A DNA stretch of 64,000 nt from Oculina patagonica. Its lineage: Eukaryota. A model generated the notes under the pieces. That model did not search any database and was not told the DNA's origin. It was given only the letters and a program-made list of their open reading frames with translations. Positions 1 through 64,000 of this stretch are shown here, one piece after another. The DNA lies in assembly GCF_052425735.1 (NCBI RefSeq), contig NC_135762.1, positions 27,652,001 through 27,716,000 of the forward strand, written 5' to 3'. A program made the position numbers and the translations under genes. Within the stretch, counting starts at the first letter, position 1. Each line of letters opens with the position of its first letter.

Positions 1-1032
1 TTTTCTGTTGACATCCAAGTGGTCTCGATCGATAAATTAAAAGTGCCTTGACGTTGGTGAATTTGGATTTAATTTTAAAGATGTGTAATTGTGTTGAATG
101 TCTCTTTTTTTTTTTTTGGGAGGGGGGGGGGGAGGAGTGGGCGATTTTTGACAGTTATGTTAGCCCTAGGAGGATTGGGTACTTTTTTGACACCGAAAAG
201 GTAGGATAATCGTTTCATTTATGAACTACCTGAACTACAACACGATGACAAATAAATATTGACTGAAATGTGTCACGTATATGGTCTATTTGACAAACAT
301 CTTCGGAGTCAGTTTTGTATTGAAGCACGCTCGTTATAATTGCAGACATAAAGAAAATTGAAAGTCTCTTTATATTTTTAATTTAAAGGAGTCCTTGTCG
401 TGATGTCTTGCTCCATAATTATAGCAGGATAAATTCTTTGCAGTTCTTGGAATAGTTATAATTTCATTTTTTAACGGCAAAAACTTAAAACGCATATCAT
501 CTTGCTTGATTTTAAGATTTCCTTTCTAGTCGTCGCGTTTGCCGAAAAGATAATGAAAGAAAAAGAAAAGAAAATATGAAAGGTTTACACCTGTTCTCAA
601 TCGATAAAAGGAATTTGAATAGGCCTTATCACGGTTTTCGACTGCGCCGTCTTGAGGAGTAGGCAAAGCGGGTAGAAATTACAGCTTTGTCTATAATTTT
701 TACCCGCGAACCTGGTCAACTCACCGAACCGGAACGTAAATCTGCAGAGAAAATACAGACAAATGTATGGGAAATTTAAAACATAACTGAACGCTTTCTA
801 GCCCAGCTCTCCGAGCTTCATCGAGCGTCATGTCATTTGCATTTGGTGCTGACCAAATGAATAATGGGTTCAGGGAATGATATTGAATTACAAAAAGAAT
901 AAGGCGGCTCCCTTGGGGTTGTAGGACCACGCAAGTGTTAATGATGCAATCTTTGGAATCTGTCTGCCCAACCTGACGCAAGTTCACGCTTAAAAACTGC
1001 CTTGTAGATGGGTTGGTCAAAGGTATGGGTTT

Positions 1033-1205
1033 ACAGCGTAAAGCATAAAGATGTGACCATTTATAATCAATTCAAATTCTTTGATACAGAATTTTATCCA
1101 ATCAGAAGCTGAGGAAAGCTTACAGTTGACTTCTGATTAGAGTAAATCTGCACGAAAGAATGTGAAGTAATTAGAAGTGGTCACACTTTTTGGCTCGTTT
1201 CTGTA
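1033..1205. mobile_element. Short foldback MITE (TA-flanked CAG...CTG), same family as 50089-50257
   Basis: Imperfect inverted arms (ttacag...gtgacca / tggtcac...ctgtaa); core shared with the 50 kb copy. Confidence 0.6.
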
Positions 1206-1559
1206 ATAATACATTAATAGGATTCATCAGTAGTAGTCAAGAGTCGTTCAAGTTACCACATGATATATTATATTTACATGTATAAATATTGTTTACACAA
1301 TATCAACCTCTTTCTTTACTCTCTCTATTTAGAAAACGAGAGCACGGACATATATTAACAATTTTGAATGTTACACACATTATATAAAATTATCTTTATC
1401 AGTGTTTTCGTTTTCAAACTGTCATTAATTTTTCAATCTTGACATCTGAACAGTTCAAACTGCGATAAGAGACATGTCCAGTTCAGAACGAGTCAAGTTT
1501 TTCTGTTCCTTCAAGTTGTCTACTTGCTGCTGAAGTTCAGCCAACATTTTATTCTTATT

Positions 1560-4500
1560 TTATGCTTTCATCGTGGTATTTTCTTTTTTCAGCTTAGCTA
1601 GCTGATTGTTAAGTTGGCAAAAGGACTTCGATTTGTCCTCTTTAAGTTTGTTAATCTCTTTATCCTTATTTGACATGAATCTGGCGTTTTCATCCATTAT
1701 CAACGCTAGCCGATCTTTAAATTGGTCAAAATTATTCGATATTTCGTGTTGAAGCTTGGTCAACTCTTTGTCCTTCTCTGCTAGCCGTTCGTTGAATTGG
1801 CCAATAATACTCCACTTTTCATCCTCAAGTTGTTCAATGACCTTCGACTTTTGCTTTTTCAATTCGTTCATTTCTTTGTCCTTCTCAGAAATGATTTTAG
1901 CGTTTTCATTCATGAACGACGCTATCCGATCCTTGAATTGGTCAAAAACTTTTGACTTTTCCTCTTGAAGTCGTTCGTTGAGCTCTTTGTCCTTCTCAAA
2001 CATGATTTTGGCGTTTTCCTTCATCAATGCCACCAACTGATCTTCAAGTTTGTTTCTAACCGCCGTCTTTTCCTCTTTAAGTTCGTTAATTTCGTTGTCC
2101 TTCTCAGAGATGACTCGTGTGCTTTCGTCTATAAACTTATTTAGCTGAACTTCTAGCTGGTCAATGGCACGCGAAGTTTGTTCCTTCAGCTTTCTATAGT
2201 CCAGCTCGCACGTTTTGAAGTGAGCTGCCTCCTTTTCCAAGGCGTCTACTTGGAATCTTAAACTTCTTACATCAGCTCTCTTCGTTTCAAGTTCAGCCTG
2301 AAGAGTGTCGTTCTTCTCCTGCAAATATTTGATTTCGTTCTTCATGCCACTGTTCTGAACCAACAGCTTCACATTTTCCTCGTTGGTTTTTTCAATTATT
2401 TCCTCCAAAGTTTTGTTCTCTTGGTCTCCGTCCTCAACCCACAGTTGAAGTTCCTCTATTATTTCTGTATTCTCCTTTTCAAGCTGTTCAAGTTCCTTCT
2501 TATGGATTTCGTCACAACTTGAGACCTGTTTCAGTGTAAAAACAAATATCGATAAACATGTGGTTTATCTTCAGTTCACTCAAGAGCGATATGCCCCCCC
2601 CCCCCCCCCCCCACTCCGCTCTTGTGTGGACTCTCTAAGTGGCACCAGAAACCCCTTTTGAGTTTCTGGTGACACTGTGTAAGCATTCCCGTGGTTTTTT
2701 TTTTGATGGGGGTGGATGTGGGGGTGCTCCATTCTAAATTTTTGCTCCCTTTCTGAGATCGCCGTGTAGCAATAGCGTTCGTCGCTACTAACATTTCGTC
2801 GAAAATACCCTTACAGACGTGCTCTGTGATGTGTCTTACTGGTTTAAGCACCTAAGTACTTCTCTGAAAGGATTGTAAGTACAAAAAAGCAGCATATATC
2901 AGCGTGTTGCGGAGCAAGTATGGCGCAGTTGCGAGAGTGCTCGCCTCCCACCAATGGGGTCTGGGTTCGATTCCCAGGCCCGGTGTCATATATGGGTTGA
3001 TTTTGTTGTTGGTTCTCGCCTTGCTCTGAGGGTTTTTCTCGGGTTCTCCTGTTTTCCTCCCTCCACAAAAACCAACATTTCCAATTCCAATTCAAACTGG
3101 GCAAAGGACCCGCATGAAAACCAACTAGAGCTGATGTGTCTTCCACTCTAAATATAGCAATTTATTTTTATTTTTGTTGTTTACCTGGTTCGTTAATGGG
3201 GTGTTTAATGGTGTTCTTCGCCTCACGAGCGGTGTTGATTTTGTAGCAGGATTAGGGTTGCTACGTTTAGCTGCATGTGAAGTATTGGTCCCTGTGATAT
3301 CTGCTGCTTGTTTTCTGTGTATCTCTTGCAGGTTAATTCCTGAAAATTAATTCCAAAATTAAAAACAAGTTTTAATGACAATCATTGACTCGACTTTAGG
3401 TTCATCCGTAGGCGCTAGTACCTTGAGATTACTGTAGTTAGCGGCTACTAATTTTTGCGAATTTAGCGAGTTAGGCGAAAATCGCTAAATTTAGTACTCG
3501 CTAAAATGTTTCACGGTAAAATTTAATACAGTACTCGTTAAGTTTAAGTATCCCCTCCCACCCCACAGAAAAACAAAATTAACCATACTGTATTAACTCG
3601 AATAAGCGCCGCCCCCGAATCATCGGGCGCCGCTCTCGAATAAGCACCGCATTTGGGATAAAAAAGTTAAAAAGCCGCAGTCCCGAAGCGGCGCTTATTC
3701 GAGGCATTCTGTTTAACTAAAGACAACACTACAAAGCAAATCTTAAAAAAGCTTGGACATTTCTTTTCATGGAAAGCGATGTTCTGTAGTTCAAAGTGAT
3801 TGTTTTACCGCTCGCCCATTAGTTTTCTATCCGACATTCTTGCAATACGTAGTTCTGTAAATGTCGTGAAGTCCGCGAACTTTACCAGGACAGCTAGTGC
3901 CACTTCTCTCTCTTCAGAAAGAGAGGAATATTGTCAATCAAAAGGCACTCTTTTCAATTACTGTAAAAGATAAGATTCTTTTTGGCGTCCAAATTTTTAA
4001 GAAGCGCCGCCCTCAAATAGGCGCCACCCTCGAATAAGCGCCGCACTTGGGGGCGCGAAACGAGTAAATACGGTAGTTGCCTTGAAAAATTCTTTACAGA
4101 ATGGATACCGGTAATTTTGCTCTTTCTGGCAATGTAAATGTTCCTTCAATTTCAGGTGAGTTTGTTCTTTTATTGAAAATTTACTTTCATGATAGCTATA
4201 TGTTCATTAAAAACTGGTTTACACGATCATGGCAATAATTAATTAAAATTTTCAGAAAATCGCTAACTTAAATAGTCGCTAAATCTTGCTCAGAAAATAT
4301 CGCTAAAATTAGTAGCCGCTAACTTTTAGTAAGTCGTAGTAAAACTAGTAGTAAACTGTTAAACATTTTTTGAAGCTCATTCGCGTATTATTTTTAAAAC
4401 AATGTTTTTCCTTTTGACGATGGTATATGGCGAGCAGCTCAATGTACTCGAAAGCTCTTGTATAAGTGATGCACTTCAAAACTAAAATAAGCTTGTTTAA

Positions 4501-4799
4501 ATATTTGCTCAAATGAAATATAAAAAATGTCTGCAAAACATGAAAATACCTGAGTCTTTTCCCAAAGGTCTTTTATCTCCAGTCTTGCTGTCTTTCTGAA
4601 GGGCCACTATCGGAATCCGTGATGGCCGCTTGTTTTGCGGAAGCTTTTCTACGGAATCCGGAATGCGCTGCTTTTTATTAGCTTTGTCTTTTGACGAGGA
4701 ACTGTTTCCGCTGACAGTGCTCAAACAGGTTGCTTTGCGGACTGGTATTTTAGAATTTTGTTGAGCTGGAGAAAGGCGATTCTTGTCACAGGACGCCAT
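1560..4799 (-). CDS. Coiled-coil protein with N-terminal SxIP motifs (~456 aa, 3 coding exons), family unknown; possibly degenerating
   Basis: Exons 4799-4550, 3339-3185 and 2525-1560 join in frame through GT-AG sites. Exon 1 encodes SKIP and SRIP. Exon 3 encodes ~33-aa repeats (ENAKIxSEKDKExNELK...). Confidence 0.7.
2911..3155 (+). mobile_element. tRNA-derived SINE (family A)
   Basis: A-box-like TGGCGCAGTTG and B-box GGTTCGATTCCC; homologous copy on the minus strand at 22436-22603. Confidence 0.75.
3419..4341. mobile_element. MITE hosting a nested MITE
   Basis: Inverted repeat GTTAGCGGCTACTAATTTT (3436) / AAAATTAGTAGCCGCTAAC (ends 4323) with subterminal CGCTAA repeats. Confidence 0.6.
3588..4073. 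mobile_element. Tc1/mariner(pogo)-type MITE, copy 1
   Basis: TA-flanked TIR C(C/T)GTATT(T/A)ACTCG; internal AATAAGCGCCGC repeats; reverse complement of 5244-5750. Confidence 0.75.
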
Positions 4800-5243
4800 C
4801 GCGTTTTCACGGCAGTTTTTGACGCAGGGCTTGAACTACAACTTTCCCTAAATCTGTTCTGTGTTTGTTTTCTCTGTTTTGGCCTGTTTCGGAACTTTTC
4901 TCTTCGATTTGACTGCGAAAAATATCACAATATCTCCCGCTCCGAATCTCAATGCTGACTGCATCGATAGCTGAAGCAAATGATTCAGTTTTGAAGAAAT
5001 CCATGGAAACCGTCTTCGATCGTTTCGTCATAAACAGCGCTGCTTTGGTCATTCTTGCTCGATTGCACGCGCACAGTTTTGCTGCACAAATTTGGCGAAA
5101 AAATGCGTTTTTATACGCTTGTTTCAGACTGTAAAGTTTCATTCAAAAATGGCTCTATCATTTATAAACTTAAGTAAATATATTAAGCGCAATTCAGTGG
5201 AGAGGTTAATTCACATTTTCAAATAAAACTAAAACTTAACTTA

Positions 5244-5750
5244 CCGTATTTACTCGAATAAGCGCCGCGGCGCTTATTAAATTTTTCACGCCTCAAGTGC
5301 GGCGCTTATTCGAGGGCGGCGCTTATTTAAAATTTGGACGCCATAAAGAATCTAATCTTTTACAGTAATTGAAAATAGCGTCCTTTGATTGTCAGTCTTC
5401 GTCTCTTGCTGAAGAAAGAAGTAGCGCTAGCTGTCTTGGCAAAGTTCACGGCCTTTACAACATTTACAGAGCTGCGTATTGCAAGAATGTTGGATAGAAG
5501 AACTAATGGGCGAGCCGTAAAACAACATTGAACTGCAAAACATCGGTTTTGATGAAAAAAAAATGTCCAAGTTTGTTTTAGAGTTGCTTTGTAGTGCTGA
5601 TACTAGTTTAACGGAATTCCTCAAATAAGCGTCACATCGGGACTGCGGCGCTTATTCGGGGGCGGCGCTTATTATCTTTTTTGTCCCAAATGCGGCGCTT
5701 ATTCGAGGGCGGCGCTTATTCGGGGGCGGCGCTTATTTGAGTAAATACGG
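5244..5750. mobile_element. Tc1/mariner(pogo)-type MITE, copy 2
   Basis: TA|CCGTATTTACTC...GAGTAAATACGG|TA with GGCGGCGCTTATT repeats. Confidence 0.8.
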
Positions 5751-6539
5751 TAAGCTTACCTTTTATGAAGGCATAGCTCTGCAGTGTGGAAAAGATCCTG
5801 TCCAAATTACTATTTTGAGTCTGTCGTTTCAGCTCTTGTTGATGCTTGGCTTCTTATGAAATTTCGTTGTCTCCTGAGAGATAATCAATGCTGTATTGTT
5901 CCAACTGAAACGAAGTAAAAAATAAACGTTCTTGCCGACCGGAAAAGTTAAACGAAGCCGGCGTCTCGTTCCAAGTTTTGAGTTCATCAAAAACAGCATT
6001 TACATCAAACTTATAGAAAGAATGCTTTGTCACTTTGGCCAAAAAGGTTTTCTTTAGAACTAAAAACTGAGTTTCACTCATTGCAAATGAATTAACTACA
6101 GTAATTTGTGTCCAGCTCAGACGTAATACTATTTGTAGTTCGTCCTTCGGATTTTCCTTTGATTCAAAATCATTTTCAAGCCATCTTAAAGGAACTCATA
6201 AAAAGCCAATCATAAGCAACGAAATTTGCTGTCAATCAAGACTCCTCTTGCAAACGTATTCACCTGTCAATCAAGCGAAAATTTCGGAGAATATGATGCT
6301 ACGGGGGAGAGGGTGGGTGCAAACATAAAAAAATCCTGCAAAGCGAAAATCAGTCTATCAGTCTGAGTGTCGATTGTCGAATTCCAAAACCCAACGGTTA
6401 ATATTTGCTGTATAAATCTAATGCACAGTTGTGCAAACCCTCCAGTCCAGTGGCATTGCCAGACAAGCTTTAAACTGGAGTCTGCAAGGAGAGCGTAAGA
6501 GAGGTCGTCTCCGAAACACATGAACACGTTCTTTTGACG

Positions 6540-6885
6540 TAGCCTGCGAATACAGACCAATACAGCCGCCTCTCATTTGGCTCCTGTTACCACGCACGTA
6601 GTAGCAGGAGCGAATGAGAGGCGGCTGTATTTGCAGGCTACCCTTGACGGAGGGTCTAAATGGGGGTACCTCGATAACAATATTATAAACACCTATTTTT
6701 GGCTCTGTAACATGAAACAGTTAAGTTTTAGGCATTTCAACACTAACAGTAAAAAATTCACTGTAAGTAAATTTAATCCACAAAGAAACAAAAACAGCTC
6801 CAAAAAGGCTAGCCTGCGAATACAGCCTCCTCTCATTCGCGTCCCGCAAGGACGCGAATGTGAGGCGGCTGTATTCGCAGGCTAC
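6540..6885. repeat. Two small hairpin elements TAGCCTGCGAA...TT(C/T)GCAGGCTA
   Basis: Copies at ~6540-6640 and ~6810-6885, each self-complementary. Confidence 0.6.
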
Positions 6886-7099
6886 AAAAAGGCCAATATT
6901 ATTTTATTTAGAATATCAAGAAGCTTTTGGCCATTTTCCGACAATTTCCGATCATTTCGGTAGATTTCTGGAGACTACCGAAGATTCCCGAAGACCGTCG
7001 AAGATTTCCGGAGACTACCGAAGATGTCTGATGACTGAGAAGTGGCAATGAACATTCCGAGTTCCTTCAAAGGGAGGAGATCAGGGAGAGTCATGCCTT

Positions 7100-7277
7100 A
7101 CTGCGAGGTGTCTTATGTTAAGTTAACTTTTTTATCCTGATTATTAGTCACTTAAATGATGGGCATCCAATCAGCTAGCTATATTTTGCCCTTTTCCATT
7201 TCTCTTCTCCTACTTGTTTTACTCTATATTTATCTTTGTTATTTGAAATAGAATAAATAAAAAAATGAAATGAAATG
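7100..7277 (+). mobile_element. LINE 3' end remnant with (AAATG)n tail
   Basis: AT-rich 3' UTR-like sequence, then AATAAA, then short tandem-repeat tail. Confidence 0.4.
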
Positions 7278-7661
7278 CAAGGTAAGCTGCAAAGCGTTTC
7301 TAGTCAAAACCGCCTTGTGGGTGTCGACTGGGGGGCCTTCTCGGCGACGAGTTTTCAAAATGCCGAGAAGGCCCTGGGGACGAGGTTGTTACTTTCATGG
7401 TTTGCGTAGGCTGGTGATCGAAGACCATGTGGAATTGAAGGAAGTGACAGGCTTAAAAATCTCAACAAAACAACTCTTAACCACATTGCTTTTGCTTTAC
7501 TTTGCTCAGATGTACAAACATTGTCGTGGTTACAATGGAAACCACATTATTCTTCTGACATTACTGTATGATAAATTAACAGTAAACACTGATACCCCTG
7601 TATTTAAATGAATTTACATGTACATTGTTTGCATAAAATATTCTTTCAGATACTTAGCTGT

Positions 7662-8028
7662 TACAGCTGAACCCCGATAACTCGAACCCTAGATAACTCG
7701 ATTCTCATGCTAACTCAAACCTTTTTCGAATCCCCTCAAGATCATTTTCTTACTAAAAATTATTTTATCCTTCATAATTCGAAACCCCACTCGATGAATA
7801 GCCTTTGTGGTTCCCTCTATAGCGCGCGCCTGCAGGGAATCACGGTAGTTGTATTCATCAAACCATGCGCGAGACTCAGCAACGTGCATCATTGTTGAGT
7901 CTCGCGCGCACGCATGGTTTGATGAATACAACTACCGTGATTCCCTGCAGGCGCGCGCTATAGGGGGAATCGGGTATTGAACCTCTTTCTGTTCCGATTC
8001 CCCTTGAAGTTATCGGGATTCAACTGTA
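7662..8028. mobile_element. TA-flanked MITE containing a nested ~155-bp foldback element (7812-7968)
   Basis: Outer TIR CAGCTGAACCCCGATAAC / GTTATCGGGATTCAACTG; inner near-perfect palindrome; decayed relative at 21681-21810. Confidence 0.7.
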
Positions 8029-9408
8029 CTTGGTTGTCAAAAGGCCCATAAAATTATTGGTTAATGGTTTTGATTTTAAGTGACTAGTGATTACTGTAAA
8101 AGGAATCTGCTAGTGAAAGTTCAACTTAAATGTACATCTTTGTTTCCTGTGAATTTCATGCACTTGTTTTTAAATTATATTTCACTACATGTACTAAGAA
8201 TATCTATTATTATTTAGAGAAAATATACTTCTAACCCTACATGTCTCATCAAAAATCGATTTGCCTCATAGAGGTTTGTAAAAATAACTGTACAATGTTT
8301 CATATTTATCAAAGCTCTCAGCTAATTTCTTAGCATAAATTTCAGCTGCCTCCTCTGGTGGTCATTCCTTAGTTATCTAGTAAAGAGGTGGACAAAATCC
8401 CCATTTGGCTACTGATAACAGACACCATAACATTGTGAAGTTCCATAAATTATCCACACCTCCCCCACGGAAGGGATTTTTTTAACCCCCCCCCCCCACC
8501 CCTCTGGAAATTCCAATTAAAATAAGCTCAACATTTCCTTAAAGGTTTTGGCGTTTGAGACCCCTCCCACCACCCAGGAATTTCCAATCCCTTCTGTGGG
8601 GAGAATATGGACATTTTCTGGAACCACACATTAACTTAGACAAGTGTTTTCTTTCTTACCAATTACTAGAGGCTTGCATCAAAAATCGACTATCATTCTT
8701 TTGCATTCCATTGATTATTGACATTACTGAACTCACCATAATTCACACAAACCTACTGCAAATTTTAAAGTAAAACCAATCATTTTTCTAAAACATTAGT
8801 GCTAAAACGCAAATAAATGTACATGTAGTATTTAATTTCATTTTTTGCTGAATGGAAATGTTTGAATCTGTTGAAATGGCGTAGCGCACCACTATATTTT
8901 TATTTATTTTCTTTTATTTAATTTACTAGTAGATGAAATCATATGGTGAATATCACTCAGTGAAAAAAAAAAAATTTCATTAAACTGTTTGAGTTTGTTC
9001 AGTTGACGATAAATATGATGTGTTGCTGTAGAAAGGTACTCTCTTTTTCCACTCTCTTGACACAAGTAAAAGCTGTCCCAGAGGAGCACTGTTCTATTGC
9101 TTTAGTATTTAAAATTTGTAACTCAATCTGTGTATTGTCCTTTCATCTCTTGTGCAATTCTGGCTCTAGATGTTCAACCGATTGATTAAACTATCCACTG
9201 GTTAAATCACTATCCAGTGAACGGGATAATTGGTTTTGTTAACATTTTATCCGCTGGATGGTGATTATCCAGTCAATAGTGTTATCAACACTTTGAACGA
9301 TCGAGGTCTATCTTTATACAGGATTATAATATTTTTTTTCATTTACATGTTATATTGAATAAATAAACTGAACATTAAGTACAACTTAATGCACCAGTTG
9401 AAATTAAA

Positions 9409-11603
9409 TCATGAGCCAGCCAGAAGCCTTAGAAGAGCATCTCTTGTTCCTATAACGGCCCTGAAAAAATACAATTATTATTATTAGAAACACCTATAAA
9501 GTGCCAATGCAAAATTTATTACATGTATGATATTAGCTTGAGGTTTCTATTAGTTGATAGTTGACAAGAAGCAAGCCCCAAGCATTAAGGCTGAAAGAAA
9601 CCAAGAGTGAACCATTTAAGACGGAATCCACTAGGAAGTCGGGTAATATTTATTAAAGTTGGACAAAAATCAATTTCCAGAATAATTTAAATCCTATTGC
9701 GTTATTTCCTACTCTTAATAAAAGGTAAAGATGTAAGTAATTATCCGTGATAACATCAAAAACAATTTCTTATCAGAGTCTGAGAAAATGAATTTCAAAG
9801 TTCACAAGGTATAGGCAAAATCTCATGTGTAACCATTTTGTAAATTCGTCTTAAGCGATTCAGTGGAATTCAGCGGAACTTCAAAATGTGTTTTCGATGT
9901 GTGGTGTTGTTAGAAAAGATTTCCTTTGATAAGATATTTGAAGCAGTAACAAAAAAGTTTGCAATAAGGTGGAAATAATTCTGGTATAACAATTTCTTAT
10001 CAGAGTCTTAGAAAATGATATTTAAAGTTCACAAGCTATGGGCAAAAGCATACATCTTTTAAGCGATTCAGTGGAATTCAGCGTAACTTCAAAATGTGTT
10101 TTCGATGTGTGGTGTTGTTAGAAAAGATTTCTTTTGATAAGATATTTGAAGCAGTAACACAAAAGCTTGCAATCAGGTGTAAATAGTTTTGGTACATAAC
10201 TTTGTCCAATAACTACTCGAAGTCCTGGCGGATTTCCTCTTAATTTTTTTAACAAGGAGACTGATCTATTTAACAGAAAGTTCAGTGAAAGTGGTTTATT
10301 TACAGTTTCGGTTTGTGATTTCTGTAGTTTAATTTGCGTAGGCTTCCAGGTCAGTCTGCACAAAGTATGTCTGGGTAAAGTATGCATATAATCAGGAAGT
10401 TGCAGCCAGAAATAACTTTAGTGGGGCAAAGTGGCAGTGTTTCAAAGTCTTTTCATTACTTTTTTTTTAGGGAAATTCGATTTATGCTATTTCAACAGCC
10501 TGTAAACCTGTTTGCATATTAAACAATAGTACTGTTAAAGTTCAAGCGTAAAAGCTCTTTACAGTCTTACACTGCTCAACATAAAAATAACTGAACACTC
10601 CTTACCCAACTAATCCAAGAAATATAATTACTATGTCAATCAGCCATTCACATTTTGTGAGATGTCTAAAAATAAGGTAAAGATAAAAAACAATTATTAA
10701 TAATGTTTTACAGATCAATAAAATTTGACACCAACGAGAGCGTATGGGTGTTCAATAATTGGGTACTTTTCCTTATAAATTGTATTCAAAGCGCGAAGAG
10801 TTGTGTGGATATGAATTACAGTAGCCTGCAAGGCCGGCATTCAAAGAGGTGGGAGAAGGGGAGTTCGATCATGGGCGTGGGCAGGAGCAGAGAGTGCGAA
10901 GCACTCCCCTTTGAATGCCAGCCACACAAGCTAGAATTATAGGGTTCTAACAGCCAGAATTTTTCATTGTGGTTGGAGCTCTGTCGTCCACAGCGGAGAT
11001 AGAAAAACCATTTCTTAACAGTCATAGGTCTGAGCCAGCAAGATCTTAACCCAAGCCTGTTAAAGTACAAAAATCCCTTTAAATCAATGTACCTACCCTT
11101 CAAATATTCGAAGGTGAAAGATCCCTGGTAAAATAAATCCTAGCAGTGTACAACAACTGGATCCAAAGAATGCCATAAGTGTAGAGAAATTTGGAATTAC
11201 AAGCACAACAATGCCTGATAGTATTACAACACAGCCACGTAAAATACACTAGAAGAGAAAAAAGGAACCTGCCTGTTAGTAGCTTGCCCTCAACTAGAAA
11301 CCTTTTATAAACAAACTTCTTTAATTTCTTTTCCAATAAAAATTTAAACTGCCATACAATCTAATGATAATGATAATGATAATGAATTTATATAGCGCAT
11401 TTTTCATGTGTATATGTTCAAATGCGCTGTACACCAGACCACAACACCGGGAGCTTCGTGCCCTACTCTTTCGAATAGTGTGTGGGTCTTTAACGTCCCC
11501 TGTTATAAGACGAAGATACAAGAGACGGGACCTACGGTTTATCGTCCTTCCGAGAAGACAGAATGTCTAACCATTTGCAGATTTTAATTACAAAGGCAGC
11601 ACA

Positions 11604-11642
<39 letters not shown>

Positions 11643-14600
11643 CTGGGGTTCGAACCCATTGACCCCCGCACAGCAGCCGCGCCACCAACTGAGCAGCCAG
11701 GCGGGGCAGCCAGTGGTAGAGCGCCGGACTGCTGTGCGGCTAGCTCACGCATTAATGCCGATGTCTTTCCAATTATCTTTATCATGATCTTTAATTTTCT
11801 TCTTGTAGTTCTTAGGTTTCAGGTAAAAAAGAAAGATACAGTCTGTAATTGAGCCTAGTGGCCCAGAAGGCCAGATAAAAAGTCTGTGTTTAAGCCAAGT
11901 GGTCATACAGCCGGAGCTTATCCCCGTTTTTGTAGAAGAAAGCCTTTTTTTAAATNNNNNNNNNNNNNNNNNNNNNNNNNNNNNNNNNNNNNNNNNNNNN
12001 NNNNNNNNNNNNNNNNNNNNNNNNNNNNNNNNNNNNNNNNNNNNNNNNNNNNNNNNNNNNNNNNNNNNNNNNNNNNNNNNNNNNNNNNNNNNNNNNNNNN
12101 NNNNNNNTAGGAGTACTTCTACTCTCTGTGGATGGGATGATAGTCCATTGCAGGGTTACCCCGTGCATTAAATTCCCCAGTACCCATTTATACACATGGG
12201 TGGAGAGAGGCACTATCATGAGAGTTTAGTGCCTCAAAATAACACAACACAGTGACCCTGGCCAGGGCTTGAGATTCCAGGTCTACAACTCGACCTGCAG
12301 TCCAACACACTGAACATTAGGCCACCACAGCTCCTGTAGTGTACATGCTGTACTTCACATAGAGCAGTTTTCAATTGAGTGTCGTAAAACCAAAACCAAA
12401 GTAATTATTCTGGCCAATCAAAAAGACACAGACAATCCAGTGGACCAATCAAAACTCAAAATAAATACATGTACCCGACACGAAGCACAGGAAAACGTGC
12501 GCGAGCGAGTCACAATTGGTTTTGGTTTCACTTCTGATTGGTCAAGAAAGTGGCGCAAAATTTTAAAACCAATCACTTAGAAGCGTACTGATGCAAAACC
12601 AAAGCAAATGCGAATTACTTTTGACACTCAAGTGAAAACTGCTCTAACTGACCTACAGTTTGCTAATGACTATTGTAAGCACTGAAGCTTGCTTTTCTAT
12701 GGTATTTACATTTATTTACTTAAAAGTTAATTCCTCAGTGTGAGGTGTCAGTGATAAAATATCAGGGGATTTAACTTAGGGCTGTTGAATTAAAAACATT
12801 CCGACAAATAATTACCCCTTGATAATAACTACTTTTTCCTCCATCTGGAAGAAGTTTCTTCTCTAGTAATAGTACAACTGGAAACATCATGACTGCAAAT
12901 TAAGAGCATGAACAAAAAAATCATTATCACATGTTAATGTAACTGTTAACTAATGCCCTCTGCTAATTACCTACCCTTCCCTACTCCCCATATATTTTTT
13001 TAAAAAAATCTAATATTTAATTTAAAATAATTTATTTATAACTGGGACAGAGACTACATGTACTAAAAATAAATAATAATTTACCATAAAAGAGCAACAC
13101 TCACATAGTAATGAAACTGTACTTACTTGGGTAAGTGAAAAATAATGAAAAACAAAGACACAGTTGAACTACAGCAGGAAAAGGACCTAAAAACAATAAT
13201 TTGAAACATATAACATCAGACAGAAGTTCTGAATCAGAGAAAAACGATAATTTATGTGCATTTAATAATTTAATACTTCCTCTATGGGATACATTTTTGA
13301 TGTACCACAAACATATAAAAAATTATAATATCTAAATACTAAATACTTGTTATATCGAAAACATTTCTCACCATTAGGTAAATTTAATGTAATCATTTGC
13401 TCAGTGTATTCTCCAAAGGACTAGAAAACCAAAAAATAAACCACTCAAGATTAAATTTATTAATTTAATGAATGTCTAGTCACAGCATACTCCACTGTAA
13501 CATGCAAAATGCACAATCATTAACAATAAAAAATCACATTTAATGATGATCCGCACAAAAACAAGCACGACCACATGAAAGCTAATTTTACAAAGGACAC
13601 AAATCCTTAACAAATACAGGGAAGAAGTCAACCAAACAAAATGTTAATTAAAGGTTTGATTCTTTAATAATATAATTAAAATTCAATATCATAATCGATG
13701 ATACATTGATACAATCACATGTCATTTTAAAAATAAAATTGTGCCTACCAAATAACCACAGGCACCAAATGCAATATACAACGTTGTAACTAAAAACAAT
13801 GTCATCTTGAATACACTGAAAGAAAAAAAATAAATTTTACAAGTTAGAGTGATCAATTCATAGTTTCTCCCAACAATATCTATAGTCTGCCATGTGGACA
13901 GGTGAAGAGAAAGAAGAAAATCATCAAGTTCAAGAGGATAGTGTCTTGAACCTGATTTACTTCCTACTTCTACTTCTAACATTAACAGAACTTCAACTTT
14001 GCAATCAGTACCTAGGAAAAGTTTATAGTTTGAGACAATTTTTGACTGAAAGCCCTGGTTAGAGAATATAAGGCAAAATGTCAACTTTCGCATGTCTAGA
14101 TTCGCAAAGCCTGACAATTTACTTCAAGAATTTTCATTGGATAATAACATCATCTTTACTTGAAGCTTGGTTCCTCAAACAAACCATTCAAAGACCATAG
14201 CTCATAGCTAAAGAATAGTGGTTATAAATTTTAATTAAAAGTAAAATTCACTTCCCATAAATATTTCACTTCAGTCTGTCATTATAATTTCTTCAATAAA
14301 AATCAATAAATACAGCTCTGTGTGCAGGGTTCATGTTATACACTTGAACACGTACTAAATGATAGCAAAAGCGTTAAAGACGCTTTTCATGATCCATTAA
14401 ACAGAAACTAAATGGATACCGGTAGTAAACAATTTATTCCATTAAGCGTAAAGCATTTAGTGGCTGTTTTCACTTTCCAGGTCACAATTACAAACTTGTT
14501 TGGAGCTTAATCAAAGTCAAATACTTACTTTCTAAATTTGTCTCTTGAATCTCTTGCACAGGATGCCTCCAGTGACAATATTAATCCTGCACCCTACATT

Positions 14601-17600
14601 AGAACAGTATACATCAATAAGAATTATATTCTTATTATATCTTAATCTGAACACCACACTTCAACACACTTTGTATGAGTCCATTTATACACACTTTTGA
14701 GAAAATATTTTTTTTTGAGGATAATGAATGGAACAAATCACTGATTGACTGTTGTACATTGTATATCATATACCGATCATTTTTTTTTTACCTTATCAAT
14801 CTGTCTTTATCCTCTGCAAATAAAAATTAATTGCCATTTCTTTATCACAAATTGTTTTCTTTTATATTTTTTTTTTGTTTTGCTTTAATTTACTTACCTC
14901 ATAGCAGTATATTGCCACACCCAAGAAAAATGGCAGACCACTTATTCTTGCAACCTGAGGATGAATCCTGATAACACAGAGTTAGATAAAATCAAGAGAA
15001 AGTAATACATTTTAAGCAATGTGTTCAAATTGTAGATTAACACTTATTGTGGCTAAACCCTGCATGAGAAAACCTTAATCCAAAAACAATAAAAAAGTAA
15101 AATTGATTTGTCATAGAACTTCCATCATCTACTTTTGCTAGGAGAGAAGGCTGACTGAGACTGGCTGACACCCCTTCCCTCCCCCCTCCCCCTGCACTCT
15201 CCAGACCACTCATCCAACAAAAGAGAGATACATTAACAAACTCATTTCCCTTTACAAAGAAAGTAACTGAAATTAGACAAAGTACAGTAACTATAATAAC
15301 TTACTTGACTTTATCAAAGTGTGCAAAGTCAAACCAAAAGACTACACAATAAGCAAACACATTGGCAAAATCTGCAAAAAGACTGCATAAAAACAGGTAT
15401 TAGTTATTATTTAATCACAACAACTGGTACTTCATGCTTTCATAGAATATACTGTACCTCTTGAAGATACAGAACTTCTTGAGTTGTTTTTAATTAGAAC
15501 TTTACCACTTTTTTCATAATTATTTGGCAAGAACCTGTGTTATATTCTCATGAAAATTTATGATGCATTTATATTTTTATCGACTTCAGTTATAAATTAA
15601 ACAATATTTATAAAAATGCACAATTTATAAAGGCGACATTTACCTGAATATAGCTAATTTCTTCAGATGTCTGAAATTTACCAGAATAGCTAGTGGTGGT
15701 AATAAACTCATAAGGAACTGGTGCCTGCAAAAAAAACCCAAGAAATCATATATATTATGATCAGTCAAAAACCACTTTAATTATATTGTAAGAATTTTAA
15801 CATCTTTGAGCTTTTTTCTAATGAACTTGCTTAATGTTTACTGTTCTTGATTTTGGCAGTTCTAATTAAGGCCGATTTACACGGCACGATTTTGTTGCAT
15901 GCGACAAGCTTACGACACGCCTACAACAGTCGTAAGCGAGTTGTAGGTTTGATAAATTACATGACACAATTCGTGTAGTTGGCCTGTTGTAAGCATGTCG
16001 CAAGCATGCTGCATGCGACAAAATTGTACCGTGTAAATCGGCCTTTACAAGTGCCCATAATTTTGATGAAGTTCGATGGAATAGGCCTTATTCGTATTCC
16101 CCGACGGCCCTGGGGCGAGAGCCTTCTAAACATGAATGCAAGGCTAATGCGGGATACTTTGCTCGAAATTGCAAAGAAACGTATGGAAAATCGCGACTGG
16201 GTTGCCGAAAAACCTTAAAAATAATAAACGCTTTGAGGATCTATAGCTAGGAGGTGATCTGCAGGCCAGAGGGATACCAGTGTCAATCAGAAAAAATTAG
16301 AAGATCTGGTAGAACTGACCGAGAAGGCTAACAAATTTTCCTTGAAGTAGTTGAATCGGGGGAGTGCAAGTCAGTCATCGAGTCGCAAGGTAATGACCCC
16401 AATCTGTTAATAGTTGTTTTGATTGTACATCCGACTTACCAGAGGCAATATACTTAACTTGGAGAGATTTGTATTGCCATTATTTTAAAAAAATAAGAAT
16501 AAATGTCTGAGAGATGCTGCGTATTGACTACATATTTTGATCGGCATATGGACAAAAACAACTGAACGAAATGGCGCATTAATTATTTACAAATTCGTTT
16601 GCTGTTAAATGCTCTCACTGTTTAGTTAAAAGAATAGCTTTTAATTCCACTGAACTGATTTCTTTCAGAGTTTGACTGCTATGTTTCTGTGCTGCTGCCA
16701 AAACGTCTTGAGAACTAGTAAATTTAATTAATGTTCTCGCACGCCGGTACATGCAAACTGGCTAGAAAGACCTAAAAATCGCAAGATCTAAACTTCCAAA
16801 TTCATTTTGCCCCTAAATCATCGAATGTTCGAATAAAAGATAATTTTCTTATTTCAGTTAAGTGAGAATGTCGATAGTTTAATGATCATTTAATATTCTT
16901 TCACGAAAATGGTCTGAAACAGAACTGGATGTTTCAGATTAAAATCTCGCACGCACATCAAGATCGGCAAACTCACTAAAGATTACAAAGCAATTTACAG
17001 ATTCGTTTTGAAGCTAACTACACACAATTTTTGATTAAAAGGCTAGATTTTCATTTGGCTCAAGTGATGCTGTTAATCGTTTCACGCTCATTTCATGCTC
17101 TTGCAGTGAAAAAAGTTATCACAGCGCCACAGTTTAAAAAAATAAACAACTGAGATTGTGTGCGTGATCAAATTTAATATAGCAAGTTCCCTCTTCTGAA
17201 CCCCTTTCTTAAATAGCAATATAGATATCCTCAAGGAAAGTTTAATCTCTCACTTAAGTCGGATATACACTGAAAATAAAAATAAGAGATTAGCTGGAAA
17301 CATAACCTGGTGTTGAAGTTTACTTCGCAAGTACTGCTGACTCGAAACCGTTCCCGACGATTCAGTGTAAATTTGTTAGCCTTCTCGGTAAGTTCTACCA
17401 GATCTTCTAATTTTTTCTGATTGACACTGGTATCCCTCTAGCCTGCAGATCACCGACTAGCTCTAGATCCTCAAAGCGTTTATAATTTTTAAGGTTTTTC
17501 GGCAACCCAGTCGCAATTTTCCATATGTTTCTTTGCAATTTGTGCAAAGTACCCCGCATTAGCCTCGCATTCATGTTCAGAAGGCTCTCGTCCCAGGGCC

Positions 17601-20600
17601 GTCGGGGAATACGAATAAGGCCTATTATACAGGGCAATAACCATTGAGAGTGATTTTTTGAAACTGGGTTACCATGATGATAGTAATTTGATCAAACAGG
17701 GCAAAAATTTTACATTTTGAGCAAGGTTCCTCATGGTCACTTAGTGTGTCTAATAATAGCTCATGTGTATATTGTATGTTGGTAAATAAAATGCATTCCA
17801 TCTATCAATAAGAATCTCCTTGGTTTTAGTCCTTTCGCATTTGACTGAATTTCTTTTGTTATCATTACTTATACAACTGTAAGATAATTACATGTATGTA
17901 GTTTAGTATAAATTCATGCCCAAATACCGTATTTGAACCCTGTTACTTAAATTATACAGTGTAGCTAATAAAGCTATTATATTTTTTACATAATATACAC
18001 CCATTACTCCAGCAACAGATCATCCCTTTCACCATTTATAGAGTCCACACAATAAAACTGTCTTTATGTCAATATTTAGTCAGTGACCGCCAATAAATTT
18101 ACAAATCTGGTCTGCTGAATACTCACTTGCTCAGAACTGGAAACATGTTGTTTAGAGTGTCAGAGATAAAAATCAAATATGCACATGAAAAACCTGTCAA
18201 CACATAAAAAAGCATTTAAATTTCAGGGCTTGAGACTAACTTTTTAACTCAATGGTTTACTGGCTAGTGACATATCAGATTTTACTAGCCAAAAGTTATT
18301 TTTCACTAGTCAGGTATATTCATTTCTATCGAGAACAGCTGACTTTTCCGAGTTTTTCACTAGCCAAATGGCTAGTAGGAATGCTAAACCTGGTAGCCAA
18401 AAGTTAAATTTAAGTAGCCTTTGGCTAGTTGGCTACTGTTAGTCTCGAGCCCTGAATTTCAACAGACTGTTTACACACTGTAAGGGACGTTCAAAATAAT
18501 TATTTAATATGTTCTATTGGAAGTTCTAACTTGGATCCAAGGTCAAAGTAAAAACAAATTTAAAGAAATTTACTAAATTTGCCCCTCAACCTAACTTTAA
18601 AGTAGAATCCCAATTTTTCAAACCCTCAGCTTTTTTAAACTCCTCATTTCTTGAACCAATTTTTGTTTCCCTTGGATAGTACTTCTCTGAAGTAATTTTA
18701 CCTGATTTCTCAAACCCCTCAGATTTCTCCAAGCAATTTTTGTTTCCCCTGGAGGTTTGAGAAATCGAGATTCTATTGAAATTTTGGTACATAATTCTTC
18801 TCAGTAATCTCTCTAAGTTATAGTACTATATTATTTCTGCTGTCATTGTTATATGGCTAAGATATGGAGAGTGACACTCCGGTGAAGCCATAAGCGACAC
18901 AGAGTGTCACCGGCGGAGCGGGGGATTTTTTTCTTCGGGCGTGCTGGAATACAAAGCGGTCAACAGCAAACGCGGAAGAAACAAAAACAAGGTACATACA
19001 CCCGAAGACAAAAATATATGTTCCGCTGGAAGTTGATGCACAGAACACAGATCGCTAAGGGAGGGAGGGCGGGACGCAACATTTGAACTGTAGTCGTGGT
19101 GTTTTACCGTCGAAAGACCTAGAACTGAGGTGCACGCTGAAGGGAACGGTTAATATTGCACCGCTACACCAATGGGAGAGAGCCATGGGGATAATTAGCC
19201 ATTTCCACGGGACTTATGACCTGCATACATAATAAAGTACTATGCAAATGACTTTGAATAGAGAAGTGTGGGAATTACACATGCTTTGTGAGGTTAATTG
19301 TCATCAACCAATCACACAGAAAATTATTTTTCTAGATAATCATTCTCTTTTAAAAGTTGTTGGAAGAGCGCATGGAAAGCTTTTGAATCACCTGCCAGGT
19401 TTAGCAAATGACTAACAAATTATGTTTACAACATCTACTAGATGTACACTACAGTATATAGCTTATAAATCTGATTAACTTGAACAGTGGATGGTCGAGT
19501 GCTTAATATCAGTTATTACATGTACAGTATAACAGTAGCTCTTAACAACTGATACCTATTTGTGAAATGACTATGCTTATGTCAACTAGGGCTCTTCCAG
19601 AATTTCCCAGAGCATAATAACCTGAAACAACAAGAAGACAGATATTGCTCATAGTACTTCACCAGGGGTTTGGACACACCAGGGGTTAATCTGGCTTATT
19701 GCTGGTTTTCACTGTCACGCAATCAAAAAATAAATTCGAAACCATTCAACTACAGAAGCTAGGAATTTCAAATATTATAGATGATAAATAGATAAACAAT
19801 TTCTCCAAGTTTTTTAGGTCTGTATGGTGCACCGTTCGCCAGTTATTTCGCGAACGTTTCCACGCAAATTTATAAAGCTTAGTATGGAGATGCCATAACT
19901 GTGTCCTTCCGAGGGACACAAATATGGCCGCCGTGATGTCAGAGAAACCATCTGGAACTCAATTCTGTTTACAACAGCGGCAATCTTTGGCTCATGAGCT
20001 AGTACAGTTTCACATAAACACCACTTATTATATCTGAAATGTTCAATCTGCTGAAAATGGAAAGGAAAGGCCTTTTTCAAACAAAACAGCTTTGTCACGG
20101 CACTCAGCTTGATGTCACATACGACAGAGAAATCAAATATTCAAAATGCTCTGATTAAAAAACGAATGACACTATCGATCTGGAAATTTGCAAAAAGATA
20201 TATTTTTAGTTTATCTTACGTCTAATGACAACAAAAATTTAGTAGGCCCAGTGAATTTTGATTTCAGAATTTTATGACGTAACATGAAAACCAAGAATAC
20301 CTGAAAAGTATGTTGACCAACATTTCCAGGTCACTGATTTACAAAAAAGCAACAAAGTGCTTAAAAAATTTACATCGTCTAAAAGAATAAGTAGATTCAT
20401 GTACTGATGAATGACGAAACACTGTACAAAACACTCACCAAGATCTCCATAATCAATCTCATGATGGGGATTCTGCAACTAAATATCCATGAGAACTAAA
20501 TATTAACCTGATATACAATAATCAAGCATTTATCATACAATCTACATTGTACACACATGCATACATGTACTGAAATGTCAGGTTCAATATAATAATTGTA

Positions 20601-23600
20601 GGAGTCCATCACCTTACAACGAACCTTGCAACAGACATGCTAGTCCATTGCAAGGTTACCCCCAGCTGCTATTTAAAGTGCCGGTAACCAATTATATACA
20701 CCTGGGTGGAGAGAAGCACTATGAGAGTAAAGTGTCTTGCCCAAGAACACAACACAGTGACCCTGGCCAGGGTTTGAATGGAGACTGCTCAATCCAAAGT
20801 CCAATATGATGATACATGATATGTATATGTTGCAGTTAATTTTCGATCTCAGTTAATTTTTTTATTTTAACTAGTTAGTTTTTTTTTCTAACTAGTTTTT
20901 TTTTATTCTAGGTTAATAAGTAGAAAAAGTAGAACACCTCCCCTCCCTTGATATCTCATACCCCCCCCCCATCCTTACTAACCCTCCCCTACTATCTGCT
21001 GTTATCCCCCTCCCCTAAGTACTATCATTTATTTATTTTTCCTTTTTACTAACCTGCACTGGATTTGAACTCTCAACCTCTGGATTTGCTGTCCAACCCC
21101 TTATCCACTTTGCCACGTAGGAAACATTGGGTGAACTACTATTTTTTTTAAATATATGATACCCTTACCCTTACCCCATTATTTAACTAGTTAAAAAAAA
21201 TCAACTAGTTAGAAAAAAAACTAACTAGTTAAAATAAAAAATTAACTGAGATCAAAAATTAACTGCAACATATATGTATTCTGCAGGTAAATACAATGTA
21301 TTTACATTTTATCTGCCTGTATAGTATGTTGCTGGACATGCATCAAAAGAAAGAGAAGTCTGCAAGAAAAATGCTTTAGCAAGATTGCTAAGGACCATCA
21401 CAGTAGGACGGGAATTTAGGAAATCCAAATAATTTAGAGAGCATTGAAACATAAAGAGAAATAAAATACAAATAGATCTTGAAAAGATCCAGTAAGGAGA
21501 GAACATGACTTTAGCAGACTTAACTGCTACAGTCAAACCAGATGTTCTTTTGATAGGAACTCTGCAATGTTGCAGTGCAATGTACCAAATGAATACTGAT
21601 TCTCAGTTTTATTTTGCCATGTAAAACGAGGTTATACCACCTCTGTTTCAAAGAAAAAACAGTTGACAATAGGACAATGGCCGATTCCCACTATGGTGCA
21701 TGCCTGCAGGGAATCATGGTAGTTGTATACATCAAACCATGTGTGAGACTTAGCAACGATGAATACAGCTACCGTGATTTCCTTTAGGAGTGTGCCACAG
21801 AGGGAATCGGACATTAGTTACTCCTTCTTTAAAACATAGGTGGAGTTGTTATGTTCGGTTTTCTACCAGAAAAATAACATCAAAAGAACATCCGCTTTGA
21901 CTGTAATTATTGCTAAATTAGCAATACTGACTAGCAGTTCATCCACTACTTCATCCATTACTTTATCCACTTCTCCGTTTTCAGCCGTCTTCAGCAATTC
22001 CTTCTCCTCTGACGCAATCTTTCCGTCACCTGACAACACTGAGCCATTAATGTGGTCAAGCTTCTTCCACGTTATCTTTTTCTTGCAGTCAATAATCAGT
22101 AACATTGCTTTCACACTGTAAGGAGCACAAAACAAACTTTATTAATACCAGTAAACAAAACTTTTGTGGGGAACCCATGTCGCTTGTCTAAATTTAAAAA
22201 TGTCCTGTGTCGCTGTTTTATCGCACTTCCCGTCCCTGTCGGTAGTTGAATTGAAGGAAAATTGTTTGTCCTTGTCGGAATTTAAGTTTTTCCAAAAGGT
22301 TTGCCGTTTGTCACAATTTTATTTTATGTGCCAGCTGTCGCTTCTTTCTGGGCCGTGTCGCTTGTCAGAATTTACCCTGACAGGGCCTCATTGAAGGGCA
22401 CTACAAGCAAACAAAATAGAAGGAAATGAAACTTTGGATGTTGGTTTTTTGGGAAGGAAAAAAGTGGAGAACCTGGAGAAAAACCCTCTGAGCAAGGCGA
22501 GAACCAAAAACAAACTCAACCCACATAAGGCACCTGGTGGAAACCAAACCCGGGCCACATTGGTGGGAGACAAGCGTTCTCACCACTTCACCATCGCTGC
22601 TCCCCCCTTTTGTGCTAAAATTATGACCAACATAAGTACCTTCGCTCATACACAAAATATGCCCAGAACAGCAAGATGAGGATAACGGTGAATTGTCAAA
22701 AGGTAATCAAATTGTACAGTTGGAGTAGTTTTTTGGTGATTTTTCCAAGACACAGTGACATTGTATGCAAAGAGTCTGGGCCCTACTTTTTACCAAATAG
22801 TAATGAAGTTATTTTATTGGCCTTGAATTCCCTCACTGGATCAGTTACTCACTCACTTCATTCTGATATAAAACCGCAATTAATTTATGCATTAAACGGT
22901 AAACATGCTTACAGAAAGGTTCTTTAAAATGCAATTCAGTCATGTCAATCAGAAGTAAATTATTCTCCAACCTCATTTCCAGGGTCGCTCTCTTACAGGA
23001 AACAAAGTTGTATATTTACAAAAGAAATTCCTAAGCGTGAAAGAGGATCAAAGATCTTCATCGTGACACAGCTTAATTTTCAGATTTTGGATGTATTAAT
23101 TTTCAAATCAAGACACTTAGGTCTGGTTCACACCAAAAACATAACAATGTATTATATAAAGGAAAAAAAGCTGATCTTTTCAACTAGCCCAGCCCTGTCC
23201 AACTCACCCAGGCTATGTGACAGACCTTTCTTTGAATACTGGATAACTTAAAATGTCAAATATAGCTTTTTATGAATTTTGATTGCTTTATAATATACAA
23301 TTGATCTTTTGCTTCCTTGCCTAGCTCACAAAGCCTTTTTCTGTCACAAACTACTACTGGTTTGAGAGCATCTTGCCAGCTGTTGCCACAGTGTATAGGA
23401 AAAAACATTTTTTGGTGTATTTTTCACAGTAATGTTAAAGCTGTGGCTTGTGTGGTTTCATGCATTTCCTTGGTGGGGATTTTGCCCAGGAGGAATTACA
23501 TGTATAGCCCTAACTCATTCATTAGTACCAGTATTCTAAATTACCCATTTTGACACATCGTTGATGTTTGCTAAACTGTTTCAATAAAGCTTGTTTTTAG

Positions 23601-24229
23601 AAAAAGTTTAGACAAAAAAGTTAGAATAAGCTAGTCTTTTATCTTAAAGCTAAGCGTATATACGGCTTAAAAAGTTATTAAATTAGAAGCCCGGGCGAGC
23701 AAAAAATCAAAACAATTTTGCCAAACTGTAAATTAAAAGCCAACTTATGACTGCTCAAGAACAAAAAGTCAACAACAAACGTATTCGCTGCTATGACTAC
23801 AAGTACTCCCTATCAAAAATCCATATTCACGATATTTTTAAAGGACCGGCAAAGCAAACTCTGTTGCCTACACTAAATACCGAACGTGAAAGTTTGTACT
23901 TTCAGACGGTGAAGGCAAAAGCTATCGTTTAGCCAGTGATTTTAAGTAAAAACTTACCTTAATGTACCAATTAATGCCATGATCGCACTCCCTTCGATAA
24001 CTCCCGCCTGACAAATAAAACAATCAACCTTTTAGTTGGCCAAAATCTTCATTCTCCAAATATGCGTTCGTGGCATCGCCGTACCGCGTTCGTTCGAGCG
24101 ATCGCTCAAGCTTCAGCGCCTTACCTCTCTGAATGCATGAGGCATTCCCAAAATCCCAGCACCGATGAACGAAATAAATATATTGGCGAACATCTTGATG
24201 GAACTTTTGGCCCCATCATCTTGATGCAT
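9409..24229 (-). CDS. Amino-acid transporter, AAAP/Aa_trans family (SLC36/AVT3/ANT1-like), 17 exons, ~430-440 aa
   Basis: Exons 24229-24125, 24007-23958, 22115-21932 (or 21962), 20472 (or 20478)-20439, 19621-19556, 18193-18127, 15724-15644, 15382-15305, 14967-14898, 14593-14529, 13815-13749, 13420-13372, 13186-13127, 12892-12816, 11248-11097, 10665-10606, 9460-9409. All are GT-AG and phase-compatible. Motifs: ANIFISFIGAGILGMPHAF, SQIGFSCAYLIF, GVAIYCYEG, FFTYP, GFILPG. Confidence 0.92.
9761..10200. repeat. Tandem duplication of a ~215-230 bp unit in the last transporter intron
   Basis: AACAATTTCTTATCAGAGTCT...GAAGCAGTAAC occurs from 9761 and again from 9988. Confidence 0.85.
11362..11740 (-). 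mobile_element. tRNA-derived SINE (family B) with L2-like tail
   Basis: Minus-strand head GCTCAGTTGG...GGTTCGAACCCC; 3' stem-loop GCGCAT...ATGCGC, then a short tandem-repeat tail. Confidence 0.7.
11956..12107. other. Assembly gap (N run)
   Basis: Run of n. Confidence 0.99.
12108..12330 (-). mobile_element. CORE-like tRNA SINE (family C)
   Basis: Shares CTCTCCACCCAxGTGTATAAATGGGTAC with copies at 20600-20800(-), 48450-48560(+), 51315-51590(+), 54205-54870(+) and 59535-59670(-). Confidence 0.75.
12361..12645. mobile_element. MITE with TIR AGAGC(A/G)GTTTTCA
   Basis: TIRs at both ends; further copies at 25834-26116 and ~48870-49156. Confidence 0.8.
15869..16044. mobile_element. PIF/Harbinger (Tourist-like) MITE
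   Basis: TTA|AGGCCGATTTACACGG...CCGTGTAAATCGGCCT|TTA. Confidence 0.8.
16083..17623. mobile_element. Non-autonomous DNA transposon with ~255-bp TIRs and AT TSD (ISL2EU-like)
   Basis: 16083-16338 is a close reverse complement of 17369-17623; AT flanks both ends. Confidence 0.8.
18224..18454. mobile_element. hAT-type MITE with 5-bp TSD
   Basis: AATTT|CAGGGCTTGAGACTAAC...GTTAGTCTCGAGCCCTG|AATTT. Confidence 0.75.
19699..20298. mobile_element. TIR element; related partial copy on the opposite strand at ~61560-61850
   Basis: TGGTTTTCA...TCA / TGA...TGAAAACCA termini; shared internal sequence. Confidence 0.5.
20600..20800 (-). mobile_element. CORE-like SINE (family C)
   Basis: GTGTCTTGCCCAAGAACACAACACAGTGACCCTGGCCAGG. 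Confidence 0.75.
20828..21270. mobile_element. TIR element with TGT...ACA ends and TATA TSD (Ginger-like) carrying a tRNA-like sequence
   Basis: TATA|TGTTGCAGTTAATTTT...AAAATTAACTGCAACA|TATA; TIRs ~80 bp. Confidence 0.75.
21053..21121 (-). pseudogene. tRNA-like remnant (GCA anticodon loop, Cys-like)
   Basis: A-box TGGCAAAGTGG, stem-loop TTGGA-CAGCAAA-TCCAG and B-box GTTCAAATC. T-stem and acceptor stem are degenerate. Confidence 0.45.
22436..22603 (-). mobile_element. tRNA-derived SINE (family A)
   Basis: Reverse-complement homolog of 2911-3155. Confidence 0.7.
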
Positions 24230-24630
24230 TCTCCGCAAAATGACATTTAACGTCCCCTAACTTTCGCCACCACAGCCAAACTTGACTACATCCAGCGGTA
24301 AATATGTGTCAACTCTTGAAGAGGGACTGGTATCTATCTTCCCTGCGGGGGTAGGGGGAGGTAGTGGTGGTTCGTAATCACATTTTCTTATAACAGCTCA
24401 ACCAGAGTTACCAAAGGTTTATCAGAACATTTCAAAAATTTCTTTTTCTTACATTTTTACCATCTAAGTGTAACTTGTTTTCTTTTTTTACCGTTTTCAA
24501 GCCAGAAATGATCTTTGTATTGTTTTGTTCACCCCACCCTAGACCTGAGGAGGAAAAATTGTCCATCGAGCCTGGTTACTAAGCAAGTTACAAACTCGAC
24601 TCTTTCTCTTTCCTTCCATCTTCGGCGAAG
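24230..24630. promoter_or_regulatory. Shared divergent promoter region (transporter/RPL9) with a polypyrimidine TCT/TOP initiator and RPL9 non-coding exon 1
   Basis: CTCTTTCTCTTTCCTTCC at 24600-24617, then donor AAG|GTAAT at 24631; typical ribosomal-protein gene start. Confidence 0.7.
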
Positions 24631-25098
24631 GTAATAATCTTGTTTGATATCCACGAACATTTACCTCTTCGCTGTATCATCCATCGCTATTTAGTAAATA
24701 TCTATGAAATACATAAACATATTTATTTTTGTCATAGCTTATTTTGTTCCAATCGCCCCTTTGAAATGAAGAATCATCTTGCTAAGTCACAAGATGAACT
24801 TGCATGTTCGGTGTCCGCAGAGTCTCATGGCCGTGTATTTATTTTTGTATGAAACAACTCGCTTGACTCACTAACGTTTAGAACACATGTGGATGTCAGA
24901 AAAATGATTAAAACAGGAGATTTAGTCCCTAATACGACCAAACTACAGTAAAAATAATTGTCAACATGTAAGTTGTCTTTCACGAAAATAACCTCTTATG
25001 AAAATATCTGATGGAAGTCCCAATACGTTTTTCTGGACTATTCAGCGTCTCTCACACAGCAAACGAGTTGCCTATTGTTATAAACTTTTTATTTACTA

Positions 25099-25274
25099 CA
25101 GTGGAACCCCGATATAACGATCTTCGATATAACGATATTCCCGATATAACGATGAATATGTTATGTCCCGGCAATAGTAAAATGTATGGGACGGAACCCC
25201 GATATAACGATTCCTCGATATAACGATATAACTTTACTGCCCCCTTGGCATATCGTTACATCGGGGTTCCACTG
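25099..25274. mobile_element. Tc1/mariner-type MITE in RPL9 intron 1
   Basis: TA|CAGTGGAACCCCGATATAACGA...TCGTTACATCGGGGTTCCACTG|TA. Confidence 0.8.
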
Positions 25275-25690
25275 TATGTAGATCATTACTGTACATGTCA
25301 TATTGGAGTAACATCATTTTTTTTAACATTTACCACACTACATAAACTTTTCTGAACGATAAAAGTCAGAAAGCTTATGAAGACATCAGTCTTCTATTAG
25401 CCTAACCTATAAAGTCAGAAGCTACTGGGAGACTAGTAGCTTTGACAATCAAAACTATATCGATGGTAATGAACAGGCCTGATTTTAGTGCAAATCGGAC
25501 AGTAACAACTCATACCTATATAATTAGACAGTCTAAACGTCATGCCTGTGTTATTGGACAGCCCAGTTGCAAAAATTATCCAATGTTTAAAAGTACACGT
25601 ACATTGTAAGAACCACTCTTAAGGTTTTGCTGTCAGGGAAAAAATATTAAATTATGTACCCTGTTTTCCATTGCAGATTGTCTTTGAGCC

Positions 25691-28600
25691 ATGAAGACGA
25701 TTCTGGCAAGTCAGACAGTTGAGATACCTGAAAATGGTACTGAAGACAGCAATGTTATTTTTGTTTGAATAATGGGCATTTTGTAGGACTGCAACAATAC
25801 ATTTGCTTACAATACAATACATATCTTTTTATTAGAGCGGTTTTCACTTGAGTGTCGAAAGTATATCGCGTTTGCTTTGGTTTTGAATTACTACGCTCAG
25901 TGATTGGCTTTAAAATCTCGCGCCACTTTCTCAGCCAATCAGAACTAAAACCAAAACCAATCGTGACTCGCTCGCGCACGTTTTCCGGCGCTTTGCGCTG
26001 GCTACATATATTTGCTTCGAGTTTTGATTGGTTCACTGGATTGTCCGTGTCTTTTGTGATTGGCCAAAGTAATTACATTAGTTTTGGTTTTACGATACTC
26101 AATTGAAAACTGCTCTATTTTTTATTAATTTTATTTTTATTTTTATTGATAATCAACACTTTACAAAATAAAAGGATAAGATTTAACCTATACTTATCTG
26201 CAATAGATTTTAACTTTCCAATTTAGTTTTTCAAGGCTTTTTTTTACATCGTATACTAAAGCATTCAAAATTATATGTACAACAGGAGTACTAACTTATT
26301 ACTTAACTTTACTTATTCTAGACGTTTTCCTCAAATGCTTTCCATTTTTGGTTGAACACATTAATCTGATTTGTCTTAAAAGCAATATATTTTTCAGTTT
26401 CGTATTTGATTTCTAAAATTTGTCTGAAGTGATCAAAGTTGGGTTTAATTCCTTTTCATTTACAGGTCCAAAGATACGTTTTTCCTAAAATTATTATGTA
26501 GTTTACCAAGTCCATTCCCTCCTTCAGAATTCCAATAATAACATCACGTAACAAAAGACACCCGCAACTACCAAGCCTATTCAAAATATTAACAGTCACC
26601 GTATTCCAAAAGGACTTTGAAAAAGTGCATTCAAACAAAAAGTGATTGATAGTTTCTCGACTCACTTGACAAAAAGTACAGTTAGGGTTTGTTATGTAGC
26701 CTATTAAACAGACGGTCATTTGAAAAGAGAATCTCTCTTTGCAATACATATCTTGATGCAAGTACCACAATGCAATACACGATATGATACATGTGTACAT
26801 CATTACATAATTTTACCAAACTGTGGTTTCGTCTCAGTTTTTTTGACACAAACCATGTGTTTTTGCTTGTGGGAACCCAAGATTTTGTCAGCTGATACTT
26901 ATTAGAACTACACATGTGTTGTGTCACATCTTGAAAAATATATCCACCTAGTGATCAGAAGCTAAGCAAGGATGGAACTTTTTTACCCTCTAAATCACTA
27001 TATCGTTATGAAATCACAATATTTACTGGCTGGAAGTATCAATCAGAGAGCTGACAACACTGCTCTGGATAAGCATTTACTGCATCTTATTGGCAATAAT
27101 TACTCACAATTAATTATTCTACCTTTTTTTGCAGTCACCATCAAGCTGAGGGGCCGTGAGGTAACAATCAAAGGACCTCGTGGTACCCTTGTACGAAACT
27201 TTAATCACTTAAAACTAGAGCTGGTTCTTGTGGGCAAAAAGAAGTTGCGTGTCGATGTGTGGTTTGCAAAACGCAAAGAACTGGCTTGTGTGAAAACCAT
27301 CTGCACTCACATTGAGAACATGATCAAGGGAGTTATCTATGTAAGTATTTACTGGACAATATTTACTGGCTGGAAGTATCATAAGCATTAGATCTGCATG
27401 TACTAAAAGTCATTTTAAACAGAAACTTAAGACATATTTATTTAGCAAGGCATTTTGTTAGTTTATATTAAGAATTTTTTTTTTCTTATAGCTAATTGTA
27501 ACTAGTGTAGGTTTCGTTTTTAATTTTCTAAAGATTGTAAATAGGTTCTTATTTTTGTATCTATCGTAATGTTTGTAATGCGCATTTGATTATTTTATAG
27601 AAAATGCGCAATATAAATATTAAATATTATTATTATTATTATTAAGTACATGTAGTTGACAGGGAAAAGTGATTGATTTTGGAAACCTCAACACCTCTCT
27701 AATACAGACACCTAAGGGACAGAGCAAAGTGTCTGTATTATAGAGGTCACTAACGATGGTGTCACTTTTTGACTCCATTGACAGCTTAAAGTGTTCAGTA
27801 ACTAAAATGATGCCCATACTTGTCTTTACTGCATCTAAATTGATTAATATGCAACATTAATACATTGTCTATCTGTAGAGTACTATATATTTTACATTTC
27901 AGCTACATGTACTGTATACAAACGAAATGATCTGCAACACAACGCTGCATGTAATAAAATAACATTACAATTCCATTTAGTTAAATGACTTTTAACAAAG
28001 TTAATCTGGGGCATTTAACATAGTTAACTGCCACGAGCTAGCGGGCGCCTTTGGCCAGCGGTCACCTGGTTAAGTGCAGGCTCACATGGTTTGTTGCAGC
28101 TTCGTTTTTTCAGCAGCGTGTTTGCTTTGAGCACTAGCGGTCGTTGTAGCGGTCTTCTTCGTGTTTTTTGAGCACTTTCCTAGCGGCTTTGCTCAGCGTT
28201 CCCCCACCCCACCCTCCCCTATTTCTTCTCCTTCCACTGATTCAATCAGTGTTGACGGGTGCCTGGAATGGGGGCTCATGGCTGGGTTGCGGGGATTTGC
28301 CAGCCATGGGAGCGGTATTCTGTCTAGGGGCTGGCTGGCCACAGTGGAAGCCCCTGGATATCCCAGGCACCCACCTTCCATTTAGCTAGGCAGCAGGTTA
28401 AAAAAATGTCCAAGGGGAATAAAGCATTGTTTTTATAACCACTCACTCACTCAACCCTGTTCGTACCCTTGGGCACACAAGGCCGTGTTTTTATAGCCAG
28501 AAACAGGAAATTGCATTACGAACAAAAACTGAGAGAGTCAGAGTCTGATCAACGGAGTGCTCACAATAAAGAGGTTATGATCATATGAATTTGCTCCATG

Positions 28601-30197
28601 GGGCTGAGATTTGGTGCGAAGTGACTGTGTGCGTTGTCCGTATTAGAGACTGAGAGGGTCCATATTATAGAGACTTCTTCTGAAGAAAATATGTGATAAT
28701 TTTGTTGGGACATCAGATATTTTCCGTAATAGAGAGGTGTCCTTACTTAGAGGTTTGACTGTATTGCGATTCTTGAGTAAAAGCTTACATTTCTGACTTA
28801 AATTTATTGTCTTTAGGGTTTTAGATACAAGATGAAGGCAGTATATGCTCATTTTCCCATTAACATCACCGTCTCAGAAGGCAACACCCTGGTAGAGATT
28901 CGTAATTTCTTGGGGGAGAAGTACATAAGACGCGTGAGAATGAGGCCAGGTGTCACCTGCACCAATTCCACTGTTAAGGATGAAATCATTCTGGAAGGCA
29001 ATGACATTGAGCTGGTTTCGAATTCAGGTTAGGTCATGACCAAATCCTTGTACTGTAGTTGCTTTCTTGTGTTGAATTATCATAAAATGCTGGTTATACC
29101 CCCCTCCCCCCCCCCCCCCTTCCACCACCATGGCTTAGTGCTCCAAATATTACCATTTGCTTTGGTTTTCATTACTACACTACACTTTGTGGCAAAGCCA
29201 CGAGTCATTCTCTCCTCATTTTTCCTCCTCATCTGCATACTTTTGACTTCTCAGGTCGCACATAGGATTTCAGGTACAAAAACCAACAACTTGCATTCAA
29301 TACACTTTGTGATTGGTTTCAAAATCTTGTGTCACTTTCTCGACCTATCAAAAGCAAAACTAAAATTTCCCACATGTTTTCTCACACGTTGTGCCACTAA
29401 ATTTGCTCACTGGGAGAAAAGACTTGAATGTTGGTGAATGAAAAAACTAGAAAAGAATTCTTGGCACTTCTGATCACATTTTTCTGTCAGGGTCAACAGT
29501 GACCCCTTCAGTTTTAATTGATTGGAACATGGTACAGGTTTAACGTTATGTCCACACTTTCACAGGGCAACCATCTTCAAAATCTTTGTTTGTCATCACT
29601 TTTTTTTTACCTTGGTTCACTGTTTTGATAAAGGGGCTTTGTCACGGATTTCAACAGATTTTTAAGCAGCCAAAATTTATATTTGTGTTGTAGGAAACCT
29701 GAAAATAATGGTCCATTTTTATTAACAATTGCTATATTAGAGCACTTAAACTGTTTACAAGCGTCCTTGGCTGCAGGAGGCTAGGATGGAAATGGATTGC
29801 AAGCTTGAAAAATTGAGGCTAAACTTTTCGAGTTGTTTCCGGGGGTCTTCAAAGTTTCAATATTTATAGCCGAAGTTTGATTTCTATCCACAAATTATAT
29901 ATTCCTTAAAATGTTCAGAGGTGATGTTTTTTATAGGTTAAAGTGCCTACCACTAATTTCAGAACAAAGACCAAATATCTGTGAAATCTTCTTGACATAG
30001 CTCCTTTTATGTCATTTTCTCAGACTTGGTAGTAATTTGTCAACAGTATGTGTGACAACTGTTCTCAACGCTCTTTTGCTCCTCATTTTACAGCTGCCCT
30101 GATTAAACAGTCAGCCACCGTAAAGAACAAAGACATCCGTATGTTCTTGGATGGTATTTACGTGTCTGATAAAACAACTGTTGTTGCTGAGGAATAA
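25691..30197 (+). CDS. RPL9: 60S ribosomal protein L9 (uL6), 188 aa
   Basis: Coding exons 25691-25736, 27135-27340, 28817-29027 and 30094-30197. Motifs: [56 protein letters not shown] at 30204. Confidence 0.97.
25834..26116. mobile_element. MITE (AGAGC..GTTTTCA family) in RPL9 intron 2
   Basis: TIRs present; homologous to 12361-12645. Confidence 0.8.
26120..26740 (-). mobile_element. L1/Tx1-type LINE 3' fragment (zf-RVT region)
   Basis: Translation [25 protein letters not shown]...[12 protein letters not shown]; A-rich tail on the minus strand. Confidence 0.75.
27480..27645 (+). mobile_element. L2-like 3' end with (ATT)n tail
   Basis: GCGCATTT...AAATGCGC stem-loop followed by ATT repeats. 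Confidence 0.5.
28030..28397. other. GC-rich, strongly self-complementary insertion in RPL9 intron 3 (TE terminus or structured RNA)
   Basis: Stems GGGTGCCTGG/CCAGGCACCC, CATGGCTGG/CCAGCCATG, AGGGGCT/AGCCCCT and CACTGATT/AATCAGTG. Confidence 0.5.
29632..30005. mobile_element. Degenerate Kolobok-like MITE in RPL9 intron 4
   Basis: AGGGGCTTTGTCA...TGACATAGCTCCT with TTAA-like flanks. Confidence 0.55.
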
Positions 30198-31166
30198 GCT
30201 TGTAATAAAATAATAAAACGTTATTGCCACTAAACAAGGTTGTGGTTTATTTTCCTTCCTTACAGCAAGAGTATTCTTCATTACAACATTGGTGCTCCCC
30301 AACTAACTGAACACCCTGAACAGGCTAACATGCACCTAGAACAATGATTATATATATCATTGTATTCTAAAACAAGAAGCTACTTAGTAGCTCGAAACCG
30401 GGTGGTTAATGTTTAACCACTCTTTTAGCTAACAAGAAAGCCTAAGGCTTTTAGACGTATACCCATTAGCGTTTTATTTCCTTTTGTTGCTGTTCAACAA
30501 GAAGTGCGTTATGTTGAAGCGTGACATGCGATATACGATACTCGGCCATTAGTATTAAAGGTCAAAGGCACTTTGATCGCTTTTGAAGACTTTGAAGGTA
30601 GAGATATCAGAGTTGCTTTCGTTCTACTTTTAAAACGCATAATATATAACTTGACTCTTTCAATTATATGTCGTACTGGTCATTTCTAACTGAGCAGCAA
30701 TTCTATTTTGCTCTGTGGTCTAAGCGATGATTTGTTGTTGAGTTAAACACACGGAAAACGCGTATAACGCACGTAATTTTAATCCCTCAAGTGGCAAGTA
30801 ATTTAAAACATTTCCTCCGTCCCATTCTCCTTCCTCCACTGAGGCAATTTCAAGTGGGTGATGAAAGATGACCTGTTTTAAGCCAATCAACATGCGTGAC
30901 CTTCAATGCCCTACCGACAAAAAAACTAAAAAAAAAAAAAAAACCGAAGGTAGATTATGAACCGGGGGGCACCAGACCCCCACCCGGTTAACAATTATTC
31001 CATGAAGGTGCGTTGGATATAAGATGGCGGATAGCCAACGAGGTACCGTAGCACAGAGTTGGCTATAACGATCTCGTATCCAACAAGTGCGAGTGGAATA
31101 CTTGTTAACCGGGCGGGGAGACTGGGCCGGCCCGGTTCATAAATCGCCCGGAATTTTTTCGTCGTC

Positions 31167-31198
<32 letters not shown>

Positions 31199-31221
31199 CT
31201 TGTCGGTAAATCGTTCCAGAC

Positions 31222-32757
31222 CCGCTCGGCCACTTTCTTGGCCAGGATTCAAATCACGCACCCTTGATGTTTACTCGGCAGAAGCTATTAAATCATTCTC
31301 CTATTTTAAATTTTATCTAATACCCTCAATTCTCTTAAGCGTGAAATATATATTTTTGTGTTATTCAAGCGTTTGAGTACTGGTTTGCGAAACCGGTGAT
31401 TTTTTTGACACGTCCAAGCAATTATTATTATTTTTTTTTTTGAAAACTGCTACGTCAGTCACGCAATGATTTTGCAGCAAGCTTCACGCATAACTGCTTT
31501 TAAAAAAAGGGCTGGTAGCCAGAGAATTTTTGAGCCGGATTACTTTGAAGATGCTCTTCATTTAATAGAAACAATTGTGTCCATTTTCATCCGTGTACAG
31601 TTGAGCCGGCAAAGTCGCGTATCAGAGACGATTGAATGTTTGCACAGCGAAATAATCTTATTTTTGTTCTTGATGTAAAAGCTTTACTTACACACTTCCC
31701 AAGACTTCAGTCGACAAAATGGTAATGTATAGTATTTCTACGAACTATGATGGTATTTGTGAAGGGATCCGCAAAGCCAGCAAGTAAAACAAATGGTCTG
31801 CAAAATGAAAATGAAATCTTGGCGCGGGTAATTTAATACATGTAATTAAATTCTACCACGGCATGCAAAATTTCACGTTTTTGAAATTTTCTAAATCTTT
31901 TTGCCTTTTAAAATGTTTCTTGACCCCATCTTGAATTAAAATTCATCTAAAACGTTTTCATGTTTCTTTTTTATTTTTTCACGTTTGTATTTAATAGTTG
32001 CCTTTTTAGGCTTTTGAAACGAACACGGCATCTATTTATAGATTGAGGCACCATGTTGATGTTTACATATTTGCGTTATTTGTCGTAGTAGTTCACTCGG
32101 CCGCTTTCTTGGCCAGGATTTAGATCCCGCACTTTTGATATTTACTCAGCAGGAGCAATTAAAATTTTATCTAATACCCCGATTTCTGTTAAACGTGAAA
32201 GATATATTTTTGTGTTTTTATTCAAGCGTTCGACTCAAGCGAGTTCTGGAGTCCGAAACCGGTGATTGTTTCGACAGGTCGCTGAGGTCGAAGCTTTTTT
32301 TACATCAGTCACGCAATGTTTTTGCAGCAAGCTCCTGCATTTAAAAACGGCTCCAGACTCTACTTTGAAGATGCTTTTCATTTAGCAAGAATTGTGTCCA
32401 TTTTGTCTATTTCCATCCGTGTACAGTTGGGCCGACAAAGTCGTGTGTCACAGACGAATTGAATGTTTACACAACAAAAGAACCTTATTTTGTTCTTGAT
32501 GTAAAAACTTTACTTGCACACTTTTCAAGAACTCATAAAACAAAATGGAAATGCAAAGTAATAATATAATAATTTCTTCAAACTAGAATGGAATGTAAAT
32601 CGGTAAAGCCATCGTGTGAAATAATAGACGGCAAAAATGAAAACTTGCCCTTCGGCGCGTATAATTAATTAAATTTTATCACGGCATCAGTATTTTCACG
32701 GCTTGGATTCAAAATTTTTAATGCAATTCAAATGTTTCTTCGCCTCATCTTGAATCT
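31222..32757. repeat. Diverged tandem duplication (~700-bp units at ~31222-31940 and ~32093-32757)
   Basis: Collinear shared blocks: CTTTCTTGGCCAGGATT, ACTTTGAAGATGCT, CATCCGTGTACAGTTG, CATCTTGAAT. Confidence 0.8.
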
Positions 32758-34073
32758 TTTTTTCACATTTAGTTGAGATTTTTAACAGCATCTGTTATCT
32801 AATACATGTGGTCTAATGCATGCCCTTTTTTAGTCTTTTTATTTTCTTTTGTAATTTCGTTTAGAAATTTTTCTGTTATTCTTGATATTTGACTCGTTTT
32901 ATTCGTTTTTTTATTATTTATGTTACTCGTTTTATTCGAGCAGGAGCCAATACTGTAATTTTCTGGTTACTCCGCTCTTTTTAGCGAGGAATATAAAATA
33001 TATATTTTTTGTTTTTCATTCAAGGGTTTTGAGTTTCAGTCGGAACCGAACGGCGATGGAGAAATGACCTGCAATGAATCACGCAATCAAGAACTTGCGT
33101 TTGCGTGACTGCTTCCCAAAATTGACGTAAAGAGCTTGCATGTTTGAAAGCTGAAAAGCTTTCTTATCTTGTTCTTATTCCCATTTTTTTGGTGTGGTAC
33201 ATTTTTAAAAATGTTTACATGTAAAAACACGTCTTAGTTTTTAACGAAATTGTTTGTTTGTTTCGGTCGGAGATCATTTGTACTGCCATTTAACTGGTTT
33301 GAGTTCATTTATTCAAGATTGCACACAAAACGTTTTCAATACCTACGTTATTCAGTATTCGGAAGAAAAATAAAAATTTGAAAGCCTAAGCAGGAATTTG
33401 TCCAAGCATGGACAAGCAATCCACAGACTTGCGTGTTACTCAATATAAATTAAATGGTATTTTAAAAGTTTTTGCTGTACTTGTCTAATAAAGTAGTTAA
33501 ACATCAACCGCCCGGTTTTAAGCATTAAGCTTTAGGCGTCTTGTTTAATTAAAAACGCCCAAAGAATTTCTATGTTCTACTATATTTGTGTCAATGGTAT
33601 ATGAGCTCATATACCATTGCCTGTTAACCAATCAAAACGCAGGAATTGCAATATACCATTGCTAGGTTTTAATATTTATTATTAAAATTTAACCATAGTA
33701 TATTGCAACTCCTGAGTTTTGATTGGATTACAGGCCATGGTTTATGAGCTCGTGTTTTTCGCAAGGTTTGAGATATTTCTTTGGGTGTTCGATGGAGTAG
33801 TTCATCTGGACAAGTCTCTCTTACATCAGGACAGACGATATCCCGCAAGATTGAGCTTGAAAAACTGTGGTTACGCTGCGCTTTGCACGATTTTTGACTT
33901 ATCCCGCAAAAACATACGTGTCTTGCAGCCCCCGTTTCCCCGCCCTGTTTTGTACGAATGACTTTCTGACCATACCATATATAGGTATCGAGCTAATTTC
34001 TTGAATTCTACTGAATAAATTTTAAACGAAAGTTAGTAGAAACTACAGTGAATAAAAAGAGCTGAGGTAGCTT

Positions 34074-34778
34074 AATGCGTGGAAAAATTGCCTGGAATCC
34101 ACAGGTGTGTCAATCTAGCCATCACGTGACGTCCTTCTTCACTGCGGCTTATTGACCTTATTCACGAGCGACGGCGAATCTGAAAGGCTGGTTTAAACTG
34201 TTAAAATACTTAGAACGATGCTGTCGATTGCAAAACGGTTTTCTAGGCGATTGGGCGTCATTGTAGTTTTATTATTGTTCGTTTGTGTCGGCAATTTTGT
34301 CAATTGCAGTTTCTATGATGAAAACCCGCCAACGGAATACACAGAGGCTAAATTGAATATAACGTACTGCGATGCCTCTGGCAAGAAATGTTTTGTAAAA
34401 CCTTACGCTGGCGATGGGAAGTTTGGCATCGATAGCCCTAAACACGGCTCAAGTGGATGGCTCTATACCTTGGTCGAAAACAACGTACATGGCTGTAAGG
34501 AATTCAACGTAGAGGTGGACAAAACCCCATGGATTGCCCTCATCGAAAGGGGAGTGTGTAACTTCAAGGAAAAGATACAAAATGCCTACAAACACAACGC
34601 TATTGCCGTGATAATTTACGACCACAAAGATAACAAAGATGAAATTATCATGTCGCACACTAACGCCGATAATATTGTAGCCGTGAGCATAACGAAATCT
34701 CTTGGAGAAGATCTAGCCCGCGCTCTTGTGAACAGAACCAAGGCTGTGTATGTAGAGATATCTGTTGGCGATAGCTAT
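34074..34778 (+). repeat. Partial segmental duplicate of 42812-43599 (promoter, 5'UTR and PA-domain part of RNF exon 1)
   Basis: Near-identical sequence from AATGCGTGGAAAAATTGC to GGCGATAGCTAT. Confidence 0.95.
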
Positions 34779-34880
34779 CCGGAACATCTTTCATCTACCA
34801 GTTCCAGGCCTTTCGCCAGTTTCAACCCGTATATGTGGCTGCTCGGCTTAGTTTTTGCCGCTCGGAGTAAATTCTGGTAA
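34218..34880 (+). CDS. PA-domain-only paralog of the RNF130/150-like ligase (signal peptide + PA domain + new 33-aa tail), 220 aa, single exon
   Basis: Intact ORF. About 17 aa differences over 187 aa versus the parent (hand count). No TM or RING. Tail: PEHLSSTSSRPFASFNPYMWLLGLVFAARSKFW. Confidence 0.7.
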   Translation: MLSIAKRFSRRLGVIVVLLLFVCVGNFVNCSFYDENPPTEYTEAKLNITYCDASGKKCFVKPYAGDGKFGIDSPKHGSSGWLYTLVENNVHGCKEFNVEVDKTPWIALIERGVCNFKEKIQNAYKHNAIAVIIYDHKDNKDEIIMSHTNADNIVAVSITKSLGEDLARALVNRTKAVYVEISVGDSYPEHLSSTSSRPFASFNPYMWLLGLVFAARSKFW

Positions 34881-37756
34881 ATGGAACACCCAAATCCCTT
34901 TATACGAATTTAGTTTGAGGATTTTGCTGACCATTGGCCCAAACCGGTTTCCCAATACAATCTTATCACTGTCTTATGAACGTATGTTATACCAATCTAA
35001 TTATAAGGCAGGAGGGCAGTAACTTGTTACAGCCTATTTTAATACTGAATAGATGCATAAATGAGTTAAATTCCGACGGCTCTGAAACGGCGACATGAAG
35101 GAACTAAAATGGCGACGAACAATGAGACTGCTGCTGTGAAATTACGACAGCGACAAACATAAAAGCAAACTGGCGTTATTTTTTTCTAAATAAGACATGT
35201 TTGCTTGGTATCGTGTTATGCTCAAGAAAAAGCGAGTGAAATTAGACAAATCGGTGGGTTTATGTACTAAGAAGGTTGATTAAGAAAATTTGCGACCAAA
35301 TAGCAAATCAGGTTTTCTCACCCTATTACATGTACAGAACAATATTGCTTTTTTATTTATGAATAATATGTCACGCTTCAGCGTTCCCTGAAAGCGAGTT
35401 TGAATCATTAATAGTATATAAATGATCCAGTGATTTTAAATCGCAAAAACTTAAAACAAACCCAAAATTCAGTACCTTGAAACTAATCATTCTATTTGCT
35501 TGTTTTCCGGACAGTGTACAGCTTTTAAAAGTATTGTCATACATCACAATCCTTTAAAGGAACCAGTCGTTCTAGAAAGACGAATCGCCCCGGGAGTTCT
35601 TCAGTCCATTGATCAAACCAATAGGAAGGTAAACTGGGTGCTGAACAAAGGGTTTCGCACTTATTCATCAGTCTGTGTATTCAAATTTGGATGATCTGTT
35701 CTCAGTACATTAGGGTATCTCATAGACTAAACGTAAACACTCAACTTTCCCTTGTCACTTTCGTTCTTAATATGTGAAACTCAACTGAATAAAACTACCA
35801 ACAAAAATCAGCCTGTGTGGTATCCTGTTGGAAACGATATCATGTTTGCTGTTGCTCAGCTGAAGTCAGCTTAAAGTCATATTTCGTCATCACGAAACGG
35901 GCGGGATAATGACAGAGAACCAACCTCCTGGTCCAAAAATGTTTCGGTCTCCGCAATCGCTTGAGGCTTCAGTGATGTTGAGTTTGTCGGGCCTGGAAAA
36001 AGTTCACTGCCGCAGAAAAAAAGGTTGGATTTCACATCCATTTAAAAGGATCTTAGCTATGTTAACCCATTTTTACTTAATGCACACTCGATTTTAGCCA
36101 GTTTCCGGCAGAAGTTTATTAATTATAACCAAGTATACACAGGCAATATTTTTGCTTGCAACCCAAGGGATTTCTGAGGTGGTTAAGTGGCATCACTGCC
36201 GCGTGGCTGATTTAGTTTCATCACCTCAAAGTCGCGGGTTCGAATCTTCCTGGACAGGGCTTATTCTAAATGGTTTGGGGGTTGAATAACCTCTCCCCCG
36301 TGGAGATTCGACCCTACGGCTCCAGCAGGCTTGGGGCCGAGCAATTCCTCCCTAGAAATTCCGATTTTTTTTCCCCTTGTTTTTCTGATTTTTTTTCTGT
36401 ATTACTGTTCTGAGCTTTTTACGGACACCATCACTTTTCAAACGCTAGTGAATCACGAATAGGGTTAATATCAAGATATTCTAGTATTGTTTTGTCCGAC
36501 ATTGCTCGAGTATTTGCCGTGCCTTCTACAGCCCTCGTCAAAATTTTTGGCACGATATCCAAATTCATTCCTTTTCTCCCCACTCCCCTTTTCAATGTTG
36601 ATTTCCCCAATTAATTCGACAACTTTGAAATGGAGGAGGGGATGGTAAAAATGAGCTGTGGTACCAAAATTAGTTGAAATTAGCAAAGTGTCTCAACAGT
36701 TTTTTCATGATTGTAGCTTCAAGCACCTTATTATCATCATTCAGTCATCTTCGGAAAACAGGCCGTTACTTGAAATTAGTTCATGTCAATACAAACGAGC
36801 ATAGCTTTAGACCATGAGCAGTCACCCGTTTCGACCTTTTTATTTCGACAGACAGCTTGACCGACAGTACGGCCAAAATTAGATGACTGAGTATGCAAAT
36901 CGAAGTTCATGGCTGGCATGTTTCATCTTTACGGATCGCGGCAATACTGTACATGTGCTTTAAGCTTCAGTCTCCGGCGCCATAGAATAACTCAGGCAGC
37001 TTAGGGAAAGGAAGGTGCTGCTTTTTGATATATCACAGTGCACGGTAAGTGCTTACCTTGTGAAAAGAGTTTCAGTGGAGCTTAGAATTGAAGTTCTAAT
37101 ATCTTGGAACACAATTAACCATACTGTAAATTAGTATCCCTTCCTAAACATACAGTCATCTTTATCTTTACAGTAAACACGTAAGGAACCAACGTTTGCT
37201 GCAGTATCCTTTTCCTCTCTGTATTTGGAGAAAGCGATCACGGTGTAAAATACATGACTCACATGCATAATGGAACAGTTTTCCCGGGCGAGTTTTATTA
37301 CGTTCAATCGCATTAAAGACGCCATATGCACAATGCAATTTTCAGTGTCGATTCAGAAGCCCAATATAGTTCTGATAGTTTTGTTGTTTTGTTCGTTCTT
37401 ATTGTTTGTTTTATGCTTTTCGTCAATTCTATAAACGGCTCTCTTTGTTAACTTGTTAACGTGTATGTCTTTCATTATCAAAAAACTGATTGCGCCTGAA
37501 CTCGGATGTCGGAAATCGAAACTGAAACATAACCCCGCAGTATGGCTCATTTCCCTCGTTCCCAGAGCCTTCTCTGCCTGGTAGTATTAGTGTTCTTTTA
37601 CTTTTATTTCAGAGCTCAATATTGGAAACTCGGCGTTTTGAAATTTTTTGATACGAGCTGTCGTGGAGTGCAAAACGCCATACGGACAGCGTACCTATAA
37701 TCAAGCCTGGGAAGACTCCAAATTCAACCCCGGGTCCCCGACTTTGTGTGGTAGAC

Positions 37757-38169
37757 CCGCGGGGGGTATTCCCTATAATGGCCTATACTGGGAGGCTCCG
37801 CCCGAAAGGGGTACCTTTTTTAGCCTTCAGGTATATAAAAGGGTCAGGGATTTCACAAGTTTAGGTTTACGAAAGGGTATGGAAATCTGTCATTCAGACT
37901 TTAGAAAGGGCCTGTAATTTAAATATTTCGCATAGTTGCAATTTATGGCTGTATTTTTTTTATTAAGCGCTATATGAAAATGACAGCACAAAACGTTTGT
38001 TCTAAGTCTATGCCAGGTCTTTTAGGTATATAAAAGGGGCACCTTTTTTCAGTAAAACTTGTACGAAAGGGGTTCAATTTCTGTCAAAATGGTATAAAAG
38101 GGTAAGGGGTTAGAGCTCGGAGCGGCGCCCCCCCTATATAAAACATTTTTGGGTCCCCCCCCCCCCCGG
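37757..38169. mobile_element. MITE with CCC(G)GGGGG...CCCCCGG termini; similar element at ~53542-53890
   Basis: G-run/C-run inverted ends with AAAGGGT subterminal motifs. Confidence 0.45.
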
Positions 38170-38366
38170 TGGTAGACAATGTTGATCAAAATAAAACAAC
38201 AACATAACAATTACTCAGGTTCACACAGGCGGGTTCTTATCGTGATCGAACGATTTGGGTTTTTGTTAGATCAGGCAATAAATATATAAAAGAACGTGTT
38301 TTCTTAATACCTTCTGTAGCTGATGGGGGTAACTTTTTTCTTTTCTTGATTTCTAGAACGATCAAC

Positions 38367-39401
38367 ATGGGAACTTGTATGGGAAGGCCGAGAACGGTAA
38401 ACCGTGAAATTGTACTAATCAGAGATCAAGGGACTAGAGATGCACTATGGGAAGAATATTATTTTGAGCAGTGGGGAATGTTAGCTAGCAGACACCGCCA
38501 ATGTGTGATGCAGGCTTTTTGGAAAGAAGCAAGCGTTACTAGAATTGAGGAACTGTTGAACGGGGACTCGGTATATCGTGAGATGATTAGCACGGGCAGC
38601 CAAGCGGTGGCTAGTGAGGTAATGATGGCTGCATTTAACCGCCTTGTTGCACGAGAAGTTGTGAAAACTACCATTGGACGCACTGTGCGTGTTGGAGGGG
38701 AGGGGTGGGAGATGTCTGCTTTTGCTGAAACAACGACACTTACAGCCGTCCATGGAACAAACGCCGCGCGCGCTCTAACAGGGGTCGTCCTCGGACCAGC
38801 GATTTCCTCCATTGTAGGGGAACAAGTAGCTCGAATTGCCGGAGAGAAACTTGGAGTGAGCGATCCGCAAGCAAAGACTCTTCTTTATGCCGGTGGATCC
38901 GTTGCAGGCGGGGCTCTTGTTGGCGCTTTTGTCGGAGGCCGTATCGGGGCCGTAGCAGGGGCTGCAGTTGGTGCCTTAAGCTGGGGGCTCCGAGAGCTTA
39001 TGAGTGGTGCTCTAGATCGAAGGAGGCCCACTAAGGTGGTTCCAAGGGACAACTGGTGCTACTGTGAAATTGGATCATTGAGCGATGATGTGGCTCAGTT
39101 ATGCTTTGGTACCTACAGCTCCAGTGATACGGTTTACCGCGAAACTTACCAACACGAATTCAGAGGACAAAATTCAAATTGGGTCATGAGCGCGGGCCAG
39201 CCACAAGACGGCAGCTTTCAACTGTGTATGTGGTTGGGGAACGCCATGATCAAGCTTCTGAAAAATGTTTATTATCGAGATCGAATTCGTGTCATTAGGA
39301 AACGAAGAACCTATCACATAGTTCACTGTAGAGGCCAGTTTCACCCCGGAAGAGACTCTGGTACAACGGTAGTTTACAAAATCAAAATACGGCGACATTA
39401 G
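38367..39401 (+). CDS. Uncharacterised glycine-zipper membrane protein with MGxC N-terminus, 344 aa, intronless CDS
   Basis: Long GC-richer ORF in AT-rich DNA. Strong Kozak (AACATGG) preceded by a polypyrimidine/TAG acceptor. Glycine-zipper segment AGGSVAGGALVGAFVGGRIGAVAGAAVGALSWG. Confidence 0.75.
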   Translation: MGTCMGRPRTVNREIVLIRDQGTRDALWEEYYFEQWGMLASRHRQCVMQAFWKEASVTRIEELLNGDSVYREMISTGSQAVASEVMMAAFNRLVAREVVKTTIGRTVRVGGEGWEMSAFAETTTLTAVHGTNAARALTGVVLGPAISSIVGEQVARIAGEKLGVSDPQAKTLLYAGGSVAGGALVGAFVGGRIGAVAGAAVGALSWGLRELMSGALDRRRPTKVVPRDNWCYCEIGSLSDDVAQLCFGTYSSSDTVYRETYQHEFRGQNSNWVMSAGQPQDGSFQLCMWLGNAMIKLLKNVYYRDRIRVIRKRRTYHIVHCRGQFHPGRDSGTTVVYKIKIRRH

Positions 39402-40116
39402 AACAGTTATATTCAGTTGTCATTATTTGTGGTGCAGACATAGCTAGGACCACGCCAGCCTGTCGCGTTACTGGTGTCTGTCTTAGAGTTGCCCACCTAG
39501 CTTAGAATGTCCGTCTTAGAGAGGTATCCATTCTTACAGCAACACCAATGTGTCCGCCAGTCCGCCATCTTGGATCACCGTCTTTTAGACAGATTTTTTG
39601 CCAACCTCGTCCTGGAAACGAGGTTTCGCCATATCATCGACGGATGTTACCGTCCGTAAATACTTAACAATTATCTTGTGAAATCGCGCGGAATAATTAA
39701 CAATTATCCTGCGAAATCGCGCGGATTTTCGCCTGTTATTTAGCCGCGGGCCGTAGGCCGGGTTGTCTAAATTATTCGTTTTCCCGAGTTTTTGAGGGTT
39801 TTTTTTTTTTTTTTTTTTTATTTTTTTAATAAAACACATTTTTTTAATATAAAAAATTTTTTTTTTGGTTTTTTTTTTTTTCTTTTGGTTTTTTTTTTTT
39901 GGATATATATTTTTTTTTTTTTATTTTTGGGCGGGGGGGGGCTGTAATAACGCTTGATATTTAACAGCCGACAGGGGTGGCTAAAATTCATTTTGAGACA
40001 AATACAATAGTGTGAGATAGAAACCTCTGCGTGCGTTAAAAACCTTAAGGTATAGACGCTTCTCCCAGGGATGTACACTTCTAAAGCCGCGCTCTTCTCT
40101 GAGGGGCACATCTTAA

Positions 40117-40639
40117 AGGGAATGTGTCACGGCTGAGTTACCGTATTTACTCGAATAAGCGCCGCGGCGCTTTTATTTTTGCGCCCCAGGGGGGCTTTGG
40201 GGGGGGCTTTAAATCCAAAAAAATTTTTTTTAAAAAAAAAAATAAAAAAAGAAAAAAAAGGGGGGTTAAGTTTATTTTATATATTAAGCTTTGCCAAATA
40301 CTTGCTATGAAACTTAATGTTTGCAAAGAAATTACTTCTATGGATCTAAATGACAGAGCCAAAGCTTTATTGGCATGAAATGTGTCTTTCGGGCGTTATA
40401 ATTTAAAGTTACAAGCAAACAAGGATAACTTTGAAAACTGTTCAGCCCAACAATATTTCAAAAACGCATTTCACAATCCATTTTAATCTTCGTCGCTTTT
40501 GGTCATCCGTACCTTCTTTTGTATTTGCTGTGTTATTAAAATGTTCCTTCACTGTTTTAAGAGGTCATTTTTTTATTTCACGGAATTTGATTGTCAGTTC
40601 ACATGCCTAAATTTGGCTAAAATCCGTGACACAGTCCCT
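40117..40639. mobile_element. TTAA-flanked (Kolobok-like) MITE with a nested pogo-type fragment
   Basis: TTAA|AGGGAATGTGTCACGG...CCGTGACACAGTCCCT|TTAA; CCGTATTTACTCGAATAAGCGCC at 40141. Confidence 0.75.
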
Positions 40640-40643
40640 TTAA

Positions 40644-40964
40644 AGATGATTTCCAGTCCGTACTGCGCAATCTCCGCCTGCAATGTTTGTGAGTCTCACA
40701 AACAGAAGAATTCCGGGACAAAACTTACCTTTTTCTTCATTATTAACGCCAGATATCCTCGCAAAACAATAATAACGAGTAAAAGAAGCTCGACGGTATT
40801 TCAAACGGACGTTTTAGCTCATCGTGAATTCTTGAACGAAACGATCCGTAATGGCGAACTAAAAAACCTCATGTACGCTATCACCGAAGTGTAACGTTTC
40901 AGCGAATTCAAAACAAAAATGAAAACAAACCCTGAGTCTGCGCAGTACGGACTGGAAATCATCT
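40644..40964. mobile_element. TTAA-flanked MITE with perfect 26-bp TIR
   Basis: TTAA|AGATGATTTCCAGTCCGTACTGCGCA...TGCGCAGTACGGACTGGAAATCATCT|TTAA. Confidence 0.85.
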
Positions 40965-42870
40965 TTAACTGAGGTGCATACCTCTGTAAGGCTCGCATAT
41001 CTATCCTTTATAAAGATGAGTGCTTTTCTAAGGAAGATGCGCCTCTCTAACTCTCTAAGCTGGACCAAAATCAGACGAGATTGAGCAGGATAATTGTTTT
41101 ATAAATTAGCAAATTGTCCAAAAAAGTAATTTATAGCTACTTAAAATCTGTGATTATGCAGCGCTTTGCAAGATTTCGGATTAATCTTGCCAAAATATGA
41201 ATTTCGCAGGTCCGGTGGAGGAGGGGGGGGGGGGGGGGGGGGGGGGGGCGGTCGCGCGATATCTTTTATGTACGGATGGCTTTCTTACCATACCATATAT
41301 GGGGATCACGGTAATTCGTTGAACACTACTGAACAACTGAGTGATAACAACAGTAAATAAGAGAAGCTGAGTGGCAAATTCTTTTATCGCCAACTTGTGA
41401 ACCTTTTTCGTCATAATCATCACAAGTTTCGATAAATCAATAGTGCTCTCGAAAATATGTAAACGTAAATTTGTCATGGAAACTGAGGTTTCGCTTTTCA
41501 AGTTTTAATCATTTCCGGTGTTTCCCAAAGGAAAAGCAAACAATATACTGTTTGTTTCCCCTTTTGAATGACGTGTTGTAAGAATTATTACTGTAAATAG
41601 CTAGCTAAGTAAACTGAACACTTAAAATAAAAGTTATTTCTGACTTAACTGCTTCATTATAACCTTTTTTTAGTGCTGCGATTTAAGACGTTTAAGCGTT
41701 GGTATCGATCGAGTATCGAAAGTGACTGAAATAGGAACTTCGAATGAATTTCGACAAAAATGATCTACTTATAAAACACGCATAAGCTTGTTTCTGTTAT
41801 GATTTCTTGATGACTCTATATTGTCACTGGGCTGCTGATTTTGAGCGAAGTCAACAAGGTCTTGGCCATGTCTGATGTTTTTTTCTTCTACTTGCTGAAG
41901 AGAATTTTTCTCCGTTCGTTGCATGTCGGCGTTGTTATCGGTGAATTATGATGACTGGGAAAGTAGAGGTTTTCAACAGCTGGTTCAGAGTTTAGCATTG
42001 TTTCGCAAAAACGATCCACTGAGCGAACTAAATCTTGATCTAAATTTTGGGATCCGGGACAATCAACATGGATTTTGTAAATATAAACATATATATAGCT
42101 GAAATAAAAAATTACTCAATAAACAAATTATGGAAAGGAAAAATTACCAAGAAAAAAAAATGTTTATAGCACTAAGTTGCTCAGAAAAATCGTGCAGAAT
42201 TTTTTTGTGGATCCTTTATACTTGCGGCTTTTATAATTGGTCCAACCAAAATGCGGCAAAATCAAGAAATCGGACTTTCCGGTTGAATATTAGAGTACGG
42301 TTTTTCGATAGCCGCTGTTTAAATTAAATAACAGGTTTAATTGTGGCCATAGATGAATGATGAGCCTTGATCGCTTATTGCGAGTCAAATTTGAATTCGC
42401 GCACAGTAGCTGTTTTTTCGCGTCAGTTTTTTTTTTTTTTTTTCATTTCGGTATTAATTTTTGACTCAGCCTAGATTAAAGATTTCCGTAGACAGTACAC
42501 TTCATCATTTTGACGTCCACGAGTCGTCCGTTTGATTTTTTTTTTATCACAAATCAGCGAAGCACATAAACACTAAGCCAGCAAAGAGCATGTTTCAACG
42601 CACGTAAAAATTAATATGCATTTTTTTAAATTCAATATTCCAAAATAATTAGTGCTAAGTGACTTGCCGCGGGTATGTCGCAATTTTTTCCGCGCACAAC
42701 TAAAAATGCATGTTCCGGGATTGCTAAATTTCCAAGTCAGAGAACTTTTTTGGAATATAACTTCCGATCAAAATGAAGCCAATATATTTGGTTCGTGCCA
42801 TGACGTAGCAAAATGCGTGGAAAAATTGCGTGGAAATATCACAGCCAACCACAGGTGTGTCAATCTGTGA

Positions 42871-42949
42871 TCACGTGACTTCCTTCTTCACTGCGGCTTA
42901 TTCACGATCGGGCAAGATGGCGGAAGAACTGTTTCGCTGTTTATACTGA
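42871..42949 (+). promoter_or_regulatory. E-box/CLEAR-like TCACGTGAC, YY1-like CAAGATGGCGG and a 10-codon uORF upstream of the RNF gene
   Basis: TCACGTGAC at 42871-42879; ATGGCGGAAGAA...TACTGA at 42917-42949. Confidence 0.45.
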
Positions 42950-43038
42950 AAACCGTTCACAAGCGCTTGGAATCGACTTATCTTGTTATCGACGGCGAAT
43001 CTGAAAGGCTGCTTAAACTTTTGTGATACTTGAGAGCA

Positions 43039-45566
43039 ATGCTGTCGATTGCGAAACGGATTTTTGGGCGATTGAACATCATCGTAGTTTTATTATTGTT
43101 CGTTTGTGTCGGGAATTTTGTCAATTGCAGTTTCTACGATGAAAAACAATCCACTGAATATACAGAGGCTAAATTGAATATAACGTACTGCGATTCCTCT
43201 GGCAAGAAATGTTTTGTAAAACCTTATTCTGGCGATGGGAAGTTTGGTATGGATAGCCCTAAACACGGCTCAAGTGGCTGGCTGTATACCTTGGTCGAAA
43301 ACAACGTAAATGGCTGTAAGGAATTCAATGTAGAGGTGGATAAAACCCCATGGATTGCCCTCATCGAAAGAGGAGTGTGTAACTTCAAGGAAAAGATATC
43401 AAATGCCTACAAACACAACGCGACTGCCGTGATAATTTACGACCACAAAGATAACAAAGATGAAATTATCATGTCGCACACTAGCGCCGATGATATTGTA
43501 GCCGTGAGCATAACGAAAACTCTGGGAGAAGATCTAGCCCGCGCTCTTGTGAACAGAACCAAGGCTGTGTATGTAGAGATATCTGTTGGCGATAGCTATA
43601 CGAACAAATGGGTAAATCCGGCTTCTGTTCTGTTTGTTTCGGTTTCGTTCATAGTGCTAATGGTGATTTCGCTCGCCTGGCTGGTCTTCTATTACGTACA
43701 AAGGTTTCGGTATGTTCACGCACGGGATAAAACCGAGGTAAGAATCGGGCATTTAAAAACAGAAAACAGCATGTTTCTTTTAATAGTTTATGCTATATAA
43801 CAAAGCTAATGTATGTTCTCGAAGGTGGTGATGTTTTTATTTGTTTTGAAATTTACTGTTTCGCGCTCGCACGCAATTGGATTTCGAACCATTCACCGTG
43901 TAATGTATACTGAAATTGACATGTAACTTGCAAGTTTAATTTGCCTTAGTCATGTTTTGCTAACCGTTTTTGAGTGTCTTGTATTTTTCCTTTGTTGTAA
44001 TTAACGCGTTCGGAATTTTTAGTGGTCCGTCCGTCACTCTAATACTAATTACCTTGAGTTGAAATCAGACGGAAAAAACTCAAGTTGTTTTCATTGAAGC
44101 GCCTCGCAAATCGCAGTTTTTGTTGCAATTATTTATTTTTTGCATTTCAAGGCAAAACGAGGAATGATAAAAAGAGAGTTAGATTTTACTGCCTTCAAAA
44201 GTGCAAGGAAGACGCTAGTCAAGAGGATCTGTTGCAGACATCCGTTATCAACCCACTGTATTTTAATACTTTGTGTATGCATACAAATTTTGTCACTTTG
44301 TCGTACAATATTCTTATAAAATAAATAACAGGTATTTGCAGACTTTTGCAGTGTAAATAATGTATACAGTAAGATATCTTAAAAGACAGGTAAAATTAAT
44401 TTATTAATATTTCAAGAGGAACTGCATTTGTACATTGAGTAAATTTGTGTGTACTGGAATCCAGCTTTTAGCAATTTGGTCAATTTTGTACATTTCTGGA
44501 ATTTTTTATTTTAACAGAAACGTCTGACATCTGCTGCGAAGAAGGCTATAGCAAAACTCCCAACACGCACTGTCAGTAAAAAGGTATGTTTTAGTTGCCA
44601 AGAGATACAATATATGGTCAATTAGCTTATCTGTGGGAAAATCATGTTTGGGATATTGGCCATAACTAGTCCCTTTTGTCTTGGGTAGTTAAGGGCAATA
44701 AATATTGATAAAAATTGAGCATGAACTTGCATTCACTGGGTCTTGCATGAAGCTGGCATTATCATCAAAGCAGCTGTCTTTTGTAACTTCCCGTAATGTG
44801 GACAATGGCAACAACTTCTGTTTTTAGAATTTCATGAAGAGAAAATTGAAAATTATAGTAACAAGTACAGAGGTGATGTTTTTAAAAGTGTTCAGTTTAG
44901 GTGTGAAAATGGGTAAATTGTCAATGAAACACATTTTACTTCTAGAAAAACTGTCAGTGATTACGCAGCAATTTGCAAGAGTTCCAATGAATCTTGGTTA
45001 TCTAGGTAATTCTTGTACCAAAGTGGAGGTTGCTAGTGTTGGATATTTACCGGTACCAAGCTGCCGAGCGCCGAGGTGAATATCCACCACTAGCCACCTC
45101 CAGTTTGGTAAATAGTTGTTTTAGTATATAACAAAACAGTGAGATAATATATATAACCCAAAAAGGATTACTTTTAACTTGTTTATTCCTGGCAATGATT
45201 ACACTTTCCCCCCCAAGTTGCTCGGAGGTGAATAGCAAAGGGTATCCCATGTTTGAGTAACCAATCAGCACGCACCAACAATGGCATCTACTGTTTTAGT
45301 ATATACTTACACATGTTATGCTACTAGGTTTATAGGAACCAGTCACAATTAACGGATCATGAATTAATGCTTTCTGTCTATCTAATTGTTTAGACTGAAG
45401 ATGATGAAACAGACAGCTGTGCAGTTTGTTTAGATGGTTACAAAGCCGGAGATGTTGTCCGTATACTACCTTGCCAGTGAGTAAAACTCCTTATGTTTTT
45501 GCACATGTGCATACTCAGTGATACTGCACATGATAGTTAACTGCGCTGCGCAGTTTTTTCTCTCGC

Positions 45567-45602
<36 letters not shown>

Positions 45603-48600
45603 CCCCCCTCCCCGGGAGNNNNNNNNNNNNNNNNNNNNNNNNNNNNNNNNNNNNNNNNNNNNNNNNNNNNNNNNNNNNNNNNNNNNNNNNNNNNNNNNNN
45701 NNNNNNNNNNNNNNNNNNNNNNNNNNNNNNNNNNNNNNNNNNNNNNNNNNNNNNNNNNNNNNNNNNNNNNNNNAAGGAGTTTTCCATAATGTGAAAAATA
45801 GTCTAGGTCACTTTTATAACATGCTGAATCTGCTGGATGTGTTGCGAGAGCTGATAACTGTAAAATAATACAATTGTTTTAGTGTATTTTGTATTTATAT
45901 TGTTGTTACTTTTGGGTGATTTAGACCTTTAAACTTGATGAGGTACAGATTGGTTGGCAACTAAAGCAGCATACAGATTTTCTTGTTGCACACTTTATTT
46001 CCATCTTCAGGAGTGATAACTCTGAGGTTCAAGCCAAAATGGTTAATCTAATAACAAAATGACACTGAAAAAAGAATCAATGTAGTGCCCCAGGTTGTTT
46101 TTTGGTCAGTTAGAAATTTGTCATGGGTGTAGCTGCTAAAACTCTAAACACACCAAATCGGCCACAAAAGAAACCAAACAACACCCAAAATCAGCTGCAG
46201 AGGAAAAAAAAACAAATTCAGGTTCCAAGTGCGTGCCATTCTCTGTACTTTAATCACACTATCCTGAAGTCACTGCACGAGGGCACACAAATTGCTCGAT
46301 GAACTGGAAGTCACAACATGCACGGTTTCTAAAAGAAATACAGTCGAACCTCGATTATCCGGACTCGTTGGGACTAGGCTAAATAGTCCGGATAATCGAG
46401 GGTCCAGATAATCAAAAGTATGAATATTAATGAGCCAAGAAAAACGAGGGCATCTGACAGGCCGGATGTGGCGGTGCGGATCCATAAAGTTTGCTAACTT
46501 CCGTGCATCCTCTGCATCTTCGGAAATTTTTCCACATTTAACTGGAAAAAAAAGAAAAATTGCTCCATAATAGCAATAAATCAGCTGTTAACCATCCTCA
46601 CTAAACAAAAATTCCGAAAACATTGATCACTTTCAGGCAGTTTTTCTGTGAAAAAGGCGACGAAACCACGCCGATTCGTTCGCAAACAATTTGGAACATC
46701 CAGGCGTTTCTTGCGTCTTTTCGTGATGGGCCTGGTGACTAGACGTGGTGCCAACATGGACCGATCCAACTTTTTACGATGCTTTTCACTTCATAGAAGG
46801 ATTTAAACATTCTGAATTTTGCCATTTTGTAAACTTCAGTGTAATACAAGTAGGCAAAGACAGAAAGCAAATTTTTTTGTGTGAATGTTTTTATGGCTAG
46901 TGGAAACTGAATAAGGAAGTTGTCTGCCGAAGTATCAAATGTTTTTCAATTGGAAACTACACAATCAGAGTTTTCCAATGTTTTTTGACAGGTAAACCAC
47001 CTTGAGATAATGTTAAAATTGTTGTAGAACTTAGTTATATCTGGTCTTGAATGTGATTAATTAATATTCATGAAAAAATTGGGACCAGAGAAGGAAGTCG
47101 GATAATCGAGAAATCCGGATAATCGAGGTCCGGATAATCGAGGTTCGACTGTACAAAGATTGAAATAGACGCTGAACTATACTTGCCAAAAACACCAGTA
47201 TCAATGGGCTACAAATATGTACAGAAAATGCTTGAACCTCTTAAAACTGTGAACACGCTGAGAAGAAAATTTGCCTTTACAGCCCTAAACATGGCAGCCT
47301 TTTCATTACGTGTTTTCACACCACACTGCGCCAGCCTGGACACTAAACTCCTGCATGAAACAGCTGTATGTTACTAGAGCAAAACTTGAGCTTACAATGG
47401 ATAGCAACCAATCAGAGATTCTACATTGATCAGTAGTGCCATAGTAAACTTCATTATGATTGAAATTTTTATTCCCTTAACCAATATGCAGATAGACGGG
47501 AGTATCATGTAGCTCATGATGACATGTTCTTTTCCAGGCATGAGTTCCACAAGCTGTGCATTGACCCATGGTTGGTGGAGCATAGGACATGCCCCATGTG
47601 CAAGCTTAACATCTTAAAGGAACTGGGGGTGGTGAGTTCATAATTTCAGTTTTGCAGTCTTAAGGGTTTGAACCAAAGATTATTACTACCAAGACAGGGT
47701 TGTCATTAAGGGCCGGCTGCCAGCTAATTTCACCGCCCAAAAGAGAACTTAAATCCGATTGGATTTGATACTAGCCTAGAGAAAATTTAAGCATGACTGA
47801 ATGAAGTCATAAATTGAGGGCTCGTGCAAAATAGGGCGAAGTGATTTTGTTGCTTGGTTGATTTCCTGCCTGAAAAATACCCCCTTGGCTTTAGGCTAAT
47901 GAATGCGACTTTGTTGTACATGTACCTTGTTTTGTGTGAAGTTGATCTCTGCAATATTAATTTTAGAGAAAAAAGGTTTTTTTCACAAGTAATTGTCGTT
48001 CCAGTTGAAAATCACTTTAAAGCAATGTTACTACATTTACCTGTACATGGTTGGAGAAAATTTATAACATACCTGTTAAATGCCAGCATAGCACAACACT
48101 TGGCTGCTTGTCATCTTCTTGACTGTGCAGTTAAAGTTGCAACAGTAAAAAATTATGGCGTTTATTTCTTCCTCAGACCAGCGATGAGTGTCGCACTCAA
48201 GACGTGGAGGTTGGAACATCTGAGATTCCAGACGAAGACCATCACACTGCGGCTGATAACCCTGGTGTGGTTATGAATGAAATTGAACCTTCTGTGACAA
48301 ATGAAAGGAGACCAAGTAGTTCAGACACTTCAGGTATGCAGCCTTGGTTGGAAAAAATTAAAAATCGGCATCTGTCTGATTTAGTGGTGCTTTTTTAAGA
48401 GGTGGTGAACATTTTTGGTCCTTAGAAAATTGCTTTTGGCTGTTGTTGTGGCCACTGTGTTGTGTTCTTGGGCAAGGCACTTTACTCTGAGTCATAGTGC
48501 TTCTCTCCACCCAGGTGTATAAATGGGTACTAGCAAACCCTGGGATGGACTACAATCCATGCTACAATTCTTGGGACACTTACTGTTTTTCACACTTAAA

Positions 48601-49381
48601 ACAAAGAACAAATCAGCAATTACCCCCCTGCCCCATTACAATGTTGTGTAGCTTGAAAAAAATGCCTTCTGGTACCATCTATTTTGCAACATTGGTTTTG
48701 GGGGAAGGGAGTTCTCAATTTTTGAGAATTTGTAACAGAATGTCATGTTATACTTGTTGAAATGAGTCTTCCAAGGAATTATGGCACGGATTGTAGTACT
48801 TATCCCACCCTTGAGGGGGTACAGTTTATACTCTTAGTTACTCAATGGTAGAACAGAGGTTAGTATACCTTCACTTTTTGAGTGTCGAAAGTTAATTCCC
48901 GCGTTTGCTTTGGTTTTGCATTGCTACACATTAGTGATTGGCTTAAAAATCTCGTGCCACTTTCTCAGCCAATCACAACTAAAACCAAAACCAATCGTGA
49001 CTCGCTCGCGCACGTTTTCCCGCGCTTTGTGCCGGCTACATGTATTTGCTTCGAGTTTTGATTGGTTCACTGGATTGTCTGTGTCCAATTTGTGATTGGC
49101 CTTTAGGGGTAATTACTTTGGTTTTGGTTTTACGACACTCAAATGAAACCTGCTCTAGCATGGTATGAAAGGCCAGGTATAGGTTAGTACCTGCCTAATG
49201 GACCACAAGACTGAATGCAGCAGTGAAATAATGAAAGACTTTTTACTGTCTATTTTCAGAGAGCTCCAGTGTTTCTGGCTCTGGCCGCGTGCTTCATGTC
49301 AGCGCAGAAATGAACTGGGAAAGAGAAGGTCAATCCAGCTCAACATCAAACTTGGTTGAACATCCTAACCTGAGGGCTTAA
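43039..49381 (+). CDS. PA-TM-RING-H2 E3 ubiquitin ligase (RNF130/RNF149/RNF150/Goliath family), 406 aa
   Basis: Exons 43039-43737, 44518-44583, 45394-45476, 47538-47631, 48177-48333 and 49260-49381. Motifs: [56 protein letters not shown]...[26 protein letters not shown]. Confidence 0.95.
45619..45773. other. Assembly gap (N run)
   Basis: Run of n. Confidence 0.99.
46341..47151. mobile_element. Tc1/mariner(pogo)-type MITE
   Basis: TA|CAGTCGAACCTCGATTATCCGGAC...GTCCGGATAATCGAGGTTCGACTG|TA. Confidence 0.85.
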
Positions 49382-50088
49382 CAACATTAGCCATTGTTTA
49401 TTAGAATATTGTATTGAATCATTAGAACAGGGGTGCATGTAAATAGGTGGACATCTTACTCAGTAGAAAGCTGGTTGTTACGTGAAGCGATACTGTGCAT
49501 GCACAGCGTAGATAAGCCACGACGACTTGTAGTTCAGTCGTCAACATCTTTCTCCGAAGGCAAAGACCTGTCTAACGCAGGTAAACCGAGCTGACTCCCA
49601 TTTTGTGCATGTTGGAGAAATTTTTCCTCTCTTTTTTTCTAAATATGTCCTTGAGGCTCACACTGTTTTGTTTTACATCATTGATGCTTTTTATTTTGTA
49701 TAAATTTCCAGATATGTTTGTGCTTTCTCCAGCTATAGTACACAAAAACCAAAATTTATGTTATAATTCCTCATTAGACCTTTTTTTATTACAACACTCA
49801 TCAAGTACTCAGGTTTGCCATTTTGAAGTGATAAAGGTTTTTATTACAGCTTTTAAAAAACAAAAATTCTCATTTTGGTGAGTGTTTCAACAAATTGAAA
49901 AGATCAATGTTTGACGAGTATTTTTAAAAATGAAGGTATTGTATCAGATTCACCACAAATGGTGATCATCATAGAAAAGGAATTAGGTATAAGATTGGAA
50001 CAAAATTTCCCAAAGAGAATTGTAGAAAATGTACATTGAACATTACTGTTAGAAATTTTTGCAATAACTTTATTATTTTGGCCTATTA

Positions 50089-50257
50089 CAGCAAGGCGCC
50101 CAAATGTGTGACCACTTTTAATTTATTCACATTCTTTCGTGCAGATTTAATCCAATCAGAAGTCAACTGCAAGCTATCCACAGCTTTTGATTGGATTAAA
50201 TCTGCACGGAAGAATGTGAATAAATTAAAAGTGGTCACACATTTGGGTGCCTTGCTG
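50089..50257. mobile_element. Foldback MITE with near-perfect ~75-bp arms, downstream of the RNF stop
   Basis: CAGCAAGGCGCCCAAATGTGTGACCAC... / ...GTGGTCACACATTTGGGTGCCTTGCTG, TA-flanked. Confidence 0.85.
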
Positions 50258-50307
50258 TAAAGGGTACTAGATTATTTTAGGAGACTTGATTTTTGGAGAA
50301 TTTATTT

Positions 50308-50483
50308 ACAGGCGACGCGCACCGGCCACCACCTTACACTGCACGGAATTATACGTTTTCACTGCGTTTGGTGAAAAAACGATGAAAAGACATGACGTAT
50401 CACTTTGCAAGGAGACGTGCGCAAACAAAAAAATTACGAGAGCGAAAAGTTTGTTGGGTGGCCACGGTAGGCGCGTCGCACTG
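50308..50483. mobile_element. Small TA-flanked TIR element
   Basis: CAGGCGACGCGC...GGCCACC / GGTGGCC...GCGCGTCGCACTG. Confidence 0.6.
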
Positions 50484-51314
50484 TAAACTGAGTCCTATGA
50501 TTTTACTGGTTTTGTGGAAACTCTGGGAACAATGACTCAATCAGATTAGATCAAGAGAGATAAACCTTAAGATCAAAGTGTAGTTAAGAAGTCTGTTTTG
50601 CAGTCTAATTTAGTGTATATTTTTTAACAAATCAGCTAGCATACCACTTAATAAGATTTTATTGAAAAATACTCTCTGATTAGTGAAACTTTGTACTTCA
50701 AGTTCCAATTCTAAGTAACAGGCCATGACTTTTAACTCTTACAAGCTACAAGAATATCTATAAAGAGTGAAGGGAGACTATAGCAAGAGAGTTCATCTAT
50801 GGTCACTTTCGGCTAAGATTGGTGCACATTTTAAAATGAATACAAAATTAATTTATGTCGACTGACTGCAATATTGAGATTGTCTGAGAAAGTCAGTTTT
50901 TGACAGTCCATGGTGAAAGAACATCACTTTAAATCATCATCTTCATAATTCATCCCAACCACTGTTTCACATCTTCAAGCTTTTCAATTTTTTGGCATTA
51001 ACAATAATAACTTGTTTGTATTTATTATTGTTTTAGGGGCCAAAACTCTGAAAAGCTGGAAAATATGATTCATGAAAAACCTTTAATGTGTAAAAAAGTG
51101 ATAGAATATTTTGAACTTCTTGAAGAAATTGATTGTTGCCCAGAAAACTGAGTGATTTTATGTATTCAAGTCTTATTTTATATACAGCAGAATCTCCATT
51201 TCTTGTATCCTCGATTTCTCAAACCTCTTGATAACTCAAACCAGAAATGGATTCCCTCCCTCAGTCAAACACTACAATTCTATCCCAATTTTCCCTTCCC
51301 CACTTTGTCAGTAG

Positions 51315-51590
51315 GTGTGGTGGCCTAGAGGTTAGTGCCCTGGACTCTTGGATCGAGTGGTTCGGGTTCAAGCCCAGGCTGAAATAAATGCTTTGTTTTC
51401 TTGGGCAATGAGCTTTTCTTTCGCAGTGCCTCTCTCCACCCAGGTGTATAAATGGGTACCGACAAATTTAATGCTGGGGGTAACCCTGCAATGGACTAGC
51501 ATCCCACACGGGGGAGTAGAAATACTCCTAGTTGCTTCATGCTACTGAAACTGCTGGCCTGAGAGGCCACTTGGCTCGAACACAGCATTT
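51315..51590 (+). mobile_element. Near-full-length CORE-like SINE (family C)
   Basis: tRNA-like head GTGGCCTAGAGG...GGTTCAAGCCC, family core and 3' tail. Confidence 0.75.
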
Positions 51591-53149
51591 ACCTTCCTTC
51601 CCGATGTATCCTACCCTTTTGTTTCCCTCAGAGGCTTGAGAAATGGAGATTCCTCTGTATGTGATGACTGAGTAGTAATATTAATCTGAGTTATAAGATA
51701 CTGCCTGCAGAGCTATAGATAGTTCCATACCCTTACGCCCCCTAGACTAGTCAACTTGTAACAAATTCTCCTTGGTAGTCTCCGTATATTTCTTTTAGCA
51801 CTAATATTTGCAAGAAATTTGTCAAATATTGTGAGAAAGTTTAGACTTCTCTCCATAAAAAATAAGCTGTTTATGTGAGTGGAAAAATTATTTTATGCAG
51901 ATCAATCTAGGGGCTTAAAGAATGTAGGGTAGTTTAAATTTAATGTAATTTCTTCCTTTAGTGTAGGCCGCTTGTAAATAGATGGGGAAGAAAGTATAAA
52001 TTTACCTGTTGTCCACAGAATTGTATGCTAAATGCAAATAAATGTACAAACTGTTTGGTATTTACCTTATGTCTGTTGTTCTGCCCCATTCATGAAATGG
52101 GTAGTGCCAGAAAATAACCACACCCCTCCCGTGGAATGTGAGTGCCTTTTTTTTTTTTTGGTTTTATAACCAGAAACCCATGGGTTTCTGGTATAACACC
52201 CCACCGCTCTTTGACTGGAAATTCCAGTTTAGCTTCATGACCTTCCTTGGGGAATGGATATTTCCAGAAAATGCGCAATATCAATTTTCTTTACCATTTG
52301 GAAAACTGATAAAGCATCTTCAAAAGAAAAGTAATAAACTTAGAAGAATAAAGAACGGCAGTGTTAGAGTGATTTTACTAAACCCGTGAAATAGTTAATA
52401 CGTTTTTAGACACTAATTCCATTTTTTTCTTTTGTTTTAATAGTGGCCTTTAGCTTTGACTATAACGCACAAACTGTTAGATATTGTTTCACGGATGAAA
52501 TGAAATCACTTTATTCTATACTATTTTTATACTTTTTAGAACAAATGCACAATATCTATGTCCTCTATGAGACGTGTCTGCAGGGAATCATAAGTTAACT
52601 CAGCAATAGGAACAGCACCGTTTTTCCAGTACTGTCAATGGACCAATCAGAGAAATGCACAGAATCCTGTCGAGACGTTTAGCCCTGCGGAAATCCATGC
52701 CTCTGGTTGCCAGGGCCTACGAACTAAACACAGCTGCAGCATAAACATTGCAGAAACATTTGTTTTCCTGTTCTAGCCTCAAATGAATCACGTACCAGAA
52801 GCGTAAAATGTTTTTGATATGCTGATTATCCGAAACATGTGCTTCCTGGTGGCTAGACAGGGAAACATTTGTTTCCGCAAAAGTGCTTCATTTGCCTGTA
52901 GCCTTCCGAAAAATCTGCAACGAAAAACAACTTACATAAGAATAAAAAAAAGAAAGAGGTACATTTTTTGTTTTATAGGTGTGAGGATGTAGTAGAGTTC
53001 TGTTATTCTAGGTCAGTCCAGGGGGGGGGGGGGGGGGGGGGGAAAAATAAAAAGTTGGTGCGTTAAAGAGCTAAATATTGGATCAGAAAGAGGTCTGGGT
53101 ACCATTAACATATTTCAGAAAGGGGACTGGGTACCATTGACAAAACAAG

Positions 53150-56825
<3,676 letters not shown>

Positions 56826-58743
56826 AATGAGGAAAAATGTGACAACCCAAATCGGTGGCATCAACTTGGAAATGTGATCTAGCATTTGAAAGACAATGAA
56901 CCTATTGAGAGAGCTGATGGTGTCATGTTACCTTAATTCACTGAGCTACAAGTTCAGTCATTTGCAGTACCAGTGGTTTAGAAGGAATAGTGGAATGCAA
57001 AGCAAGAATATCCCGCAAGGTCACCCAGTATGTATTCATGGTTGCAAAGCCTGTTAGTTGCACACTTCATTCTGTAATTTTATGACATGCAAAACTGAAT
57101 GACTTGAATGACTAATACTGAAGGTTCCTGATACATGAATCTTATTGTATTGGTTGTATCCATTTTTTGTATGACAGTCCTTGTTCTTCTCTGCTAGGTG
57201 AAACTGTGCCCGCAAGGTTAATTTAAGTTTTATAAACCCTGTGCTAAGCTTTGTAGTAGGGAAAACTTAACATTGTGGCATTTGTTTCCGTGAACATGGT
57301 ACCATTCTGTTAAAGGAAGAATAATTTACAGATCTGCTGTTTGCTATGATCTTTCTTGATTGATGGAATGGAAGACTTTTGTTCTAAAGTGAGCCTTGCC
57401 ACTCAAATTTTAGTTTGCAAGGAAACACTTACCCCATATTTTATTAGCAATTTTTATTTATTACACTTTTTAATCTTCACTTAAACCAATTCTCCCGAGT
57501 TTTGCACATGTGTACTCATGTGCATCCGTTTTGGCTCACTACACAATGCTTTTGGAAGTGTTGCGTGACAGCTCATCAGCTCATTGAACCTCACAATGTT
57601 CATCATACTTCTGGAAAAAGTGTTGCATGACGACTTAACAGCTAATTTAAACGAGGCCGATATCATTCTACTTATACAGCGTGCTATATGTATTTTACAA
57701 ATAACTCTGAAAGAAACTTATAGAGTCAGTAACGTTACGCTGATTGTACGCTGAAAAAGAACTAACAGCAGTGACTTTTTTAATTTAATAAAGATTTTGT
57801 TACATATTGTGTCTGTTGACAAAGTACACGTGTTGATACCCTGGAATCTTGTGGTTCGTTTATGCCACACAGGGGGGATCCAGGATTTTTCTTAGGAGGG
57901 GGTGCACCATAATGGCATGGCGTAACTGATGACTTCTTTTGCATGATACTAGTTGTATTAGAAATCGGTAGGCCATCTGGGGGAGGGGGGGGGGGGGTAG
58001 CACCCCCTGTACCCTCCCCCGAGATCTGCCGCTGTCACAGACTCACTAACTCATTTTAAGAACCTGTTAGCCTGGTCTGCACAAACAAATGAAAGACCCA
58101 TTGTTTTTAGCACAGCTCGGGACTTGTACGCCCGCACAGATTACCCAGGTAAACAACAAAGAAAAAATGCCCCTTTCCATTTCTGTTCACAAAAAGAAGT
58201 TTCCACCAGTGTCGGCGTTTTCGCGTAATAATAATAGTAATAATAATAATCATCATCATCATCAGTCGTCGTCATCATCATCATCATTTACATATCCGAA
58301 CGCATCGAGTCTGATGCGTTTGGCTAAAAATGCGTATAACTTCCTGGGGCTGCACCGAAATTTTTAAATTGTTCTCTCTCCTAACCTTCCTCGTTTTTAC
58401 TGCGATGCTTAACGACTGGAGGAGTCCAGCTTCACTCCAACTGGGGTATATTCTAGATTTTCTTGCTCTTTGCATTTAATTTCACGTAAATGTTTTACAC
58501 CTAGAGACCCAACCAATAAAAAGCCAATTGTGCGCGGAGCTGTTTCATAATAGGGTTTTAGAACGTGTAGAAAGCGCGCCAGAGCGCGCGCAGTAGATCG
58601 AATTCCTTGTGACGTGCACTCTATGGTCTTTGTTACGTCATGTCCTAAAGTTAAAATTATTGTCTTGTCGGTAGCCTGAGTTGCTGAGCTATAAACAGGA
58701 AGTTGGACGTTTAAAAATCTATTCAACAATTCTAAATTTCACG

Positions 58744-59313
58744 ATGTCGCTTCAGCATGATTCTGCTTCGGAAGCCGAGATGTGGGACCAACATGATATC
58801 GACCAATCATCTACGAGCAACCTTGCGCTGGAAGCTGCAGCTAACTCCAATGAAAGTGTAGAACAAGATTTCGATTCCTTACCCCTAGAAATGGATGATA
58901 TTATGTGTAAAGAATCGGACCACGCCCAGCTGGAAAATGACTTTACAATGTACGAAAAATTGACAATGCTACAAGACACTTTCAAAACTGTTGGCGGAGA
59001 CCTGGATGAAATCAAGACCTTAATGTTTAAGCTACGCGATGTGTTAAAAACAGACGGAGATGAAGAACTTGGTTGTGATAGTAAGCAGAGGCATGGCTGT
59101 TCTGGGGAAAGTTCTAACGACATTTCAGTAATAGAAGAAAACGAAGCCTCTATGCAAGATTTGCCGCTATTACAAAATGGAGATAAGTTGAAGTGTCCCA
59201 CAAGAGAGAGTTCGACTGAATCAATGGACGACTGTAAATACTCCACTCTTATTGCAGATATTGAAGTTTTGAAAAACAAACTTGTCTCACTCAAGAGAAA
59301 TCTTGCAGAATAA
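58744..59313 (+). CDS. Uncharacterised acidic protein with predicted coiled-coil segments, 189 aa, intronless
   Basis: ORF MSLQHDSASEAEMWDQ...LIADIEVLKNKLVSLKRNLAE; TATAAA at 58690; AATAAA at ~59408. Confidence 0.55.
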   Translation: MSLQHDSASEAEMWDQHDIDQSSTSNLALEAAANSNESVEQDFDSLPLEMDDIMCKESDHAQLENDFTMYEKLTMLQDTFKTVGGDLDEIKTLMFKLRDVLKTDGDEELGCDSKQRHGCSGESSNDISVIEENEASMQDLPLLQNGDKLKCPTRESSTESMDDCKYSTLIADIEVLKNKLVSLKRNLAE

Positions 59314-59534
59314 TTAAGTTTCTTTTCAGTCGTCATTATCACATTGAAACAAAAAATTTGTACTAGTTTATCAAAGAGCAAAGACATATTTTCATCATTG
59401 AAATAATAATAAATATGGCGCGAGTACGGCGTTATTTCAGTGAAAAGCTGAGAGAAAAGACTACATGCAGAATTAGTTTTATGTTGTTGTTGTTTTTACA
59501 TTCACGTAAATTAGTACTTATTTTTTCTCTCTCG

Positions 59535-59670
59535 CCGGTACCCATTCATACATCTGGGTGGAGAGAGGCACTGTGAAAGTAAAGTGTCTTGCCCAAGAAT
59601 ACAACGCAATGACCCCGCCCAGGGCTCGAACCCAGACCGCTCGATCCGGAGTCCAGCGCCCTAACCATAA
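59535..59670 (-). mobile_element. CORE-like SINE (family C), 5' part
   Basis: Family core and B-box on the minus strand. Confidence 0.7.
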
Positions 59671-59700
59671 GGACCCATATGGCCAACACTTCTCCCAGAG

Positions 59701-60060
59701 TTCATCATCATCATCATCATCATTTATTTGCCACTTCAAAATTAAACATACAAATTAAAATAACTTAAAAAGATAGGGCGAGGAGACCTCCAAGAAACCA
59801 CAAGGCTTATGAGGGAGGCCACATCGGGTTAGCAATAAGTTTGTAATTTCGCTGTGAATGTGCAGCTAGGCCAATTTCAGACTCATTTTATTAGAAATTT
59901 AATCATTTTTTCTTAAAAGAAGAGAAGCTACTCGAACCAGTGATCGATTCTGGTAGAGAATTCCAAATTTTAGGACCCTGGAAAAGTATTGTAAACTGCT
60001 TTAGATTTGTACGACAGTGATGTGGTCGATAACACTTGGCTATTATTGTATCATAACTGA
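59701..60060 (-). mobile_element. CR1/L2-type LINE 3' fragment with (ATG)n tail
   Basis: Translation CRTNLKQFTILFQGPKIWNSLPESI; AATAAA followed by GAT repeats. Confidence 0.75.
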
Positions 60061-61873
60061 CTACTAGTAGAAAACAAGTTCAACTAGAAGTGACACATTT
60101 TCTCTCAGGATTTGGTCAAAATTAAATGACGGCCTCCAATTATACAATCAAACTCCGTCGACTCTCGATTCTATTACAACAGGCAACAAAGGGTAATTAT
60201 GTCGAGAAATCGGTTCTGCATGCAGTCCCTACGCGGAAATCATGATCAATTGGCTGTAGGGTGGTTCTTTCTTATTAAACACTAGCAATGTTTTATTTTA
60301 ATTCCTGAGTTCTGATTGGTTAACAGGCAATGGTGTATTAGCTCATATACCATTGACCTTAAATATGGTAGCCGATACGGCGCGTCAACCAAAACAGCTG
60401 GGAAGCTAAAATATTGCATTTCTTTGGGCGTTTCTAGTTAAACATTTTTTTCACTCGCGCTTGTTGAGTATGAGATCGTTATAGCCAACTCGGCGCTAGG
60501 CGCCTCGCTCGCTATTCACCATGTCATATCCAACGCGCGCTCGTGGAATAATTGTTAAGTAGCCGATCGGGGGCAACAATGTAATGGCTTGATCCAAGCC
60601 AGTATCATTCCTTCCTTAAGGCACAAACTTATTAGTTGCGTAGGCGGGAAAATGAAACAGTTAGTTTATTATCAACAGGAAAGTAATGAAGATAAATAAA
60701 CCGAAAAATCAAATTTTGAAAAACTGACGGTTCGTGCGTTAGCCTTTATCGTAAGCTCCGACGAAGAGGTAACTCTCAAAACGGCAGCTTTTCGAAATTC
60801 GCTCCAGACTTTTTTTTATCGTTATCATGTTCCTTGTGATAATCAACCTAGTGCTTCCTCAAATAAGCCAGAAGAGGAGAGGAAAGAAGACCCTGACGTG
60901 ACGTCGACTAAGACGATTTCTAGATTGCGCACTCTGTATCGTATGTAAGTCACAAGACATAAGATACAACCAACGGCGAGACAACACGCTAGCACGTTGT
61001 AGTCTTGCTTAATTTTCGTAGTATTTTCACTTTGACTCAGAATTTGGTGCATGCGGTAATAAGCTCTTTGGATAGCAAGCAAGCTTTTATCTGCAGTTTT
61101 CAGCTTTTTAAAGTTTCCCACAAACCCACGCCGAAGGCAATTAAGATTTATTGTTGTATTTGCTAGTACCTATATTTAATTCTCTTCTTGATTATTTCAT
61201 TGTATGATCTAATCCGCAGATCAGTGTCTATCTATCAAATTTCCATTGGTTGCAAATGAAATAATCTAGTTGTTTTATGTATGGAGGAATATTTAATAAA
61301 CCCTGGTCCCAAAAAGAGCTTCAATTCAGACTCGATTCGGATCGATCTGCATCGATCCAGAATCGACCAGAATCGATCCTGGATCGACCCGGATCGATTC
61401 TGGATGGATTGTGGAGCGATCCGGAGTTTAATGCCACACGAGAAGCAGAAGCAGGCTGTCACGTTTTCTAAAAAAATGCCTCATCCTGCGATTTTTAACA
61501 ATCTGAACAGTTGAGGTTTTGCAAGAAGTCTTTATGTGAATGTGACTTGTTCATGAGGGTGATCTGACGCTTTATGTAGCAAAATTTAATACCAGATGTT
61601 TTCATTGATTTCCGGCCGTCTTGTTGAAGTATGAGCAGCTTGGCTCCAACATGGCGTTTCTGTACTGTGCTCTCTAAATTTGCGTGACAGATAACTCGAG
61701 TACAGATCGAATAACGCACAGACCTGAGACTTGGACAAGTAGTTTATATAGAAGTTTCTACAACCTGTAATATTCTTGATCTTATTGACTCAATAGTTCA
61801 GGATTTATATTTTCACGGCGTGATAGTGGCGTGTCAGTGAAAACCACCCATATTCAGATAATGCTGATGATAG

Positions 61874-64000
61874 TTTCTCGTGGTTCTCGTGGTTCTCCTG
61901 GTTTTCCTGGTTCTCCTGGTTCTCCTGGTTCTCCTGGTTCTCCTGGTTCTCCTGGTTCTCTTGGTTCTCCTGGCTCCCGTCGTTCTCCTGGTTCTCCTGG
62001 TTCTCCTGGTTCTTCTGGTTCTCGTGGTTCTCGTGGTACTCCTGGTTCTCGTGGTTTTCGTGGTTCTCCTAGTTCTCGTGGTTCTTGTGGTTCTCCTGTT
62101 TCTCATGGTTCTCGTGGTTCTCGTGGTTCTCCTGGCTCCCGTGGTTCTCCTGGTACTTGTGGTTCTCCTGGAACTCCTGGTTCTTCAGGTTATCCTGGTT
62201 CTCCTGGGTCTCGTGGTTCTCCTGGTTCTCCTGGTTTTCCTGGTTGTCCTGTTTCACGTGGTTCCCCCGGTTCTTCTCGTTCACCAATTGTAATTTTTTA
62301 ATGAACTTTCTATTGTAATTTTAGACACCTTTTTAATTGAAATTGTAATTACCTTTTACCTAGAATTATATTTATATAGATTTCTATTTATTCATGTCAT
62401 AATTCACAATTATGTACATATACACTTTTTACCCCTTTTAACCGTCTTTTATTTGTAATTTTTAAACCTTTTTCATTTCACGAGAGCGTTTTAACGAGCT
62501 ACGGCTCCTAAGCTCTTCGTGTATAAATAAATTATGTCTATGTCTGTCTATGTCTACCTGTTTTTACTGGTTCTCCTGGTTCTCGTGGTTCTGCTGGATC
62601 TGCCGGTTTTCCTGGTTTTCCTAGTTCTCCTGGTTCTCCAGAATCTGCCGGTTCTCCTAGTTCTCCTGGTTCTCCTAGTTTTCCTGGTTCACCTGGTTCT
62701 CCTGGTTCTACAGGTTCTCGTGGTTCTCCTGGTTCTCCTAGTTCTCGTGGTTAACGTGGTTCTCGTGGTTCTCGTGGTTATCCTGGTTCTACAGGTTCTC
62801 GTGGTTCTCCTGGTTATCCTGGTTCTTCCAGTTCTCGTGGTTCTTCTGGATCTCGTGATTCTCCTTGTTCTCATAGTTCTTGTGGTTCTCCTGGTTCTCC
62901 TGGTTCTCCTGTTTCTCCTGGTTTTCCAGGTTCTTCTGGTCCTCTAGGTTCTTCTGGTTCTCGTGGTTCTTCTGGATCTCGTGGTTCTTCTGGTTCTGGT
63001 GGTTCTTCTGGTTCTCGTGATTCTCCTGGTTCTCGTGGTTCTTCTGGATCTCGTATTCTCCTTTCTTTTTCTCAGTTTTTTGGTTCTCGTGGTTCTTCTG
63101 GATCTGGTGGTTCTTCTGGTTCTGTTGGTTCTTCTGGTTCTCGTGGTTCTTCTGGTTCTTCTGGATCTCGTGGTTCTTCTGGTTCTGTTGGTTCTTCTAG
63201 TTCTCGTGGTTCTTCTGGTTCTCGTGGTTCTTCTGGATCTCGTGATTCTCCTGGTTCTTCTGGTTCTCGTGGTTCTTCTGGTTCTCCTGGTTCTCCTGGT
63301 TCTCGTGATTCTCCTGGTTCTTCTGGTTCTCGTGGTTCTTCTGGTTCTCGTGGCTCTCCTGGTTCTCGTGATTCTCCTGGTTCTTCTGGTTCTCGTGGTT
63401 CTTCTGGTTCTCCTGGTTCTAGTGATTCTCCTGGTTCTTCTGGTTCTCGTGGTTCTTCTGGTTCTCGTGGTTCTCCTGGTTCTCGTGGTACTCCTTGTTA
63501 TCATAGTTCTTCTAGTTCTCCGGGTTCTCCTGGTTCTCGTGATTCTCCTGGTTCTTCTGGTTCTCGTGGTTCTCGTGGTTCTCCTGGTTCTCGTGATTCT
63601 CCTGGTTCTTCTGGTTCTCGTGGCTCTCCTGGTTCCCGTGGTTCTCCTGGTTCTCGTGGTACTCCTTGTTATCATAGTTCTTCTGTTCTCCTGGTTCTCC
63701 TGGTTCTCGTGGTACTCCTTGTTCTCATAGTTCTTCTTTCTCGTGTTCTCGTGATTCTCCTGGTTCTTCTGTTCTCCTGGTTCTCGTTGTTCTCGTGGTT
63801 CTCCTGTTCTCCTTTTCTCCTGGTTCTCCTGGTTCTCGTATTCTCCTGGTTCTTCTGTTCTCCTGGTTCTCGTGATTCTCCTGGTTCTTCTGCTCTCGTG
63901 GTTCTCGTTGTTCTCGTGGTTCTCCTGTTTTCGTGGTACTCCTTGTTCTCATAGTTCTTGTGGTTCTCCTGGTTCTCCTGTTTCTCCTGGTTCGCCTAGT
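61874..64000. repeat. 9-bp satellite (GGTTCTCCT / GGTTCTCGT / GGTTCTTCT), running off the window end
   Basis: More than 150 units in two blocks (61874-62283 and 62569-64000). Confidence 0.95.
62289..62556 (+). mobile_element. LINE 3' end with (TATGTC)n tail interrupting the satellite
   Basis: AT-rich UTR-like sequence, CACGAGAGC...GCTCTTCGTG stem, AATAAA and tandem-repeat tail. Confidence 0.55.

What the first reader, a model, noticed from the sequence alone, without database searches (positions are those of the whole stretch)
34074..34880. Young PA-domain-only copy of a PA-TM-RING ligase, cut just before the TM helix and given a GPI-signal-like tail: candidate decoy ectodomain
Seen: promoter, signal peptide and PA domain of the RNF130/150-like gene (42812-43599) are duplicated ~8.8 kb upstream. 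The ORF is intact, with ~17 aa and roughly 15 silent differences (hand count) and no frameshift or stop. Homology ends at GDSY, just before the TM helix. It is replaced by PEHLSSTSSRPFASFNPYMWLLGLVFAARSKFW* (small Ser cluster, spacer, hydrophobic run). Known: PA domains of this ligase class (RNF43/ZNRF3, GRAIL/RNF128) engage membrane substrates or ligands, and the RING ubiquitinates them. Inference: a secreted or GPI-anchored PA domain could compete with the parent ligase as a dominant-negative or decoy. The hydrophobic run is short (~11 aa) and followed by RSK, so secretion is as plausible as GPI anchoring.
Basis: partly seen in the sequence, partly recalled or inferred. Interest (0 to 1): 0.8.

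Follow-up and report, generated by a model that had tools for sequence, protein, structure and literature searches.

The report
Truncated ligase duplicate with transposon-derived tail
A coral (Oculina) genome carries a real, lineage-specific partial copy of an RNF130-like membrane ubiquitin ligase gene that keeps only the promoter, signal peptide and PA domain; its "GPI-like" tail is an accidental read-through into an old repeat element, and it may make a soluble PA-domain protein at low level.

Summary
The 220-codon ORF at 34218-34880 is a partial duplicate of exon 1 of the RNF130-like PA-TM-RING gene 8.8 kb downstream. The two are 93.6% identical over 187 codons, with 17 amino-acid changes and about 17 silent ones. 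Homology ends 9 codons before the TM helix.

New here:
- **Tail.** The 33-residue tail and its stop codon come from a 5'-truncated copy of an old dispersed repeat. It is too weakly hydrophobic for a TM helix and a poor GPI signal.
- **Age.** The copy sits in a TE-rich 6.7-kb block that is 1.1 kb and copy-free in a related coral. All coral orthologues found are parent-type.
- **Not an artefact.** The junction is seen in independent runs.
- **Expression.** Transcription looks weak and sample-dependent: about 7-18% of the parent's contig depth in one study, none in others. The runs are only guessed to be RNA.
- **Selection.** The copy evolves about 3x faster than the parent. Even so, omega is 0.32 (differs from 1, p=0.01), and the coding part has no indels against at least 4 in the 155-nt leader.
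- **Annotation.** NCBI already lists exactly this ORF as a protein.

Best reading: a low-expressed soluble PA-domain paralogue. A decoy role is plausible but untested.

The parts
33860..34018 (+). Distal upstream homology blocks of the duplicate. They match parent 41143-41336. In the parent, 1.4 kb separates them from the core promoter.
   Evidence: BLASTN blocks at 77-80% identity. The relative's contig L033 is contiguous across the 1.39 kb, so the copy carries a deletion, with a TGA(G/C)GTAGC microhomology at the join.
34063..34217 (+). Duplicated core promoter and 5' leader. It includes the conserved CACGTGAC...CACTGCGGCTTATT block and carries copy-specific deletions of 12 and 72 nt plus two 1-nt indels.
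   Evidence: Alignments A1 and A4 with the parent and L033. The copy-type contig X1 record 1 begins at 34089, and depth is about 0 just upstream.
34218..34880 (+). Intact 220-codon ORF: signal peptide, PA domain and a 33-residue foreign tail. The stop codon is at 34878-34880.
   Evidence: The exact protein is present in the NCBI set on the 33.96-Mb chromosome.
34218..34307 (+). Predicted signal peptide, about residues 1-25/30. It has a basic n-region, a 13-residue hydrophobic core and a small-residue c-region. This part is the most diverged.
   Evidence: By inspection plus a Kyte-Doolittle 11-residue maximum of 3.84 at residue 14. No SignalP was available. 14 copy-unique changes fall in the first 117 nt.
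34467..34715 (+). PA (protease-associated) domain core, residues 84-166.
   Evidence: Pfam PF02225, 5.1e-14. The nearest solved ligase PA domain is RNF128/GRAIL 3ICU, 1.2e-7. The conserved N127-A-T glycosylation sequon is lost (N-A-I).
34779..34787 (+). Breakpoint: the last bases with parent homology (with a 1-nt insertion), then the switch to repeat sequence.
   Evidence: BLASTN homology ends at 34786 and repeat homology starts at 34788. Parent-type contigs leave the copy at 34778 with the parent's own continuation (table 7).
34788..34944 (+). 5'-truncated copy (about 157 nt) of an old dispersed repeat of about 230-320 bp. It encodes tail residues 191-220 and supplies the TAA stop.
   Evidence: At least 10 other genomic copies at 74-80% identity. 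Other copies extend 30-110 nt further 5' among themselves. The TCTGGTAAATGGAAC stop context is conserved in the repeat family.
34881..35793 (+). Probable unspliced 3' UTR, up to the AATAAA at 35788-35793 (tentative).
   Evidence: X4 record 20 runs 34749-35642 at depth 14.6. X4 record 21 and X1 record 4 end at 35785 and 35776. AATAAA read.
42801..49378 (+). Parent gene, an RNF130-like PA-TM-RING ligase. Exon 1 CDS is 43039-43737. Further exon matches lie within 44515-44583, 45394-45477, 47536-47637, 48168-48332 and 49286-49378; these are tblastn spans, a few codons wider than the exons at some boundaries.
   Evidence: tblastn with P0020. The 406-aa RefSeq protein is P0030. Parent-type contigs are deep, 72-165.

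Best explanation
**Shown.** A segment of about 2.5 kb of the RNF130-like PA-TM-RING gene was copied by a non-homologous event into a transposon-rich spot 8.8 kb upstream. The segment held the upstream region, core promoter, leader and the first 187 codons of exon 1. The break lies inside exon 1, 9 codons before the TM helix, and abuts a truncated old repeat. The frame runs on for 33 codons to a stop that belongs to the repeat. The copy later lost 1.39 kb, 72 nt and 12 nt upstream but has no indel in the coding part. It is specific to the Oculina lineage.

**Inferred.** The locus is an independent, unspliced, weakly and variably transcribed gene of about 1.7 kb. Its product is a signal-peptide-bearing PA domain without membrane anchor or RING: a soluble luminal or secreted PA protein with an unstructured, mildly hydrophobic C-terminus. 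It cannot ubiquitinate anything. If it acts, it acts by binding what the parent's PA domain binds, either partners or the parent's own ectodomain. It would then work as a competitor or modulator. Purifying selection on the PA part suggests that the protein matters.
For: - **Duplicate and breakpoint:**
- **Tail is a repeat:**
- **Lineage-specific:** window 30277-37016 corresponds to only 1.1 kb in the related coral L029, with no copy within 10 kb either side of its orthologue. All 24 database homologues are parent-type with a TM helix, and none has the tail.
- **Deletions are in the copy:**
- **Junction seen independently:**
- **Transcript-like coverage:** contigs run from 34089 to about 35785. 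Depth is about 0 immediately upstream and in silent stretches. The contig runs straight through the candidate splice donor at 34876, and no joints were seen.
- **Exact ORF in the NCBI protein set:**
- **Selection:** NG86 dN/dS is 0.28. In a GY94 branch model written for this analysis, omega of the copy branch is 0.32. omega=1 is rejected (2dlnL=6.6, p=0.010), and the value does not differ from the background of 0.23 (p=0.47).
- **Indels:** none in 569 nt of coding homology, against at least 4 copy-specific indels in the 155-nt leader.
- **Retained features:** six cysteines and two of the three post-signal-peptide N-glycosylation sequons are kept, and the tail is not TM-like.
Against: - **Weak expression evidence.** The runs are only guessed to be RNA and are contigs, not reads. 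Copy-type depth is 5.8-14.6, against a background of 0-6 and a parent depth of 72-165.
- **Absent from several runs.** Three runs of the same or a sister label hold none of the tail and 3' flank words (X8, X11, X12). Large DNA runs of organism A hold only 10%. The locus may therefore be polymorphic or diverged.
- **Fast evolution.** The copy branch is about 3x longer than the parent's.
- **Lost sequon.** It has lost an N-glycosylation sequon conserved as N-A-[T/S] from Nematostella to all corals compared.
- **Uneven divergence.** The leader and signal peptide are about 9-12% copy-unique, and the PA part 3.8%. Gene conversion by the parent could partly explain this, and could also explain the absence of indels.
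- **Small counts.** The selection test rests on about 30 substitutions.
- **No binding partner is known.**
Confidence: 0.5

Rival explanations
1. It is a non-functional relic. The partial duplicate retains a leaky promoter. Its ORF is open by chance, helped by occasional gene conversion from the parent, and any product is irrelevant or degraded.
For: - Partial duplicates cut inside an exon are usually dead on arrival.
- The tail is accidental repeat sequence.
- Expression is low or absent in most runs.
- The rate is 3x accelerated.
- A deeply conserved N-glycosylation sequon is lost.
- The mosaic divergence is compatible with conversion of the PA part.
- The locus is embedded among TEs, including one family with 99%-identical copies.
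Against: - omega=1 is rejected on the copy branch (p=0.010), and conversion from the parent does not lower omega of copy-specific changes.
- There are no indels or stops in 663 nt, while the adjacent 155-nt leader has at least 4 copy-specific indels.
- All cysteines are kept.
- The divergence is as old as a species split (dS 0.16 vs 0.14).
Confidence: 0.33
2. One reading: the tail is a GPI-attachment signal, so the PA domain is displayed on the cell surface as a lipid-anchored decoy.
For: The tail has the general layout: a small-residue cluster (SSTSS), a 9-residue spacer and a hydrophobic run. Some real GPI signals tolerate polar residues after the hydrophobic part (own knowledge).
Against: - The hydrophobic run is only 11 residues and is followed by RSKFW.
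- The Kyte-Doolittle 19-residue maximum is 0.92.
- The sequence is a chance translation of a repeat element, with no homologue carrying it.
- No GPI predictor was available, so this is not formally excluded.
Confidence: 0.07
3. The copy is the first exon of a fusion gene. It would be spliced from the TG|GTAAAT site at 34876 to the downstream intronless MGxC/glycine-zipper ORF (38346-39401), as in GenBank model KAL9973544.1 (ACROYT_G020014, 569 aa).
For: The model exists and joins ...ARSKF to ...RTINMGTCMG. A good donor-like GTAAAT overlaps the stop codon.
Against: - No donor/acceptor pair in the window reproduces the model's junction peptide with a single intron.
- No such joint appears in four runs, and a 1.7-kb contig reads straight through the donor.
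- The same NCBI set also holds the two parts as separate proteins of 220 and 344 aa.
- In the related coral the MGxC gene stands alone with no PA exon upstream.
Confidence: 0.05
4. It is an assembly artefact: a mis-joined or collapsed duplicate.
For: None found.
Against: The junction and 0.86 kb beyond it occur in a contig from a different sample at about 98.8% identity. They also occur in DNA runs from two studies.
Confidence: 0.01

Closest known systems
PA-TM-RING E3 ubiquitin ligases of the Goliath branch (RNF130, RNF150, RNF128/GRAIL); the parent is annotated 'RNF130-like'
   Same: Direct descent: the same signal peptide, PA domain and cysteines, at 91% amino-acid identity to the parent over 187 residues. 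The nearest solved ligase PA domain is RNF128, 3ICU.
   Different: It lacks the TM helix and the RING-H2 finger. It therefore cannot be membrane-anchored in the family's way and cannot act as an E3.
PRADC1/PAP21, a vertebrate secreted PA-domain-only protein (Rodriguez et al. 2019, FASEB J 33:14748, cited in PMC10598410; domain make-up from own knowledge)
   Same: The same predicted architecture: signal peptide plus a single PA domain, soluble in the secretory pathway.
   Different: PRADC1 is an old, conserved gene family. This ORF is a recent lineage-specific derivative of a ligase gene with a repeat-derived tail. Homology to PRADC1 was not tested.
Truncated soluble paralogues or isoforms of membrane receptors that act as decoys, and new genes formed by partial duplication plus TE exonisation (general concepts, own knowledge)
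   Same: Loss of the anchor and effector domains with retention of the ligand-binding ectodomain. The C-terminus and stop come from a transposable-element fragment.
   Different: No binding or competition has been shown here. PA-domain variants of RNF167 that behave as dominant negatives are full-length mutants, not natural truncated genes (PMC8834447).

Membership tests
PA-TM-RING E3 ligase family (definition in PMC8834447: signal peptide, PA domain, single TM, RING-H2) | N-terminal signal peptide | tested here: inconclusive
   A basic n-region and a 13-residue hydrophobic core are retained (Kyte-Doolittle 11-residue maximum 3.84). No dedicated predictor was run.
PA-TM-RING E3 ligase family | PA domain | tested here: met
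   Pfam PF02225, E=5.1e-14, residues 84-166.
PA-TM-RING E3 ligase family | Single transmembrane helix after the PA domain | tested here: not met
   Homology ends 9 codons before the parent's TM helix. The tail's Kyte-Doolittle 19-residue maximum is 0.92, against 2.69 in the parent.
PA-TM-RING E3 ligase family | Cytoplasmic RING-H2 finger | tested here: not met
   The ORF stops at residue 220. No RING is found between the copy and the parent's own exons 3 and 4. There is no splice to the parent's exons. The two donor-like sites inspected by eye, at 34876 and about 34867, would give phase 2 or 1 against the parent exon 2's phase 0; the phases were reckoned by hand, not by a tool.
GPI-anchored proteins | C-terminal signal: small omega-site residues, polar spacer, then an uninterrupted hydrophobic stretch of about 15-20 residues to the C-terminus | tested here: inconclusive
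   A small-residue cluster and a spacer are present. The hydrophobic run is only 11 residues and is followed by RSKFW. NetGPI and PredGPI are not available with these tools.
Processed retrocopy | Intron loss, a poly(A) tract, no promoter | tested here: not met
   The copy carries upstream non-transcribed homology. The 1.39-kb gap has no GT-AG ends but does have microhomology. The copy ends inside exon 1 with no poly(A).

The most novel reading that the evidence does not exclude
A natural, lineage-specific soluble PA-domain antagonist. The truncated paralogue would be secreted or kept in the endosomal lumen. There it would bind the partners, or the ectodomain, of its own parent RNF130-like ligase and tune that ligase's substrate ubiquitination in Oculina. 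It would be a new regulator born from a partial duplication, with a transposon fragment supplying the C-terminus.
Probability: 0.2. Interest if true: 0.6.

Novelty: new member of a known kind. Interest (0 to 1): 0.35.

Why it matters
If the ORF is functional, it is a clean, datable example of gene birth by partial duplication plus capture of a stop codon and C-terminus from a repeat element. It would also be a natural experiment on what a PA domain of the Goliath/RNF130 ligase branch does when freed from its membrane anchor and RING. The ligands of these PA domains are largely unknown (PMC8834447), so a naturally soluble version could serve as bait. If it is not functional, it is an ordinary decaying partial duplicate, and the 'GPI tail' is a reminder that TE read-through can mimic sorting signals.

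Tried and rejected
- **AlphaFold2 model.** The model of the copy, built on a 10-sequence alignment, was poor (mean pLDDT 49.9). No fold search was done. Only the secondary-structure order is compatible with a PA fold.
- **RING search.** A regex for a single-exon RING in the window found nothing, because the parent's RING is split by an intron.
- **Rfam and ORFs of the neighbouring repeat.** An Rfam scan of the copy's surroundings and of the tandem-array units similar to 35644-36611 gave no hit. ORFs there gave nothing recognisable.
- **Retrocopy origin.** Rejected: upstream homology is present, and the internal gap has no intron-like ends.
- **Simple tandem duplication.** Rejected: the 6.2 kb between copy and parent is not repeated after the parent.
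- **TE-mediated multi-copy capture.** Not supported: only two loci exist in the genome.
- **GenBank fusion model.** An exhaustive donor/acceptor scan gave no pair that reproduces its junction.
- **Duplication older than the split from the L033 species.** Considered because of the long copy branch and the mosaic divergence. Informative sites favour (copy, parent) 8:3:1, and the ML tree gives 88% support. The data are too few to exclude it.
- **Copy-type letters in the PA body.** None could be seen in contigs. Logan contigs drop the rarer of two near-identical variants, so this says nothing about absence.

Full report
**What is there**

The window is G000:C5:27652001-27716000 of a 529-Mb scleractinian coral genome. 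The downstream gene's exons translate identically to NCBI proteins of Oculina patagonica: KAL9973545.1, and XP_078370618.1 'E3 ubiquitin-protein ligase RNF130-like', 406 aa.

The reported ORF is real. It spans 34218-34880 (+) and encodes 220 aa with no stop or frameshift. It carries a Pfam PA domain (PF02225, 5e-14, residues 84-166). Its nearest solved ligase relative is the RNF128/GRAIL PA domain 3ICU.

The ORF aligns without gaps to codons 1-187 of parent exon 1 (43039-43737). The parent is complete. It has a TM helix 9 residues after GDSY, and its RING-H2 is split between exons at about 45394-45477 and 47536-47637. Only these two loci exist in the genome.

**Extent and mechanism of the duplication**

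Homology covers four blocks:

| Copy | Parent | Identity |
|---|---|---|
| 33860-33915 | 41143-41198 | 77% |
| 33945-34018 | 41263-41336 | 80% |
| 34063-34156 | 42801-42905 | 79% |
| 34169-34786 | 42990-43606 | 92.4% |

A 3.8-kb contig of a related coral (L033) is colinear with the parent across the 1.39 kb, 72 nt and 12 nt that the copy lacks. These are therefore deletions in the copy, or were made when it formed. The 1.39-kb gap has a short microhomology at its join and no intron-like ends, so the copy is not a retrocopy.

The 6.2 kb between copy and parent is not repeated after the parent, so this was not a simple tandem duplication. Instead a fragment of about 2.5 kb was pasted into a TE-rich spot. 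Immediately upstream lie a TE with 97-99%-identical copies genome-wide (to 33546) and a small palindromic element (33590-33751).

In a related coral genome (L029, ENA ERZ25067872) the flanks are syntenic. There, window 30277-37016 (6.7 kb) corresponds to only 1.1 kb, and no copy lies within 10 kb either side of its orthologue.

**The tail**

Window 34788-34880 matches at least ten other places in the genome at 76-80% identity. The similarity extends to 34944. Among themselves the other copies extend a further 30-110 nt on the 5' side, making an element of about 230-320 bp. The copy therefore abuts a 5'-truncated, old member of a dispersed repeat family.

The stop codon lies in a motif (TCTGGTAAATGGAAC) that is conserved in the family. 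The tail is thus a chance translation of repeat DNA. Its hydrophobic run is 11 residues and is followed by RSKFW. Its best 19-residue Kyte-Doolittle mean is 0.92, against 2.69 for the parent's TM helix.

None of the 24 homologues found among 5.8 billion proteins carries the tail. All coral orthologues, and the Nematostella orthologue, continue into the conserved TM helix. A GPI predictor was not available. On composition alone the tail is a poor GPI signal and not a TM helix.

**Is it an artefact, and is it expressed?**

Four runs (Logan contigs, guessed to be RNA) were laid on 33500-39400 at 90% likeness or more.

- Deep contigs (depth 72-165) carry the parent's letters. They leave the copy at 34778 and continue with the parent's own sequence, so they are parent transcripts.
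- Copy-type contigs exist at lower depth. X1 record 1 covers 34089-34364 at depth 5.8. It has the copy's structure without the 72-nt segment, and shows none of the parent's letters at the diagnostic sites listed for 34200-34316 in table 3.
- X4 record 20 covers 34749-35642 at depth 14.6. It starts exactly where 31-mers become copy-specific and crosses the junction, the stop codon and the GTAAAT donor-like site unspliced, at about 98.8% identity.
- Depth is about 0 just upstream (33894-34090) and in silent stretches (37243-37636, 38228-38621). That pattern argues for RNA rather than genomic DNA. Even so, scattered background of depth 2-6 exists elsewhere.
- Contigs end at 35776 and 35785, next to an AATAAA at 35788-35793.

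A second index search with the copy-only stretch 34749-35640 gave the following:

| Runs | Label | Share of words held |
|---|---|---|
| One DNA run (probably the assembly's source) | organism C | 0.97 |
| Independent 2017 DNA study | organism C | 0.21-0.63 |
| Four 'RNA?' runs of study P1 | organism A | 0.35-0.70 |
| X8, X11, X12 | organisms A and C | 0.00 |
| Large DNA runs | organism A | 0.10 |

So the junction is real. Transcription is probable, but low (about 7-18% of the parent's contig depth) and sample-dependent. The locus may be polymorphic or diverged in some individuals.

NCBI's protein set contains exactly this 220-aa sequence on the chromosome. It also holds a 569-aa GenBank model (ACROYT_G020014) that fuses it to the downstream MGxC ORF. 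I found no read joint for that fusion. No single intron reproduces its junction peptide.

**Selection**

- Pairwise NG86 for copy against parent gives dS 0.159, dN 0.044 and omega 0.28. Parent against L033 gives dS 0.140.
- With six sequences the ML tree groups copy and parent (88% UFboot). The copy branch is 0.051 and the parent branch 0.016. Parsimony-informative sites favour this grouping 8:3:1.
- Polarised by two outgroups, the copy gained 11 non-synonymous and 9 synonymous changes. The parent gained 3 and 3.
- A GY94 (F3x4) branch model that I wrote and optimised gives omega(copy)=0.32. Fixing it at 1 costs 3.3 lnL units (p=0.010). It is not different from the background of 0.23 (p=0.47).
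- The coding homology (569 nt) has no indel. The 155-nt leader has at least four copy-specific indels (12 nt, 72 nt and two of 1 nt).
- All six cysteines are kept.

Against constraint:

- The copy evolves about 3x faster than the parent.
- It lost the N127-A-T sequon, which is conserved (as N-A-T, or N-A-S in one species) in every orthologue compared.
- Copy-unique changes are unevenly spread: 21 per 230 nt upstream, 14 per 117 nt in the signal-peptide part, and 17 per 452 nt in the PA part. This fits selection on the PA domain, but also partial gene conversion by the parent.
- All counts are small.

**Interpretation**

These points are shown:
- It is a lineage-specific partial duplicate cut inside exon 1.
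- It has a repeat-derived C-terminus and stop.
- It is present in independent samples.
- It is already listed as a protein in NCBI.

These points are inferred:
- It is a separate, weakly transcribed, unspliced gene.
- Its product is a soluble signal-peptide-plus-PA protein.
- It lacks both features that make the family an E3 ligase (TM and RING; PMC8834447). It is therefore a descendant of that family but not a functional member.

PA domains of this family mediate protein-protein contacts and localisation, and PA-domain mutants of RNF167 can act as dominant negatives (PMC8834447). A competitor or modulator role is therefore the most natural mechanism, but nothing here tests it. A secreted PA-only architecture is itself known: vertebrate PRADC1 (reference seen, details from own knowledge).

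My probabilities:
- About 0.5 that the protein is made and matters. This includes the decoy reading (about 0.2).
- Separately, about 0.07 for the GPI-anchored version.
- About 0.33 that it is a decaying relic.
- About 0.05 that it is the first exon of a fusion gene.
- About 0.01 that it is an artefact.

**Novelty**

This is a new member of known kinds: a partial-duplicate new gene, TE-supplied C-terminus, PA-only secretory protein. It is not a new kind of system.

Noticed in passing
window 38346-39401 (+): An intronless ORF of 344-351 aa (MGTCMG... start, glycine-zipper middle) with no Pfam hit. It is conserved at 85% nucleotide identity and open (339 aa) at the syntenic place in the related coral L029. 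It is also present in a 1.7-kb Logan contig (P0029). A GenBank model fuses it to the PA copy. The scan has already noted it (s1-294266).
   Followed up: partly
window 32800-33546 (element continues upstream): A transposable element with at least 40 copies at 94-99% identity across the genome, most at 97-99%. The family appears to be very recently active. It ends about 310 bp upstream of the duplicated segment.
   Followed up: no
window 35644-36611: This stretch is 70-79% similar (short sub-stretches up to about 90%) to units of long tandem arrays on contigs C3 (period about 3.4 kb), C6 (about 4.6 kb), C7 (about 4 kb) and C13 (about 3.3 kb). It gave no Rfam hit, and the ORFs listed there gave nothing recognisable by eye (no Pfam scan was run on them). 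Its nature is unknown.
   Followed up: partly
window 61754-64000 (- strand): A long array with a 9-nt period. On the minus strand it translates into GEP/REP-type tripeptide repeats (collagen-like low complexity), interrupted by a stop-rich spacer. It is probably repetitive exons of a gene that runs off the window.
   Followed up: no
window 33590-33751; also 60273-60357: A small palindromic (MITE-like) element between the young TE and the duplicate. It is extremely abundant in all four runs (depth 1400-3500).
   Followed up: no
window 27058-29097: Exons syntenic with exons in the related coral L029 whose products hit Pfam Ribosomal_L6. Together with the MGxC ORF, this anchored the synteny comparison.
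   Followed up: no
window 37637-38227: A highly abundant repeat (depth 500-7000 in all runs) just upstream of the MGxC ORF, with poly-C/poly-G tracts at 38130-38168.
   Followed up: no
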